Shown here piece by piece: positions 1 to 64,000 of a stretch of DNA of 64,000 nt (positions are counted from its first letter, which is position 1; each line of letters starts with the position of its first letter). Under the pieces are notes generated by a model. The model had not been told where the DNA came from. It saw only the letters and a list, made by a program, of their open reading frames with translations, and searched no databases. Source of the stretch: Mobula birostris (taxonomy: Eukaryota); NCBI RefSeq assembly GCF_030028105.1, contig NC_092379.1, positions 21,739,309 through 21,803,308 on the forward strand, written 5' to 3'. Both the position numbers and the translations under genes were made by a program.

Positions 1-200
1 CCGTAATGCGGTCCCTTAGGAGCTGCATCTCGATGCACTTGGCGCAGATGTAGACGTCCGGGAGGCTTGTAGACTCCAGGGCCTCCCACATCCGACACCG
101 AGAACAGCAAACTGCCCTCACACTCATACTGCCCCTCTCCTCAAATAACAACAGAAAATGAATGCCAAACCTCCCTCGCCTCGCCTGTTTCCGCCTAAGT
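1..200 (-). mobile_element. CR1 LINE 5' end: 5'UTR and start of ORF1 (zinc-finger N-terminus), running off the window edge
   Basis: ATG at 127 on minus reads MSVRAVCCSRCRMWEALESTSLPDVYICAKCIEMQLLRDRIT (CxxC...CxxC), like the CR1 ORF1 start at 36373. Confidence 0.75.
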
Positions 201-204
201 ACTG

Positions 205-1626
205 GAGGTTTGGAGGATTATGAATGTTGTTTCCGTGTTCAAGAAATGGAGTAGAAATAATCCAGGAAATCATAGACCAGTGGGTCTTTCTACAGTGTTG
301 GGTAAGTTGTTGGAGAACATCCTGAGAGGCAGCATTTATGAGCATTTGGAGAGACATAATCTGATTAGGGATAGTCAGCATGGCTTGTCAAGCGGGTAGT
401 CGTGCCTTATGAGCCTGATTGTGTTCTTTGAGGATATAACAAAACACAGAGATGAAGGTAGAGCAGTGGATGTAGTTTTTATGGATTTCAGTAAGGCATT
501 TGATAAGTTTTCCCCATGCGAGCCTCCTTCAGAAAGTAGAGACATGGGATCCAAGGAGACCTTGCTTTGTGGATCCAGAATTGGCTTGCCCACAGAAGGG
601 TGGTTATCAATGGTTGATATTCTGCATGGAGGATGGTGACCAGTGGTGTTCTGCAGGGATCTGTTCTGGGAACCCTCCTCTTTGTGATTTTTATAAATGA
701 AGGGTAGGTTAGTAAGTTTGCTGATGACAAATGGTTGGAGGTGTTGTCGATCGTCTGGAGGGTTGTCAGAGGTTACAGCATGACAACAATAGGATGCAGA
801 TCTGGGCTGAGAAGTGATAGATGGAGTTCAACCCAGATCAGTGTAAAGTGGTTCACTTTGGTAGGTCAAATCTGAAGACAGAATATAGTATTAATGGTAA
901 GACTCTTGGCAGTGTGGAGGATCAGAGAGATCATTGGGTCCGTGTCCATAGGACACTCAACGATGCGGCTCAGGTTGACAGTTAAGAAGTCAAATGGTGT
1001 TTTGGCATTCATCAACTGTGGGATTGAGTTCAAGAGCCGTGAGGAAATGTCACAACTGTACAAGGCCTTGGTCAGACCCCACCTGGATTGCAGTGTTCAA
1101 TTCTGGTCACCTTACTATAGGAAGGATGTGGAAACTATAGAAAGAGTGCAGAGGAGATTTAAAAGGATTGCCTGGACTGGACAGCGTGCCTTATGAGAAT
1201 AGGTTGAGTGAACTTGGCCTTTTCTCCTTGGAGCAACGGAGGATGAGAGGTGACCTGATAGAGGTGTATAAGATGATGACAGGCATTACTTGTGTGGATT
1301 GCCAGAGGCTTTTTCCCAGTGCTGAAATGGCTAACATGAGGAGGCAGAGTTTTAAGGTGCTTGGAAGTAGGTACAGAGGGGATGTCAGAGGTAAGTTTTT
1401 CACACAGAGAGTGGTGAGTGCGCGGAATACACTGCCGGTGATGGTGGCTGAGGCAGATACAATAGGGTCTTTTCAGAGACTTTTCGATAGGTACATAGAG
1501 CTTAGAAAAATGGAGGGCTATGCGGTCAGGAAACTTTAGGCAGGTTCGAGAGTAGGTTAAATGGTCAACACAACATTGTGGGCTGAAGGGCCTGTAACGT
1601 GCTGTAGATTTCTATGTTCTCTGTTC
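205..1626 (+). mobile_element. CR1 LINE, 5'-truncated degenerate RT region plus 3'UTR
   Basis: DFSKAFDK, LVRPHLD.SVQFWSPYYRKD and KFFTQRVV motifs across frameshifts; ends in a TTCTATG-type tail. Confidence 0.92.
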
Positions 1627-1887
1627 AATGTATCTGCTGGTCACTGTTGAACTTGAAATATAGACAAGACAGTATGATATTCTGTGTGACAAGTTGAAAC
1701 ACCGACCTTAACTTGAAAGGACAGGAGAATTAAATAACAGATGATCTGTCCTCATTCTTGGAGATGGAACCCCATTCAGAGGTGTCTGTCAGTATTCTCC
1801 AAGGTCACCCCAAAACAAGAATCCGAATACCAGTTCAGACCTTTCAGGTGATCTATAGTTAGGTGAATGTTTTAGGTCCTGTGTAAG

Positions 1888-2302
1888 ACCATAAGTTAAG
1901 ATATAGGAACAGAAGCAGACTATTTGGCCCATCGAGTCTATTCCAGCATTTCATCATGGATGATCCATTTCCCCTGAGTCCCAATCACCTGCCTTCTCTC
2001 AGTATCCCATCATGCTCTGAGCCTTCTCCCAGTATCCCATCATGCTCTGAGCCTTCTCCCAGTATCCCATCATGCTCTGAGCCTTCTCCCAGTATCCCAT
2101 CATGCTCTGAGTAATTAAGAGTCTATGATTCTCTTCCTTAAATAAAGCCAATAACTTGGCTGCCACAGCTGTCTGTGGCAATGAATTCCGCAGATTCACC
2201 ACTCTCTGGTGAAAGAGATTCCTGCACCTATCTGTTCTAAATGGATGTTCCTCTATTCTGAGGCTGTGACCTCTGTTCTTAGGCTCCCCCACCATAAGAA
2301 AT
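1888..2302 (-). mobile_element. CR1 LINE 3' fragment
   Basis: Minus ORF 1999..2442 contains RGHSLRIE..PFRTD..RNLFHQRVVNLRNSLPQ (CR1 ORF2 C-terminus); taagaccataag-type tail near 1885-1900. Confidence 0.85.
1991..2110. repeat. Tandem repeat, 4 x 30 bp (gccttctcccagtatcccatcatgctctga)
   Basis: Four contiguous near-identical units; translates as repeated SMMGYWEKAQ on minus. Confidence 0.95.
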
Positions 2303-5300
2303 ATCGACTCCTGCGGGCGCCAGGTCATGGATGGAGACCGTGTCTTCCGGCCCATCAGATAGAACCACATAGACATACTGGGGGTTCGCATGAAGTAAGT
2401 GAGCCCTCTGAACGATCGGGGAGTATTTATTCCTCCTCGCATGTTTCCAGAGCAGCACTGGTCCCAGGGACGTCAGCCAAGTTGATATGGTGGTCCCAGT
2501 GGTCGACTTTCTGGGAAAAGAAAAGAGTCGCTCATGAGGGGTGGCATTGGTGGACGTGCATAACAGGGAGCGGATGGAGTGGAGTGCCTCCGGAAGGACC
2601 TCCTGCCAGCGGGAGACCGGCAGTCCCTTTGACCTGAGGGCTAAGAGTGTGGCCTTCCACACCGTGGCATTCTCCTTCTCCACCTGTCCATTCCTCCGGG
2701 GATTATAGCTCGTGGTCCAACTGGTTGCAATTCCCCTAGCCGGTAGATATTGGCACAGCTCGTCACTCATAAACGAGGACTCCCTGTCACTGTGGATATA
2801 GCATGGGTATCCGTACAGAGTGAAGAACTTGTGCAGGGCTTTTATGACTGACGTGGTTGTGGTGTTGGGGCAGGGGATGGTGAAGGGGAACCGCAAGTAC
2901 TCGTCGATTATGTTAAGAAAGTACACATTGCGGTCAGTGGAGGGAAGGGGGCCCTTAAAGTCAACACTTAGTCACTCAAAGGGCGGGTGACCTTGATGAG
3001 TGGTGCCTTTTCGGGTTGGTAGAAGTGTGCTTTGCACTCTGTGCAGACTTGGCAGTCCCCGGTCATCATCCTGATCTCCTCAAGGGAGTAAGGCAGGTTC
3101 CGGGCTTTCATGAAGTGGAAAAGCCGGGAGACCCCCGGGTGGCAAAGGTCTACATGTAGGGCGTATAGCCGGTCGATCTGCGCGCTGGTGGACGTTCCCC
3201 AGGATAGGGCATCGGAGGGCTCGTTGAGCTTCCCAGGCCTGTACATGATGTCATAGTTGAAGGTGGAGAGTTTGATTCTCCACCTCAGAATTTTATCATT
3301 TTTGATTTTGCCCCGCTGTTGGTTATTAATCATGAATCTGACTGAGTGCTGGTCAGTTAGCAGGGTGAACATTTTGCCGGCGAGATAGTGCCTCCAGTGC
3401 CTAATAGTTTCCACTATGGCCTGGGCCTCTTTCTCCACCGCGGAGTGCTGAATTTCATGGCCTTGAAGGGCACAGGCGAAGAATGCCACCAGTCTTCCCG
3501 CCTGGTTGAGGGTAGCAGCCAGTGCGAAGTCGGAGGCGTCACTATCGACTTGGAAGGGAATGGCCTCATCCACCGCATGCATTGCTTTGGCAATGTCCCC
3601 TTTTATGCGGCTGAAGGCCGCGGGGGCCTCAGCTGAGAGGAGGAATGTGGTGGACTTGACCAGGGGGCGGGCCTTGTCTGCGTCGTTAGAGACCCATTGG
3701 GCGTAATATGAAAAGAAGCCCAGGCACCTTTTGAGGGCTCTGAGGGTGTTGGGAAGGGGGAGTTCCAACAGGGGGCGCATACGGTCAGGGTCAGGGCCAA
3801 TGACTCCGTTCTCCACGACACACCCAAGGATAGCAAGTCGGGTGGTCCCAAACACACACTTGTCCTTGTTATAGGTGAGATTGAAAGCTTTGGCCGCTTG
3901 GAGAAATTTTCGGAGATTGTTGTCGTAATCCTGCTGGTCGTGACCGCAGATGGTGATGTTATCCAGATATGGGAACGTGGTCTTCAGTTGGCACTGGTCC
4001 ACCATTTGGTCCATTTCCCTCTGGAAGGCAGATACACCATTTGTGACACCGAAGGGGATGCGCAGGAAGTGATAAAGCCTGCCGTCCGCCTCGAAGGCGG
4101 TGTAGGGGTGTCCCCCGGTGGATGGGGAGCAGATAAGCGGATTTTAGGTCTATGGTTGAGTACACCTTGTACTGTGCTATCTGATTGACCATATCGGTGA
4201 TGCGGGGTAGAGGGTACGTATCAAGCTGCGTGAACCTATTGATGGTCTGGCTATAGTCCACGACCATCCTATTTTTCTCCCCGTTCTGAACAACGACCAC
4301 CTGCACCCTCCAAGGACTTGTGCTTGCATCAATGACCCCCTCCCTGAGCAGCCGCTGCACCTCCAAGTTAATGAAGGCTCTGTCCCCCGCGCTGTACCTC
4401 CTGCTTTTAGTTGCCACAGGTTTACAGTCAGGGGTCAGGTTGGCAAACAGCGGTGGGGGAGGGATCTTGAGGGTGGAGAGGCCGCAAGTGGTGTTGGTAG
4501 TGCGGCAGTTGGCATGGTGTTGGGTGGGATGTGCGGGTCAGTGTGTCGGGGTGGTCAGTAGCGGGGTATGTGACGTATCCCTACAAAATTGGGGATTTAC
4601 GACAGTGATTGGTGGGAGGGGCCCATCATACTCCATTGTCACGCTTTTCAGGTGGCTCTGGAAGTCGAGCCCCAATAGCACAGGGGCACACAGTTGAGGC
4701 ATGACCAGTAACGTAAAGTCTCCATTTTCTGTGCCCTGCACCACTAGCGTCGCTACACAACGCCCCCCAGATGTCTGTTATATGCGACCCGGAAGCCATG
4801 GCAATCCTCTGACTTACCGGCCATATAAAACTCTCCGTGCTGCCCATATCAAACAGGCAGCTTGTCCTACGCCCCTCCACCAGGATGTCCATCATTGACC
4901 TTGCGAGCTGGTGGGGAGCACTTTGATCAAGGGTCACGGAGGCCAGGGTTGAGTCGCTGTCTTGGTCCGGTGCGGTGGGGTGCCCCGTGAGCACCCGCTG
5001 GTCGTAGGTGGTTGGGGGGGTGGCGCTGACCAAGATGGCCGCCCCCATGTCTCACACGTGGTGGCGGCGTGCAGGGAAGATAGCGGCAGGCAAGATGGCG
5101 ACCCCCATGTCTCACATGTGGTGGCGGCGTGCAGGTAAGATGGCAACCCCCATGTCTCGCACGCGGCGCTGCTCGATCCCGCTCGTAGTTTGGACTTACA
5201 GACCTTGGCGAAGTGGCCCTTCTTTCCGCAGCTGGAGCTTCTCGGGCCGGGCAGCGTTTCCGGGGGTGCTTCTCGAGTTTGCAGAAGTAGCACTTCACGG

Positions 5301-6160
5301 ACTCGCGACTGACAGCAGCCGAGGTCGATTCGCTGGTGGGTTGTGGGGTCTGCGGCGCCCACGAGGCCATCAGGGGATCGCGTGCCTGGAGAGTCTCAGA
5401 GTTGTGCAGAGTGGCCTCCAGCGTATCAGCCAACTTGATCGCCGAACATAAGGTAAGATCAGCTTTTTCCAATGGCCACTGGTGCACATACGCTGACCTG
5501 GTCCCCATGACGAAGGCATCTCTCACTAGGAGCTCTGCATGCTGCTGTCCTTCCGTCAGTCTCTGGCAATCACTGGCCTGCACGGGCGTCTGTAGAGCCC
5601 GGACAAACTCAGCACTTGATTCCCCGGGCCGCTGGTGGCTAGTCGCTAAGCGATGCCACGCGTAGACGTTGTTTGCCTGCTGCAGGTTTTGTCGAGCCGT
5701 CGTAGCTCGGCTGGTCTCTCATCATCGAGTCGACCTGTGGACTGACCCTGGAGAGTGGAAGTCTGTGATTCGCTGTGGAATCGGTTGCTTTAATCGCCTC
5801 TAGGTGTGATTCGAAGCAAGCCAGACAGAGTTCGAAAGCATTTCCAGCTTCAGGTGTTTGGGGGTCGAGATCTAATTTGTCGGGTCTCAGAGGATGTTCC
5901 ATGCTTTGAAATTACTGCGAGTAAAATTGATGCACCTTTAATTACTCCAAAAGACTGGAAGTAGTGTAAATACTGAAAGGCTTTTATTCATGGTAAAGTG
6001 TGACCTCCATGCTGAGTGTCTGCCCCTGGACTGAAGAGGAGGAGCAATGGCGAAATCGCCTTTATTCAGGGTCTGTGGGAGGAGCCACATGGACAGTCAG
6101 CAGAGGGGTGTTTGCAGACAGGTAACCCTGTTACAACATATATGTATATGGTTTACTACA
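2303..6160 (-). mobile_element. Ty3/Gypsy LTR retrotransposon: 5' LTR, gag, protease, RT, RNase H, integrase; frameshifted, 3'-truncated, no 3' LTR
   Basis: Gag ATG at 5902 (MEHPLRPDKLDLDP); CCHC knuckles CYFCKLEKHPRKRC and CGKKGHFAKVC; protease CLFDMGS; RT YPLPRI/IDLKSAY/YLDNI; RNase H DSDASD; integrase H..CHPG..CQVC and IHSDRESSF. RT-RH-IN order is Gypsy. Confidence 0.95.
5928..6160 (-). repeat. 5' LTR (233 bp) of the Gypsy element
   Basis: Minus strand begins TGTAGTAAACC and ends GGTGCATCA (TG...CA); contains AATAAA; CR1 sequence resumes at 6161. Confidence 0.8.
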
Positions 6161-6560
6161 AGAATGCCTTGGGACTCACCTTAATCCTACTTGACAAGGA
6201 CATTTTGTGGCCTCTCCTGGCTTTCTTCATTGTCTTTAATTCCTTTCTGGCTTCTTTATACACCTGATGTGCTGATTTCTGAAGCTCTACATACATTTTC
6301 TGTTTCTTCTTGACTAAATTCATCACTTCCCGAGACATCCAATGTTCTCTTGTATTTCCATCCTCATCCTTCCTTCTGACAGGAACGTACCTTTCCTGCA
6401 CTCTGTGCAATTGCTCTTTAAACACCCTCCACATGTCTGATGTGGTCAGCCAGAGAAAAGATGTTCCCAATTAACACTTATTAGTTCCTGCCAAATGCCC
6501 TTGTAAATAGCTTGACCTCAATTTAAAACTCTTCCACAAGGACCATACCTATCCTTGTCT
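6161..6560 (-). mobile_element. CR1 LINE internal fragment (endonuclease-RT linker)
   Basis: Minus ORF 6156..6470: KEARKELK..KKARRGHKMSLSSRIKVSPKAF. Confidence 0.85.
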
Positions 6561-6566
6561 GCAAAT

Positions 6567-7567
6567 AGAATCAGAATCAGAATCAGAATCCGGTTTATTA
6601 TCACCAGCATGTGTCGTGAAATTTGTTAACTTAGCAGCAGCAGTTCAATGCAATACATAATATAAAAGAAGATGAAAAAAAATCAATCAATTACAGTATA
6701 TGTGTGTTGAAGAGATTAAAAATCGTGCAAAAACAGAAATAATATATATTAAAAGAGTGATGTAGTGTTCAAGGGTTCAATGTCCATTTAGGAATCGGAT
6801 GGCAGAGGGGAAGAAGCTGTTCCTGAATCGCTGAGTGTGTACCTTCAGGCTTCTGATGGTAACAGTGAGAAAAGGGCTTGCCCTGGGTGCTGGGGGTCCT
6901 TAGTAATGGACACTGTCTTTCTGAGACACCGCTGCTTGAAGAAGTCCTGGGTACTTTGTAGGCTAGTATGCAAGCTGGAGTTCACTAGATTAACGACCCA
7001 TTGCAGCTTCTTTCAGTCCAGTGCAGTAGCTCCCCATACCAGACAGTGATGTAGCCTGTCAGAATGCTCTCCACCGTACATCTGTCGAGGTTTTTGAATG
7101 TTTTTGTTGACAAACCAAATCACTTCAAACTGCTAATGAAGTACAGTCACTGTCTTGCCTTCTGTATAACTGCATCGATATGTTGGGACCAGCTTAGGTT
7201 CTCAGAGATCTTGACAGCCAGGGACTTGAAACCACTCACTCTCCCACTTCTGATCCCTCTGTGAGGATTGGGATGTGTTGCTTCGTCTTACCCTTCCTGA
7301 AGTCCACAATCAGCTCTTTCGTCGTACTGATGTTGAGTGCAAGGTTGTTACTGCAACAGCACTCCAGTAGTTGGCATATCTCACTCCAGTCCACTCTCTT
7401 GTCTCCACCTGATATTCCACCAACAAAGGTCGTGTCACTGGCAAATTTATAGATGCTGTTTTAGCTATGCCCAGCCACACAGTCATGGGTATCGAGAAGG
7501 TAGAGCAGTGGGCAAAGCACACACCCCTGAACTGCACCAGTGCTGATCGTCAGCGAAGGTGAAATAT
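6567..7567 (-). mobile_element. Rex1/Babar-type LINE, 3' segment with (ATTCTG)n tail
   Basis: (AGAATC)4 at 6567-6590 on plus; STGAVQGCVLCPLLY near 7500-7550; HPG..LFSLLPSG-type C-terminus near 6820-6900. Confidence 0.85.
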
Positions 7568-7634
7568 TCTTTCATTATTTATTAATCTTTTTATTGATTT
7601 AAGAAGAGGCTATATACAAACAAGAGGAGATTTA

Positions 7635-7686
<52 letters not shown>

Positions 7687-8348
7687 ATAACAATACAAAC
7701 AGAAAATGAAATAGACATTATCAAAATCATACATAGTAATAAGCAAAAATGTAATATATATAATTAAAAAAAGACAACTAATTCTCCTCTTATCAATTCA
7801 TAGAGAGGAAAAAAAACTTTAAATTTTCAAAATGAAGAAAAAAACCCACTAAACTATAAGAAAAAAAGGGGGGAAAAGGGACTGGGCAGCCCATTCTGAG
7901 AATATGACTAAAAAAAAGGAAAGACTTTCTGATCAAATATAAAACTTCAAAAAAAAAATTGGGCGAGTAAGAAATCGAATCAAATGAAAATATTGAATAA
8001 AAGGTCGCCAGATATGCTCAAATTTAAAGGATGTATCAAATGTCTGACTACTTATTTTCTCTAAACTAAAACAGGACATAATGGAAGAAGGCCAAAAAAA
8101 GACAGTAGGTGGATTAGAATCCCTCCACTTCAATAAAATGGCTCTGTGGCCAATAAAGTTGAAAAGGCTATCGTACGTTGAGAGGAAACATGAATAGTTC
8201 CTGCTTCCAGTGGGATAATCCCAAAAATTGCCGTAAGTAAATTAGGTTGTAGGTCCAGATCCAAGACTTTTGGTAGCGTTTTAAAAACATCTCTCCAAAA
8301 CTTATCTAGCTTTATACAAGACCAAAACATCTGACTTAGAGGGGCCAC
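7568..8348 (-). mobile_element. L1/Tx1-type LINE 3' fragment inserted in the Rex element
   Basis: HMFWSCIKLDKFW..VF..L (L1 C-terminal Cys-rich domain), A-rich tail at ~7568-7600; 11 bp TSD aggtga(a/g)atat at 7557-7567 and 8349-8359. Confidence 0.88.
7639..7684. repeat. (AT)23 microsatellite
   Basis: Uninterrupted AT run inside the L1 3'UTR. Confidence 0.95.
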
Positions 8349-9245
8349 AGGTGAGATATCATCACCAATTGTGGTCTTCTGGTTAGGAAGTCAAGGATCT
8401 AATTGCAGAGGGAGGTACAGAGGGCCAGGTGCTGTAACTTATCAGTCAGGATTGTGGGAATGATGGTGTTAAATGCTGAGCTACAGTCGATGAACAGCAT
8501 CCTGAAATAGGTGTTTGTATTGTCCAGGTGGTCCAAGACCGTGTGAAGAGCCATTGAGATTGCGTCTGCCGTTGATCTCTTGTGGCAATAGGCAAACTGT
8601 GGAGGATCCAGGTCCTTGCTGAGGCAGGAGTTCGATCTCGTCATGACTGACCTCTTAAAGCATTTCATCACTGCAGATATGAGTGTAACTGGGCGATAGT
8701 CATAACAGCAGCTCACATTATTCTTCTTAGGCACTGGTATAATTGTTGCCTTTTTGAAGCAAGTGGGAACTTCTGCCCATAGCAGTGAGAGGTTGAAAAT
8801 GTCCTTGAATATTCTCACCAGTTGGATGGCACAAGTTTTCAGAGCCTTACCTGGTACATCATCAGGGCCTTTCGCCTTGAGAGGGTTCACTCTCTTTAAA
8901 AACAGTTTAACATCGGCCTCTGAGACAGAGATCTCGGGGATCTTTGCAGCTGTAGTTATATTCTCCCTTTCAAAGTGGGCATAGAAGACGTTAAGTTCAT
9001 CTGGTAGTGAAGCATCGCTGCCATTCATGCTTTTGGGTTTTGCTTTGTGGAAAGTAATGTCTTGCAAACCCTGCCAGCGTTGTTGTACATCCGAAGTTGC
9101 CACCAACCTCGCTCAAAATTGTCTCTTTGCCCTTAAAATAGCCTCCATAAGTCATAACGGGTTTTCTGCTACAGATCCGGGTCGCCAGCCTTGAATTCCA
9201 CAGATCCAGCCTTCAGCAGACAACGTACCTCCTGGTTCAACCATG
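8349..9245 (-). mobile_element. Rex1/Babar-type LINE, RT segment
   Basis: ORF 8399..9106: KAKGPDDVPG, FKKATIIPVPKK, DYRPVTL, MLFIDCSSAFNTIIP. Confidence 0.9.
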
Positions 9246-12129
9246 GCTTTATGTTTGGCAATAAACAGCAATTCTTTCTTTTCAAATCTTATTATTATCC
9301 AGAATTAACAAGAGTACATCGAAGTAGTCAACACCTCCAATGTCTTACAAAAAAAATTGTCTTAAAGATTGAAAAAATTTTAGTGATGAGAAAAGGGAAT
9401 AAAACCCCTAAGCAAGGAAAAGTGAGGGAAAAACCATTAGGTGTTCAACCCTGGAGCCATGTGTCATACAGAAAGCTTCTAAAGATAAACATCAAACTGC
9501 CAGCAAGAAAAAAAATGTACCAAAAATTTACAATTAGATCGTGGAGAAAATCTATCAATTAACTCAAATGATAACAGTGTGCAAATGAACCCCATCTTTT
9601 CTGAAAATCAAACATTGGTTCAAAGGTTCGACTTCTAATTTTCTCCAAACTAAGACATAGCATCACTTGAGAGAACCATTGTGACAAAATGGGAGCCAAT
9701 GTATCCTTCCACTTCGACATAATGGCCCTCCTAGCTATTAATGTAACAACTGCAGTACCATGTTGGTCAGACAAAAAGATACCGTGGATATTTTGAGGGA
9801 TTATTCCAAAAAGCACAGTTAATTTGTTAGGCTGTAAATTAATTTTAAGTGCTTTAGAAATTGTAGAAAAAAACTTCCAGAACTATTCCAGTATAGAACA
9901 GGAACAAAACATGTGTGTCAGTGTAGCTGTCTCAGTTTTACATCTATCGCAATAAGTATCAACATTAGGAAACTCTTTAGACAATCTCTCCTACGTCAAA
10001 TAGTAACGATGTACAATTTTAAATTGAATCAGTGAATGACTAGCACAGGTCAAAGAAGAGTTAACCAATTTCAGAATCCGCGTCCAATCCTCCGTCATAG
10101 GAGTCAAATTAAGTTCCTTTTCCCAATCTTGTTTAATCTTAAATAAAGAATGCTTATCCCATTGTAATAATAAATTATAAATTCTTCCAATGGAACCCTT
10201 CATCAAAGGGTTCATACTCGTAATAGTATCCAACAGGTCGGCATCCAATATGTAAGGAAAATTACTTAAATATTTTTGTAAGAAATGTCTAACTTGAAGG
10301 TATTGTAAAAAGTGTGAGTATGAAAGAGAATATTTATCAATTAATTGTTCAAAAGACAACAGTCTCTCTTCTTTAAATAAATCCAAAAAACAATTAATAC
10401 CTTTATTTATTCAAAGTAAAAAAATTGGATCACTCAAAGAAAGCTTAAAAAATTAATTTCGATAAATTAAACTACAATGTTTAAATTTTTTAAGATTTAA
10501 AAAATTGCAGAACTGGAGCCAAGTTTGTAAGGAATGCTTAATCACAGGGTATAAGTCTAAATTAGCAACTTTAGCTAATTGTATAGGTAAAGCAGCTCCC
10601 AACCATGAGGTTAAATAAAACTGTTTCACAGCTTTCAATTTACAAGTCTACCCAAATTGCCCGATTGTTCTTATCAACCCAGTGTAACCAAAAGGACATA
10701 TATCGCACATTAACAGCCCAGTAATACATTCTTAAATTAGGCAAAGCGAGACCTCCATCCTTTTTCAACATTAGTAAGTGACATTTACTAATTCTTGGTC
10801 TTTTATTATTCCAAATAAAAGATAAAATAATAAAATCAATCTAATCTAAAAACTTTTTAGTCAGAAAAACAGCGATATTCCAAAATAAATATAAAATTTT
10901 TGGTGAAATTATCATTTTGACTATATGGATGCGACCAACAAGTGAAAAGGTAAGTGGATTCCATCTACTAAATAAATACTTCATAGAATCCACCAAGGGA
11001 ACAAAATTAGCTTTATAATGATCCTTATATTTTTTAATGATTATAACACCTAAATATCTAAAGGAATCCGTGACTGTGAAAGGAGTATTATCATATATAG
11101 AAACAGTTTCATTTAAAGAATACAGTTCACTTTTACTAAAATTTATCTTATATCCTGAAAAATCTCCAAATTTGTTAAATAATTTTAGCAAGGCAGGAAT
11201 AGAATCCTTGGGATTAGATATATAAACCAGTAAATCGTCAGCGTAACGGGAAATCTTATGAATGGTCTCATTCACAAAAATCCCAAAAATATCTTTAGCT
11301 TTACGAAGAGCAATAGCAAGGGGTTCTAGTATTAAATTAAATAAGAAAGGACTTAATAGACAACCTTGTCTTGTCCCCCGTGAAAGCTGAAAAAAGGGGA
11401 TCTACAGTTATTAGTAATAACAGTAGCAATAGTTTTATATATCATTCTAATCCAATAATTAAAATTAATACCAAAGCCAAATTTCTCTAAAACTTTAAAT
11501 AAATATGTCTATTCGACTCGATCGAACGCTCTTTCAGCATCCAAAGAGACGACGCATTGTGGAGTTTTAAAAGAGGACAAATATATAATGTTCAATAATC
11601 TCCAAACATTTGAAAAAGAATAACGACCCTTTATAAAGCCTGTTTGATCTTTAAAAATAATTTTACATAAAATATTCTCCAACCGATTGGCCATTATCTT
11701 TGACAGAATCTTAGCATTGGCATTCAATAATTAAATAGGTCAACATGAGGCACAATCAGTAGGATCTTTTCCCCTTTTAATAATTAAAGAAATAGAAGCC
11801 TCATAAAGTGTAAAGGGTAAATCACCTTTCACAAATGAATCCTTAAATAATTCCAACATATACGGAGAATGCAATTTTCCAAATTTTTTATAAAATTCTA
11901 CAGGATAGCCATCATGTCCAGGGGCCTTACCAGACTGCATTGAGAAAATAGCTTTACAAATTTTGGCTTCAGTAATTTGGACATCAAGAGTTTTTTGATC
12001 CTGAACAGAAATTTTAGGACAAGCAATCTTTCGTAAGAAAGCATTCACTTTAGAAGAATCTACTGGACATAGAGATCTATAAAGTTCAGTATAAAAATCT
12101 TGAAAAATTCCCACAGGTTTGAATGAGGT
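9246..12129 (-). mobile_element. L1/Tx1-type LINE ORF2 (RT to 3' end), degenerate, 5'-truncated
   Basis: MQSGKAPGHDGYPVEFYK, DQTGFIKGR, SLDAERAFDRVE, ISRYADDLLVY, HSLIQFKIVHRYYLT in ORFs 9559-12147. Confidence 0.92.
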
Positions 12130-12330
12130 CCGTAACAACTGAAGCATACTAGTCCAGATTCAAATATGATTCAAAGCAGTCCCGTAAGCACTCCTGTACT
12201 TCCCTGGTCCATACCTTCTTGGTCCTCACTACTGGTGCTGCGGTCTTCAGTCTCTGTCTATATTCAGGGAGTAGAAGTACAACCAGATGATCTGACTTCC
12301 CAAAGTGAGGGCATGGAATAGCACAGTAGT
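12130..12330 (-). mobile_element. Rex1/Babar-type LINE, end of endonuclease domain
   Basis: Minus translation PHFGKSDHLVVLLLPEYRQRLKTAAPVVRTKKVWTREVQECLRDCFES (SDH catalytic motif). Confidence 0.8.
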
Positions 12331-12334
12331 CTGA

Positions 12335-12680
12335 AACTTCCTGAAAGATTAGGAGTTGTGGTCACTCTTCATCCACTGAAAGATCAGTTCCCTGGTCAGG
12401 CTCATTACCCAACACCAGGTACAGTATGGCCCCTACTTTCATTGGACCATGCACATATTGATTTGAGAAACCTTCCTGGATGCACCGAATAAATTCAGCC
12501 CCATCTGAAACCCTTACACTAAGAAGGTTCCAGTTTATATGCGGAAATGTTAAAATGCCCATGACAACAACCCTATTATTTTTGCAAATTTCCTTAATCA
12601 GATTACATACCTGTTCCTCAATGTCCTGGGGGCTATTAGGGGGTCTGTCGTACATAACACATAGGAGCAGGAGTAGGCCA
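12335..12680 (-). mobile_element. CR1 LINE endonuclease fragment
   Basis: RPPNS, NRVVVMG..FPHINW, GAILYLVLGNEP in ORF 12362..12901. Confidence 0.85.
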
Positions 12681-13350
12681 TCTTTCTTTTTCAATCTTTT
12701 TATTGGTTTCATAATGATAAACATACCATAGTATTGATACAAAGTTATTGGGATTACATTGTTATAATTAGCATAGTTAAATATAAACCCAGTTGACACA
12801 TGGGTATTAAACCTCCCAATCATACAGGATACAAATATAATATTCAAAAGAAATATAGAAAGAAAATCATGGAAAAGGAAAAGAAATATGTAAAAATACA
12901 CCGCAAAAGAAAAACTTACCTAAACAGTGTTAATCAACTAAACTAAGAAAAAAAAGACATGGGCTGTTATGTAACATCAAAAAAAGGAACCATTAGTGTC
13001 GGCGACTCCGCTCCTCTCGACATATATTAAAAAGAAATGGAATAAATTTGGAAAAGGTCAAATTACAACATATGGAAATGTTGAATAAATGGCCTCCAAG
13101 TCTTTTCGAATTTAGTAGAGGGATCATAAATAACACTACTAATTTTTTCTAAGTTTAAACACAACATAGTTTGAGAGAACCAATGAAACGTGGTGGGAGA
13201 ATTAATCTCTTTCCAATTCAGCAAAATGGATCTTCTAGCCATCAATGTTAGAAATGCAATCATCCGACGAGCTGAAGAGGTTAAATGACTTGATTCTATG
13301 ATTGGTAACCCAAAAAATTGCAGTAATAGGGTGAGGTTGTAAATCAATAT
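12681..13350 (-). mobile_element. L1/Tx1-type LINE 3' fragment
   Basis: ARRSILLNWKE..PT..HWFSQTMLCLNLEKI; T-rich (poly-A) end near 12685-12705. Confidence 0.85.
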
Positions 13351-16300
13351 TCAGAACAGTTTATTGTGGGTTTTTTTTTCAAACACTTTCTGTATTTTTC
13401 CCCATTACGGAGTTCCGGAGCATGCGCGTTTTCTATTTGGTTCTATTCATCACCGCTATCTTTGATTAGCCCGCGGTGGTCTGCATGTATTGTGTTTAAG
13501 AATAATATCCAATAGTACTTAAACAGATAAACGTTATCAGTTGGAACGTATGTGGCTGGAATCACCCTATTAAGCGGAAGAGGACATTTAAACTTTTTAA
13601 TCGATTCCAGCCCGATATAATTTTTGCTCAAGAAACGCATATCAGAATGGGCGATCAAAATAGATTTTTTAAAACATGGAAGGGCCTTCAATACCATGCT
13701 ACCTGTCAAAATAAGACAAAGAGAGTATCTATTTTTTAAAATCTAATATTTTATTTATCCAAGAAGATATCGTCTCAGATATCAATGGTAGATTTTTAAT
13801 TATTAAAGGAACAATTTGTAATAGAAAAATTGTCCTGGTTAATCTATACGGACCTGATGTAGATGATCCTTTTTTTAAAAATGTATTTGGTTTATTACCA
13901 GACTTAAATGAATATATGCTGCTGATGGGCGGTAACTTCAACTGTTGTTTAAACCCTTTGATTGACAAGAGTTCAACCAATCAGCAGCTTCCGAGTCGTT
14001 CGGCAACACCTATTAATTCCTTTTTAATTGATTATGGTTTGATAGAAATCTGGAGAAATTTACATGCTAATAACAGAGATTTTTCTTTTTATTCGCATGT
14101 TCATAATAAATATTCGAGAATCGATTATTTTATAGCTGATTTCCGATTTTTGTCCAAAGTCCAGAAATGTGAATATGATGCTATTGCAGTCTCGGATCAT
14201 GTGCCTTTAAGCTTAACTTTTGAGTTAAATGATGTTAGTTATGTAAACTTGCCTTGCCACTTTCCAGAAAATTTATTATAAAGTTCGGACTTTGTTAAAT
14301 TTATAGAGATTCAGATAAAAGATTTCTTCCTTTTTAATAATACGGGAGATGTCTCAAAATTGATTATATGGGATACACTCAAAGCATATTTGCGAGGTCA
14401 GATAATATCTTATTTGGCTAAACTCAAGAAACAGACAAAAATAGAGTTAGATAGAATTTCCAAACTAATTAAGGATCTGGATAATTCTTATGCAGTTTCT
14501 CCTAATGTTGATTTAACATAGAACATAGAATAGTACAACACAGTACAGGCCCTTCGGCCCACAATGTTGTCCCGACCCTCAAACCCTGCCTCCCATATAA
14601 GCCCCCACCTTAAATTCCTCCATATACCTGTCTAGTAGTCTCTTAAACTTCACTGGTGAATCTGCCTCCACCACTGACTCAGGCAGTGCATTCCATGGAC
14701 CAACCACTCTGAGTAAAAAACCTTCCTCTAATATCCCCCTTGAACTTCCCACCCCTTACCTTAAAGCCATGTCCTCTTGTATTGAGCAGTGGTGCCCTGG
14801 GGAAGAGGCGCTGGCTATCCACTCTGTCCATTCCTCTTATTATCTTGTACACCTCTATCATGTCTCCTGTCATCCTCCTCCTCTCCAAAGAGTAAAGCGC
14901 TAGCTCCCTTAATCTCTGATCATAATGCATACTCTCTAAACCAGGCAGCATCCTGGTAAATCTCCTCTGTACCTTTTCCAATGCTTCCACATCCTTCCTA
15001 TAGTGAGGCGACCAGAACTGGACACAGTACTCCAAGTGTGGCCTAACCAGAGTTTTATAGAGCTGCATCATTACATCGCGACTCTTAAACTCTATCCCTC
15101 GACTTATGAAAGCTAACACCCCATAAGCTTTCTTAACTACCCTATCCACCTGTGAGGCAACCTTCAGGGATCTGTGGACACGTACCTCCAGATCCCTCTG
15201 CTCCTCCACACTTACCAAGTATCCTGCCATTTACTTTGTACTCTGCCTTGGAGTTTGTCCTTCCAAAGTGTACCACCTCACACTTCTCCAGGTTGAATTC
15301 CATCTGCCACTTCTCAGCCCACTTCTGCATCCTATCAATTTCTCTCTGCAATCTTTGACAATCCTCTACACGATCTACAACACCACCAACCTTTGTGTCA
15401 TCTGCAAACTTGCCAACCCACCCTTCTACCCCCTCATCCAGGTCGTTAATAAAAATCACAAAAAATAGAGGTCCCAGAACAGATCCTTGTGGGACACCAC
15501 TAGTCACAATCCTCCAATCTGAATGTACTCCCTCTACCACGACTCTCTGCCTTCTGCAGGCAAGTCAATTCTGAATCCACCTGGCCAAACTTGCCTGGAT
15601 CCCATGCCTTCTGACTTTCTGAAAAAGCCTACCATGTGGAACCTTGTCAAATGCCTTATTAATATCCATGTAGATCACATCCACTGCACTACCCTCATCT
15701 ATATGCCTGGTCACCTCCTCAAAGAACGCTATCAGGCTTGTTGGACACGATCTGCCCTTCACAAGGCCATGCTGACTGTCCCTGATCAGACCATGATTCT
15801 CTAAATGCCCAGAGATCCTATCTCTAAGAATCTTTTCCAACAGCTTTCCCACCACAGACGTAAGGCTCGCTGGTCTATAATGACCTGGACTATCCCTACT
15901 ACATTTTTTGAACAAGGGGACAACATTTGCCTTCCTCCAATCCTCCGGTACCATTCCCGTGAACAACGAGGACATAAACAAAGGGTTGAACTTCAATCAC
16001 AATGTAATTTACTATTAACTTATCCCATCGAAAGAAATTTGCTTAAATTAGAAAGTTAATTTTATATGTTTGGAGATAGAAGTAACAAGCTATTAGCATC
16101 TGAACTTAAAGCAGTTAGAGCTAAAAGACAAATTTTAAAAATTCGTAAGGGAGATGGTAGTTTAGCTTGTAATTATGAAGATATTAATAAAATTTTTAAG
16201 ACTATTACAGTGAGCTCTATAAATCTCAGTTTCAAGTTGACCCTTCTAATATGTATGCCTTTTTACAAAAGATTGATTTTCCTAGAATATCTGTTGAAGA

Positions 16301-18903
16301 TCAGCAAATTCTTGATGCTCCTTTTACTGAAAGAGAAATTCAGAAAGCTATTCTTTCAATGCAATCTGGTAAAGCTCCTGAATTGGATGGTTTTACTGCA
16401 GGATTTTATTTAAAAAATTGAACATTTGCTTACTCCTTATATGTTGGAAATGCTTAAAGATTCTTTTCTGTTAGGAGAGTTACCTTCCCCATTTTATGAA
16501 GCTTCTATTTCTTGAACTCTTAAGAAAGATGAAGACCCTACTGATTGTGCTTCATATAAAGCTATTTCATTATTAAATGTGGATGCCAAAATCCTTTCAA
16601 AAATACTGGCTAATCGGATGGAGAATATACTAGCTAAAATTATTTCTCAGGATCAAAGTAGTTCTATACAAGGCCGTTATTCTTTTTCTAACACTCGGAG
16701 ATTGTTAAATATTATACACTCATCCCTCTCTAAGACTCCCAATGTGTTGTTTCTCCAGACGCTGTAAAGGCATTGATAGAGTTGAATGGAAATATCTATT
16801 TCAAGTTTTAGAGAAATTTAGCTTTGGTAGTAATTTTAATAAATGAATTAGATTGATATATAAAAGCCCTATTGCCACTGTTATTACTAATAACTGTAAA
16901 TCCCCCTTTTTCCAACTTTCCCAGGGGACGAGACAAGGATTTCCGTTAAGTCCTCTGTTATTTAATTTGATGTTGGAACCTTTGGCTATTGCACTTCGTG
17001 AAGCTAAAAATATTGAAGGAATTTCTATAAATGGGACTGTTCATAAGATCTCCCTTTATGCGGATGATCTTTTGGTTTATGTTTCGAATCCCGAAGAATC
17101 TATTCCTAGCTTATTGAAATTATTATATGAATTTGGATTGTTTAGAGGATATAAATTAAACCTGCATAAAAGTGAATTATTTCCTTTAAATGATTCTGCT
17201 TCTATATATGATGACATTTCTCTAAAAGTTACGGATTCTTTTAAATATTTAGGTATTATCATCACTAAAAATAATGGAGACCTTTATAGGGCTCATTTAG
17301 TTCCCTCAGTGGATTTTATGAAGCAATTTTTTCTAGATGGAATCCACTTACACTTTCGTTATCAGGTCGAATTCATGCAGTTAAAATGATGACTTTACCA
17401 AAATTTTTGTATGTATTTCAAAATATTCCTTTTTTTTAACTAAGAAGTTTTTTGATCAGGTTGACTCTATTATTTCATCTTTTGTTTGGAATAATAAAAG
17501 ACCAAGAATTGGAAAATGTCATTTACAAAAATTAAAAAAGGATGGAGGTCTTACTTTGCCTAATTTAAGAAGGTATTATTGGGCGGTTAATATACGTTAT
17601 GCGTGTTCTTGGTTATATTGGACGGATAAAAAGGAACGACCATCTTGGGTTGATTTGGAATTGAAAATTGTGAAACAATTTTATTTAACTTTGTTATTAG
17701 GAGCTCCTTTACCTGTACAATTAGCCAAAATTTCTATTCTAAATATAAATCCAATGATTAATCAATCATTACGAATTTGGTACCAGTTTTGTAAGTTTTT
17801 TAATCTTAAAAAAATTAACCTTCTTAGTTTAATTTATTGAAACTATTTATTTAAACCTTCACTTAGTGATCCAACCTTTTCTTTTTGGAGGAATAAAGGA
17901 ACTTTTTCCTTTATGGACTTGTTTCAAAAAGGTCAATTGATGTCCTTTGAGAAATTAGTAACTAAATACTCTCTCTCATATTCACATTTTTTGCAATATC
18001 TTCAGGTCAGACATTTCTTACAAGAATATTTAAGTAATTTTCCATATATACAAGACTCTGACCTGTTAGACAGTATTTTAAAAATGAACCCTTTAGTGAA
18101 AGGTTTTATAGGGAAAATTTATAATTTACTATTACAACAGGATAATTATCCTTAAGATTAAGCAAGATTGGAAAAGAGCGCTTAATATGACCTTAATAAC
18201 AGAGGATTGGTTGCGAATTTTGAAGCTGGTTAACTCTTCTTCGATTTGTGCCAGTCATTCTCTAAATCAATTTAAAATTGTACATCGTTATTATTTGACA
18301 AAGGAGATAATAGATGTAAAACTGAGATAGCTACATTGACACATATGTTTTGGTCATGTTCCGTATTGAAACAATTTTGGAAATCTATTTTTTCTACAAT
18401 TTCTAAAGCTTTGAAAATCAATTTACAACCTAATAAATTGACAGTTTTGTTTGGTATAATTCCTCGACATATTCACAGTATTTCTATATCTGACCAATAC
18501 GTAATTGCACTTGTCAGATTATTGGCTAGAAGGGCTATTTTATTAAAATGGAAAGATGCCTCTGCTCCCACTTTGAGACAATGGTTCTCTCAGGTGATGT
18601 TATGTCCTAGTTTGGAAAAAATTAGAAGTCGAACTTTTGATCCTAGATTGGACTTCGAGAAAAGGTGGGGTATTTTGCCCATTACTATCATTTGACTTGA
18701 GTTAATAAAGATGGTCCTTTTCTGATGCTTGGGTATATGGATTTGGTTGGCGGTTTGATGTCTTTTTTTTATGGGAGCTTGTACGGCGTATAACTCCGGA
18801 TCTGTGCTCCAAATGGGTATTTTTTTTTAGTTATTAGGGGTTTTTCTCTGTTTTAGTTAGTAGGGGTTCTTTTTTTCTTTTTCTTTTTTCCATAAAAAAA
18901 GCT
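13351..18903 (+). mobile_element. L1/Tx1-type LINE with near-complete but degenerate ORF2 (EN+RT+C-terminus), interrupted by a CR1
   Basis: EN: ISWNVCG..PIKRKR..DIIFAQETH, GGNFN, YSRIDYF, VSDH; RT: GTRQGFPLSPLLF, SLYADDLL; C-terminus THMFWSC; A-run at ~18893-18900. Confidence 0.92.
14516..15975 (-). mobile_element. CR1 LINE, young 1.46 kb 3' fragment inserted in the L1
   Basis: ORFs 14679-15996 (TSGVPQGSVLGP, FADDTK, LEYCVQFWSPHY); (CATAGAA)n tail at left; L1 frame SPNVDL/KQRVEL is split around it. Confidence 0.93.
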
Positions 18904-19615
18904 TTAACACTTTGTTTTTGATTATTATTGATAAAAAAAGAGCAGTTGAAACAGTATCAAAATCTTTCCAATATTTTTTCAAAAAAGGACATGACCAAAA
19001 CATATGAATTAAAGAAGCTACCTCAAAGTAATATCTATCACATACAGCATTTTTATGAGAATAATAACGAGCTAATTTATCCTAAGACATATGAGTGCCA
19101 TGCACTACTTTAAACTGTATCAAAGCACATATAGAGGATGAGTTAACTAATGGAAGAATTTTTTCCCATTTTTTAATCTTAAGTTCCCTTTCCCAAACAG
19201 TCTTAACTTTATTAGATACATCTGGACATGTTTTCTTAATTATATTATAAATAATTGCTATTACACCTTTCTGAAACGGATTTAAATCTAAAATCTTTTC
19301 CAAAATATCCATTGAATATAAATTCCGGAAGTTAGGAGAAACAGAATTTATAAAGCTTCTAATCTGTAAATATCTAAAAAAAAATGGGATCTAGGCAATT
19401 TATATTTATTAGATAATTGTTCAAAGGACATGAAACAATTATCCAAAGGTAGATCACAAAATCATAGTATACCTTTAGTTTTCCAAGCCAGATATGCTTG
19501 ATCCACAATAGAGGGTTGAAAGAAGAAATTAGAGATAATCGGACTTGCTAAAATAAATTGATTCAAGCCAAAAAATATTTGAAATTGAAACCATATACGT
19601 CAAGTATGTTTTACT

Positions 19616-20108
19616 CTAGCAACACTTCTCAAAGTTGCTGGTGAATGCAGCAGGCCAGGCAGCATCTCTAGGAAGAGGTACAGTCGACGTTTCAGTCCGA
19701 GACCCATCGTCAGGACTAACTGAAGGAAGAGTTAGTAAGAGATTTGAGAGGGGGAGGGAGAGATCCAAAATGATAGGAGAAGACAGGAGGGGGAGGGGTG
19801 GAGCCAGGAGCTGGACAGGTGATTGACAAAGGGAATGTGAGAGGATCATGGGACAGGAGGTCCCGGGAGAAAGGCAAGTGAGGGGGTGGGAACCAGAGGA
19901 TGGGCAAGGGGTATAGTCAGAGGGACAGAGGGAGAAAAAGGAGAGTGAGAGAAAGAATGTGTGTATAAAAATAAATAACGGATGGGGTACGAGGGGGAGG
20001 TGGGGCATTAGCGGAAGTTAGAGAAGTCGATGTTCATGCTATCAGGGTGGAGGCTACCCAGACGGAATATAAGGTGTTGTTCCTCCAACTTGAGTGTAGC
20101 TTCATCTT
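19616..20108 (-). mobile_element. Penelope-like element 3' fragment with TSD
   Basis: Matches the end of the GIY-YIG ORF, 3'UTR and HHR of the PLE at 61227-62441; 9 bp TSD tgttttact at 19607-19615 and 20109-20117. Confidence 0.88.
19682..19717 (-). ncRNA. Minimal type I hammerhead ribozyme motif (stem II has a mismatch)
   Basis: agtc CTGACGA t gggtctcggact GAAAC GTC gact. Confidence 0.7.
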
Positions 20109-20789
20109 TGTTTTACTATTGGGTTATTCATTTGTTGATACAATTTAAAAAGAGTAAAGGGAAGCAAAGTCCCTAAAATAGAACCCAGTGAAAACCCTTG
20201 TAAAGAATTCCGTTCAAGATTTACCCAACGTGGACTTGAAGTTACGTCCAAGTCCGCTAACCAAAATTTTAAATATCGAATATTAATTGCCCAACAGTAA
20301 AATCTAAAATTTGGCAAAGCTAAACCCCGCTCCTTTTTAGATTTCTGTAAATGTCTTTTACCTAGCCTAGGATTTTTGTTCTGCCATATATATGAAGAAA
20401 TTTTGGAATCAACATTATCAAAAAAGGATTTCGGAATAAAAATTGGCACCGCTTGAAATAAATATAAAAATTTAGGCAAAATAATCATCTTTATAGCATT
20501 GATCCGACCGATCAATGACAGAGACATTGGTGACCATTTAGTAAACAAAAGCTTAATCTGATCAATTAAAGATAAAAAATTAGCCTTAAATAAATCCTTA
20601 TACTTTTTTCATAATTTTAACCCCTGAATATGTAAAAAAAAAAGTCGGTCACCAATTTAAATGGTAAACATCCATAAATAGGAACCTGCATATTTAGGGG
20701 AAATAATTCACTCTTATTAGGGTTCAATTTATAACCAGAAAAATTTCTAAACTGAGCCAACAAAGATAAAATAGCGGGAATGGATTTCC

Positions 20790-21740
20790 CAGGATTAGAA
20801 ATATATGGGAGTAGGCCATCTGGCCCTTCGAGCCTGCTCTGCCATTCAATAAGATCAAGGCTGATCTGGCCATGGACTCATCTCCACCTACCTGCCTTTT
20901 CCCCATGACCCTTAATTCCACAACTATGCAAAAATCTATCCAACCTTGTCTTAAATATATCTACTGAGGTAGCCTCCACTGCTTCATTAGGCATTGAATT
21001 CACAGAGATTCATCACTCTCTGGGATAAACAGTTCCTCCTCATTTCCATCCTAAATCTACTCCCCCAAATCTTGAGGCTGTGTCCCCTAGTTCAATCCCA
21101 TCACTGCGATTGTACCCTGCCTGTTCCTGAGTTTCACTCAAATAGACTCAGTTTCTCACCTCTCCATTATGTCTCCTCTGAGTGCAGCTGTGATATTGTC
21201 CCTGACTATTAATGCAACACACCCCCTCTTTATCTCCTCCTCTATCTTTTCTGAAACTTCAAAAACCTGGTACATTAATCACCCATTCCTGCCCCTTTCT
21301 CAACCAAATTTCAGTAATGGCTACAACATCATAGTTCCATGTACGGATCCGTACTCTCATTTCATCACCCTTAACTATAATACTCCTAGGTATACCCAGA
21401 ATTATTCTACACCTTCCCATCCTATGTCACCTCTTTCTAATGATTTCATTTAATTTTTTGCCAACACAGCCATATCACGCCTTCTGCCAACCTACCTGTC
21501 CTTTCGATACAATGTGTATCCCTGGATATCAAGCTCCCAACTATAATCTTCTTTCAGCCACAATTCAGTGATGCCCACACTGTCATACATGCCAATCTGT
21601 AGCTGTGCTACAAGTTAATCTATCTCATTCTGTATACTGTCTGAATTCAAAGATAACACTTTCAATCCAGTATTCATCACCTGTTTTTGATTTTTGTCCC
21701 CCTTCTGCATTGCAACTCATCCCATTGACTGCAGTTTTGC
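20790..21740 (-). mobile_element. CR1 LINE pieces (3' end, then ORF1-end/endonuclease); paralog at ~38724-39480
   Basis: CR1 3'UTR at 20790-21075; paralog translates YDSVGITELWLKE..LDIQGYTLYRKDR (39178..39369). Confidence 0.75.
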
Positions 21741-21869
21741 CCTATCATCAGCCTCTGCTTGCTAGCAGTCTCACAAACACTGCCTTTGCTTGTAAGCCAA
21801 CAACTCGACCCTCAGCCTTACCTCTCCATTTAACTCATTATTGATTAAAATTAGAAACTGCAGATAGAT

Positions 21870-22680
21870 CCTTTAAAATTTTTAGGAATTTGGTTTGATA
21901 AAAAACTCACATGGTCAATATTTATTAAAGAAATAATAACCAAAAGTAAGAAAGTAAGGTTAATCAGTGGGGCAATGAGGACAACACCAGTGGTGGCAAT
22001 GGAGGTGGAGTTGGGAGAGACACCTCTGGAACTGAGAAGATCACAGCTTGTGTTAACATATTAGGTAAACGTACAAGGGCCTGGAGAAAATCATCCAAGT
22101 AAACAGCTTTTAGATCGATGCTGGGAAAAGGAAAGAAGGAAATTCAGAAATTTTGCACGGACTATTGAAGGGAAAGCAAAAAGGACAGGAATTAGTAACA
22201 AGGCCCCAAGTGATACAGTGCCTTTTCCTGGGCTGTCTCCATGACTGTGTGAAGCACCAGAGGTGGATCCTAAATTATTCAGAAAGAGATGGAAAAGTAG
22301 AGAAGTCAACTTAAATCAAGATATAGTTGAATGTTATGTAAATAATATTAATTATGGATATTTACAAATTTACACAGATGTTTCAAAAATGGTAATACTG
22401 TGGTAGATTAGGGGTAGGATTGGTAGTGCCTGATTTTAACATGAAAAAGCAGGTGAGGATAAACGATGATTTCTCAGTGTATGCAGGTGAAATGACAGCT
22501 GGACTATTGGCTTTGCAGTGGGTGGAGAAAGTGAGACCATGCGAGTTGTAATATTGTCTGATTCAAGCACAACAATCCGGAGTCTAAAAGATTTACATTC
22601 AGTGGGAAAACCAGAGGTTGTATGTGGGATAATACAAACCTTATTTCAACTTAAAATCGTATCCAGAGAGAAGTGGGGTA
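21870..22680 (+). mobile_element. I/Nimb-clade non-LTR fragment with RNase H
   Basis: GIWFDKKLTW, SGAMRTTPVVAM.VELGETPLELRR, then RNase H acidic triad LQIYTDVSK / SVYAGEM / VILSDSS. Confidence 0.75.
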
Positions 22681-23169
22681 GTTTAGGAATGCACGAAAGA
22701 GTGGGAGGGAGGAGAGATAATATCGAGACTGAGGTTTGAGCACACAGGGTTAAAGTACATTGTTTTTCATAAAGAAACGTAACAATGGGAGGTGTGAATA
22801 TTGTAATCAACAAGACATAATCAAGAGGGGATGGACGATTTAAAAGTTATCTCAATACGATTTAACATTAACAGCATTTTGCAGAAAGGATCAGAGGATT
22901 CTTGCTTAAAATTATAGTTCTGTTACTTCAGAGCACAGATCTTTTTATATAAAATGATATATAAATATGGGGTCAAATATAAATATGTGGGTCATGACAC
23001 GTTGACCCACAGTCCAGTTCAGAAGGGGCGGTAGTGCACCTTAAAAAGGATGTTTGCGAGAGTGTCGGGATGTAAACATACACAGGCCATTCCCACCATA
23101 GGCTGTTTGCCGAAAGAAGAATTATGAGAAGGGAATAACCAAAGTAAATATCAGGAAGATTTGGTGAAC

Positions 23170-23370
23170 CAGACGTCCCACCTTCCGGTTTCTATCCTTG
23201 CCGCCATTGGTTAAAAGGACCGACGGTCTTCCCACCCATCTTTCACGGGATTAGAGAAACATGCAGACCGCCTGTCGCTATTGGTTGCATGGAGGTCCGC
23301 ATGTTCCCACCCATTGGTTTGCGCGCATGGCCGTCATACCACTTGCTCTACCATTGGTCAATTTTTTTTT
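23170..23370 (-). promoter_or_regulatory. CCAAT-box cluster with ETS-like motif, putative Pol II promoter (copy A)
   Basis: ATTGG at 23206, 23280, 23313, 23353, each a/gaCCAAT(g/a)g on minus; CCGGAAG at 23182-23188; non-repeat, visibly CpG-retaining DNA. Confidence 0.6.
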
Positions 23371-23784
23371 AAAAACGTGCGGAGTTGGATCGTATAAAAA
23401 AATTTCGGAAAGATCCATTTGGTTTACAAAATTAAAGTGGATGGATCATCAAAGCAGGAAAATTTTGGAGGTTATAAATTTTATGATTAACCACTGAAAA
23501 CTTTTGGAACAAAAGCGTAGCGGCTCTACGCCTGCGCTGAATTGTGATGTTTACCGGTCATTGCCGTATAAATTATTATTTCCGTACGGTATCTCTGAAG
23601 CCTCGGTGAACATTGGGAGCGAACTTCCCATTTGATGGTCACATGTTCTGATGTTTTGAAAAAAGAAAACGATGTTTCATGGCAGTTGCGATCGTCTTCC
23701 AAATACTGAAATGGAGACTTTAGATACCCAAACGCCCTTGCGCGTAGAACAAGCTCTATCTCGAGTGGAACTGGAGACGAAGTA

Positions 23785-24060
23785 GGGTTGAGACCTTTCA
23801 TGTGGACTGAAAGACAGAGGGGAGGTGACCGGGGTAAAGAGGCGAGGGAAGGGGTAGAGCAGGTGCTGTCAGGTGATAGGGGCCGCCAGGTGAGCGGGTG
23901 GACGGGCGGGTGGGGAATGGAATTGTGGCAAAAGGCTGAAGATAATGGAATCTGATGGGAGAGGAAGGTGGAGCATGAACTAAAGGGAGGGAGGTGCGGA
24001 GGGCAGAGGGGAGTAGACGGAAACCAGTGGGATGAGTGTGTGGGTTGTGTCACGGACTGG
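23785..24060 (-). mobile_element. Old, diverged PLE 3' fragment with decayed HHR; paralog ~43960-44230
   Basis: Purine-rich tract like the PLE 3'UTR; agtccacatgaaaggtctcaaccc on minus is a degenerate HHR. Confidence 0.5.
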
Positions 24061-24137
24061 TATGGAAACACCCTTGAATAGAAAAGCCTACAAAAATGCA
24101 TGGATACAGACTAGATCATCACAGGTAAAGCCCTTGT

Positions 24138-24326
24138 TGTTACTGTGAACGAAGTCACCAGAGAGACAGTGAAGCTGCTGGTGATAGAAGTCTTTATTCA
24201 GCAAAACAAGCAGCGGAGATCATACTCCAGACACTCTTGGAAGAAGAGGCCTGCCTGACCCAATATTACATGACATTTTTATACGCTAAATATGAAACGT
24301 AACAGCAGGACAATGCTGTAGTTACA
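24138..24326 (-). repeat. Solo LTR (189 bp); paralog 44320-44508
   Basis: Minus reads TGTAAC...GAATAAAGAC...GTAACA; flanks ttgt/atgt (imperfect 4 bp TSD). Confidence 0.7.
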
Positions 24327-24477
24327 ATGTTATTTAGAATACTCCCTTTGAATGACATATAATTTTCAAATATCTCCATCTTCACATCCACACTCCATGC
24401 ACATAAAACAAATGTTAATTCCCAGTGACTCTGGACCACATTCATGCACAAGCAGGTATCTGAGGTCGAATTTATCT

Positions 24478-25124
24478 GAGGGCAAGCAGTTATAGTGAGA
24501 GGGACAGAGGGAGAAAAAAGAGAGAGGAAAAAAATAAGTAATAAATAAACAAACAAACAAATAAGGGATGGGAGGTGGGGCATTAACGGAAGTTAGAGAA
24601 GTCAATGTTCATGCCATCAGGTTGGAAGCTACCCAGATGGAATATAAGGTGTTATTCCTCCAACCTGAGTGTGGCTTCATCTTGATAGTAAAGGAGGCCG
24701 TGGATAGACATATCAGAATGAGAATGGGATGTGGAATTAAAATGTGTGGCCACTGGGAGATCCTGCTTTCTCTGGTGGACAGCCTTGCCCATCCTCTGGG
24801 CTCCCCTCCCCCTTTCTTTCTCCCTCGGCCTCCCATCCCCGATCCTCTCCCTTCTCCAGCCTCGTATCCCTTTTGCCAATCAACGTTCCAGCTCTTAGCT
24901 CAATCCCTCCCCCTCCTGTCTTCTCCTATCATTTTGGATCTGCCCCTCCCCCTCCCACTTTCAAATCTCTCACTATCTCTTCTTTCAGTTAGCCCTGACA
25001 AAGGGTCTCAGCCCGAAACGTTGACTGTACCTCTTCCTATTGATGCTGCCTGGTCTGCTGCGTTCACCAGCATTTTTTGTGTGTGTTGCTTGAATTTCCA
25101 GCATCTGCAGATTTCCTCATGTTT
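24478..25124. mobile_element. PLE 3' fragment with 5' inversion; paralog 44653-45298
   Basis: 24478-24782 is minus-strand GIY-YIG end (DLPVATHFNS..EATLRLEE); 24783-25124 is the plus-strand remainder of the 3'UTR with HHR and tail. Confidence 0.85.
24991..25026 (+). ncRNA. Degenerate hammerhead motif (core mutated)
   Basis: agcc CTGACAA agggtctcagccc GAAAC GTT gact; CUGANGA core and GUC triplet altered. Confidence 0.5.
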
Positions 25125-25139
25125 GCAAAAACTTCTGTA

Positions 25140-26836
25140 GTTCTTCCGTGGTGTCTCAGGAAGGCAGAGTCCATTATTAAAGACCTGCAGCACCCAGGGC
25201 TTGCACTTTTCTCACTGCGATCAGAGTCATAGTCATAGTCATACTTTATTGATCCCGGGGGAAATTGGTTTTCATTACAGATGCACCATAAATAATAAAT
25301 AGTAATAGAACCATAAATAGTTAAATAGTAATATGTAAATTATGCCAGTAAATTATTAAATGTCCAGGACCAGCCTATCGGCTCAGGGTTTCTGACCCTC
25401 CAAGGGAGGAGTAGTAAAGTTTGATGGCCACAGGCAGGAATGACTTCCTGTGATGCTCTGTGCTGCATCTCGGAGGAATGAGTCTCTGGCTGAATGTACT
25501 CCTGTGCCCACCCAGTACATTATGTAGTGGATGGGAGACATTGACCAAGATAGCATGCAACTTAGACAGCATCCTCTTTTCAGACACCACTGTGAGAGAG
25601 TCCAGTTCCATCCCCACAACATCACTGGCCTTACGAAAGAGTTTGTTGATTCTGTTGGTGTCTGCTACCCTCAGCCTGCTGACCCAGCACACAACAGCAA
25701 ACATGATAGCACTGGCCACCACAGACTCGTAGAACATCCTCAGCAAAGTCCGGCAGATGTTAAAGGACCTCAGTCTCCTCAGGAAATAGAGACGGCTCTG
25801 ACCCTTCTTGTAGACAGCCTCAGTGTTCTTAGACCGGTCCAGTTTATTGTCAATTCGTATCCACAGGTATTTGTAATCCTCCACCATGTTCACTCTGACC
25901 CCCTGGATGGAAACAGGGGTCACCAGTACCTTATCTCACCTCAGGTCTGCCACCAGCTCCTTAGTCTTTTTCACATTAAGCTGCAGATAATTCTGCTCAC
26001 ACCTTGTGACAAAGTTTCCTACTGTAGACCTGTACTCAACCTCATCTCCCTTGCTGATGCATCCAACTATGGCAGAGTCATCGGAAAACTTCTGAAGATG
26101 ACAAGACTCTGTGTGGTAGTTGAAGTCCGAGGTATAAATGGTGAAGAGAAAGGGAGACAAGACAGTCCCCTGTGGAGCCCCAGTGCTGCTGATCACCCTG
26201 TTGGACACACATTGTTGCAAGCACATGTACTGTGGTCTGCCAGTCAGCTAATCAAGAATCCATGATACCAGGGAAGCATCCACCTGCATCGCTGTCAGCT
26301 TCTCCCCCAGCAGAGCAGGGCAGATGGTGTTGAACGCACCGGAGAAGTCAAAAAACATGACCCCCACAGTGCTCGCTGGCTTGTCCAGGTGGGCGTAGAC
26401 ACGGTTCAGCAGGTAGACGATGGCATCCTCAACTCCTAGTCAGGGCTGGTAGGCGAACTGGAGGGGATCTGAGTGTGGCCTGACCATAGGCCGGAGCAGC
26501 TGTCATCAGGTAGGAGATACAGAAGCCTGAAGGCGCACACTCAGCGATCAGGAACAGCTTCTTCCACTCTGCCATCCGATTCCTAAATGGACATTGAAGC
26601 TTTGGACACTACCTCACATTTTTCATATACAGTATTTTTGTTTTTGCGCATTTTTTAATAATCTATTCAATATACGTAATTGATTTACTTGTTTGTTTAT
26701 TATGTTTTCTTTTATTTATTATTATATTTTTTCTCTCTCTGCTAGATTATGTATTGCATTGAACTGCTGCTGTGAAGATAACAAGTCTCACGTCACATGC
26801 TGGTGATAACAAACCCGATTCTGATTCTGATTCTGA
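25140..26836 (+). mobile_element. Rex1/Babar-type LINE 3' end with (ATTCTG)n tail, interrupted in copy A; uninterrupted paralog ~45299-45706
   Basis: KAESIIKDLQHPGLALFSL / GRRYRSLKAHTQR..NSFF; tail gattctgattctgattctga ends at 26836. Confidence 0.85.
25225..26500 (-). mobile_element. Second Rex1/Babar family, 1.27 kb 3' fragment present only in copy A
   Basis: [42 protein letters not shown]; (ATGACT)n tail; empty site ttctcactgttatcatcagg at ~45360-45380. Confidence 0.9.
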
Positions 26837-28440
26837 ACCGGAGGTGATCAGGGAGTTTAAGGTAAAGAACCCTTAGGAACTAGTGATCACAATGTGATTG
26901 AGATCAACTTGAAATTGGATAGGGAGAAAGTAAAGTCTGACATAGCAATATTTCAGTGGAGTAGGGGAAATTACAGTGGTATGAGGAGTTCACCAATATA
27001 AATTGGAAAGAGCTGCGAGCAGGGATGTCAGCAGAGCAGCAATGCCATGTGTCTCTGGGAAAAGTGAGGAAGGTGCAGGACATGTGTATTCCAAATATGA
27101 AGAAATACTCAAATGGTAAAATAGTACAACTGTGGCTGACGAGGGAATTCAAAGCTGATGTAAAAACAAAAGAGAGGGCATACAACAAAGCGAAATGATT
27201 GGGAAGACAGAGGATTGAGAAGTTTTTAAAAACCTACAGAGAACAATGAAAAGAATCATTAGAAGGGAAAAGATAAAATATAAAAGCAAGCTAAAAATAA
27301 TATCAAAGTGGATAACAAAAGCTTTTTGTAGTATGTAGAAATTAAAAGAGAAATGAGAGTGGAAACAGGACTGCTACAAAATGAGGCAGGAGAAATAATA
27401 ATGGGGAACAAGGAGATGGCAGATGAATTACAAGAAAATTTTGCATCAGTCTTCACTGTGGAAGACACCAGCAGTATGCCTGATGTTGTAGTGTGGGATG
27501 GAAGAGAAGTGGGTGCTGTTACTATTACAAGGGAGAAGGCTGAAGACCTAAAAGATCATAAATCACCCAGACCAGAGAAACTGCACCCTAGCATTCTGAA
27601 AGAGGTTGCATTAGAGATTGTGGTGGCAGTGGAAATGATGCTTCGAAAATCATTGGACTCTGACAAGGTGCCAGAGGACTGGAAAATTGCAAATATCATT
27701 CCACTCTTTAAGAAAGGAGGAAGGCAGCTGAAAGGAAATTATAGACAAGTTAGACTGACCTCAATGATTGGGAGGATGTTCGAGTCAATTGTTAAGGACG
27801 AGGTGACGGAGTACTCGGTGACCCAGGACAAGATAGGACAAAGTCGGCACGGTTTCCATCAGGGAAAACCCTGCCTGACGAACCTGTTGGAATTATTTGA
27901 GGAGATTACAAGTAGGATCGATAAAGGGGATGAAGTGGATGTTGTATATTTGGACTTTCAGAAGGCCTTTGACAAGGTGCCACACATAAGGCTGCTTAGC
28001 AAGTTAAGAGCCCATGGTATTTCAGGAACGTTACTAGGATGGGTAGAGCATTGGCTGATTGGAAGAAGTCAGCGAGTGGGAACAGAAGGATCCTTGGCTG
28101 GTTGGCTGCCAGTGACTAGTGGTGTTCCACAGGGGCAGTGTTGGGCCTACATTTTTTATGCTGTATATAAATGATTTAGATAATGAAACAGATGGCTTTG
28201 TTGCCAAGTTTGCAGATGATACAAAGACTGGTGGAGGAACAGGTAGTGTTGAGGAAACTAGTATGATGAAGAAGGACAGACGGATTTGGGGAATGGGCGA
28301 GAAAGTGGCCAATGAAATATAATGGAGGAAAATGAATGATCATGCACTTTGGTTGGAGAAATAAATGTGTGGAGTATTTTCTAAACAGGGAGAAAATCCA
28401 AAAATCTGAGATGAAAGGGACTTGTGAGGCCTTTTGCAGA
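26837..28440 (+). mobile_element. CR1 LINE internal fragment with deletions; paralog ~45707-47295
   Basis: ORF 27353..28174: PEDWKIANIIPLFKKG, YLDFQKAFDKVPH, TSGVPQG. Confidence 0.9.
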
Positions 28441-28446
28441 AGACCC

Positions 28447-29220
28447 TATAACCATATAACAATTACAGCACTGAAACAGGCCATCTCGGCCCTCCTAGTC
28501 CGTGCCGAACGCTTATTCTCACCTAGTCCCACCGACCTGCACTCAGCCCATAAACCTTTCCTTTCCTGTCCATATACCTATCCAATTTTTCTTTAAATGA
28601 CAATATCGAACCTGCCTCTACCACTTCTACTGGAAGCTCATTCCACACGGCCACCACTCTCTGAGTAAAGAAGTTCCCCTTTGTGTTACCCCTAAACTTT
28701 TGCCCCTAACTCTCAACTCATGTCCTCTTGTTTGAATCTCCCCTACTCTCAATGGAGAAAGCTTATCCACGTCAACTCTATCTGTCCCACTCATAATTTT
28801 AAATACCTCTATCAAGTCCCCCCTCAACCTTCTACGCTCCAAAGAATAAAGACCTAACTTGTCCAACCTTTCTCTGTAACTCAGGTGCTGAAATCCAGGT
28901 AACATTCTACTAACTCTTCTCTGGACCCTCTCCATTTTGTTGACATCTTTTCTGTAATTCGGTGACCAGAACTGTACACAAGACTCTAAATTTGGCCTTA
29001 CCAATGCCTTGTACAATTTAACATTTCATCCCATCTCCTATACTCAATGCTCTGATTTATAAAGGCCAGCATACCAAAAGCTTTCTTCACCACCCTATCC
29101 ACATGAGATTCCACCTTCAGGGAACTATGCACCATTATTCCTGGATCACTCTGTTCTACTGGATTCTTCAGTACCGTACCATTTACCATGTATGTCCTAT
29201 TTTGATTAGTCCTTCCAAAA
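28447..29220 (-). mobile_element. CR1 LINE 3' fragment; paralog ~47305-47975
   Basis: LVRPNLESCVQFWSPNYRKD..LERRRLRGDLIEVFKI; accatataac-type tail. Confidence 0.9.
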
Positions 29221-29235
29221 TATAAAGGTAAACTT

Positions 29236-29950
29236 TCAAGTCAAATCGTCACTTTTTATTGTCATTTCGACCATAACTGCTGGTACAGTACACAGTTAAA
29301 ACAAGACAACCTTTTTCAGGACCATGGTGCTACATGAAACAATACAAAAACTGCAGTGAACTACGTAAAACAATGCAAAAACTACACTAGACTACAGACC
29401 TACCCAGGACTGCATAAAGTGCACAAAACAGTGCAGGCATTACAATAAATAATAAACAAGACAATAGGCACAGTAGAGGGCAGTAGGTTGGTGCCAGTCC
29501 AGGCTCTGGGTATTGAGGAGTCTGATGGCTTGGGGGAAGAAACTGTTACATAGTCTGGTCGTTAGAGCCTGAACGCTTCGGTGCCTTTTGCCAGATTACA
29601 GAAGGGAGAAGAGTTTGTATGAGGGATGCGTGTGGTCCTTCATAATGGTGTTTGCTTTACGGATGCAGCGCGTGGTGTAAATGTCTGTAATGGTGGGAAG
29701 GGAGATCCTGATGATCTTCTCAGCTGACCTCACTATCCGCTGCAGGGTCTTGCGATCCGAGATGATGCAACTTCCGAACCAGGTAGTGATGTAGCTGCTC
29801 AGGATGCTCTCAATACAACCTCTGTAGAATGTGGTGAGGATGGGGGCCGGGAGATGGACTTTTCTCAGCCTTCGCAGAAAGTAGAGACGCTGCTGGGCTT
29901 TCTTTGCTATGGAGCTGGTGTTGAGGGACCAGGTGAGTTTCTCCGCCAGG
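29236..29950 (-). mobile_element. Third Rex1/Babar-type family, 3' fragment; shorter paralog ~47985-48470
   Basis: Paralog translates RKANSIMKDHMHPSYKLFSLLQSGKR..TTRLCNSFFPQAIRLLN; caagtca-type tail. Confidence 0.8.
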
Positions 29951-30623
29951 ATGATTCGGTGGTGAGGAAAGCAAATGCAATGTTAACATTCATTTCAAGA
30001 GGTCCAGAAAACAAGAGCAGGGATGTGATGCTGAGGCATTATAAGGCACTGGTGAGGCCTCAACTTGAATATTGTGTACAGTTTTGGGCTCCTCATCTTA
30101 GAAGAGATGTGCTGGCATTGGAGAGGGTCCAGAGGAGGTTCACAAGGATGATTCCAGGAATGAAAGTGTCATAATATGAGGAGCATTTGATGCTTCTGTG
30201 TCTGTACTCGCTGGAATTCAGAAGGATGAGGGGGAATCTCATTGAAACCTGTTGAAAATTGAAAGGCCTGGACAGAGTAGATGTGGAAGGGCTGTTTCCC
30301 ATGGTGGGAGAGTCTAGGATAAGAGGGCACAGCTTCAGGATAGAAGAGCGTCCATTCAAAATAGAGATGCAGAAAAATTTCTTAAGCCAGAGGGTGACGA
30401 ATCTGTGGAATTTATTCCCACATGCAGCTGTGGAGGCCAGAACTTTGTGTGTATTTAAGGCAGAGATTGATAGGTTCTTGACTGGACATGATATCAAAGG
30501 TTGTGGGGAGAAGGCTGGGAACTGAGGTTGAGGAGGAGATAAAAAAAGGATCAGCCATAATTGAATGGTGGAGCAGACTAGATGGGCCAAATGGCCTAAT
30601 TCTGCTTCTATGTCTTCTGGTCT
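29951..30623 (+). mobile_element. CR1 LINE 3' fragment (absent from copy B)
   Basis: LVRPQLEYCVQFWAPHLRRD, NFLSQRVTNLWN, ttctatgtctt tail. Confidence 0.9.
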
Positions 30624-31102
30624 AAAATAAATCTCAGGGTAATATATGGCGTCATCTATGTACTCTGATTATAAATTTACTTTGAACTTTGGACTTTCAG
30701 AAGGCCTTTGTCAAGGTGCCACACATGAGGCTGCTTACCAACTTAAGAGCCCATGGTATGACCAGAACGATACAGAGAGTGGAGGATGAGAAAGAGACGG
30801 TGTTGTGGGTCAGGGAGATTAGGAGGCGGGAGGTAAGGGACAGAGGAGGGGAGCAGTTATTGGATGCTGAAGAAATCAATTCTAATGCTGTCAAGGTGTT
30901 GGCTCCCCTGGAGAATATCAGCACCCCCAGGACCCAACTGTTTACTGTGAAAAACTTTGCCTGGTTTGACTTCACAAACTGGAACATCTCATGCAGAGTC
31001 ATAGAGCATGGAAATAGGACTCTTGGCCCAACTGGTCAATGTGGACCAAGTTTCGCATCTAAGTTGCCCATTTACCAGTGCGTACCCCACATCCCTGTAA
31101 AG

Positions 31103-31181
31103 CAAGTGTTCCCAACCCTTTTATGCCATTGACCGATACCATTAAGCAAGGGGTCCATGTACCGAAGGTTAGGAACTCCTG
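31103..31181. mobile_element. 79 bp MITE with hAT-like terminal inverted repeats
   Basis: caagtgttcccaacc ... ggttaggaactcctg (imperfect 15 bp TIR); 8 bp flanks ctgtaaag/ctctgaat match only partly. Confidence 0.55.
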
Positions 31182-31420
31182 CTCTGAATCCTATCAATTC
31201 ATGTTCTTGTCCAAGTGTTTTTTTAGTGTTGTTCTTGTATCTGCCTCACCCACTTCATCAGGCAGCTGATTCCATATGCAGACCGTCCTCTGGTTGAAAA
31301 ACTTGTTCCTTCTGTTCCCATCAAATCTTTTAACTCTGTCCTGATAACTGCTCCCCCTTGGTAGGTGATGGGTGGGAGTGACAAAAGGCTGAAGATAATA
31401 AAATCTGATGGAAGATGAAG

Positions 31421-33511
31421 TGAGGCCTCAACAGTGTTTTATAAAGTCTCAACATTACATCCTGGTTTTAATATTCCAATTCTCTGGAAATGAATGCTAA
31501 CATCTCATTTACCTTCCTCACCACGGACTCAACTTGCAAATTAACCTTCAGAGAATACTGCTCATTGGCTCTCAATTCCTTTGTGCCTCAGAGTTTTGTA
31601 TGTTCTGTCCACTCAGTCAATAGTTAAAGCTTTAATTTCTTTTACCAAAGAGCATGACCATACAATTGCTGACACTGTATTCCATCTGTCACTTCTTTGC
31701 CCAGTCTGCTAATCTGCTTCAGTCTTTCTGTAGCCTCCCTAAAAACTACCTGCCCCTCCCCCATGACAAACTCGCCAATAATTTCCTTTCTTCTGTCTCT
31801 CTCCCTTCTTGAAGAGTGGAGTGACATTTGCAATTTTCCAGTCCTCCATTCCAGAATCCAGTGCTTCTTGAAAGATCATTACTAATGCCTCTATATTGTC
31901 TTCAGCCACCTCTTTCTGAATGTTGTGGTGTGTACCATCTGCTCCAGGTGACTCATCTACCTCAGTTTCTCAAGAATCTTCTCCATGGTAATGGTAGCAC
32001 ACTTCATGACCCCTGACACCTGGAACTTCTACCATGCTGATTGTGTCTTCCACAGTGAAGACTGATGAAATGTATTTATTCAGTTCTTTGGCCATTTCCT
32101 TGTCCCTCATTACCACCCTCCCAGCATCGTTTTCCAGTGGGCCGATATGACCTCTCACCTCTCTTTTACACTTCATATATCTGAAGAGACTGTTGGTATC
32201 CTCATTAATATTATTGGCTATCTAACTTTCGTATTCCACCTTTACCTTCTTACAGACTCTTTCAGTTACCTGATGCTGGTTCTCAAAAGCTTCCCATTCC
32301 TCCAGCTGTCGTGGCCTTTGTCCGTGAAGTCTGCATTCCAGTTCACGGTCTGTTCAATCGATCCATATTCCGGGTTTTCCCTGTTTTCCCCAGTTCTATT
32401 GGGTGCCTTAACTGAGGCACCTGATTCTCGTTTTGGGCTGGCACATAAATACCTCTCAAACCAAGAATTCCCTACTGGACTGTTCCCTTCCCCTTCCTTC
32501 TGAAGCCCTGCCTGCATCCCCGTCAAGTTCAACTGCCAGAGTGAGACCGGAGCCTTGTCATGCCAAGATAAGGAACTATTTATTGTTGAGTTTGGAACTA
32601 TCTCTTTGTGTCCCCGTGTTTTGTGTCTGTGTCAAAGAAGAGTCCCGGCCCTTGGTACTGTTCCCAAGGAGGGGTCCCGGCTCTGTGTTCTGTGTTCCAA
32701 GTTCCAGGCGCTGTTTTTCAGTCCTGTCCAAGTCCAGGCTTCGTGTTCTCATCCAGTCCAGGAGTCCCTTGGCAGTTTACCTTGGCAGTTCCCTTGGCAA
32801 GTATCCTCAGCAGAAAGGGTCCCGGCCCCGCGTCCCAGAGCCTAACAAAGCCGAGTCCAAGAGCCGAGCCAGAACTAGTCCAAGAGCCATGTCCTGCCCT
32901 GGAGTACCTCACGTCCAAGGCTCTGAGTGTCCAGTTGAAGTCCAATGCTCTGTGTTCCAAGACCAAGCCTGGTCCAAATCTGAGCTTTGTGTCCTCAACT
33001 AGTTCTGGTTCCTCAGCCAGCCCAGGGGTTCCTCACCCACCATTGGGGTACCTCGTCCTGACCTGTAGCCACGTCCTGCCCTTGCCAAGATCCTAGTCCC
33101 GAATCCTAGCCCAGACCCGGGTTCCAGTTCTGAGTTCAAGTCCAAACCAAGACCCAGGTTCCGGGTCCTTGTCCAGGTTCTGGTTCCGGAGTTCCGTGTT
33201 CCTAGTCCAGGCTCCTCGTTCCAAGTTCCCTGTCCGGGTCCTGTGTTTCTAGTCCAAGTCCCAGCCCTGGCCCTGAACCCTAGACTCATCCAGGGACTGT
33301 GTCAATTTCAAGCATTGTCTCTTCCTTACTCACCTTCCTATCTCGATAAACCTAGTCCCTGTGTTGCTTTTGGGTCCGCCATCCCTGCCCAGCTTATAAC
33401 ACTAACTTCCCAATAATTTCTGCTCAGTTATATGCCCTCTCTTTGGTTTTATGTTGGCCTTGACTTTCCTTGTTCGGCATGGCTGAGTCACCTTGCCTTT
33501 AGAATACTTTT
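31421..33511 (-). mobile_element. CR1 LINE fragments with deletions, carrying a solo LTR; paralog ~48550-51240
   Basis: GPLENDAGRVVMRDKEMAKELNKY.SSVFTVED; paralog continues into EN remnants and ORF1 esterase (RTSRVVIIGLLPEP). Confidence 0.85.
32307..33401 (+). repeat. Solo LTR (~1.1 kb) with internal ctagtccaag-type repeats, inserted in CR1
   Basis: TG...CA (tgtcgtgg...ttataaca); 5 bp TSD ccagc/ctaac (ccaac/ctaac in paralog); CR1 resumes on both sides. Confidence 0.8.
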
Positions 33512-33563
33512 CAAAGTTGCTGGTCAATGCAGCAGGCCAGGCAGCATCTTTAGGAAGAGGTGT

Positions 33564-33599
33564 AGTCGACGTTTCAGGCCGAGACCCTTCGTCAGGACT
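33564..33599 (-). ncRNA. Minimal type I hammerhead ribozyme motif, intact core
   Basis: agtc CTGACGA a gggtctcggcct GAAAC GTC gact. Confidence 0.85.
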
Positions 33600-34593
33600 A
33601 ACTGAAGGAAGAGTGAGTAAGAGATTTGAAAGTGGGAGGGGGAGGGGGAGATCCAAAATGATAGGAGAAGACAGGAGGGGGATGGATGGAGCCAGGAGCT
33701 GGACAGGTGATTGGCAAAAGGGATACGAGAGGATCATGGGTCAGGAGGTCCGGGAAGCAAGAGAAGGCGGGGGGAACCCAGAGGATGGGCAAGGGGTATA
33801 TTCAGAGGGACAGAGGGAGAAAAAGGAGAGTGAGAGAAAGAATGTGTGTATAAAAATAAGTAACAGATGGGGTTCGAGGGGGAGGTGGGGCATTAGCGGA
33901 AGTTAGAGAAGTCGATGTTCATGCCATCAGGTTGGAGGCTACCCAGACGGAATATAAGGTGTTGTTCCTCCAACCTGAGTGTGGCTTCATCTTTACAGTA
34001 GAGGAGGCCGTGGATAGACATGTCAGAATGGGAATGGGATGTGGAATTAAAATGTGTGGTCACTGGGAGATCCTGCGTTCTCTGGCGGACAGAGCGTAGG
34101 TGTTCAGCAAAGCGGTCTCCCAGTCTGCGTCGGGTCTCGCCAATATATAAGAGGCCACATCGGGAGCTTCGGACGCAGCAACTTTGATGTGTGTTGCTTA
34201 AATTTACAGCATCTGCAGAATTCCTGTTGTTACCAGCAACCTTGATGTGTGTTGCTTAAAATTACAGCATCTGCAGAATTCCTGTTGTTCTGATGGCATG
34301 AACATCGACTTCTCTAACTTCCGCTAATGCCCCACCTCCCCCTCGTACCCCATCTGTTACTTATTTTTATTCACACATTCTTTCTCTCACTCTCCTTTTT
34401 CTCCCTCTGTCCCTCTGAATATACCCCTTGCCCATCCTCTGGGTTCCCCCCCCGACCTGTCCTCTCGTATCCCTTTTACCAAATACCTGTCCAGCTCCTG
34501 GCTCCATCCCTCCCCCTCCTGTCTTCTCCTATCATTTTCGATCTCCCCCTCCCCCTCCCACTTTCAAATCCCTTACTCACTCTTCCTTCAGTT

Positions 34594-34629
34594 AGTCCTG
34601 ACGAAGGGTCTCGGCCTGAAACGTCGACT
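34594..34629 (+). ncRNA. Minimal type I hammerhead ribozyme motif, intact core
   Basis: agtc CTGACGA a gggtctcggcct GAAAC GTC gact; identical to the copy at 33564-33599. Confidence 0.85.
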
Positions 34630-34692
34630 GCACCTCTCCCTAGAGATACTGCCTGGCCTGCTGCGTTCAGCAGCATCTTTGATGTGTGTTGC

Positions 34693-36207
34693 AAATATTT
34701 TCCATCAGTCTTCACTGTGGAAGGCACGAGCAGTATGGTGGAACTTCGAGAGTGTCGGGAGCAGGAGTGGGTGATGCTCCCGTTACTTGGCTGAAGAGAC
34801 TTTGGAGGCATGAGTAATGATCTTTCACGAATCAATAGATTCTGGAATAATTCTGGAAGACTGGAAATTTCCAAAAGTCACTCCACTTTTCAAGAAGCAA
34901 AGAGGCAGAAGAAAGGAAATTGTAGGCCAGTTATTCTGACCTCAGGGGTTGGGAAGAAATTGGAGTCGATTGCGAAGGTTGTGGTTTCCAGATACTTGGA
35001 GGCACTTGATAAAATAGGCTGTAGTCAGCATGGTTTTCTCAAGCAACACCTTGCCTTCGAAATTTGTTGGAATTCTTTGAAGAAATATCAAGTAGAACAG
35101 ACAAAGAAGAATTGGTGGATATTGTGTACTTGGATTTTCAGAAGGGCTTTGACAAGTTGCTGCACATGAGGCTGCTTAACAAGTTAAGCGATCAAGATAT
35201 TACAGCAAAGACACTGGCACGGATAAAGTGGCTGATTGATATGAGGCAAAGAATGGGAATAAAGGGAGCCTTTTCTGTTTGGCTGCCGATGACTAGTGGT
35301 GGGACTGCTCCCTTTAACATAAAATGTCAGAGTCTTGGGTGACAGGATTGGTGGCTTTGTTGCAATGTTTGCACATGATACAAGATGGGTGGAGGGGCAG
35401 GTAGTTTTGAGGAAGTACAGAGGCTACAGAAGGACGAAGCCAGATTGGCAGAATGGGCAATGAACTGGCAGATGGAATACAACGTTCGGTATTGAACGGT
35501 CATGCACTTTGCTAGAAGAAATAAAAGGACATACAATTTTCTAAATGGACAGAAAATTGAAAAATCTGAGGTGCAAATGAACTTGGGAGTCATTGTGTGG
35601 GCTTCCCTAAAGGTTAATTTGCAGGTTGAGTGGGTGGTGAGGAAGGCAAAAGTGATGTCAGCATTCATTTGAAGAGGACTACAAGATAAAAGCAAGGATG
35701 TAATGTTGAGGCTTTACAAAGCACTGGTGAGGCCTAACGGAGTACTGTGAGCAATTTTGGGCCCCTTATCTGAGAAAAAATGTGCTGACATAGTGGGGAG
35801 TTCAAAGGAGATTCTCAAAAATGATTCTGGGATTGAAAGGCTTGTCACATGATGAGCATTTCACGTGCTCACTGGAATTCAGAAGAATGAGGGGTGACCT
35901 TATTGAAACCGATCAAATGTTGAAAAGCCATGTTAAGAGTGGATGTGGAGAGGATGTTTCCCATGACTGGAGAGTCTAAGACCAGATGATACAGCCTCAG
36001 AAAATAGGGGTTTATTTTAGAAGATGAATTCACTGCCACAGGCGGCTGTGGAGGCCAAGTCTCGGCATATTCAAGGTAGAGGTTGATAGATTCTTGATTA
36101 ATCAGGGTATGAAGAGACATGGGTAGCAGACAGACAATTGGGGCTGAGAGGGAAAATGGATCAGCCATGATAAAATGGCGAAACAGACTCGATGGGCCAA
36201 ATGGCCT
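34693..36207 (+). mobile_element. CR1 LINE RT and 3' region, degenerate; inverted paralog ~54520-56275
   Basis: VDIVYLDFQKGFDKL.HMRLL, RMRGDLIET; 3'UTR gatgggccaaatggcc. Confidence 0.88.
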
Positions 36208-36372
36208 TGGGGTAGATTAGGATTAGTGAGCAAGGCTCTGTGTGTGAGAGATTATGTCTCATGGATTTCCTCTGTTTAGTCCTGCTCCACCTTCCATAAG
36301 ACCATAAGGTTTCTCTCTTTCTGTTCCCATTAGTTCATTCCTCATCTATTAGGGCATAGTAGTTTAGTAGGA

Positions 36373-36973
36373 ATGGCTCCAGGGGCAGTATTTTGCACTC
36401 TGTGTGGGATGTGGGAAGTCTGGGAGACTCCAGTCTCCCACGTGAACACATCTGCTCCAGGTGCACTGAGTTGCAGCAACTGAGAGAATGTATTGAGGAA
36501 TTATAGCTGCAGCTCAATGACCTTCAACTCATACGGGAAAATGAGGAGGTGATCAACAGGAGGTACAAGGAAGTAGTTACCCTTAGTATGGGGAAGACAA
36601 ATAACTGGGCGAATGTCAGGCAAAGAAGGGGAAATGGACAGTTTCTGCAGAGAACACCTGTGGCTGTTCTCCTCAATAATAAGTATTTAACTTCAGATAA
36701 TATTGGGGGGCTGACCTGCCAGCGGGGAGCCAGAGGAACCGGGTCTCTGGCACTGATCTCGTGATGGGGCGCAGAAAAGCAGAGAGGTGAAGAGGAATGC
36801 AGTGATGATAGGAGATTCCTCAGACAGCGGGACAGAGACGAGGTTCTGTGGGCACGATTGAATGTCCCAGGCTGCAACTATCAGGACTGCTAAGACCGTC
36901 CAGTATCGGGAGGACTGTGACGGTATCAGTCACTACTCCCAATCCCATTGATTCATCGGTCAGTTCAACATCC
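36373..36973 (+). mobile_element. CR1 ORF1 fragment (zinc finger, coiled coil, start of esterase); inverted paralog ~54050-54365
   Basis: ATG 36373 MAPGAVFCTLCGMWEV; HICSRCTELQQL; TPVAVLLNNKY; AVMIGDS. Confidence 0.75.
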
Positions 36974-37659
36974 GGAATCAGAATTGGAATCAGGTTTATT
37001 ATCACCAGCATGTGTCGTGAAATTTATTGACTTAGCAGCAGCAGTTCAATGCAATACATAATATAAAAGAAAAAATAAATACTTTATACTTTATTGTCAC
37101 CAAATAATTGATACTAGAACACACAATCATCACAGCGATATTTGATTCTGCACTTCCCACTCCCTGGAGTACAAATTGAGAGTAAATATTAAAAATTTAA
37201 ATTATAAATCATAAATAGAAAATAGAAAATGGAAAGTAAGGTAGTGCAAAAAATCCGAGAGGCAGGACCGGATATTTGGAGGGTACGGCCCAGATCCGGG
37301 TCGTAATGAATAAATAAATTTCAGTGTATGTATATTGAATAGATTAAAAATCATGCAAAAACAGAAATAATATATATTAAACAAGTGAGGGAGTGTTCGA
37401 GGGTTCAATGGCCATTTAGGAATCGGATGGTAGAGGAGAAGAAGCTGTTCCTGAATCGCTGAGTGTGAGCCTTCAGGCTTCTGTACGTCCCACTGATGGT
37501 AAAAGTGAGAAAAGGGAATGCCCTGGGTGCTGGGTGTCCTTAATAATGGACGCCGTCTTTCTGAGACACCACACCTTGAAGATGTCCTGGGTACGTTGTA
37601 GGCTCATACCCAAGTTGGATCCAACTAAATTTGCGACCCTTCTTTCGGTCCTGTGCAGT
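36974..37659 (-). mobile_element. Rex1/Babar 3' end with a nested ~225 bp second tail fragment (~37080-37303); longer paralog 52760-54048 (+)
   Basis: RKTASIIKDTQHPGHSLFSLLPS; ATTCTG-type tail; extra segment absent from the Rex copy at 6567. Confidence 0.8.
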
Positions 37660-38723
37660 TTGTCGAAAATGCCGCCTGTAACTGGCGACTTTGCGTCAGC
37701 TCTCCGGAGCAAACTGCCCTCTCCACTGTCCTGTAACGAGAAACCCTTCTAAAACTCCAATTTATAAAGATAAAGATCAACAGCACTCTGGCGAAGCTAC
37801 TGACCCAGATGGAGACCACCGCGCCACAACTGCTTCTTAAACTCCGGACTGTACCTGGACCCGACCACATTCCCGGAGACCCGCGGTCTGCTACCGTGCC
37901 GGAGCGCTTGGAGACACGGCCCATTCCGACCAGCACCTCTCCGGCGCAGACGACCACACAGAAGTGACGGCGGAGACCTCAAGGTGCCCCAGACGCTTCC
38001 CCGGAGCGACCACCGTAAAGCCCCGTTGGTGGCCATCCACAGCTGCTGGAAGATGAGACCTCCACCGCCAACCTCGGAAATCGAGCCCGAGGCTCGGCTG
38101 GAGTGGAGGCCTCCGCAACCGTGAGTCGGTTTACAGACTTGTTTCAGCCAGGAGCCCGGCCATCCGGGATTAAGTGTCGGCTTCGGGGTCCGACCCAATC
38201 GACAGCCCAGGCCCCCGGCAGCTGGAAGTGGCAGCGAAGACTCCCCCACTCGGCCCGACCTGGAGTGTCCAACGACGCGACCAGCCGATCGATTCCCGCG
38301 GGATGCGTCCACCTATCTCAAAGAGCTGACAACAATACACTGCATCGACGGAAACCTGGAAAGATGCTCTATTTACTGAGGAAGCGTGGGAAAAGAGCTG
38401 GGCTGCTGGTCAGATTGAAGCTGAGGGGCTTCAGGGTCCCTATGCCCACCATCCTACTAGCTAATGTGCAAGCCATAGAGAACAAGGTGGATGATCTTAA
38501 AGCGAGATTCACCTACTGCAGGGAGATGAGGAACTGCTGTGTATTCTGTTTCACTGAGACCTGCCTCTCCCTTGCCACACCCGACTGTGCCATCTGACTG
38601 GAGGGATTTTCGGTCCATCGGATGGACCGCACGGCGTCTTCAGGCAAGACGAGGGGAGGTGGTGTCTGCCTACTGATCAACACTGGGTGGTGATCGGACA
38701 CAGTGCCACTGACAAGCTCCTGC
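37660..38723 (+). mobile_element. Rex1/Babar-type LINE 5' region and endonuclease N-terminus, cut off at the duplication junction
   Basis: RKRGKRAGLLVRLK, ILLANVQAIENKVDDL, CFTETCL, GKTRGGGVCLLIN. Confidence 0.85.
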
Positions 38724-39644
38724 AGCTTCCACTGCTTCATTAGGCATTGAATTCACAGAGATTCACCACTCTCTGGGATAAACAGTTCCTCCTCATTTCC
38801 ATCCTAAATCTACTCCCCCAAATCTTGAGGCTGCGTCCCCAAGTTCAATCCCATCAGTGTGATTGTACCCTGCCTGTTCTTGAGTTTCACTCAAATGGAC
38901 TCAGTTTCTGACCTCGCCATTATGTCTCCTCTGCGTGCAGCTGTGATATTGTCCCTGACTGTTAATGCAATACCCCCACTTTATCTCCTCCTCTATCTTT
39001 TCTAAAACTTCAAAAACCTGGTACATTAATCACCCATTTCTGCCCCTCACTCAACCAAATTTCAGTAATGGCTACAACATTGTAGTTCCATGTACTGATC
39101 CATGCTCTCATTTCATCACCCTTAACCGTAATACTCCTTGGTATACCCTGAATTATTCTACACCTTCCCATCCTATGTCACCTCTTTCGAATGATTTCAT
39201 TTAATTTTTTGCCAACACAGGCACACCACAATTTTTTTGCCAACACAGGCACACCTCGCCTTCTGCCAACCTGCCTGTCCTTTCGATACAATGTGTATCC
39301 CTGGATATCAAGCTCCCAACTATAATCTTCTTTCAGCCATAATTCAGTGATGCCCACACTGTCATACATGCCAATCTGTAGCTGTGCTACAAGTTAATCT
39401 ATCTTATTCTGTATACTGTCTGAATTCAAAGATAACACTTTCAATCCAGTCTTCATCACCTTTTTTTGATTTTTGGCCCCCTTTTGCATCCCATTGACTG
39501 CAGTTTTGCCCTGTCATCAGCCTCTACTTGCCAGCAGTCTCACTAAAGACTGCCTTTGTTTGAAAATCAACAACTCGATCCTCAGCCTTATCTCTACATT
39601 TAATTGATTATCAATTAAAATTAGAAACTGCAGACCCTTTTAAA

Positions 39645-40440
39645 TTTTTAGGAATTTGGTTTGATAAAAAAACTCACATGGTCAACATGTATTAAAGAAA
39701 TAAAAACCCAAAGTAAGAAAGTAAGGTTAATCAGTGGGGCAATGAGGACAACACCAGTGGTGGCAATGCAGGTGGAGTTGGGAGAGACACCTCTGGAACT
39801 GAGAAGATCACAGCTTGTGTTAACATATTGGGTAAATGTACAAGGGCCTGGAGAAAATCATCCAAGTTAACAGGTTTTAGATCGATGCTGGGAAAAGGAA
39901 AGAAGGAAATTAAGAGATTTTGCACGGACTATTGAAGGGAAAGCAGAAATGACAGGAATTAGTAATAAGGCCCTGAGTGATACAGTGTCTTTTCCTGGGC
40001 TGACTCCATGACTGTGTGAAGCACCAGAGGTGGATCCTACATTATTCAGAAAGAGATGGAAAAGTAGAGAAGTCTACTTAAATCAAGATATAGTTGAATG
40101 TTATGTAAATAATAATAATTAGGGATATTTACAAATTTACACAGATGTTCAAAAACGGTAACACTGTTGTAGATTAGGGGTAGGATTGGTAGTGCCTGAT
40201 TTTAACATGAAAATGCAGGAGAGGATAAATGATGATTTCTCAGTGTATACAGGTGAAATGACAACTGGACTATTGGCTTTGCAGTGGGTGGAGAAAATGA
40301 GACCATGCGAGTTGTAATATTGTCTGATTCAAGCATAACAATCCAGAGTCTAAAAGATTTGCATTCAGTGGGAAAACCAGAGGTTGTATGTGGGATAATA
40401 CAAACCTTATTTCAATTTAAAATGGTATCCAGAGAGAAGT
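39645..40440 (+). mobile_element. I/Nimb-clade fragment with RNase H (copy B)
   Basis: ORFs 39661 (SGAMRTTPVVAMQVELGETPLELRRSQL) and 40284 (VVILSDSS); tacacagatg (YTD) at ~40138. Confidence 0.75.
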
Positions 40441-40525
40441 GGGGTAGTTTAGGAATGCAGGAAAGAGTAGGAAGGAGGAGGTTATAATATCGAGACTGAG
40501 GTTTGGGCACGCAGGGTTAAAGTAC

Positions 40526-40627
40526 CATACATCAAAGTTGCTGATGAATGCAGCAGGCCAGGCAGCATCTCTCGGAGGAGGTACAGTCGACGTTTCGGGC
40601 CGAGACCCTTCGTCAGGACATTGTACG
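40526..40627 (-). mobile_element. ~100 bp HHR-containing mini-PLE insertion with 12 bp TSD
   Basis: TSD gggttaaagtac at 40514-40525 and 40628-40639; single-copy empty site at 22747-22758. Confidence 0.9.
40585..40619 (-). ncRNA. Minimal type I hammerhead ribozyme motif, intact core
   Basis: gtc CTGACGA a gggtctcggccc GAAAC GTC gact. Confidence 0.85.
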
Positions 40628-40847
40628 GGGTTAAAGTACATTGTTTTTTATAAAGAAACACAACAATGGGAGGTGTGAATATTGTAATCAACAAGACATA
40701 ATCAAGAGGGGATGGACGATTTAAAAGTTATCTCAATACGATTTAACATTAACAGCATTTTGCAGGAAGGATCAGAGGATTATTGCTTTAAATAATAGTT
40801 CTATTACATCAGAGCACAGATCTTTTTATATAAAAATGATATATAAA

Positions 40848-43102
40848 TGATAGTGGGTGAGGATCTGGGGGACAGTGACCACCGCTCCCTGGCCTTTATA
40901 ATTATCATGGAAAAGGATAGAATCAAACGGACAGGAAAATTTTTAATTGGGGAAAGGCAAATTATGAGGCTATAAGGCTAGAACTTGCAGGTGTGAATTG
41001 GGATGACGTTTTTGCAGGGAAATGTACTATGGACATGTGGTCGATGTTTAGAGATCTCTTGCGGGATGTAAGGGATAAATTTGTCCCGGTGAGGAAGATA
41101 AAGAATGGTAGGGTGAAGGAACCATGGGTGACAAGTGAGGTGGAAAATCTAGTCAGGAGGAAGAAGGCAGCATACATGAGGTTTAAGAAGCAAGGATCAG
41201 ATGGGTCTATTGAGGAATATAGAGAAGCAAGAAAGGAGCTTAAGAAGGGGCTGAGAAGAGCAAGAAGGGGGCATGAGAAGGCCTTGGCGAGTAGGATAAA
41301 GGAAAACCCCAAGGCGTTCTTCAATTATGTGAAGAAAAAAAGGATGACAGGAGTGAAGGTAGGACCGATTAGAGATAAAGGTGGGAAGATGTGCCTGGAG
41401 GCTGTGGAAGTGAGCGAGGTCCTCAATGAATACTTCTGTTCGGTATTCACCAATGAGAGGGAACTTGATGATGGTGAGGACAATATGAGTGAGGTTGATG
41501 TTCTGGATCATGCTGATATTAAGGGAGAGGAGGTGTTGGAGTTATTAAAATACATTAGGACAGATAAGTCCCCGGGGCCTGACGGAATATTCCCCAGGCT
41601 GCTCCACGAGGTGAGAGAAGAGACTGCTGAGCCTCTGGCTAGAATCTTTATGTCCTCATTGTCCACGGGAATGGTACTGGAGGATTGGAGGGAGGTGAAT
41701 GTTGTTCCCTTGTTCAGAAAAGGTAGTAGGGATAGTCCGGGTAATTATACACCAGTGAGCCTTACGTCTGTGGTGGGAAAGCTCTTGGAAAAGATTCTTA
41801 GAGATAGGATCCATAGGCATTTAGAGAATCATGGTCTGATCAGAGACAGTCAGCTTGGCTTTGTGAAGGGCAGATCGTGTCTAACAAGCCTGATGGAGTT
41901 CTTTGAGGAGGTGACCAGGCATACAGATGAGGGTAGTGCAGTGGATGTGATCTATTTGGATTTTAGTAAGGCATTTGACAAGGTTCCACACGGTAGGCTT
42001 ATTCAGAAAGTTAGAAGGCATTGCATCCAGGGAAGTTTGGCCAGGTGGATTCAGAATTGACTTGCCTGCAGAAGGCAGAGGGTGGTGGTGGAGGGAGTAC
42101 ATTCAGATTGGAGGATTGTGACTAGTGGTGTCCCACAAGGATCTGTTCTGGGACCTCTACTTTTCGTGATTTTTATTAACGACCTGGATGTCGGGGTAGA
42201 AGGGTGGGTTGGCAAGTTTGCAGACGACACAAAGGTTGGTGGTGTTGTAGATAGTGTAGAGGATTGTCGAAGATTGCAGAGAGACATTGATAGGATGCAG
42301 AAGTGGGCTGAGAAGTGGCAGATGGAGTTCAACCCGGAGAAGTGTGAGGTGGTACACTTTGGAAGGACAAACTCCAAGGCAGAGTACAAAGTAAATGGCA
42401 GGACACTTGGTGGTATGGAGGAGCAGAGGGATCTCGGGGTACATGTCCACAGATCCCTGAAAGTTGCCTCACAGGTGGATAGGGTTGTTAAGAAAGCTTA
42501 TGGGGTGTTAGCTTTCATAAGTCGAGGGACAGAGTTTAAGAGTAGCCATGATGCAGATGCAGCTCTATAAAAGTCTGGTTCGGCCACACTTGGAGTACTG
42601 TGTCCAGTTCTGGTCACCTCACTATAGGAAGGATGTGGAAGCATTGGAAAGGGTACAGAGGAGATTTACCAGGATGTTGCCTGGTTTAGAAAGTATGCAT
42701 TATGATCAGAGATTAAGGGAGCTCGGGCTTTACTCTTTGGAGAGAAGGAGGATGAGAGGAGACATGATAGAGGTGTACAAGATAATAAGAGGAATAGATA
42801 GAGTGGATAGCCAGCGCCTCTTCCCCAGGGCACCACTGCTCAATACAAGAGGACATGGCTTTAAGGTAAGGGGTGGGAAGTTCAAGGGGGATATTAGAGG
42901 AAGGTTTTTTACTCAGAGAGTGGTTGGTGCATGGAATGCACTACCTGAGTCAGTGGTGGAGGCAGATACACTAGTGAAGTTTGAGAGACTGCTAGTCAGG
43001 TATATGGAGGAATCTAAGGTGGGGGCTTATATGGGAGGCAGGGTTTGAGGGTCGGCAGAACATTGTGGGCCAAAGGGCCTGTACTGTGCTGTACTATTCT
43101 AT
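40848..43102 (+). mobile_element. Young CR1 LINE, 2.25 kb, 5'-truncated; ORF2 broken by one stop and one frameshift
   Basis: ORFs 40993..42060 (355 aa), 42082..42570, 42548..43048; tail ctattctat runs into the gap; absent from copy A at ~22966. Confidence 0.95.
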
Positions 43103-43349
43103 NNNNNNNNNNNNNNNNNNNNNNNNNNNNNNNNNNNNNNNNNNNNNNNNNNNNNNNNNNNNNNNNNNNNNNNNNNNNNNNNNNNNNNNNNNNNNNNNNN
43201 NNNNNNNNNNNNNNNNNNNNNNNNNNNNNNNNNNNNNNNNNNNNNNNNNNNNNNNNNNNNNNNNNNNNNNNNNNNNNNNNNNNNNNNNNNNNNNNNNNNN
43301 NNNNNNNNNNNNNNNNNNNNNNNNNNNNNNNNNNNNNNNNNNNNNNNNN
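43103..43349. other. Assembly gap (247 N)
   Basis: Run of n characters. Confidence 1.
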
Positions 43350-43540
43350 ACCTTCCGGTTTCTATCCTTGCCGCCGTTGGTTAGAAGGACCGACGGTCCT
43401 CCCACCCATCTTTCACGGGATTAGAGAAACATGCAGACCGCCTGTCGCTATTGGTTGATTGGTGGTCCGCACGTTGCCACCCATTGGTTTGCGCGCATAG
43501 CCATCATACGACGTGCTCTACCATTGGTCAAGTTTTTGTT
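43350..43540 (-). promoter_or_regulatory. CCAAT-box cluster, putative promoter (copy B)
   Basis: ATTGG at 43450, 43458, 43483, 43523; first A-copy box mutated to GTTGG; CCGGAAG retained. Confidence 0.55.
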
Positions 43541-45164
43541 TAAAAACGTGCTGAGGTTGAATCGCATGAAAACATTTCGGAAAGGTCCATTTTGTACACA
43601 AAATTAAAGTGGATGGTTCATCAAAGCTGTAAAATTTTGGAGGTTATAAATTTTATGATTGAACACAGAAAACTTTGGGAACAAAAGCGTAGCAGCCTTA
43701 CGCCTGCACCGAATGGTGATGTTTACCGGTCATTGCCGTATAAATTATTATTTCCGTACGGTATCTCTGAAGTCTTGGGGAACATTGGGAACGAATTTGC
43801 TATTTCACGGTCACATGCTTTGATGTTTTGAAAAAAGAAAACTATGCTTAATGGCAGTTGCGATCGTCTTTCAAATAATGAAATGGAGACATGTCCTACC
43901 CAAACGCCCGTGCGCTTAGAATAAGCTCTATCTCGAGTGGAACTGGCGACGTTGCGTAACAGGTTGAGATCTTTCATGTGGACTGAAAGACAGAGGGGAG
44001 GTGACCGGGGTAAAAAGGCGAGGGAAGGGGTAGAGCAGGTGCTGTCAGGTGATAGGGGCCGCCAGGTGAGCGGGTGGACAGGCGGATGGGGAATGGAATT
44101 CTGGCAAAAGGCTGAAGATAATGGAATCTGATGGGAGAGGAAGGTGGAGCATGAACTAAAGGGAGGGAGGTGCGGAGGGCAGAGGGGAGTAGTGGGGACG
44201 GAAACCAGTGGGATGAGTGTGTGGGTTGTGTCACGGACTGGTATAGGAAACACCCTTGAATAGAAAAGCCTACAAAAATGCATGGATACAGACTAGATCA
44301 TCACAGGTAAAGCCCTTGTTGTTACTGTGAACGAAGTCACCAGAGAGACAGTGAAGCTGGTGGTGATAGAAGTCTTTATTCAGCAAAACAAGCAGCAGAG
44401 ATCATACTCCAGACACTCTTGGAAGAAGAGGCCTGCCTGACCCAATATTACATGACATTTTTATATGCTAAATATGAAACGTAACAGCAGGACAATGCTG
44501 TAGATACAATGTTATTCAGAATGCTCCCTTTGAAAGACATATAATTTTCAAATACCTCCATCTTCACATCCATGCACATAAAACAAATGTTAATTCCCAG
44601 TGACTCTGGACCACATTCATGCACAAGCAGGTATCTGAGGTTGAATTTATCTGAGGGCAAGCAGTTATAGTGAGAGGGACAGAGGGAGAAAAAAGAGAGA
44701 GAGGAAAAAAATAAGTAATAAATAAACAAACAAACAAATAAGGGATGGGAGGTGGGGCATTAACGGAAGTTAGAGAAGTCAATGTTCATGCCATCAGGTT
44801 GGAAGCTACCCAGATGGAGTATAAGGTGTTATTCCTCCAACCTGAGTGTGGCTTCATCTTGATAGTAAAGGAGGCCGTGGATAGACATATCAGAATGAGA
44901 ATGGGACGTGGAATTAAAATGTGTGGCCACTGGGAGATCCTGCTTTCTCTGGTGGACAGCCTTGCTTATCCTCTGGGTTCCCTCCCCCTTTCTTTCTCCC
45001 TAGGCCTCATGTCCCCTGATCCTTTCCCTTCTCTGGCCTCGTATCCCTTTTGCCAATCAACTTTCCAGCTCTTAGCTCAATCCCTCCCCCTCCTGTCTTC
45101 TCCTATCATTTCGGATCTCCCCCTCCTCCCACTTTCAAATCTCTCACTATCTCTTCTTTCAGTT

Positions 45165-45200
45165 AGCCCTGACGAAGTGTCTCAACCCAAAACGTCGACT
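45165..45200 (+). ncRNA. Degenerate hammerhead motif (GAAA to AAAA)
   Basis: agcc CTGACGA agtgtctcaaccc AAAAC GTC gact; paralog of 24991-25026. Confidence 0.5.
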
Positions 45201-48200
45201 GTACCTCTTCCTATAGATGCTGCCTGGTCTGCTGCGTTCACCAGCATTTTTTGTGTGTGTTGCTTGAGTTTCCAGCATCTGCAGGTTTCCTCGTGTTTCT
45301 GTGGTGTCTCAGGAAGGCAGCATCCATTATTAAAGACCTGCAGCACCCAGGGCTTGCACTTTTCTCACTGTTATCATCAGGAAGGAGATACAGAAGCCTG
45401 AAGGCACACACTCAGCGATTCAGGAACTGCTTCTTCCACTCTGCCGTCCGATTCCTAAATGGACATTGAAGCTTTGGACACTACCTCACTTTTTCATATA
45501 CAGTATTTCTGTTTTTGCTCATTTTTTAATAATCTATTCAATATACGTAATTGATTTACTTGTTTGTTTATTATGTTTTATTTTATTTATTATTATATTT
45601 TTTCTCTCTCTGCTAGATTATGTATTGCATTGAACTGCTGCTGTGAAGATAACAAGTTTCATGTCACATGCTGGTGATAACAAACCCGATTCTGATTCTG
45701 ATTCTGAGCCGGAGGTGATCAGGGAGTTTAAGGTAAAGAACCCTTAGGAACTAGTGATCACAATGTGATTGAGATCAACTTGAAATTGGATAGGGAGAAA
45801 GTAAAGTCTGACATAGCAATATTTCAGTGGAGTAGGGGAAATTACAGTGGTATGAGGAGTTCGCCAAAATAAATTGGAAGGAGCTGCGAGCAGGGATGTC
45901 AGCAGAGCAGCAATGTCATGTGTTTCTGGGAAAAATGAGGAAGGTGCAGGACATGTGTATTCCAAATATGAAGAAATACTCAAATGGTAAAATAGTACAA
46001 CTGTGGCTGACGAGGGAATTCAAAGCTGATGTAAAAACAAACGAGAGGGCATACAACAAAGCGAAATGATTGGGAAGACAGAGGATTGAGAAGTTTTTAA
46101 AAACCTACAGAGAACAATGAAAAGAATCATTAGAAGGGAAAAGATAAAATATAAAAGCAAGCTAACAGTAATATCAAAGTGGATAGCGAAAGCTTTTTCT
46201 AGTATGTAGAAATTAAAAGAGAAATGAGAGTGGATATAGGACCACTACCAAATGAGGCAGGAGAAGTAATAATGGGGAACAAGGAGATGGCAGGTGAATT
46301 AAATGAAAATTTTGCATCAGTCTTCACTGTGGAAGACACCAGCAGTATGCCTGATGTTGTAGTGTGGGAAGGAAGAGAAGTGGGTGCTGTTACTATTACA
46401 AGGGAGAAGGCTGAAGACCTAAAAGATCATAAGTCACCCAGACCAGAGAAACTGCACCCTAGCGTTCTGAAAGAGGGAGCAGTAGAGATTGTGGTGGCAG
46501 TGGAAATGATCCTTCGAAATGGCATGGTGCCAGAGGACTAGAAAATTGCAAATGTCACTCCACTCTTTAAGAAAGGAGGAAGACAGCAGAAAGGAAATTA
46601 TAGACAAGTTAGCCTGACCTCAATGGTTGGGAAGATGTTCGAGTCAATTGTCAAGGATGAGGTGACGGAATACTCGGTGACCAAGGACAAGATAGGACAA
46701 AGTCAGCGCGGTTTCCATCAGGGAAAACCCTGCCTGACAAACCTGTTGGAATTCTTTGAGGAGATTACAAGTAGGATGGATAAACGGGATGTAGTGGATT
46801 TTGTATATTTGGACTTTCAGAAGGCCTTTTACAAGGTGCCACACATGAGGCTGCTTAGCAAGTTAAGAGCCCATGGTATTTCAGGAATGTTACTAGGATG
46901 GTTGGAGCATTGGCTGATTGGAAGAAGTCAGCGAGTGGGAATAAAAGTGGCCTGGGCTGGTTGGCTGCCAGTGACTAGTGGTGTTCCGCAGGGGTCAGTG
47001 TTGGGCCCACATTTTTTATGCTGTATATAAATGATTTAGATAACGAAATAGATGGCTTTGTTGCCAAGTTTGCAGATGACACAAAGACTGGTGGAGGAAC
47101 AGGTAGTGTTGAGGAAACGGGTATGATGCAGAAGGACAGACGGATTTGGAGAATGGGCGAGAAAATGTCAAATGAAATATAATACTGGAAAATGAATGAT
47201 CATGCACTTTGGTAGTAGAAATAAATGTGTGGAGTATTTTTGAAATAGAGAAAATCCAAAAATCTGAGATAAAAGGGACTTGAAGGGCCTTTTGCAGAAC
47301 ACCCTATAACCATATAACAATTACAGCACGGAAACAGGCCATCTCGGTCCTTCTCGTCCATGCCAAACGCTTACTCTCACCTCGTCCCACCGACCTGCAC
47401 TCAGCCCATAACCCTCCATTCCTTTCCTGTCCATATACCTATCCAATTTTGCTTTAAATGACAATATCGAACCTGCCTCTACCACTTCTACTGGAAGCTC
47501 ATTCCACACAGCCACCACTCTCTGAGTAAAGAAGTTCCCCATCGTGTTACCCCTAAACTTTTGCCCCCTAACTCTCAACTCATGTCCTCTTGTTTGAATC
47601 TCTCCTACTCTCAATGGAAAAAGCTTATCCACATCAACTCTATCTGTCCCACTCATAATTTTAAATACCTCTATCAAGTCCCCCCTCAACCTTCTACGCT
47701 CCAAAGAATAAAGACCTAACTTGTTCAACCTTTCTTTGTAAATCAGGTGCTGAAACCCAGGTAACATTCTACTAACTCTTCTCTGTACTCTACTCAGTGC
47801 TCTGATTTATGAAGGCCAGCATACCAAAAGCTTTCTTCACCACCCTATCCACATGAGATTCTACCTTCAGGGAACTATGCACGATTATTCCTGGATCACT
47901 CTGTTCTACTGCATTCTTCAATGCCGTACCATTTACCATGTATGCCCCATTTTGATTACTCCTACCAAAATATAAAGGTTAACTTTCAAGCAAGTCAGGT
48001 CAAGTCACTTTTTATTGTCATTTCGACCATAACTGCTAGTACAGTACCCAGTTAAAACAAGACAACGTTTTTCAGGACCATGGTGCTACATGAAACAATA
48101 CAAAAACTACAGTGAACAAGGTAAAACAACACAAAAACTACACTAGACTACAGATCTACCCAGGACTGCATAAAGTGCAGAAAACAGTGCGGGCATTACA

Positions 48201-49436
48201 ATAAATAATAAACAAGACAATAGGCACAGTAGAGGGCAGTAGGTTGGTGTCAGTCCAGGCTCTGGGTATTGAGGAGTCTGATGGCTTGGGGGAAGAAACT
48301 GTTACATAGTCTGGTCGTGAGAGCCTGAACGCTTCGGTGCCTTTTGCCAGATTGCAGAAGGGAGAAGAGTTTGTATGAGGGGTGCATGTGGTCCTTCATA
48401 ATGCTGTTTGCTTTACGGATGCAGCGTGTGGTGTAAATGTCTGTATTGGCGGGAAGAGAGACCCCGATGTCCTGAAAACTGTGCCCCCTGGAAGGTGATG
48501 GGTGGGAGTGACAAAAGGCTGAATATAATAGAATCTGATGGAAGATGAAGTGAGGCCTCAACAGTGTTTTATAAAGTCTCAACATTATATCCTTGTTTTA
48601 ATATTCCAGTCCTCTGGAAATGAATGCTAACATCACATTTGCCTTCCTCACCACAGACTCAACCTGCAAATTAACCTTTAGAGAATCCTGCTCAAGGGCT
48701 CTCAAATTCCTTTGTGCCTCAGAGTTTTGTATTTTCTGTCCACCTGGTCAAAAGTTAAAGCTTTAATTTCTTCTACCAAAGAGCATGACCATGTATTTGC
48801 TGACACTGTATTCCATCTGTCAGTTCTTTGCCCAGTCTGTTAATCTGCTTCAGTCTTTCTGTAGCCTCCCTAAAAACTACCTGCCCCTCCCCATGACAAA
48901 CTCGCCAATAATTTCCTTTCTTCTCTCTCTCTCCCTTCTTGAAGAGTGGAGTGACATTTGCAATTTTCTAGTCCTCCATTCCAGAATCCAGTGCTTTTTG
49001 AAAGATCATTACTAATGCCTCTATATTGTCTTCAGCCACCTCTTTCTGAATGTTGTGGTGTACACCATCTGCTCCAGGTGACTCATCTACCTCAGTTTCT
49101 CAAGAATCTTCTCCATGGTAATGGTAGCACACTTCATGACCCCTGACACCTGGAACTTCTACCATGCTGCTTGTGTCTTCCACAGTGAAGACTGATGAAA
49201 TGTATTTATTCAGTTCTTTGGCCATTTCCTTGTCCCTCATTACCACCCTCCCAGCATCGTTTTCCAGTGGGCCAATATGACCTCTCACCTCTCTTTTACA
49301 CTTCATATATCTGAAGAGACTGTTGGTATCCTCTTTAATATTATTCGCTAGCTTACTTTCGTATTCCACCTTTAACTTCTTACAGACTTTTTCAGTTAAC
49401 TTATGCTGGTTCTCAAAAGCTTCCCAGTCCTCCAAC

Positions 49437-50578
49437 TGTCATGGTCTTGTCCGTGAAGTCCACATTCCGGTTCATTGTCCAGTCCTTCGATCCATATTCC
49501 GGGTTTTCCCTGTTTTCCCAGGTTCTATTGGGTGCCTTAATTGAGGCACCTGATTCTCGTTTTGGGCTGGCACATAAATACATCTCAAACCAAGAATTCT
49601 CTGCTGGGCTGTTCCCTCCCCCTTCCTTCTGAAGCCCTGCCTGCATCCCCGTCAAGTTCGACTGCCAGAGTGAGACCGGAGCCTTGCCATACCAAGATAA
49701 GGAACTATTTATTGTTGAGTTTGGAACTATCTCTTTGTGTCCCTGTGTTTAGTGTCTGTGTCAAAGAAGAGTCCTGGCCCTAGCTCCTGTTTCCAAAGAG
49801 GGGTCCTGACTCTGTGTAAAGTCCCGGCCCTAAGTCCTGTTCCCAAGGAGGTGTCCTGGCTCTGTGTTCTGTGTTCCAGGCGCTGTGTTCCAGTCCTGTC
49901 CAAGTCAAGGCTTTGTGTTCTCATCCAGTCCAGGAGTCCCTTGGCAGTTTACCTCGGCAGTTCCCTCGGCAAGTGTCCTCAGCAGAAAGGGTCCCGGCCC
50001 CGCGTCCCAGAAAGGGTCCCGGCCCCGCGTCCCAGAGCCTAACAAAGCCGAGTCCAAGAGCCGAGCCAGACCTAGTCCAAGAGCCACGTCTTGCCCTGGA
50101 GTATCTCAAGTCCAAGGCTCTGAGCGTCCAGTTCAAGTCCAAGGCTCTGTGTTCCAAGACCAAGCCTGGTCCAAATCTGAGCTTCGTGTCCTCATCTAGT
50201 TCCGGTTCATCGGCTAGCCCAGGGGTTCCTCGTCCTGTCCTGTAGCCATGTCCTGTCCTTGCCAAGATCTTAGTCCCGAGTCCTAGCCCAGACCCGGTTT
50301 CCAGTTCTGAGTCCGAGTCCAAACCAAGACCCAGGTTCCGGGTTCTTGTCCAGGTTCTCGTTCCGGAGTTCCATGTTCCTAGTCCAGGCTGTTCGTTCCT
50401 AGTTCCCTGTCCGGGTCCTGTGTTTCTAGTCCAAGTCCTAGACCAGGCCCTGAATCCTAGTCTCATCCAGGGCCTGTGTCAATGTCCAGCGTTGTTTCTT
50501 CCTTACTCACCTTCCTATCTCGATAAACCTAGTCTCTGTCTTGCTTTTGGGTCCGCCATCCATGCCCAGCTTATAACA
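49437..50578 (+). repeat. Solo LTR (copy B of 32307-33401)
   Basis: tgtcatgg...ttataaca; TSD ccaac/ctaac; B-specific 25 bp tandem duplication near 49983-50032. Confidence 0.8.
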
Positions 50579-51244
50579 CTAACTTCTCAATAATTTCTGC
50601 TCAGTTATATGCCCTCTCTTTGGCTTTATGTTGGCCTTGACTTTCCTTCTTCAGCATGGCTGAGTCATCTTGCCTTTAGAATACTTTTTCCTTTTTGGAA
50701 TGTATAGATCTTTTGCCCTCTGAGTTGCTTCCAGAAATTCCAGCTATTGTTGTTCGACCATCATCCCTGCCAGTGTTCTTTTCCAATCCATTATAGCAAT
50801 CAACTCCTCTCTCATGCCTCTATAACTTCCTTTGCTCCACTGTAATAATGATACATCTAACTTTAGCTTCTTCTCAGATTTCACTAATCAATTCCAGTTC
50901 ATTGTAGAATCCCCAATACAGAATAGTCAATCTGACTGCAAGGATATGGGACCTCTCAGGCTCAGGCATAACCTATCTCTTTTGTACATGTTATATCTTC
51001 CCCAGAAGAGGTCCTGGTAATCCATAAATCTGAACCCATGCCTCCTGCACCAGTTCCTGAGCCAGACATTCGCCTGCAAATCAGCCTATTCTTACCCTCA
51101 TTGACATGTGGCTCAGGCAGCAATCCAATGATTACTACCCTGGAGGTTCTGTTCCTCAGCTTTCTACCTTGCTTCCTAATATCTCTCTTTGGGACCACCT
51201 CACCTTATCTACCTATGTCATTTGTGCCAATATGTACAAAGACT

Positions 51245-52760
51245 GTGACGAGAGTCCTTGATGAGGATGGTTTGGACTCAATTGCTGGGGTATCTTTGTG
51301 CCCAAAACATCGTTACCAATTAGCAGGACCATCCAGAGTCCTTAAAGGGGCCGCACCAGCTATCTGCACTGCGAAGAGTCAGAGTCGATTTTCCGGAAGC
51401 AGGGACTGTTGGGTGTGCCTCATAACAGGACCCATTATGTACGCTGATTCCTGCTGACCCTGGCTACTTGGAGAGGCAGTGATGAGAGTTGTGGAAGAGA
51501 GCAGGATCTCAGATATCTCTATCAGGCACCCAGGACCTCTCCTGGAGTCCGAATAATTCCCAGTCCATGAGGTATTGTCAAATACCCAGAGCAGTCCGCA
51601 AGTACAAAAGTCTTCTCACCGGGGCAGCGGGGCTCATGGTGGTGGGGCTAAGGGTCTGATGCAGACAGGTTTTAATTTAGAGATTTGGAAGGTGGGATTG
51701 ATCTTTGGAGTTTTGGGGAGCTGCAAAGTTTCTCTTGTCCTAATCCATTTCTGCTTGCAGCGTTGGATGAAATCTTCAGCCTCAGGGACCCCGACCTCTG
51801 CCTCCTTGTGTGTAAAGAGAGGCAGAGGATAACCAAACTCACTTGAACGGTGACAACCCATGCGCTGAATGCTGTAAGGTGTTGTAACGGCCCACATCAA
51901 TGGTCTATATTCATGAGTGGTAGGGGATAGTGATTTTTGGCCATCTTGCAGTTGAATTCCCTATAATTAATGCATCATTGCAGGCTCCCATTGTTCTTTT
52001 GTGCAAAGAAGAAGCCTGTGCCAGCAGGTGTGGTGGAGGGCTGAATGAAGCCTGTGGCAAGAGCCCCCTTGATATACTCTTCCATTACACTTCTCTCTGG
52101 GCCCAAGAGCACATACAATCAACCCCTTGGGGGACAGGTTCTGGGCAGCAGGTCTATCGCACAGTTGTGGGGTTGGTGTGGTGGAAGAGTTGATGCCTTT
52201 CCCTTGCTGAAGACCTCCTCCAGGTCCTTGTAGATGGAAGCACTTTCAACAGGTTTGGGTGTGCTAACCCCTCAGGACCTTCTTTCGAGGATGACCCCTT
52301 TGTTTTTTTAGGTGACAGGGTGACTCAACCAACCTCAGAGTCTGCTCCCTGGGCTCACGAAGCTCATTTGTGGAAACAGGCCAAATCAGAGTCTAAATCC
52401 CAATCGGAATCCTCAGGCGACGGCAGCAAGACTTTACACAGGGTACGTTCCCTCCAGCAAATAGGCTTCAAAGCTCGGCATAATGGAGTCTGTTCCATTA
52501 CTTGAGACCTGGTGACTGTGTTCTTAAGCTCAGCTGCAAGTTCCCCAGAATGTTGGGGCGTCTCTTTGGTCCTCTCTTCCACATGATCCCATATCCTCAT
52601 CTTCAAATCCACAGTGTGTTGCTGGATCCGCCTGGAACCGAGTGGGCAACCGTACAAGACAGTTACAGGCATGGGTTAGCTCGACTTTTGCAGTGGGAGA
52701 TAAGTTACAGAACCTGGGCCTGTGTACCTCCCTCTGCAATTAGATGCTCAACTTCTTAAC
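51245..52760 (-). mobile_element. Heavily deleted chromovirus-type Gypsy remnant (gag, RT start, integrase end, chromodomain)
   Basis: [30 protein letters not shown] (RT start ~52100-52270); [40 protein letters not shown] (~51500-51580). Confidence 0.8.
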
Positions 52761-53362
52761 TGGAAGACCAATCTGTGCAGATTGACAATAATGTGTCCTC
52801 CTCGCTGATGATCAACACTGGGGCACCTCAGGGGTGTGTGCTTAGCTCACTGCTCTACCCTGTCTATACCCATGACTGTGGCTCAGCATTGCTCAAATAC
52901 CATCCATAAATTTGCTGATGATACAACCATTGTATTGTTGGTAGAATCTCAGATGGAGGTAGGGGGGCGTACAGGAGCGAGATACACCAACCAGGGGAGT
53001 GGTGTCACAGCAACAACCTTGCACTCAACATCAGTAAGATTAAAAAGCTGATTGTGGACTTCAGGAAGGGTAAGACGTAGGAACACATACCAATCCTCAA
53101 AGGGGGATCGGAATTGGAGAGACTGAGCGGTTTCAAGTTCCTGACTGTCAAGATCTCTGAGGATCTAACCTGGTCCCAACATATTGGTGCAGCTACAATG
53201 AAGGCAATACAGTGAATATACTTGAAGAGATTTTGTTTGAAGAGATTTACTTGAAGAGTTTGAAGAGATTTGGTCTGTCAACAAAATCACTCAGAAACTT
53301 CTATTGATGTACTGTGGAGAGCAGTCTGACAGACTGTATCACTGTCTGGTATTGGGGGGAGT

Positions 53363-56022
53363 ACTGCACCGGACCGAAAGAAGGGTTGTAAATTTAGTCA
53401 GCTCCAACTTGGGTACAAGCCTGCAAAGCACCCAGGACATCTTCAATGAGCGGTGTCTCAGAAAGACAGCGTCCATTATTAAGGACATTCAGCACCCAGG
53501 GCATTCCCTTTTCTCACTTTTACCATCAGGTGGGAGGTACAGAAGCCTGAAGGCTCACACTCAGCGATTCAGGAACAGCTTCTTCTCCTCTACCATCCAA
53601 TTCCTAAATGGCCATTGAACCCTCGAACACTCCCTCACTTGGTTAATATATATTATTTCTGTTTTTGCATGATTTTTAATCTATTCAATGTACACATACT
53701 GAAATTTATTTATTCATTACGGCCCGGATCTGGGCCGTACCCTCCAAATATCCGGTCCTGCCTCTCGTTTTTTTTGCACGACCTTACTTTCCATTTTCTA
53801 TTTTCTATTCATGATTTATAATTTCAATTTTTAAAATTTACTATCAATTTGTACTCCAGGGAGCGGAAGCGCAGAATCAAATATCACTGTGATGATTGTG
53901 TGTTCTAGTATCAATTGTTTGGTGACAATAAAGTATAAAGTAATTATTTTTTCTTTTATATTATGTATTGCATTGAACTGCTGCTGCTAAGTCAACAAAT
54001 TTCACGACACATGCCGGTGATAATAAACCTGATTCTAATTCTGATTCTGGATGTCGAACTGACCGATGAATCAATGGGACTGGGAGTAGTGACTGATACC
54101 GTCACAGTCCTCCCGATACTGGACGGTCCTAGTAGTCTTGATAGTTACAGCCTGGGACATTCAATCATGCCCACAGAACCTTGTCTCTGTCCTGCTGTCT
54201 GAGGAATCTCCTATCATCACTGCATTCCAGTTCCTGCATACATTCTCTCAGTTGCTGCAACTCGGTGCACCTGGAGCGGATGTGTTCACCTGGGAGACTG
54301 GAGTCTCCCAGACTTCCCACATCCCCACAGAGTGCAAAACACTGCCCCTGGAGCCATTCCTACTAAACTACTATGCCCTAATAGATGAGGAATGAACTAA
54401 TGGGAACAGAAAGAGAGAAACCTTATGGTCTTATGGAAGGTGGAGCAGGACTAAACAGAGGAAATCCATGAGACATAATCTGTCACACACAGAGCCTTGT
54501 TCACTAATCCTAATCTACCCCAAGACCATTTGGCCCATCGAGTCATTTTATCATGGCTGATCCATTTTCCCTCTCAGCCCCAATTGTCTGTCTGCTACCC
54601 ATATCTCTTCATACCCTGATTAATCAAGAATCTATCAACCTCTACCTTGACTATGCCGAGACTTCGCCTCCGCAGCCGCCTGTGGCAGTGAATTCATCTT
54701 CTAAAATAAACCCCTCTATTCTGAGGCTGTGCCATCTGGTCTTAGACTCTCCAGTCATGGGAAACATCCTATCCAAATCCACTCTTAACATGGCTATTCA
54801 ACATTTGATCGGTTTCAATAAGGTCACCCTTCATTCTTCTGAATTCCAGTGAGCACGTGAAATGCTCATCATGTGACGAGCCTTTCAATCCCAGAATCAT
54901 TTTTGAGAATCTCCTTTGAACTCCCCACAATGTCAGCACATTTTTTCTCAGATAAGGGGCCCAAAATTGCTCACAGTACTCCGTTAGGCCTCACCAGTGC
55001 TTTGTAAAGCCTCAACATTACATCCTTGCTTTTATCTTGTAGTCCTCTTCAAATGAATGCTGACATCACTTTTGCCTTCCTCACCACCCACTCAACCTGC
55101 AAATTAACCTTTAGGGAAGCCCACACAATGACTCCCAAGTTCATTTGCACCTCAGATTTTTGAATTTTCTGTCCATTTTGAAAATTGTCTTTCCTTTTTA
55201 TTTCTTCTTCCAAAGTGCATGACCGTACAATTCTGAACATTGTATTCCATCTGCCAGTTCATTGCCCATTCTACCAATCTGGCTTCGTCCTTCTGTAGCC
55301 TCTGTACTTCCTCAAAACTACCTGCCCCTCCACCCATCTAGTATCATGTGCAAACATTGCAACAAAGCCACCAATCCTGTCATCCAAGACTTTGACATTT
55401 TATGTTAAAGGGAGCAGTCCCACCACTGGTCACCAGCAGCCAAACAGAAAAGGCTCCCTTTATTCCCATTCTTTTCCTCTTGCCACTTTATCCCTGCTAC
55501 TGTCTTTCATGTAATACCATGAGCTCTTAACTTGTTAAGCAGCCTCATGTACTGCACATTGTCAAAGGCCTTCTGAAGATCCAAGTACACAATATCCACC
55601 AATTCTCCTTTGTCTGTTCTACTTGATATTTCTTCAAAGAATTCCAACAGATTTCTATGGCAAGGTGTTCCTTGAGAAAACCATGCTGACTACAGCTGAT
55701 TTTATCAAGTGCCTCCAAGTACCCGGAAACCACAACCTTAGCAATCGACTCCAACTTCTTCCCAAGCCCTGAGGTCAGAATAACTGGCCTACAATTTCCT
55801 TTCTTCTGCCTCTTTGCTTCTTGAAAAGTGGAGTGACTTTTGAAAATTTCCAGTCTTCTAGAATTATTCCAGAATCTATTGATTCGTGAAAGATCGTTAC
55901 TAATGCCTCCACAGTCTCTTCAGCCAAGTAGCAGGAGCATCACCCACTCCTGCTCCCAACACTCTCGAAGTTCCACCATAATGCTCGTGCCTTCCACAGT
56001 GAAGACTGATGGAAAATACTTG
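53363..56022 (-). repeat. Inverted segmental duplication partner of 34693-37659
   Basis: Reverse-complement match across Rex, CR1 ORF1 and CR1 RT pieces and their junctions. Confidence 0.93.
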
Positions 56023-56384
56023 TTCAGTTTGTCCATCATTTCTTTGTCCCTGATTACTACGTCTCCAGCAATGTTTTCCAGTGGTCTAATATCCATCCTC
56101 ACCTCTCTTTTACACTTTATGTATCTGTAGAATCTTTTGGTAACCTCTTCAATATTATTGGCTAACTTACTTTTGTATTCGATGTTTTGCCTCTTTGTTT
56201 TTGTAAATTGCCTTCTGATGTTTCTAAAATCTTCCCATTCTAATTTCTCACCAGTTTTTGCTCTGTTATATTAGCTTCCTACCATAGATATTGGGTTTGC
56301 TCATCTATAGTTCCCAACATTTTATTTTTAATTGTAACCCTTCTTGAATTGCTGAACTGAACTGAATTCCTGCTCCCTGTGCAA

Positions 56385-56630
56385 GGTTTCAGCAATGTAC
56401 TAATCTATGATATGTTCAGTTTTCAACTTCACCTGCACATGGTACTGGGAATAATCTAGAGATGACCACTGTTGGGGTCTTACATTTAAACATCTTTTCT
56501 TTCTCCCTATATTCACTGCACAGCAGTACATCCATTTTTTCTTCCTATTCTCATTTGAGCCAATGTGTGCAACCACTTCTGTTTGCTCACCCTCCTCACT
56601 GAGAATGTTCTGCAATCGCTCTGAGACATC
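56385..56630 (-). mobile_element. CR1 ORF1 SGNH-esterase fragment
   Basis: QNILSEEGEQTEVVAHIGSNE. Confidence 0.75.
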
Positions 56631-57224
56631 CTCATCTGAATAATACTCTATTTGTAATTCCTCATCTCACCTACCCAGCTGATCAAGATCCCACTGTAAT
56701 TGTTGCTAACCTTCTTCTCTCCCCACAATACCATCTGTTTTCGTGTCAGCTGTCATCTAATACTCAGGAATATGGGATCGATTCCCATCAATGAGAGGCT
56801 TCCTTCATCCAGGTAAGAGCAGTCATTTGGATGAGATTGAAAGGAATAATTCTCAGTCCGTCGCTGTGGGAATGCCCCCAAATGCAGTATTGTGCAAAAA
56901 TATACTTGGATCAGATTTTGGAGAGCCACAAAGTCGTGGAGATTCCCAGTGTCTGGAACACAGGGTGCAGAGCAGGAAGTGAGGAACATGGCACAGATTT
57001 GGATATTAGTCTGGTATCCAGGCCTTGGAGAGTCTCTCCCTCTTACACTATGATCTCTCTGTCCTTGTCCTTCCTGCTTCTCTCTCTCTCCTTCCACCTT
57101 CCCTTAGCTCATTTCAAACTTTTCAAACCTCTAATCTGCTGCCTCATTTCTCCCTCCCACCCCACAGAGCACAGGGTCAGATACTGGCTCTGACAAGCTG
57201 CCTGCACTTTGTACAAGCTGCCTG

Positions 57225-59470
57225 CCTTCTTATCCACAGAGTCAACCTGCGTAACAGCTTTGAGTGTCCTCTGGACTCGGACCCCAAGAGCCCTCTGATC
57301 CTCCACACTGCCAAGAGTCTTACAATTAATACTATATTCTGCCATGATATTTGACCTACCAAATTGAACCACCTCACACTTATCTGGGTTGAACTCCATC
57401 TGCTACTTCTCAGCCCAGTTTTGCATCCTATGAATGTCCCGTTGTAAACTCTGACAGACCTCCACACTAACCAGAACACCCCCAAACTTTGTGTCATCAG
57501 CAAACTTCATAACCCATCCCTCCATTCCTCATCCAGGTCATTTTTAAATATCACGGAGTAAGGGTCCCAGAACAGATCCCTGAAGCATACCACTGGTCAC
57601 CGACCTCCATGCAGAATGTGACCTGTCTCTAACCACTCTTTGCCTTCTGTGGGCAAGCCAGTTCTGGATTCACAAAGCAATGCCCCCTTGGATCCCATGC
57701 CTCCTTACTTTCTCAATAAGCCTTGCATGGAGTACCTTATCAAATGCCTTGCTGAAATCCATATGCACTACATCTACTGCTCTTCCTACATCAATGTGTT
57801 TAGTCACATCCTCAAAAAATTCAATTAGGCTTGTAAGGCACGACCTGCCCTTGACAAAGCCATGCTGACTATTCCTAATCATATTATACCTCTCCAAATG
57901 TTCATAGATCCTGCCTCTCAGGATCTTCTCCATCAACTTACCAACCACTGAAGTAAGACTCACTGGTCTATAATTTCCTGGGCTATCTCTACTCCCTTTC
58001 TTGAATAAGGGAACAACAACTGCCACCCTCCAGTCCTCCGGAATCTCTCTCGTCCTCATTGATGATGCAAAGATCATTGCAGAGGCTCAGCAATCTCCTT
58101 CCTCGCCTCCCAAAGTAGTCTGGGGTACATCTCATCCGGTCCCAGCGACTTATCCAACTTGATGCTTCCCAAAAGCTCCAGCACATCCTCTTTCTTAATA
58201 TCCACATTCTCAAGCTTTTCAGTCCACTGCAAGTCATCCCTACAATCACCAAGATCCTTTTCTGTAGTGAATACTGACTAGTGAACCCAAGCCTGTGGAC
58301 CCCAGCCTCCATGTCTGAAGACCAAGACCCCAGCCTGCAGTCCCAAGCCTCTAGACCCCAGCCACGTCCTGCCTGTAGTCATGTCATGTTCTTGCCTGGT
58401 TCTGGAGCCCGAGCCCGAGGCAAGACCCAGGTTCTGGCTCCTTGTCCAGTCTCTAGCTCGGGGCCCAAGCCCAAGTCTGCGTTCTTGTCCCTGCTCCTTG
58501 TCTGTACCCTGTCACATCCCTAATCTAGTCAAGTCCTGTTCCTTGCCTGTGTCTTGCACTTGGGTCCATTCCCAACGCCCCCATTGTGACAACCACTGAG
58601 AGACCTGACACCTGACCAGGTTCATTTCCCAATACCAGATCAAGTACAGCCTCTCCTCTTGTAGGCTTGTCTACATATTGTGTCAAGAAACCTTCCTGAA
58701 CACACCTAACAAACTCCACCCCGTCTAAACCCCTCACTCGAGGGAGATGCCAATCAATGTTTGGGAAATTATAATCTCCCGCCACAACAATCCTGTTATT
58801 ATTACTCCTTTCCAGTCTCCCTATCTGTTCCTTGATGTCCCTGTTACTATTGGGTGGTCTATAAAAACACCCAGTTGAGTTATTGACCCCTTCCTATTCC
58901 TAATTTCCACCCACAGAGACTCCGTAGACAAACCCTCCATGACTTCCTCCTTTTCTGCAGCCATGACTCTATCTCTAATCAGCAGTGCCACGCCCCCACC
59001 TCTTTTGCCACCCTCCCTATCCTTTCTGAAACATCTAAAGCCTGGCACTTGAAGTAGTCGTTCCTGCTCCTGCATCATCCAAGTCTCTGTAATGGCCACA
59101 ACATCTTAACTTCAAGTGCTGATCCATGCTTTAAGCTCTTCCACTTTATTCATAATACTCCTCACATTAAAATAGACACATCTCAAACCATCGGAGTGAG
59201 TGCATCCCTTCTCTATCACCAGCCTATTCTCTCTTTCTCACTGTCTCCAAACTTTCTCTATTTGTGACCCAACCTCTCTTTCCCCCGTCACTTCAGTTCG
59301 GTTCCCGCCCCCAGCAATTCTAGTTTAAGTTCTCCCCAATAGCCTCAGCAAACCTTCCCACCAGAATATTGGTCCCCCTTGGATTCAAGTGTAACCCGTT
59401 CTGTTTGTACAGATCACACCTGCCCCAGAAGAGGTCCCAATGATCCAGAAATCTGAATACCTGCCCATTG
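57225..59470 (-). mobile_element. CR1 LINE (ORF1 end, EN, RT), degenerate with internal deletion
   Basis: AITETW, GDYNFPNIDW, PEDWRVAVVVPLFKKG..NYRPVSLTSVVGK, MDFSKAFDKV; HLNPRGTNIL (ORF1). Confidence 0.9.
58281..58590 (+). repeat. Partial LTR (3' part) between CR1 pieces
   Basis: ccaagcc/ctagtc repeats as in the 32307 LTR; ends cacttgggtcc...tgtgaca. Confidence 0.55.
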
Positions 59471-61226
59471 TCTATTCCTGGAGTACATTCCTTCAATATC
59501 TGTGCCTTCCTCCAATGTCTGTCCCTTGGACTTACTCTGCTCAAATAAATGCTGGTGTTCATCACTGAGACAGCTGTTGTATTCTCTTCTATTCTTGGTT
59601 TGCATTAAATAGTAACCGTTTATGTTTTCTGCTTCGAATGTGTTTACCCCAGTATCTGTTGTATTTTCCTGCACTGGCATATTTTTTCAGAATGCTCTCT
59701 CCTGCTGACATTGCATTAAAACATGTACATGGACGATCTCCAGTTCTGAGTCACCTGTACTTGTACCAACAGCTCCACACTCTCTGATGGGGGATGCTGC
59801 AGGATGCACAGAGTTTCCTTCAGCTAAACACCGAGCAGGCCAAAGCCTTTGGTCCCCACAGTGAGTTCTGTTCCAGGGCATTGATGCTGTTGAGTCACTT
59901 TTCAGTGATGTGAGAACAGAAATTCAGGCTGACTTGGCAGTTCACTGTCGTACAGAGGGACAGAGCTGCTGCCTTTCAGCTGAGACATTGAAGGGAGATT
60001 GTGTGTGCAATGGAGAAGCTCCTGTACTCACATTTTTCTGGGGCATGGAGTGGGGAGAATTTGGATAATGTGTTGAAATACGGATTGAGACACTCATTAT
60101 GAAACATTCCATCAACATCTTGCTCTGGGATGTATAACAAGGTTCTGATAAACTCTTCCAATGAGCCTCTGTGTTTTCCTGAATATCTTTCTCGGGGTGC
60201 AGCACCCCAGTGTTCCCACTGTGAGAAATCCCTTATGAACATGAGCAGTACGTGTGGGGCTACACTCATATATTACCGGCTGGGAATCTCTCCGATATTT
60301 GTCCCGGGATGCATTACCCACTCGTACGTGGAGGCAGATGGAATCTCTGCAGTGATGAGGGAACTAAGATGGGCTGAATGGCTTCCCTCCGTTTTATCAA
60401 CTCCAGTCACTTCATGTTCTCCTTTTCTTTGTTTTTAATGAATACAATTTCAAATCATGACATGACATAAACTCCAGTGGAAAACTGGAAGAAAAGCTAT
60501 AGGCAATGACTTCCACAACATTTGATTTACAGAATTTGACAGAACATCCTCCACCACACTCCCCCTCCCCATGTCAACTTCTTGCTCCATAACAATAATA
60601 ACCACTTCCTCAACTCCCTCTTCTCCATCACTAAACACACCCACATTCCCTTGCTCCCCATTCCCAAGCCTTAACCCTGCCTTCCTCTCCCCTCCTGTAA
60701 ACCCCCTCCAGTGTCACATATCCTGCCATTTTCCCAATGTATCATCCACCGCTGTCCCTCCGCCCACCGAACCGGCTCTGTGCCCCCATTTCCCATCTGG
60801 CATCCCCGGTACATTTAGAGGTTTATTTTCTGAAATGAGCAGTTGCAGTGCAGTAGCCTCGGATTGCCGAGTGAGTGAGATGGAGACTCCATTTCCAAAC
60901 ATCGCAGCCACACGGGGATCTCTTGACTGAATGTGGGGCGTGTGTCTGCTGGTCACTGCTGAACCTGAAATACAGACAGGAGAGTATGATATTGTGTGAC
61001 AAGGTGCAGCACAGACATTAACCTGTGAGGACCACATTGATGATGTACAGGTCATTGCAGAGGCTCAGCAATCTCCTCTGTCGCCTCCCACAGTAGTCTG
61101 GGGTACATTTCATCCGGTCCCGGCGACTTATCCAACTTGATGCTTTCCAAAAGCTCCAGCACATCCTCTTTCTTAATATCTACATTCTCAAGCTTTTCAG
61201 TCCACTGCAAGTCATCCCTATAATCA

Positions 61227-62441
61227 TCTGCTCTCAGGATGAGGCTTTTCATTCTAGGACAAGGGAGATGTCCTCCTTTTTTAAAGAAAGGGGCTTCCCT
61301 TCCCCCACTATCAACTCTGCTCTTAAACGCATCTCCCCCATTTCACGTACATCTGCTCTCACTCCATCCTCCTGCCACCACACTAGGAATAGGGTTCCCC
61401 TGGTCGTCACCTACCACCCCACCAGCCTCCGGGTCCAACATATTACTCTTCGTAACTTCCGCCACCTCCAATGGGATCCCACCACTAAGCACGTCTTTCT
61501 CTCCCCACCCTCTGTGCTTTCCTCAGGGATCACGCCCTACGCGACTCCCTTGTCCATTCGTCCCCCCCATCCCTCCCCACTGATCTCCCTCCTGGCACTT
61601 ATCCGTGTAATCGGAACAAGTGTTACACATGCCCTTACACTTCCTCCCTTACCACCATTCAGGGCCCCAAACAGTCCTTCCAGGTGAGGCGACACTTCAC
61701 CTGTGAGTCGGCTGGGGTGATATACTGCGTCCGGTGCCCCCGATGTGGCCTTTTATGCATTGGCGAGACCCGACGCAGACTGGGAGACCGCTTTGCTGAA
61801 CACCTACGCTCTGTCCGCCAGAGAAAGCAGGATCTCCCAGTGGCCACACATTTTAATTCCACATCCCATTCCCATTCTGACATGTCTATCCACGGCCTCT
61901 TCTACTGTAAAGATGAAGCCACACTCAGGTTGGGGGAACAACACCTTATATTCCGTCTTGGTAGCCTCCAACCTGATGGCATGAACATCGACTTCTCTAA
62001 CTTCCGCTAATGCCCCACCTCCCCCTCGTACCCCATCTGTTACTTATTTTTATACACACATTCTTTCTCTCACTCTCCTTTTTCTCCCTCTGTCCCTCTG
62101 AATATACCCCTTGCCCATGCTCTGGGTGCCCCCCCTCATTTTCTTTCTTCCCGGACCTCCTGTCCCATGATCCTCTTGTATCCCTTTTGCCAATCACCTA
62201 TGCAGCTCTTGGCTCCATCCCTCCCCCTCCTGTCTTCTCCTATCATTTTGGATCTCTCCCTCCCCCTCCAACTTTCAAATCTCTTACTCACTCTTCCTTC
62301 AGTTAGTCCTGACGAAGGGTCTCGGCCTGAAACTTCGACTGCACCTCTTCCTGGAGATGCTGCCTGGCCTGCTGCATTCACCAGCGACTTTGGTGTGTGT
62401 TGCTTGAATTTCCAGCATCTGCAGAATTCCTGTTGTTTGCG
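61227..62441 (+). mobile_element. Penelope-like element, 5'-truncated (RT C-terminus, GIY-YIG endonuclease, 3'UTR with HHR), 10 bp TSD
   Basis: VIYCVRCPRCGLLCIGETRRRLGDRFAEH (61684..62010); RVPLVVTYHP; TSD cctataatca at 61217-61226 and 62442-62451. Confidence 0.93.
62305..62340 (+). ncRNA. Hammerhead motif with stem III substitution
   Basis: agtc CTGACGA agggtctcggcct GAAAC TTC gact (GTC to TTC). Confidence 0.6.
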
Positions 62442-62991
62442 CCTATAATCACCAAGATCCTTTTCTGTAGTGAATACTGAAGCTAAGTATTCATTAAGTA
62501 CCTGTGCTATTTCCTCCGGTTCCATACACACTTTCCCACTGTCACACTTGATAGGTCCTATTCATTCACGTCTTATCCTCTTGCTCTTCACATACTTGTA
62601 GAATGCCTTGGGATTTTCCTTAATCCTGCCCGCCAAGGCCTTCTCATAGCCCCTTCTGGCTCTCCTAATTTCCTTCTTAAGCTCTTTCCTGTTAGTCTTA
62701 TAATCTTCTAGATCTCTAACATTACCTAGCTCTCTGAACCTTTCATAAGCTTTTCTTTTCTTCTTGACTAGATTTACTGCAGCCTTTGTACACCACGGTT
62801 CCTGTACCCTACCATAACTTCCCTGTCCCATTGGAATGTACCTATGCAGAACTCTACACAAATATCCCCTGAACATTTGCCACATTTCTTCCATACCTTT
62901 CCCGAGAACATCTGTTCCCAATTTAAGCTTCCAAGTTCCTGCCTGATAACCTCCTAATTCTCCTTACTCCAATTAAACACTTTTCTAACTT

Positions 62992-63088
62992 GCAACACAC
63001 ATAAAAGTTGCTGGTGAACGCAGCAGGCCAGGCAGCATCTTCTAGGAAGAGGTGCAGTCGACGTTTCAGGCTGAGACCCGTCGTCAGG
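62992..63088 (-). mobile_element. 97 bp HHR-containing mini-PLE insertion with 13 bp TSD
   Basis: TSD acttttctaactt at 62979-62991 and 63089-63101; CR1 continues on both sides. Confidence 0.9.
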
Positions 63089-63091
63089 ACT
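63056..63091 (-). ncRNA. Minimal type I hammerhead ribozyme motif, intact core
   Basis: agtc CTGACGA c gggtctcagcct GAAAC GTC gact. Confidence 0.8.
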
Positions 63092-64000
63092 TTTCTAACT
63101 TTTTCCTTTTTCTCGCCAATACTATTGTAAATGAGATAGAATAATGATCACTATCTCCAAAATGCTCTCCCACTGAGAGATCTGACACCTGACCAGGTTC
63201 ATTTCCCAATACCAAATCAAGTAGTCTCTCCTCTTGTAGGCTCATCTACATATTGTGTCTAGAAACCCTCCTGAACACACCTAACAAACTACACCCCATT
63301 TAAACCCTTTGCTCTGGGGAGATGCCAATCGATATTTGGGAAATTAAATCAACCACCACGACAACTATGTTATGATTACACCTTTCCAGGATCTGTTTCC
63401 CTACCTGCTCCTCGATATCCCTGTTATTATTGGGTGACCGAAAAAAACACCCAGTAGAGTTATTGACCCCTTCCTGTTCCTAACTTCCATCCACAGAGAC
63501 TCCGTAGACAATCCCTCCATGACATCCACCTTTTTTGCAACCGTGACACTATCTCTGATCAACAGTGCCACGCCCTCACCTCTTTTGCCTCCCTCCCTGT
63601 CCTTTCTGAAACATCTAAAACCCGGCACTTGAAGTAACCATTCCTGTCCCTGAACCATCCAAGTCTCTGTAATGGCCAACATATCATAGCTCGAAGTACT
63701 GATCCACGCTCTAAGCTCATCCGCTTTGTTCACAATACTTCTTTCATTAAAATAGACACATCTCAAACTGTCGGTCTGAGTGCGTCCCTTCTCTATCACC
63801 TGCCTTTCCTCCCTCACACACTGTCTCCAAGCTTTCTCTATTTGTGAGCCAATCGCCTCTTCCCCAGTCTCTTCAGTTCGGTTCCCACCCCCGAAAAATT
63901 CTAGTTTAAACTCTCCCCAGTAGCCTTAGCAAACCTCCCCGCCAGGGTAATAGTCCCCTGGGATTCAAGTGCAACCTGTCATTTTTGTACAGGTCACACC

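Follow-up and report, generated by a model that had tools for sequence, protein, structure and literature searches.

Two short insertions in the DNA analysed here raise the question of why copies of a retroelement should begin at the first bases of a ribozyme that the element carries. The window, the whole stretch of 64,000 nucleotides under analysis, holds two solo copies (c1 and c2) composed of a hammerhead and the adjoining 3' tail of a Penelope-like element (PLE). The original prediction described c1 as only a hammerhead and ~60 nt of PLE tail, bounded by a perfect 13-bp TSD and starting at stem I, and c2 as starting at the same point within a different TSD. It held further that random 5' truncation would rarely give such a shared start and that self-cleavage does not explain it, and offered as causes either a discrete mini-element or a stop of the reverse transcriptase (RT) at the ribozyme fold.

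Two short hammerhead insertions and their parent element

The description of c1 was confirmed by repeat analysis and by comparison with the parent element (Table 1). On the minus strand the c1 hammerhead reads AGTC CTGACGA ... GAAAC GTC|GACT, in which sequence inspection identifies helix I (AGTC/GACT) followed by CTGACGA, a GC-rich helix II, GAAAC and GTC. Since AGT at 63091-63089 supplies both the first three bases of c1 and bases of the TSD, a microhomology of 3 nt, the start of c1 is uncertain by 3 nt. The host DNA belongs to an unrelated repeat that bears an RT, present here as an old copy (62448-62986 against 41472-40933, 68%). The c1 TSD also matches the PLE ORF end at 13 of 14 positions, once in every long copy, a likeness treated as coincidence.

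The account of c2 held equally well: its start lies 0-2 nt from that of c1, both starts being 31-32 nt upstream of the predicted GUC cleavage site, and it has its own 12-bp TSD. The tail of c2 stops about 4 nt before the c1 tail end. The flanks of c2 (39500-40525 and 40625-40848) match 21731-22758 and 22744-22966 at 93-95% and, since this paralogous segment keeps an uninterrupted site, c2 is a proven insertion. The 8-nt filler at its 5' junction is found in neither the empty site nor the parent element, and its last base is not G. Both c1 and c2 are true insertions, each with its own TSD. Over the stretch in common, c1 shares 92-93% identity with the long copies c5 and c6, compared with 87% for c2; when these two short copies were compared with the long ones, no private substitutions common to c1 and c2 were found.

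Table 1. Positions of the insertions, of their parent copies and of the 5' junctions at helix I (window coordinates).
Feature	Position	Strand	Remarks
c1 mini-insertion	62992..63091 (63091->62992), 100 nt	-	hammerhead and short tail between 13-bp TSD copies
c1 hammerhead	63091-63056	-	predicted cleavage between 63060 and 63059
c1 short tail	63055-62992	-	final letters GTGTTGC; length given as 63 nt
c1 TSD, element 3' side	62979-62991		perfect 13-bp direct repeat acttttctaactt
c1 TSD, element 5' side	63089-63101		perfect 13-bp direct repeat acttttctaactt
c2 mini-insertion	40526..40619 (40619->40526), 94 nt	-	starts at G of GTCCTGACGA (GTCC)
c2 predicted cleavage	between 40589 and 40588	-	
c2 TSD, first copy	40514-40525		12-bp repeat GGGTTAAAGTAC
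c2 TSD, second copy	40628-40639		12-bp repeat GGGTTAAAGTAC
c2 5'-junction filler	40620-40627, 8 nt		ATTGTACG on + strand
c2 empty (pre-insertion) site	22747-22758		uninterrupted, in paralogous segment 21731-22966
c3, long copy	19616..20108	-	5' truncated within ORF end; 9-bp TSD TGTTTTACT; short-tail 3' end
c4/c5, head-to-head pair	33512..34692	c4 -, c5 +	c4 34178->33512; c5 34290-34692
Two tandem 56-nt tail units	34176-34289		between c4 and c5
c6, long 5'-truncated PLE copy	61489..62440	+	reference; longest copy; start approximate
c6 ORF stop codon	62008-62010	+	followed by pyrimidine-rich 3' UTR
c6 hammerhead	62305-62340	+	helix I from A62305; predicted cleavage 62336/62337
c6 tail ends	short near 62403; long at 62438/9	+	
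c7, inverted 5' segment	24480..25126	+	24480-24782 is the reverse complement of the stretch normally upstream of 24783-25126
c8	44655-45298		c7 paralogue through segmental duplication
5' junctions at first helix I base	62305 (A)		X1, 236 contigs; X3, 316 contigs
5' junctions at second helix I base	62306 (G)		X1, 127 contigs; X3, 129 contigs
5' junctions at third helix I base	62307 (T)		X1, 73 contigs; X3, 98 contigs

A BLAST search of the window with the 100-mer revealed eight copies, six of which extend further upstream. In the longer copies the end of a GIY-YIG endonuclease ORF is followed by a 3' UTR of ~300-310 nt, the hammerhead and the tail. Since c7 and c8 are paralogues through a segmental duplication (20971-25223 against 38724-45376), the window holds seven independent insertions. 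Two of the seven start at the ribozyme, so that within the window alone the start shared by c1 and c2 is only suggestive.

The ORF end, present in c6 and c4, carries a GIY...YIG block and reads ...YIGETRRRLGDRFAEHLRSV...EQHLIFRLGSLQP..., the latter being the C-terminal motif. The Pfam GIY-YIG model matched it below the cut-off (E = 0.053, 14.3 bits against 22.6). The closest proteins, at 55-77% identity, are from skate, stingray and sevengill shark, and one relative of the ORF end has a precomputed RT domain; an RT part in intact frame was absent from the 64-kb window. The insertions show TSDs of 13, 12 and 9 bp, an empty site, 5' truncation, and inverted or partial-tandem 5' arrangements, all traits of PLE insertion. 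Judged by these sequence features, the parent of c1 and c2 is a PLE of a cartilaginous fish. The copies resemble published 5'-truncated copies of Penelope, Poseidon and Neptune in the GIY-YIG ORF end, the minimal hammerhead in the terminal repeat, the AT-rich targets, the variable TSDs and the two alternative 3' ends 35 nt apart, corresponding to an optional 'tail' of 30-40 bp (PMC8557442, PMC11167929). Inverted and partial-tandem 5' arrangements, as in c7/c8 and c4/c5, are likewise described (PMC8557442).

A search for the hammerhead core pattern returned 5 matches in the window compared with 0 in 100 shuffles. The features of a minimal type I hammerhead (both cores, helices I and II, the cleavage triplet and the palindrome) could be read directly in c1-c5, and cofolding predicted a hammerhead dimer in which the palindrome replaces helix III. 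Rfam returned no ribozyme family at gathering thresholds for the whole window or at E <= 10 for 62150-63150, probably the result of models that expect helix III. Because the minimal motif escapes the Rfam models, the hammerhead call rests on the features of published descriptors. The minimal type I hammerheads of PLEs (Cervera and de la Pena 2014; Lunse et al. 2017) have the same CUGANGA and GAAA cores, the same 4-bp helix I and a helix II that is rich in GC and has an unpaired base on its 5' side; they also lack helix III, contain a dimer-capable palindrome (ACGU within GTCGAC) and occur mostly as single dispersed motifs. Such single motifs were ascribed to truncated PLEs (PMC4209133) and their start points were left undescribed in both papers. 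The ribozyme region of c6 is predicted to form a closed hairpin, and the CU-rich RNA upstream of 62305 to be unstructured. The 35-nt extension of the tail is complementary to the stretch directly after the ribozyme and, therefore, the long tail is predicted to fold as one long hairpin.

5' junctions at helix I across the genome

In order to map 5' starts beyond the window, Logan contigs (de Bruijn assemblies) from runs X1 and X3 of two organisms, which may be close relatives and one of which could be the source of the window, were aligned to c6 at a likeness of at least 80%. The family proved extremely abundant: 173,055 and 200,728 contigs fitted a 716-nt stretch of c6, counts that are not genomic copies and that within one run are a lower bound. 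It was essentially absent from raw-read runs X21 and X22, which come from other organisms. For the junctions, a stretch of 186 nt (62200-62385) was used and an edge effect at 62203 was set aside; a 5' junction was scored where contigs fit from a base onward with unrelated letters upstream. All such positions among those listed fall on helix I and are its first three bases, 62305, 62306 and 62307. Together they account for 436 contigs in X1 and 543 in X3, or 28-29% of all partly fitting contigs. The other ~230 positions per run average 2-3 contigs, and the weakest helix I position is ~35-fold higher. The sizes of the three classes decrease in the order A > G > T. A profile of word depth was unusable as a test for a step, since depth peaks over the conserved ribozyme core.

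The upstream parts of the 62305-62307 contigs have a median length of 109-255 nt and agree with one another at 0.33-0.39, compared with 0.39 for unrelated 3' flanks. In the classes at 62306 and 62307, which together number 200 contigs in X1 and 227 in X3, the flanks are long and AT-rich and lack a consensus, like target DNA. The flanks of the 62305 class show a CT-rich consensus that resembles the parent's own upstream region, and a mirror peak behind 62340/62341 (324 and 400 contigs) shows the clear consensus of another subfamily. Since the 62305 consensus resembles the parent and the effect of a conserved island is seen at 62340/1, part of the 62305 class represents diverged subfamilies rather than truncation.

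Taken to its limit, this effect would leave no special boundary at all: the starts of c1 and c2 would be due to chance or microhomology, and the contig peak to an alignment artefact of the ribozyme as a conserved island among diverged PLE families. The island effect is real, as the 62305 consensus and the 62340/1 peak show, only two of the seven independent copies in the window begin at this point, and c1 has its microhomology. However, the 62306 and 62307 classes stand ~35-fold or more above ordinary positions with flanks that lack a consensus, which is hard to explain as subfamily divergence on the sequences compared, and c2 has a proven empty site and no microhomology. We regard this explanation as very improbable. 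The 3-nt agt microhomology cannot explain the peak because unrelated flanks are found at c2 and in hundreds of contigs, in agreement with the view that the shared boundary goes beyond it. Genome-wide, 5' junctions have a hot spot at the start of helix I that goes far beyond chance. The plot of 5' starts proposed as a check of the boundary thus gave a sharp peak on the first three bases of stem I, not a smooth distribution, and the argument against random 5' truncation is supported.

Hammerhead cleavage was rejected as the source of the boundary, as originally argued. The predicted site lies 31-32 nt inside the element and no 5'-junction peak was found there, 62337 being absent from the positions and loose ends listed. 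In R2 and L1Tc, too, the inserted copy opens with the first base of a self-cleaving fold, that of an HDV-like ribozyme. The boundary there follows from cleavage at the ribozyme's own 5' edge; in a type I hammerhead the cut falls near the 3' side, and the boundary described here therefore needs another cause.

Two 3' ends and the origin of the 5' boundary

The 3' ends of the copies fall into two groups. In one, c1, c3 and c5 stop at GTGTTGC or close to it (position 62403 of c6), with c2 and c4 stopping a few bases sooner; in the other, c6-c8 extend to 62438-62440. Genome-wide, the commonest 3' break points are 62438 and 62439 (733 and 837 contigs), with AT-rich, unrelated flanks, and the junction contigs at 62305-7 amount to about 0.6 times those at the main 3' end. 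Counted from the AUG-equivalent (A62312, in the CUGANGA core), the 3' ends near 62403 and 62438/9 lie at about +92 and +127. The purified protein of the Anolis Poseidon element initiates reverse transcription internally at two adjacent sites, separated by a 34-nt 'tail' from about +85 to +119 (PMC11167929), a two-site pattern that is matched by the element from cartilaginous fish. The same in vitro work found that RNA from +20 to +172 is enough as template, that hammerhead cleavage is dispensable and that no reads end at the cleavage site (PMC11167929).

Since internal initiation by a PLE reverse transcriptase is published, a third mechanism can be considered in addition to the mini-element and the RT stop. 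We tentatively favor, at a little less than an even chance, an enzyme that starts internally at the tail and, at helix I, reaches a discrete 5' end of the RNA and runs off, leaving leader-only insertions. According to this proposal, c1 and c2 would be target-primed insertions made by the PLE reverse transcriptase and endonuclease, and complete cDNAs of a very short template stretch. The enzyme would bind just downstream of the ribozyme and begin some 90 nt downstream of its core, at the tail site, copy through the ribozyme and run off the RNA at A62305, the first base of helix I. An enzyme engaged at the 5'-proximal start site of the mRNA would produce an insertion of ~100 nt (short tail) or ~134 nt (long tail) instead of a full copy, and such leader-only insertions would keep normal TSDs and normal 3' ends. 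The pile-up of junctions would then mark the RNA 5' end, which may arise in either of two ways. It may be the PLE transcript's own end, with transcription starting at TTA(+1)GTCC, or it may be processed or trimmed to a limit set by the closed ribozyme fold. The lack of a private c1/c2 lineage, as far as the sequences go, fits repeated by-products of different source copies.

Three weak clues fit an RNA end, possibly a capped one. The initiator consensus YYANWYY occurs at 7 of 448 positions of the UTR and tail, one of which is exactly 62305 (TTA(+1)GTCC). Rearrangement joints 62415->62305, 62375->62304 and 62342->62306 have only G or GG between the two sides, and reverse transcriptases leave extra bases of the G or GG type at capped RNA ends; against this, the c2 filler ends in another base. 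The third clue is the fall in class size from A through G to T. A more specific proposition, which we consider rather doubtful, is that the first base of the hammerhead is the capped 5' end of the PLE mRNA; with internal starts about 90-130 nt downstream, the enzyme would often copy no more than this leader, and mini-insertions would make up perhaps a fifth or more of the family's insertions. Penelope of D. virilis, the only PLE with a mapped start, is transcribed from a point some 121 nt upstream of the ribozyme, and its 75-nt intron stops at the 5' edge of helix I (PMC2377424, PMC4209133); an element whose transcription began exactly at helix I would depart from that arrangement. By analogy, retroviral minus-strand strong-stop DNA and run-off L1 copies with an extra 5' G may be compared with the present case, in which the short cDNA itself is proposed to be integrated.

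The stop of the RT at the ribozyme fold, offered in the original prediction, was not borne out. A classical structure-induced stop is expected at the 3' side of the fold, and no 5'-end peak was found at that edge (about 62341) among the positions listed; no structure is predicted for the RNA upstream of 62305. A related alternative is a hot spot of template switching or dissociation on a longer RNA, which the PLE enzyme would leave just after copying the ribozyme, the cDNA then being joined to the target. Possible causes are a roadblock on the CU-rich tract, formed by an enzyme dimer or a host protein, or the architecture of a ribozyme-tail RNP. The boundary coincides with the edge of the region bound and needed by the Anolis enzyme (PMC11167929), a long pyrimidine tract lies directly upstream, and the recurrent joints at 62304-62306 together with the twice-used jump of the 56-nt units (34176-34289) show preferred switch points. 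The lack of predicted structure upstream of 62305 and of a peak 3' of the ribozyme nevertheless counts against a hot spot as well, and no such stop appears in the published in vitro work (PMC11167929); we consider this alternative unlikely.

The window likewise gave no support to a discrete self-propagating element, that is, a non-autonomous unit of ~100-134 nt, SINE-like or a monomer of a non-LTR retrozyme, with sources of its own and a borrowed PLE enzyme. PLE-derived non-LTR retrozymes of vertebrates, with consensus lengths of 51 to 972 bp (98 bp in coelacanth), occur as dispersed monomers (bioRxiv 10.64898/2026.07.22.740005), the joint 62415->62305 is evidence of tandem copies of the unit, and the 0.6-fold ratio of 62305-7 junctions to main 3' ends is in keeping with an abundant unit of this kind. 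However, c1 is closer to the long copies than to c2 and the two share no private substitutions, weak evidence from two copies that leaves a separate lineage unsupported by their sequences. Both are solo insertions with TSDs and not tandem, and among the joints listed none exceeds 5 contigs compared with hundreds of solo junctions. The marks of a SINE are diagnostic substitutions of its own and an internal polymerase III promoter or a tRNA, 7SL or 5S head; no such substitutions were found in these two copies, nor, by inspection, convincing A and B boxes, and the mini-copies have nothing upstream of the putative start. The non-LTR retrozymes (Cervera and de la Pena 2020; Li et al. 2026 preprint) are alike in being short non-coding hammerhead units from PLE terminal repeats, with dispersed monomers and lengths that include about 100 bp. 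Their defining traits are tandem arrays and circular RNAs with limits set by the cleavage site, whereas c1 and c2 are solo copies flanked by TSDs, start 31-32 nt upstream of that site and show no lineage of their own, tandem unit joints being rare genome-wide. This origin is quite unlikely.

A splicing boundary was also considered, in which an intron would end just upstream of helix I and the mini-copies would come from RNA, spliced or processed in part, with the ribozyme at the start of its second exon. The parent has a branch-point-like TACTCAC, a pyrimidine tract and CAG at 62300-62302, so that in c6 a sequence resembling a 3' splice site ends 2 nt before helix I, and a second AG lies at 62305-62306. 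In D. virilis the intron stops where helix I begins (PMC4209133). Against this, a search of the c6 3' UTR revealed no GTRAG or other convincing 5' splice site, a second exon is not set free by normal splicing, exon-1 sequence is missing between the TSD and the ribozyme of c1, and the flanks at the 62306/62307 junctions are AT-rich and unrelated. Splicing is, on these grounds, a very improbable source of the boundary.

Relation to published PLEs and significance

Truncation of PLEs is described as frequent, though not as site-specific, whereas here a large share of the 5' ends falls on three adjacent bases of helix I and, unlike published truncations, the product is a discrete one of ~100 or 134 nt. 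Neither leader-only insertions nor a 5' boundary fixed at helix I were described in the collection of full-text papers searched.

The short and long tails reproduce, independently in a cartilaginous fish, the two internal starts seen in vitro for the lizard element. For annotation, the results indicate that many of the 'single hammerheads' in this genome are discrete insertions of ~100-134 bp and not random debris. The boundary singles out the ribozyme's opening base as a reference point on the template RNA or within the copying complex, which bears on how PLEs, for which one enzyme has been reconstituted in vitro (2024), copy themselves and on the role of their universally conserved hammerhead. 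If the first base of the hammerhead is indeed the capped end of the mRNA, the mini-insertions would be an in vivo footprint of internal initiation, and genome sequence alone would show where the template RNA has its 5' end.

Tail structure and sequence flanking the ribozyme

In the reference Penelope-like element (PLE) copy, c6, the 35-nt extension that separates the long tail from the short tail is complementary to the stretch directly after the ribozyme (62351-62425), where GAGATGCTG pairs with CAGCATCT. Since the two stretches are complementary, the long-tail form is predicted to fold as a single long hairpin. The short tail ends at the 3' base of the apical stem-loop of that hairpin (GCAAC...GTTGC). 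The tandem units lying between two longer PLE copies (Table) are each equivalent to 62382-62437, with the short tail's final ~22 nt followed by the extension, and one jump point was used two times. The use of an identical jump point twice suggests repeated template switching onto the 3' region of the RNA.

Alignment of assembled contigs to 62340-62389 revealed an abundant second PLE subfamily that has the ribozyme in common and diverges right after it, with the consensus TTTATTCCTTTCCATAGATGCTGCCTGACC directly following the ribozyme and a tail that is also divergent (…GCTGAGTTCCTCCAGCA). Upstream, the sequence adjoining helix I (62282-62306) reads TACTCAC, a pyrimidine tract and CAG, resembling the 3' end of an intron; the intron of Drosophila virilis Penelope likewise ends at helix I (PMC4209133). 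The PLE 3' UTR yielded no 5' splice site.

Target site of the c1 mini-insertion

The target site of c1, an insertion of PLE hammerhead and short tail only, is identical at 13 of 14 bases (62979-62991) to the last PLE ORF codons (GACTTCTCTAACTTC, 61990-62003), a match also present in five other long copies and in opposite orientation relative to the element. The likeness was treated as coincidence, although PLE sequences have been reported as homing targets of PLE enzymes.

Other retroelements, duplication and inverted segments

Features of the window
Feature	Position	Remark
ORFs with RT, RNase H and integrase domains	2279-4014	minus strand
RVT_1 ORF	8399-9106	
RVT_1 ORF	27353-28174	
RVT_1 ORF	40993-42570	
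Two tandem 56-nt units	34176-34289	between head-to-head c4 and c5
Segmental duplication	20971-25223 and 38724-45376	92-95% identity
N gap	43103-43349	inside RT-bearing repeat
c7, inverted ~300-bp 5' segment	within 24480-25126	
c8, inverted ~300-bp 5' segment	within 44655-45298	

The minus-strand ORFs are the remnant of an LTR retrotransposon. The second copy of the duplication acquired the mini-insertion c2 (99 bp with filler counted) and also an RT-bearing repeat of ~2.5 kb (40849-43349). The inversion junction in the long PLE copies c7 and c8 has an 8-bp overlap, and the pattern resembles that of L1 twin priming. Extension of both target strands by a PLE enzyme has been reported, and the inversion pattern fits such an activity.
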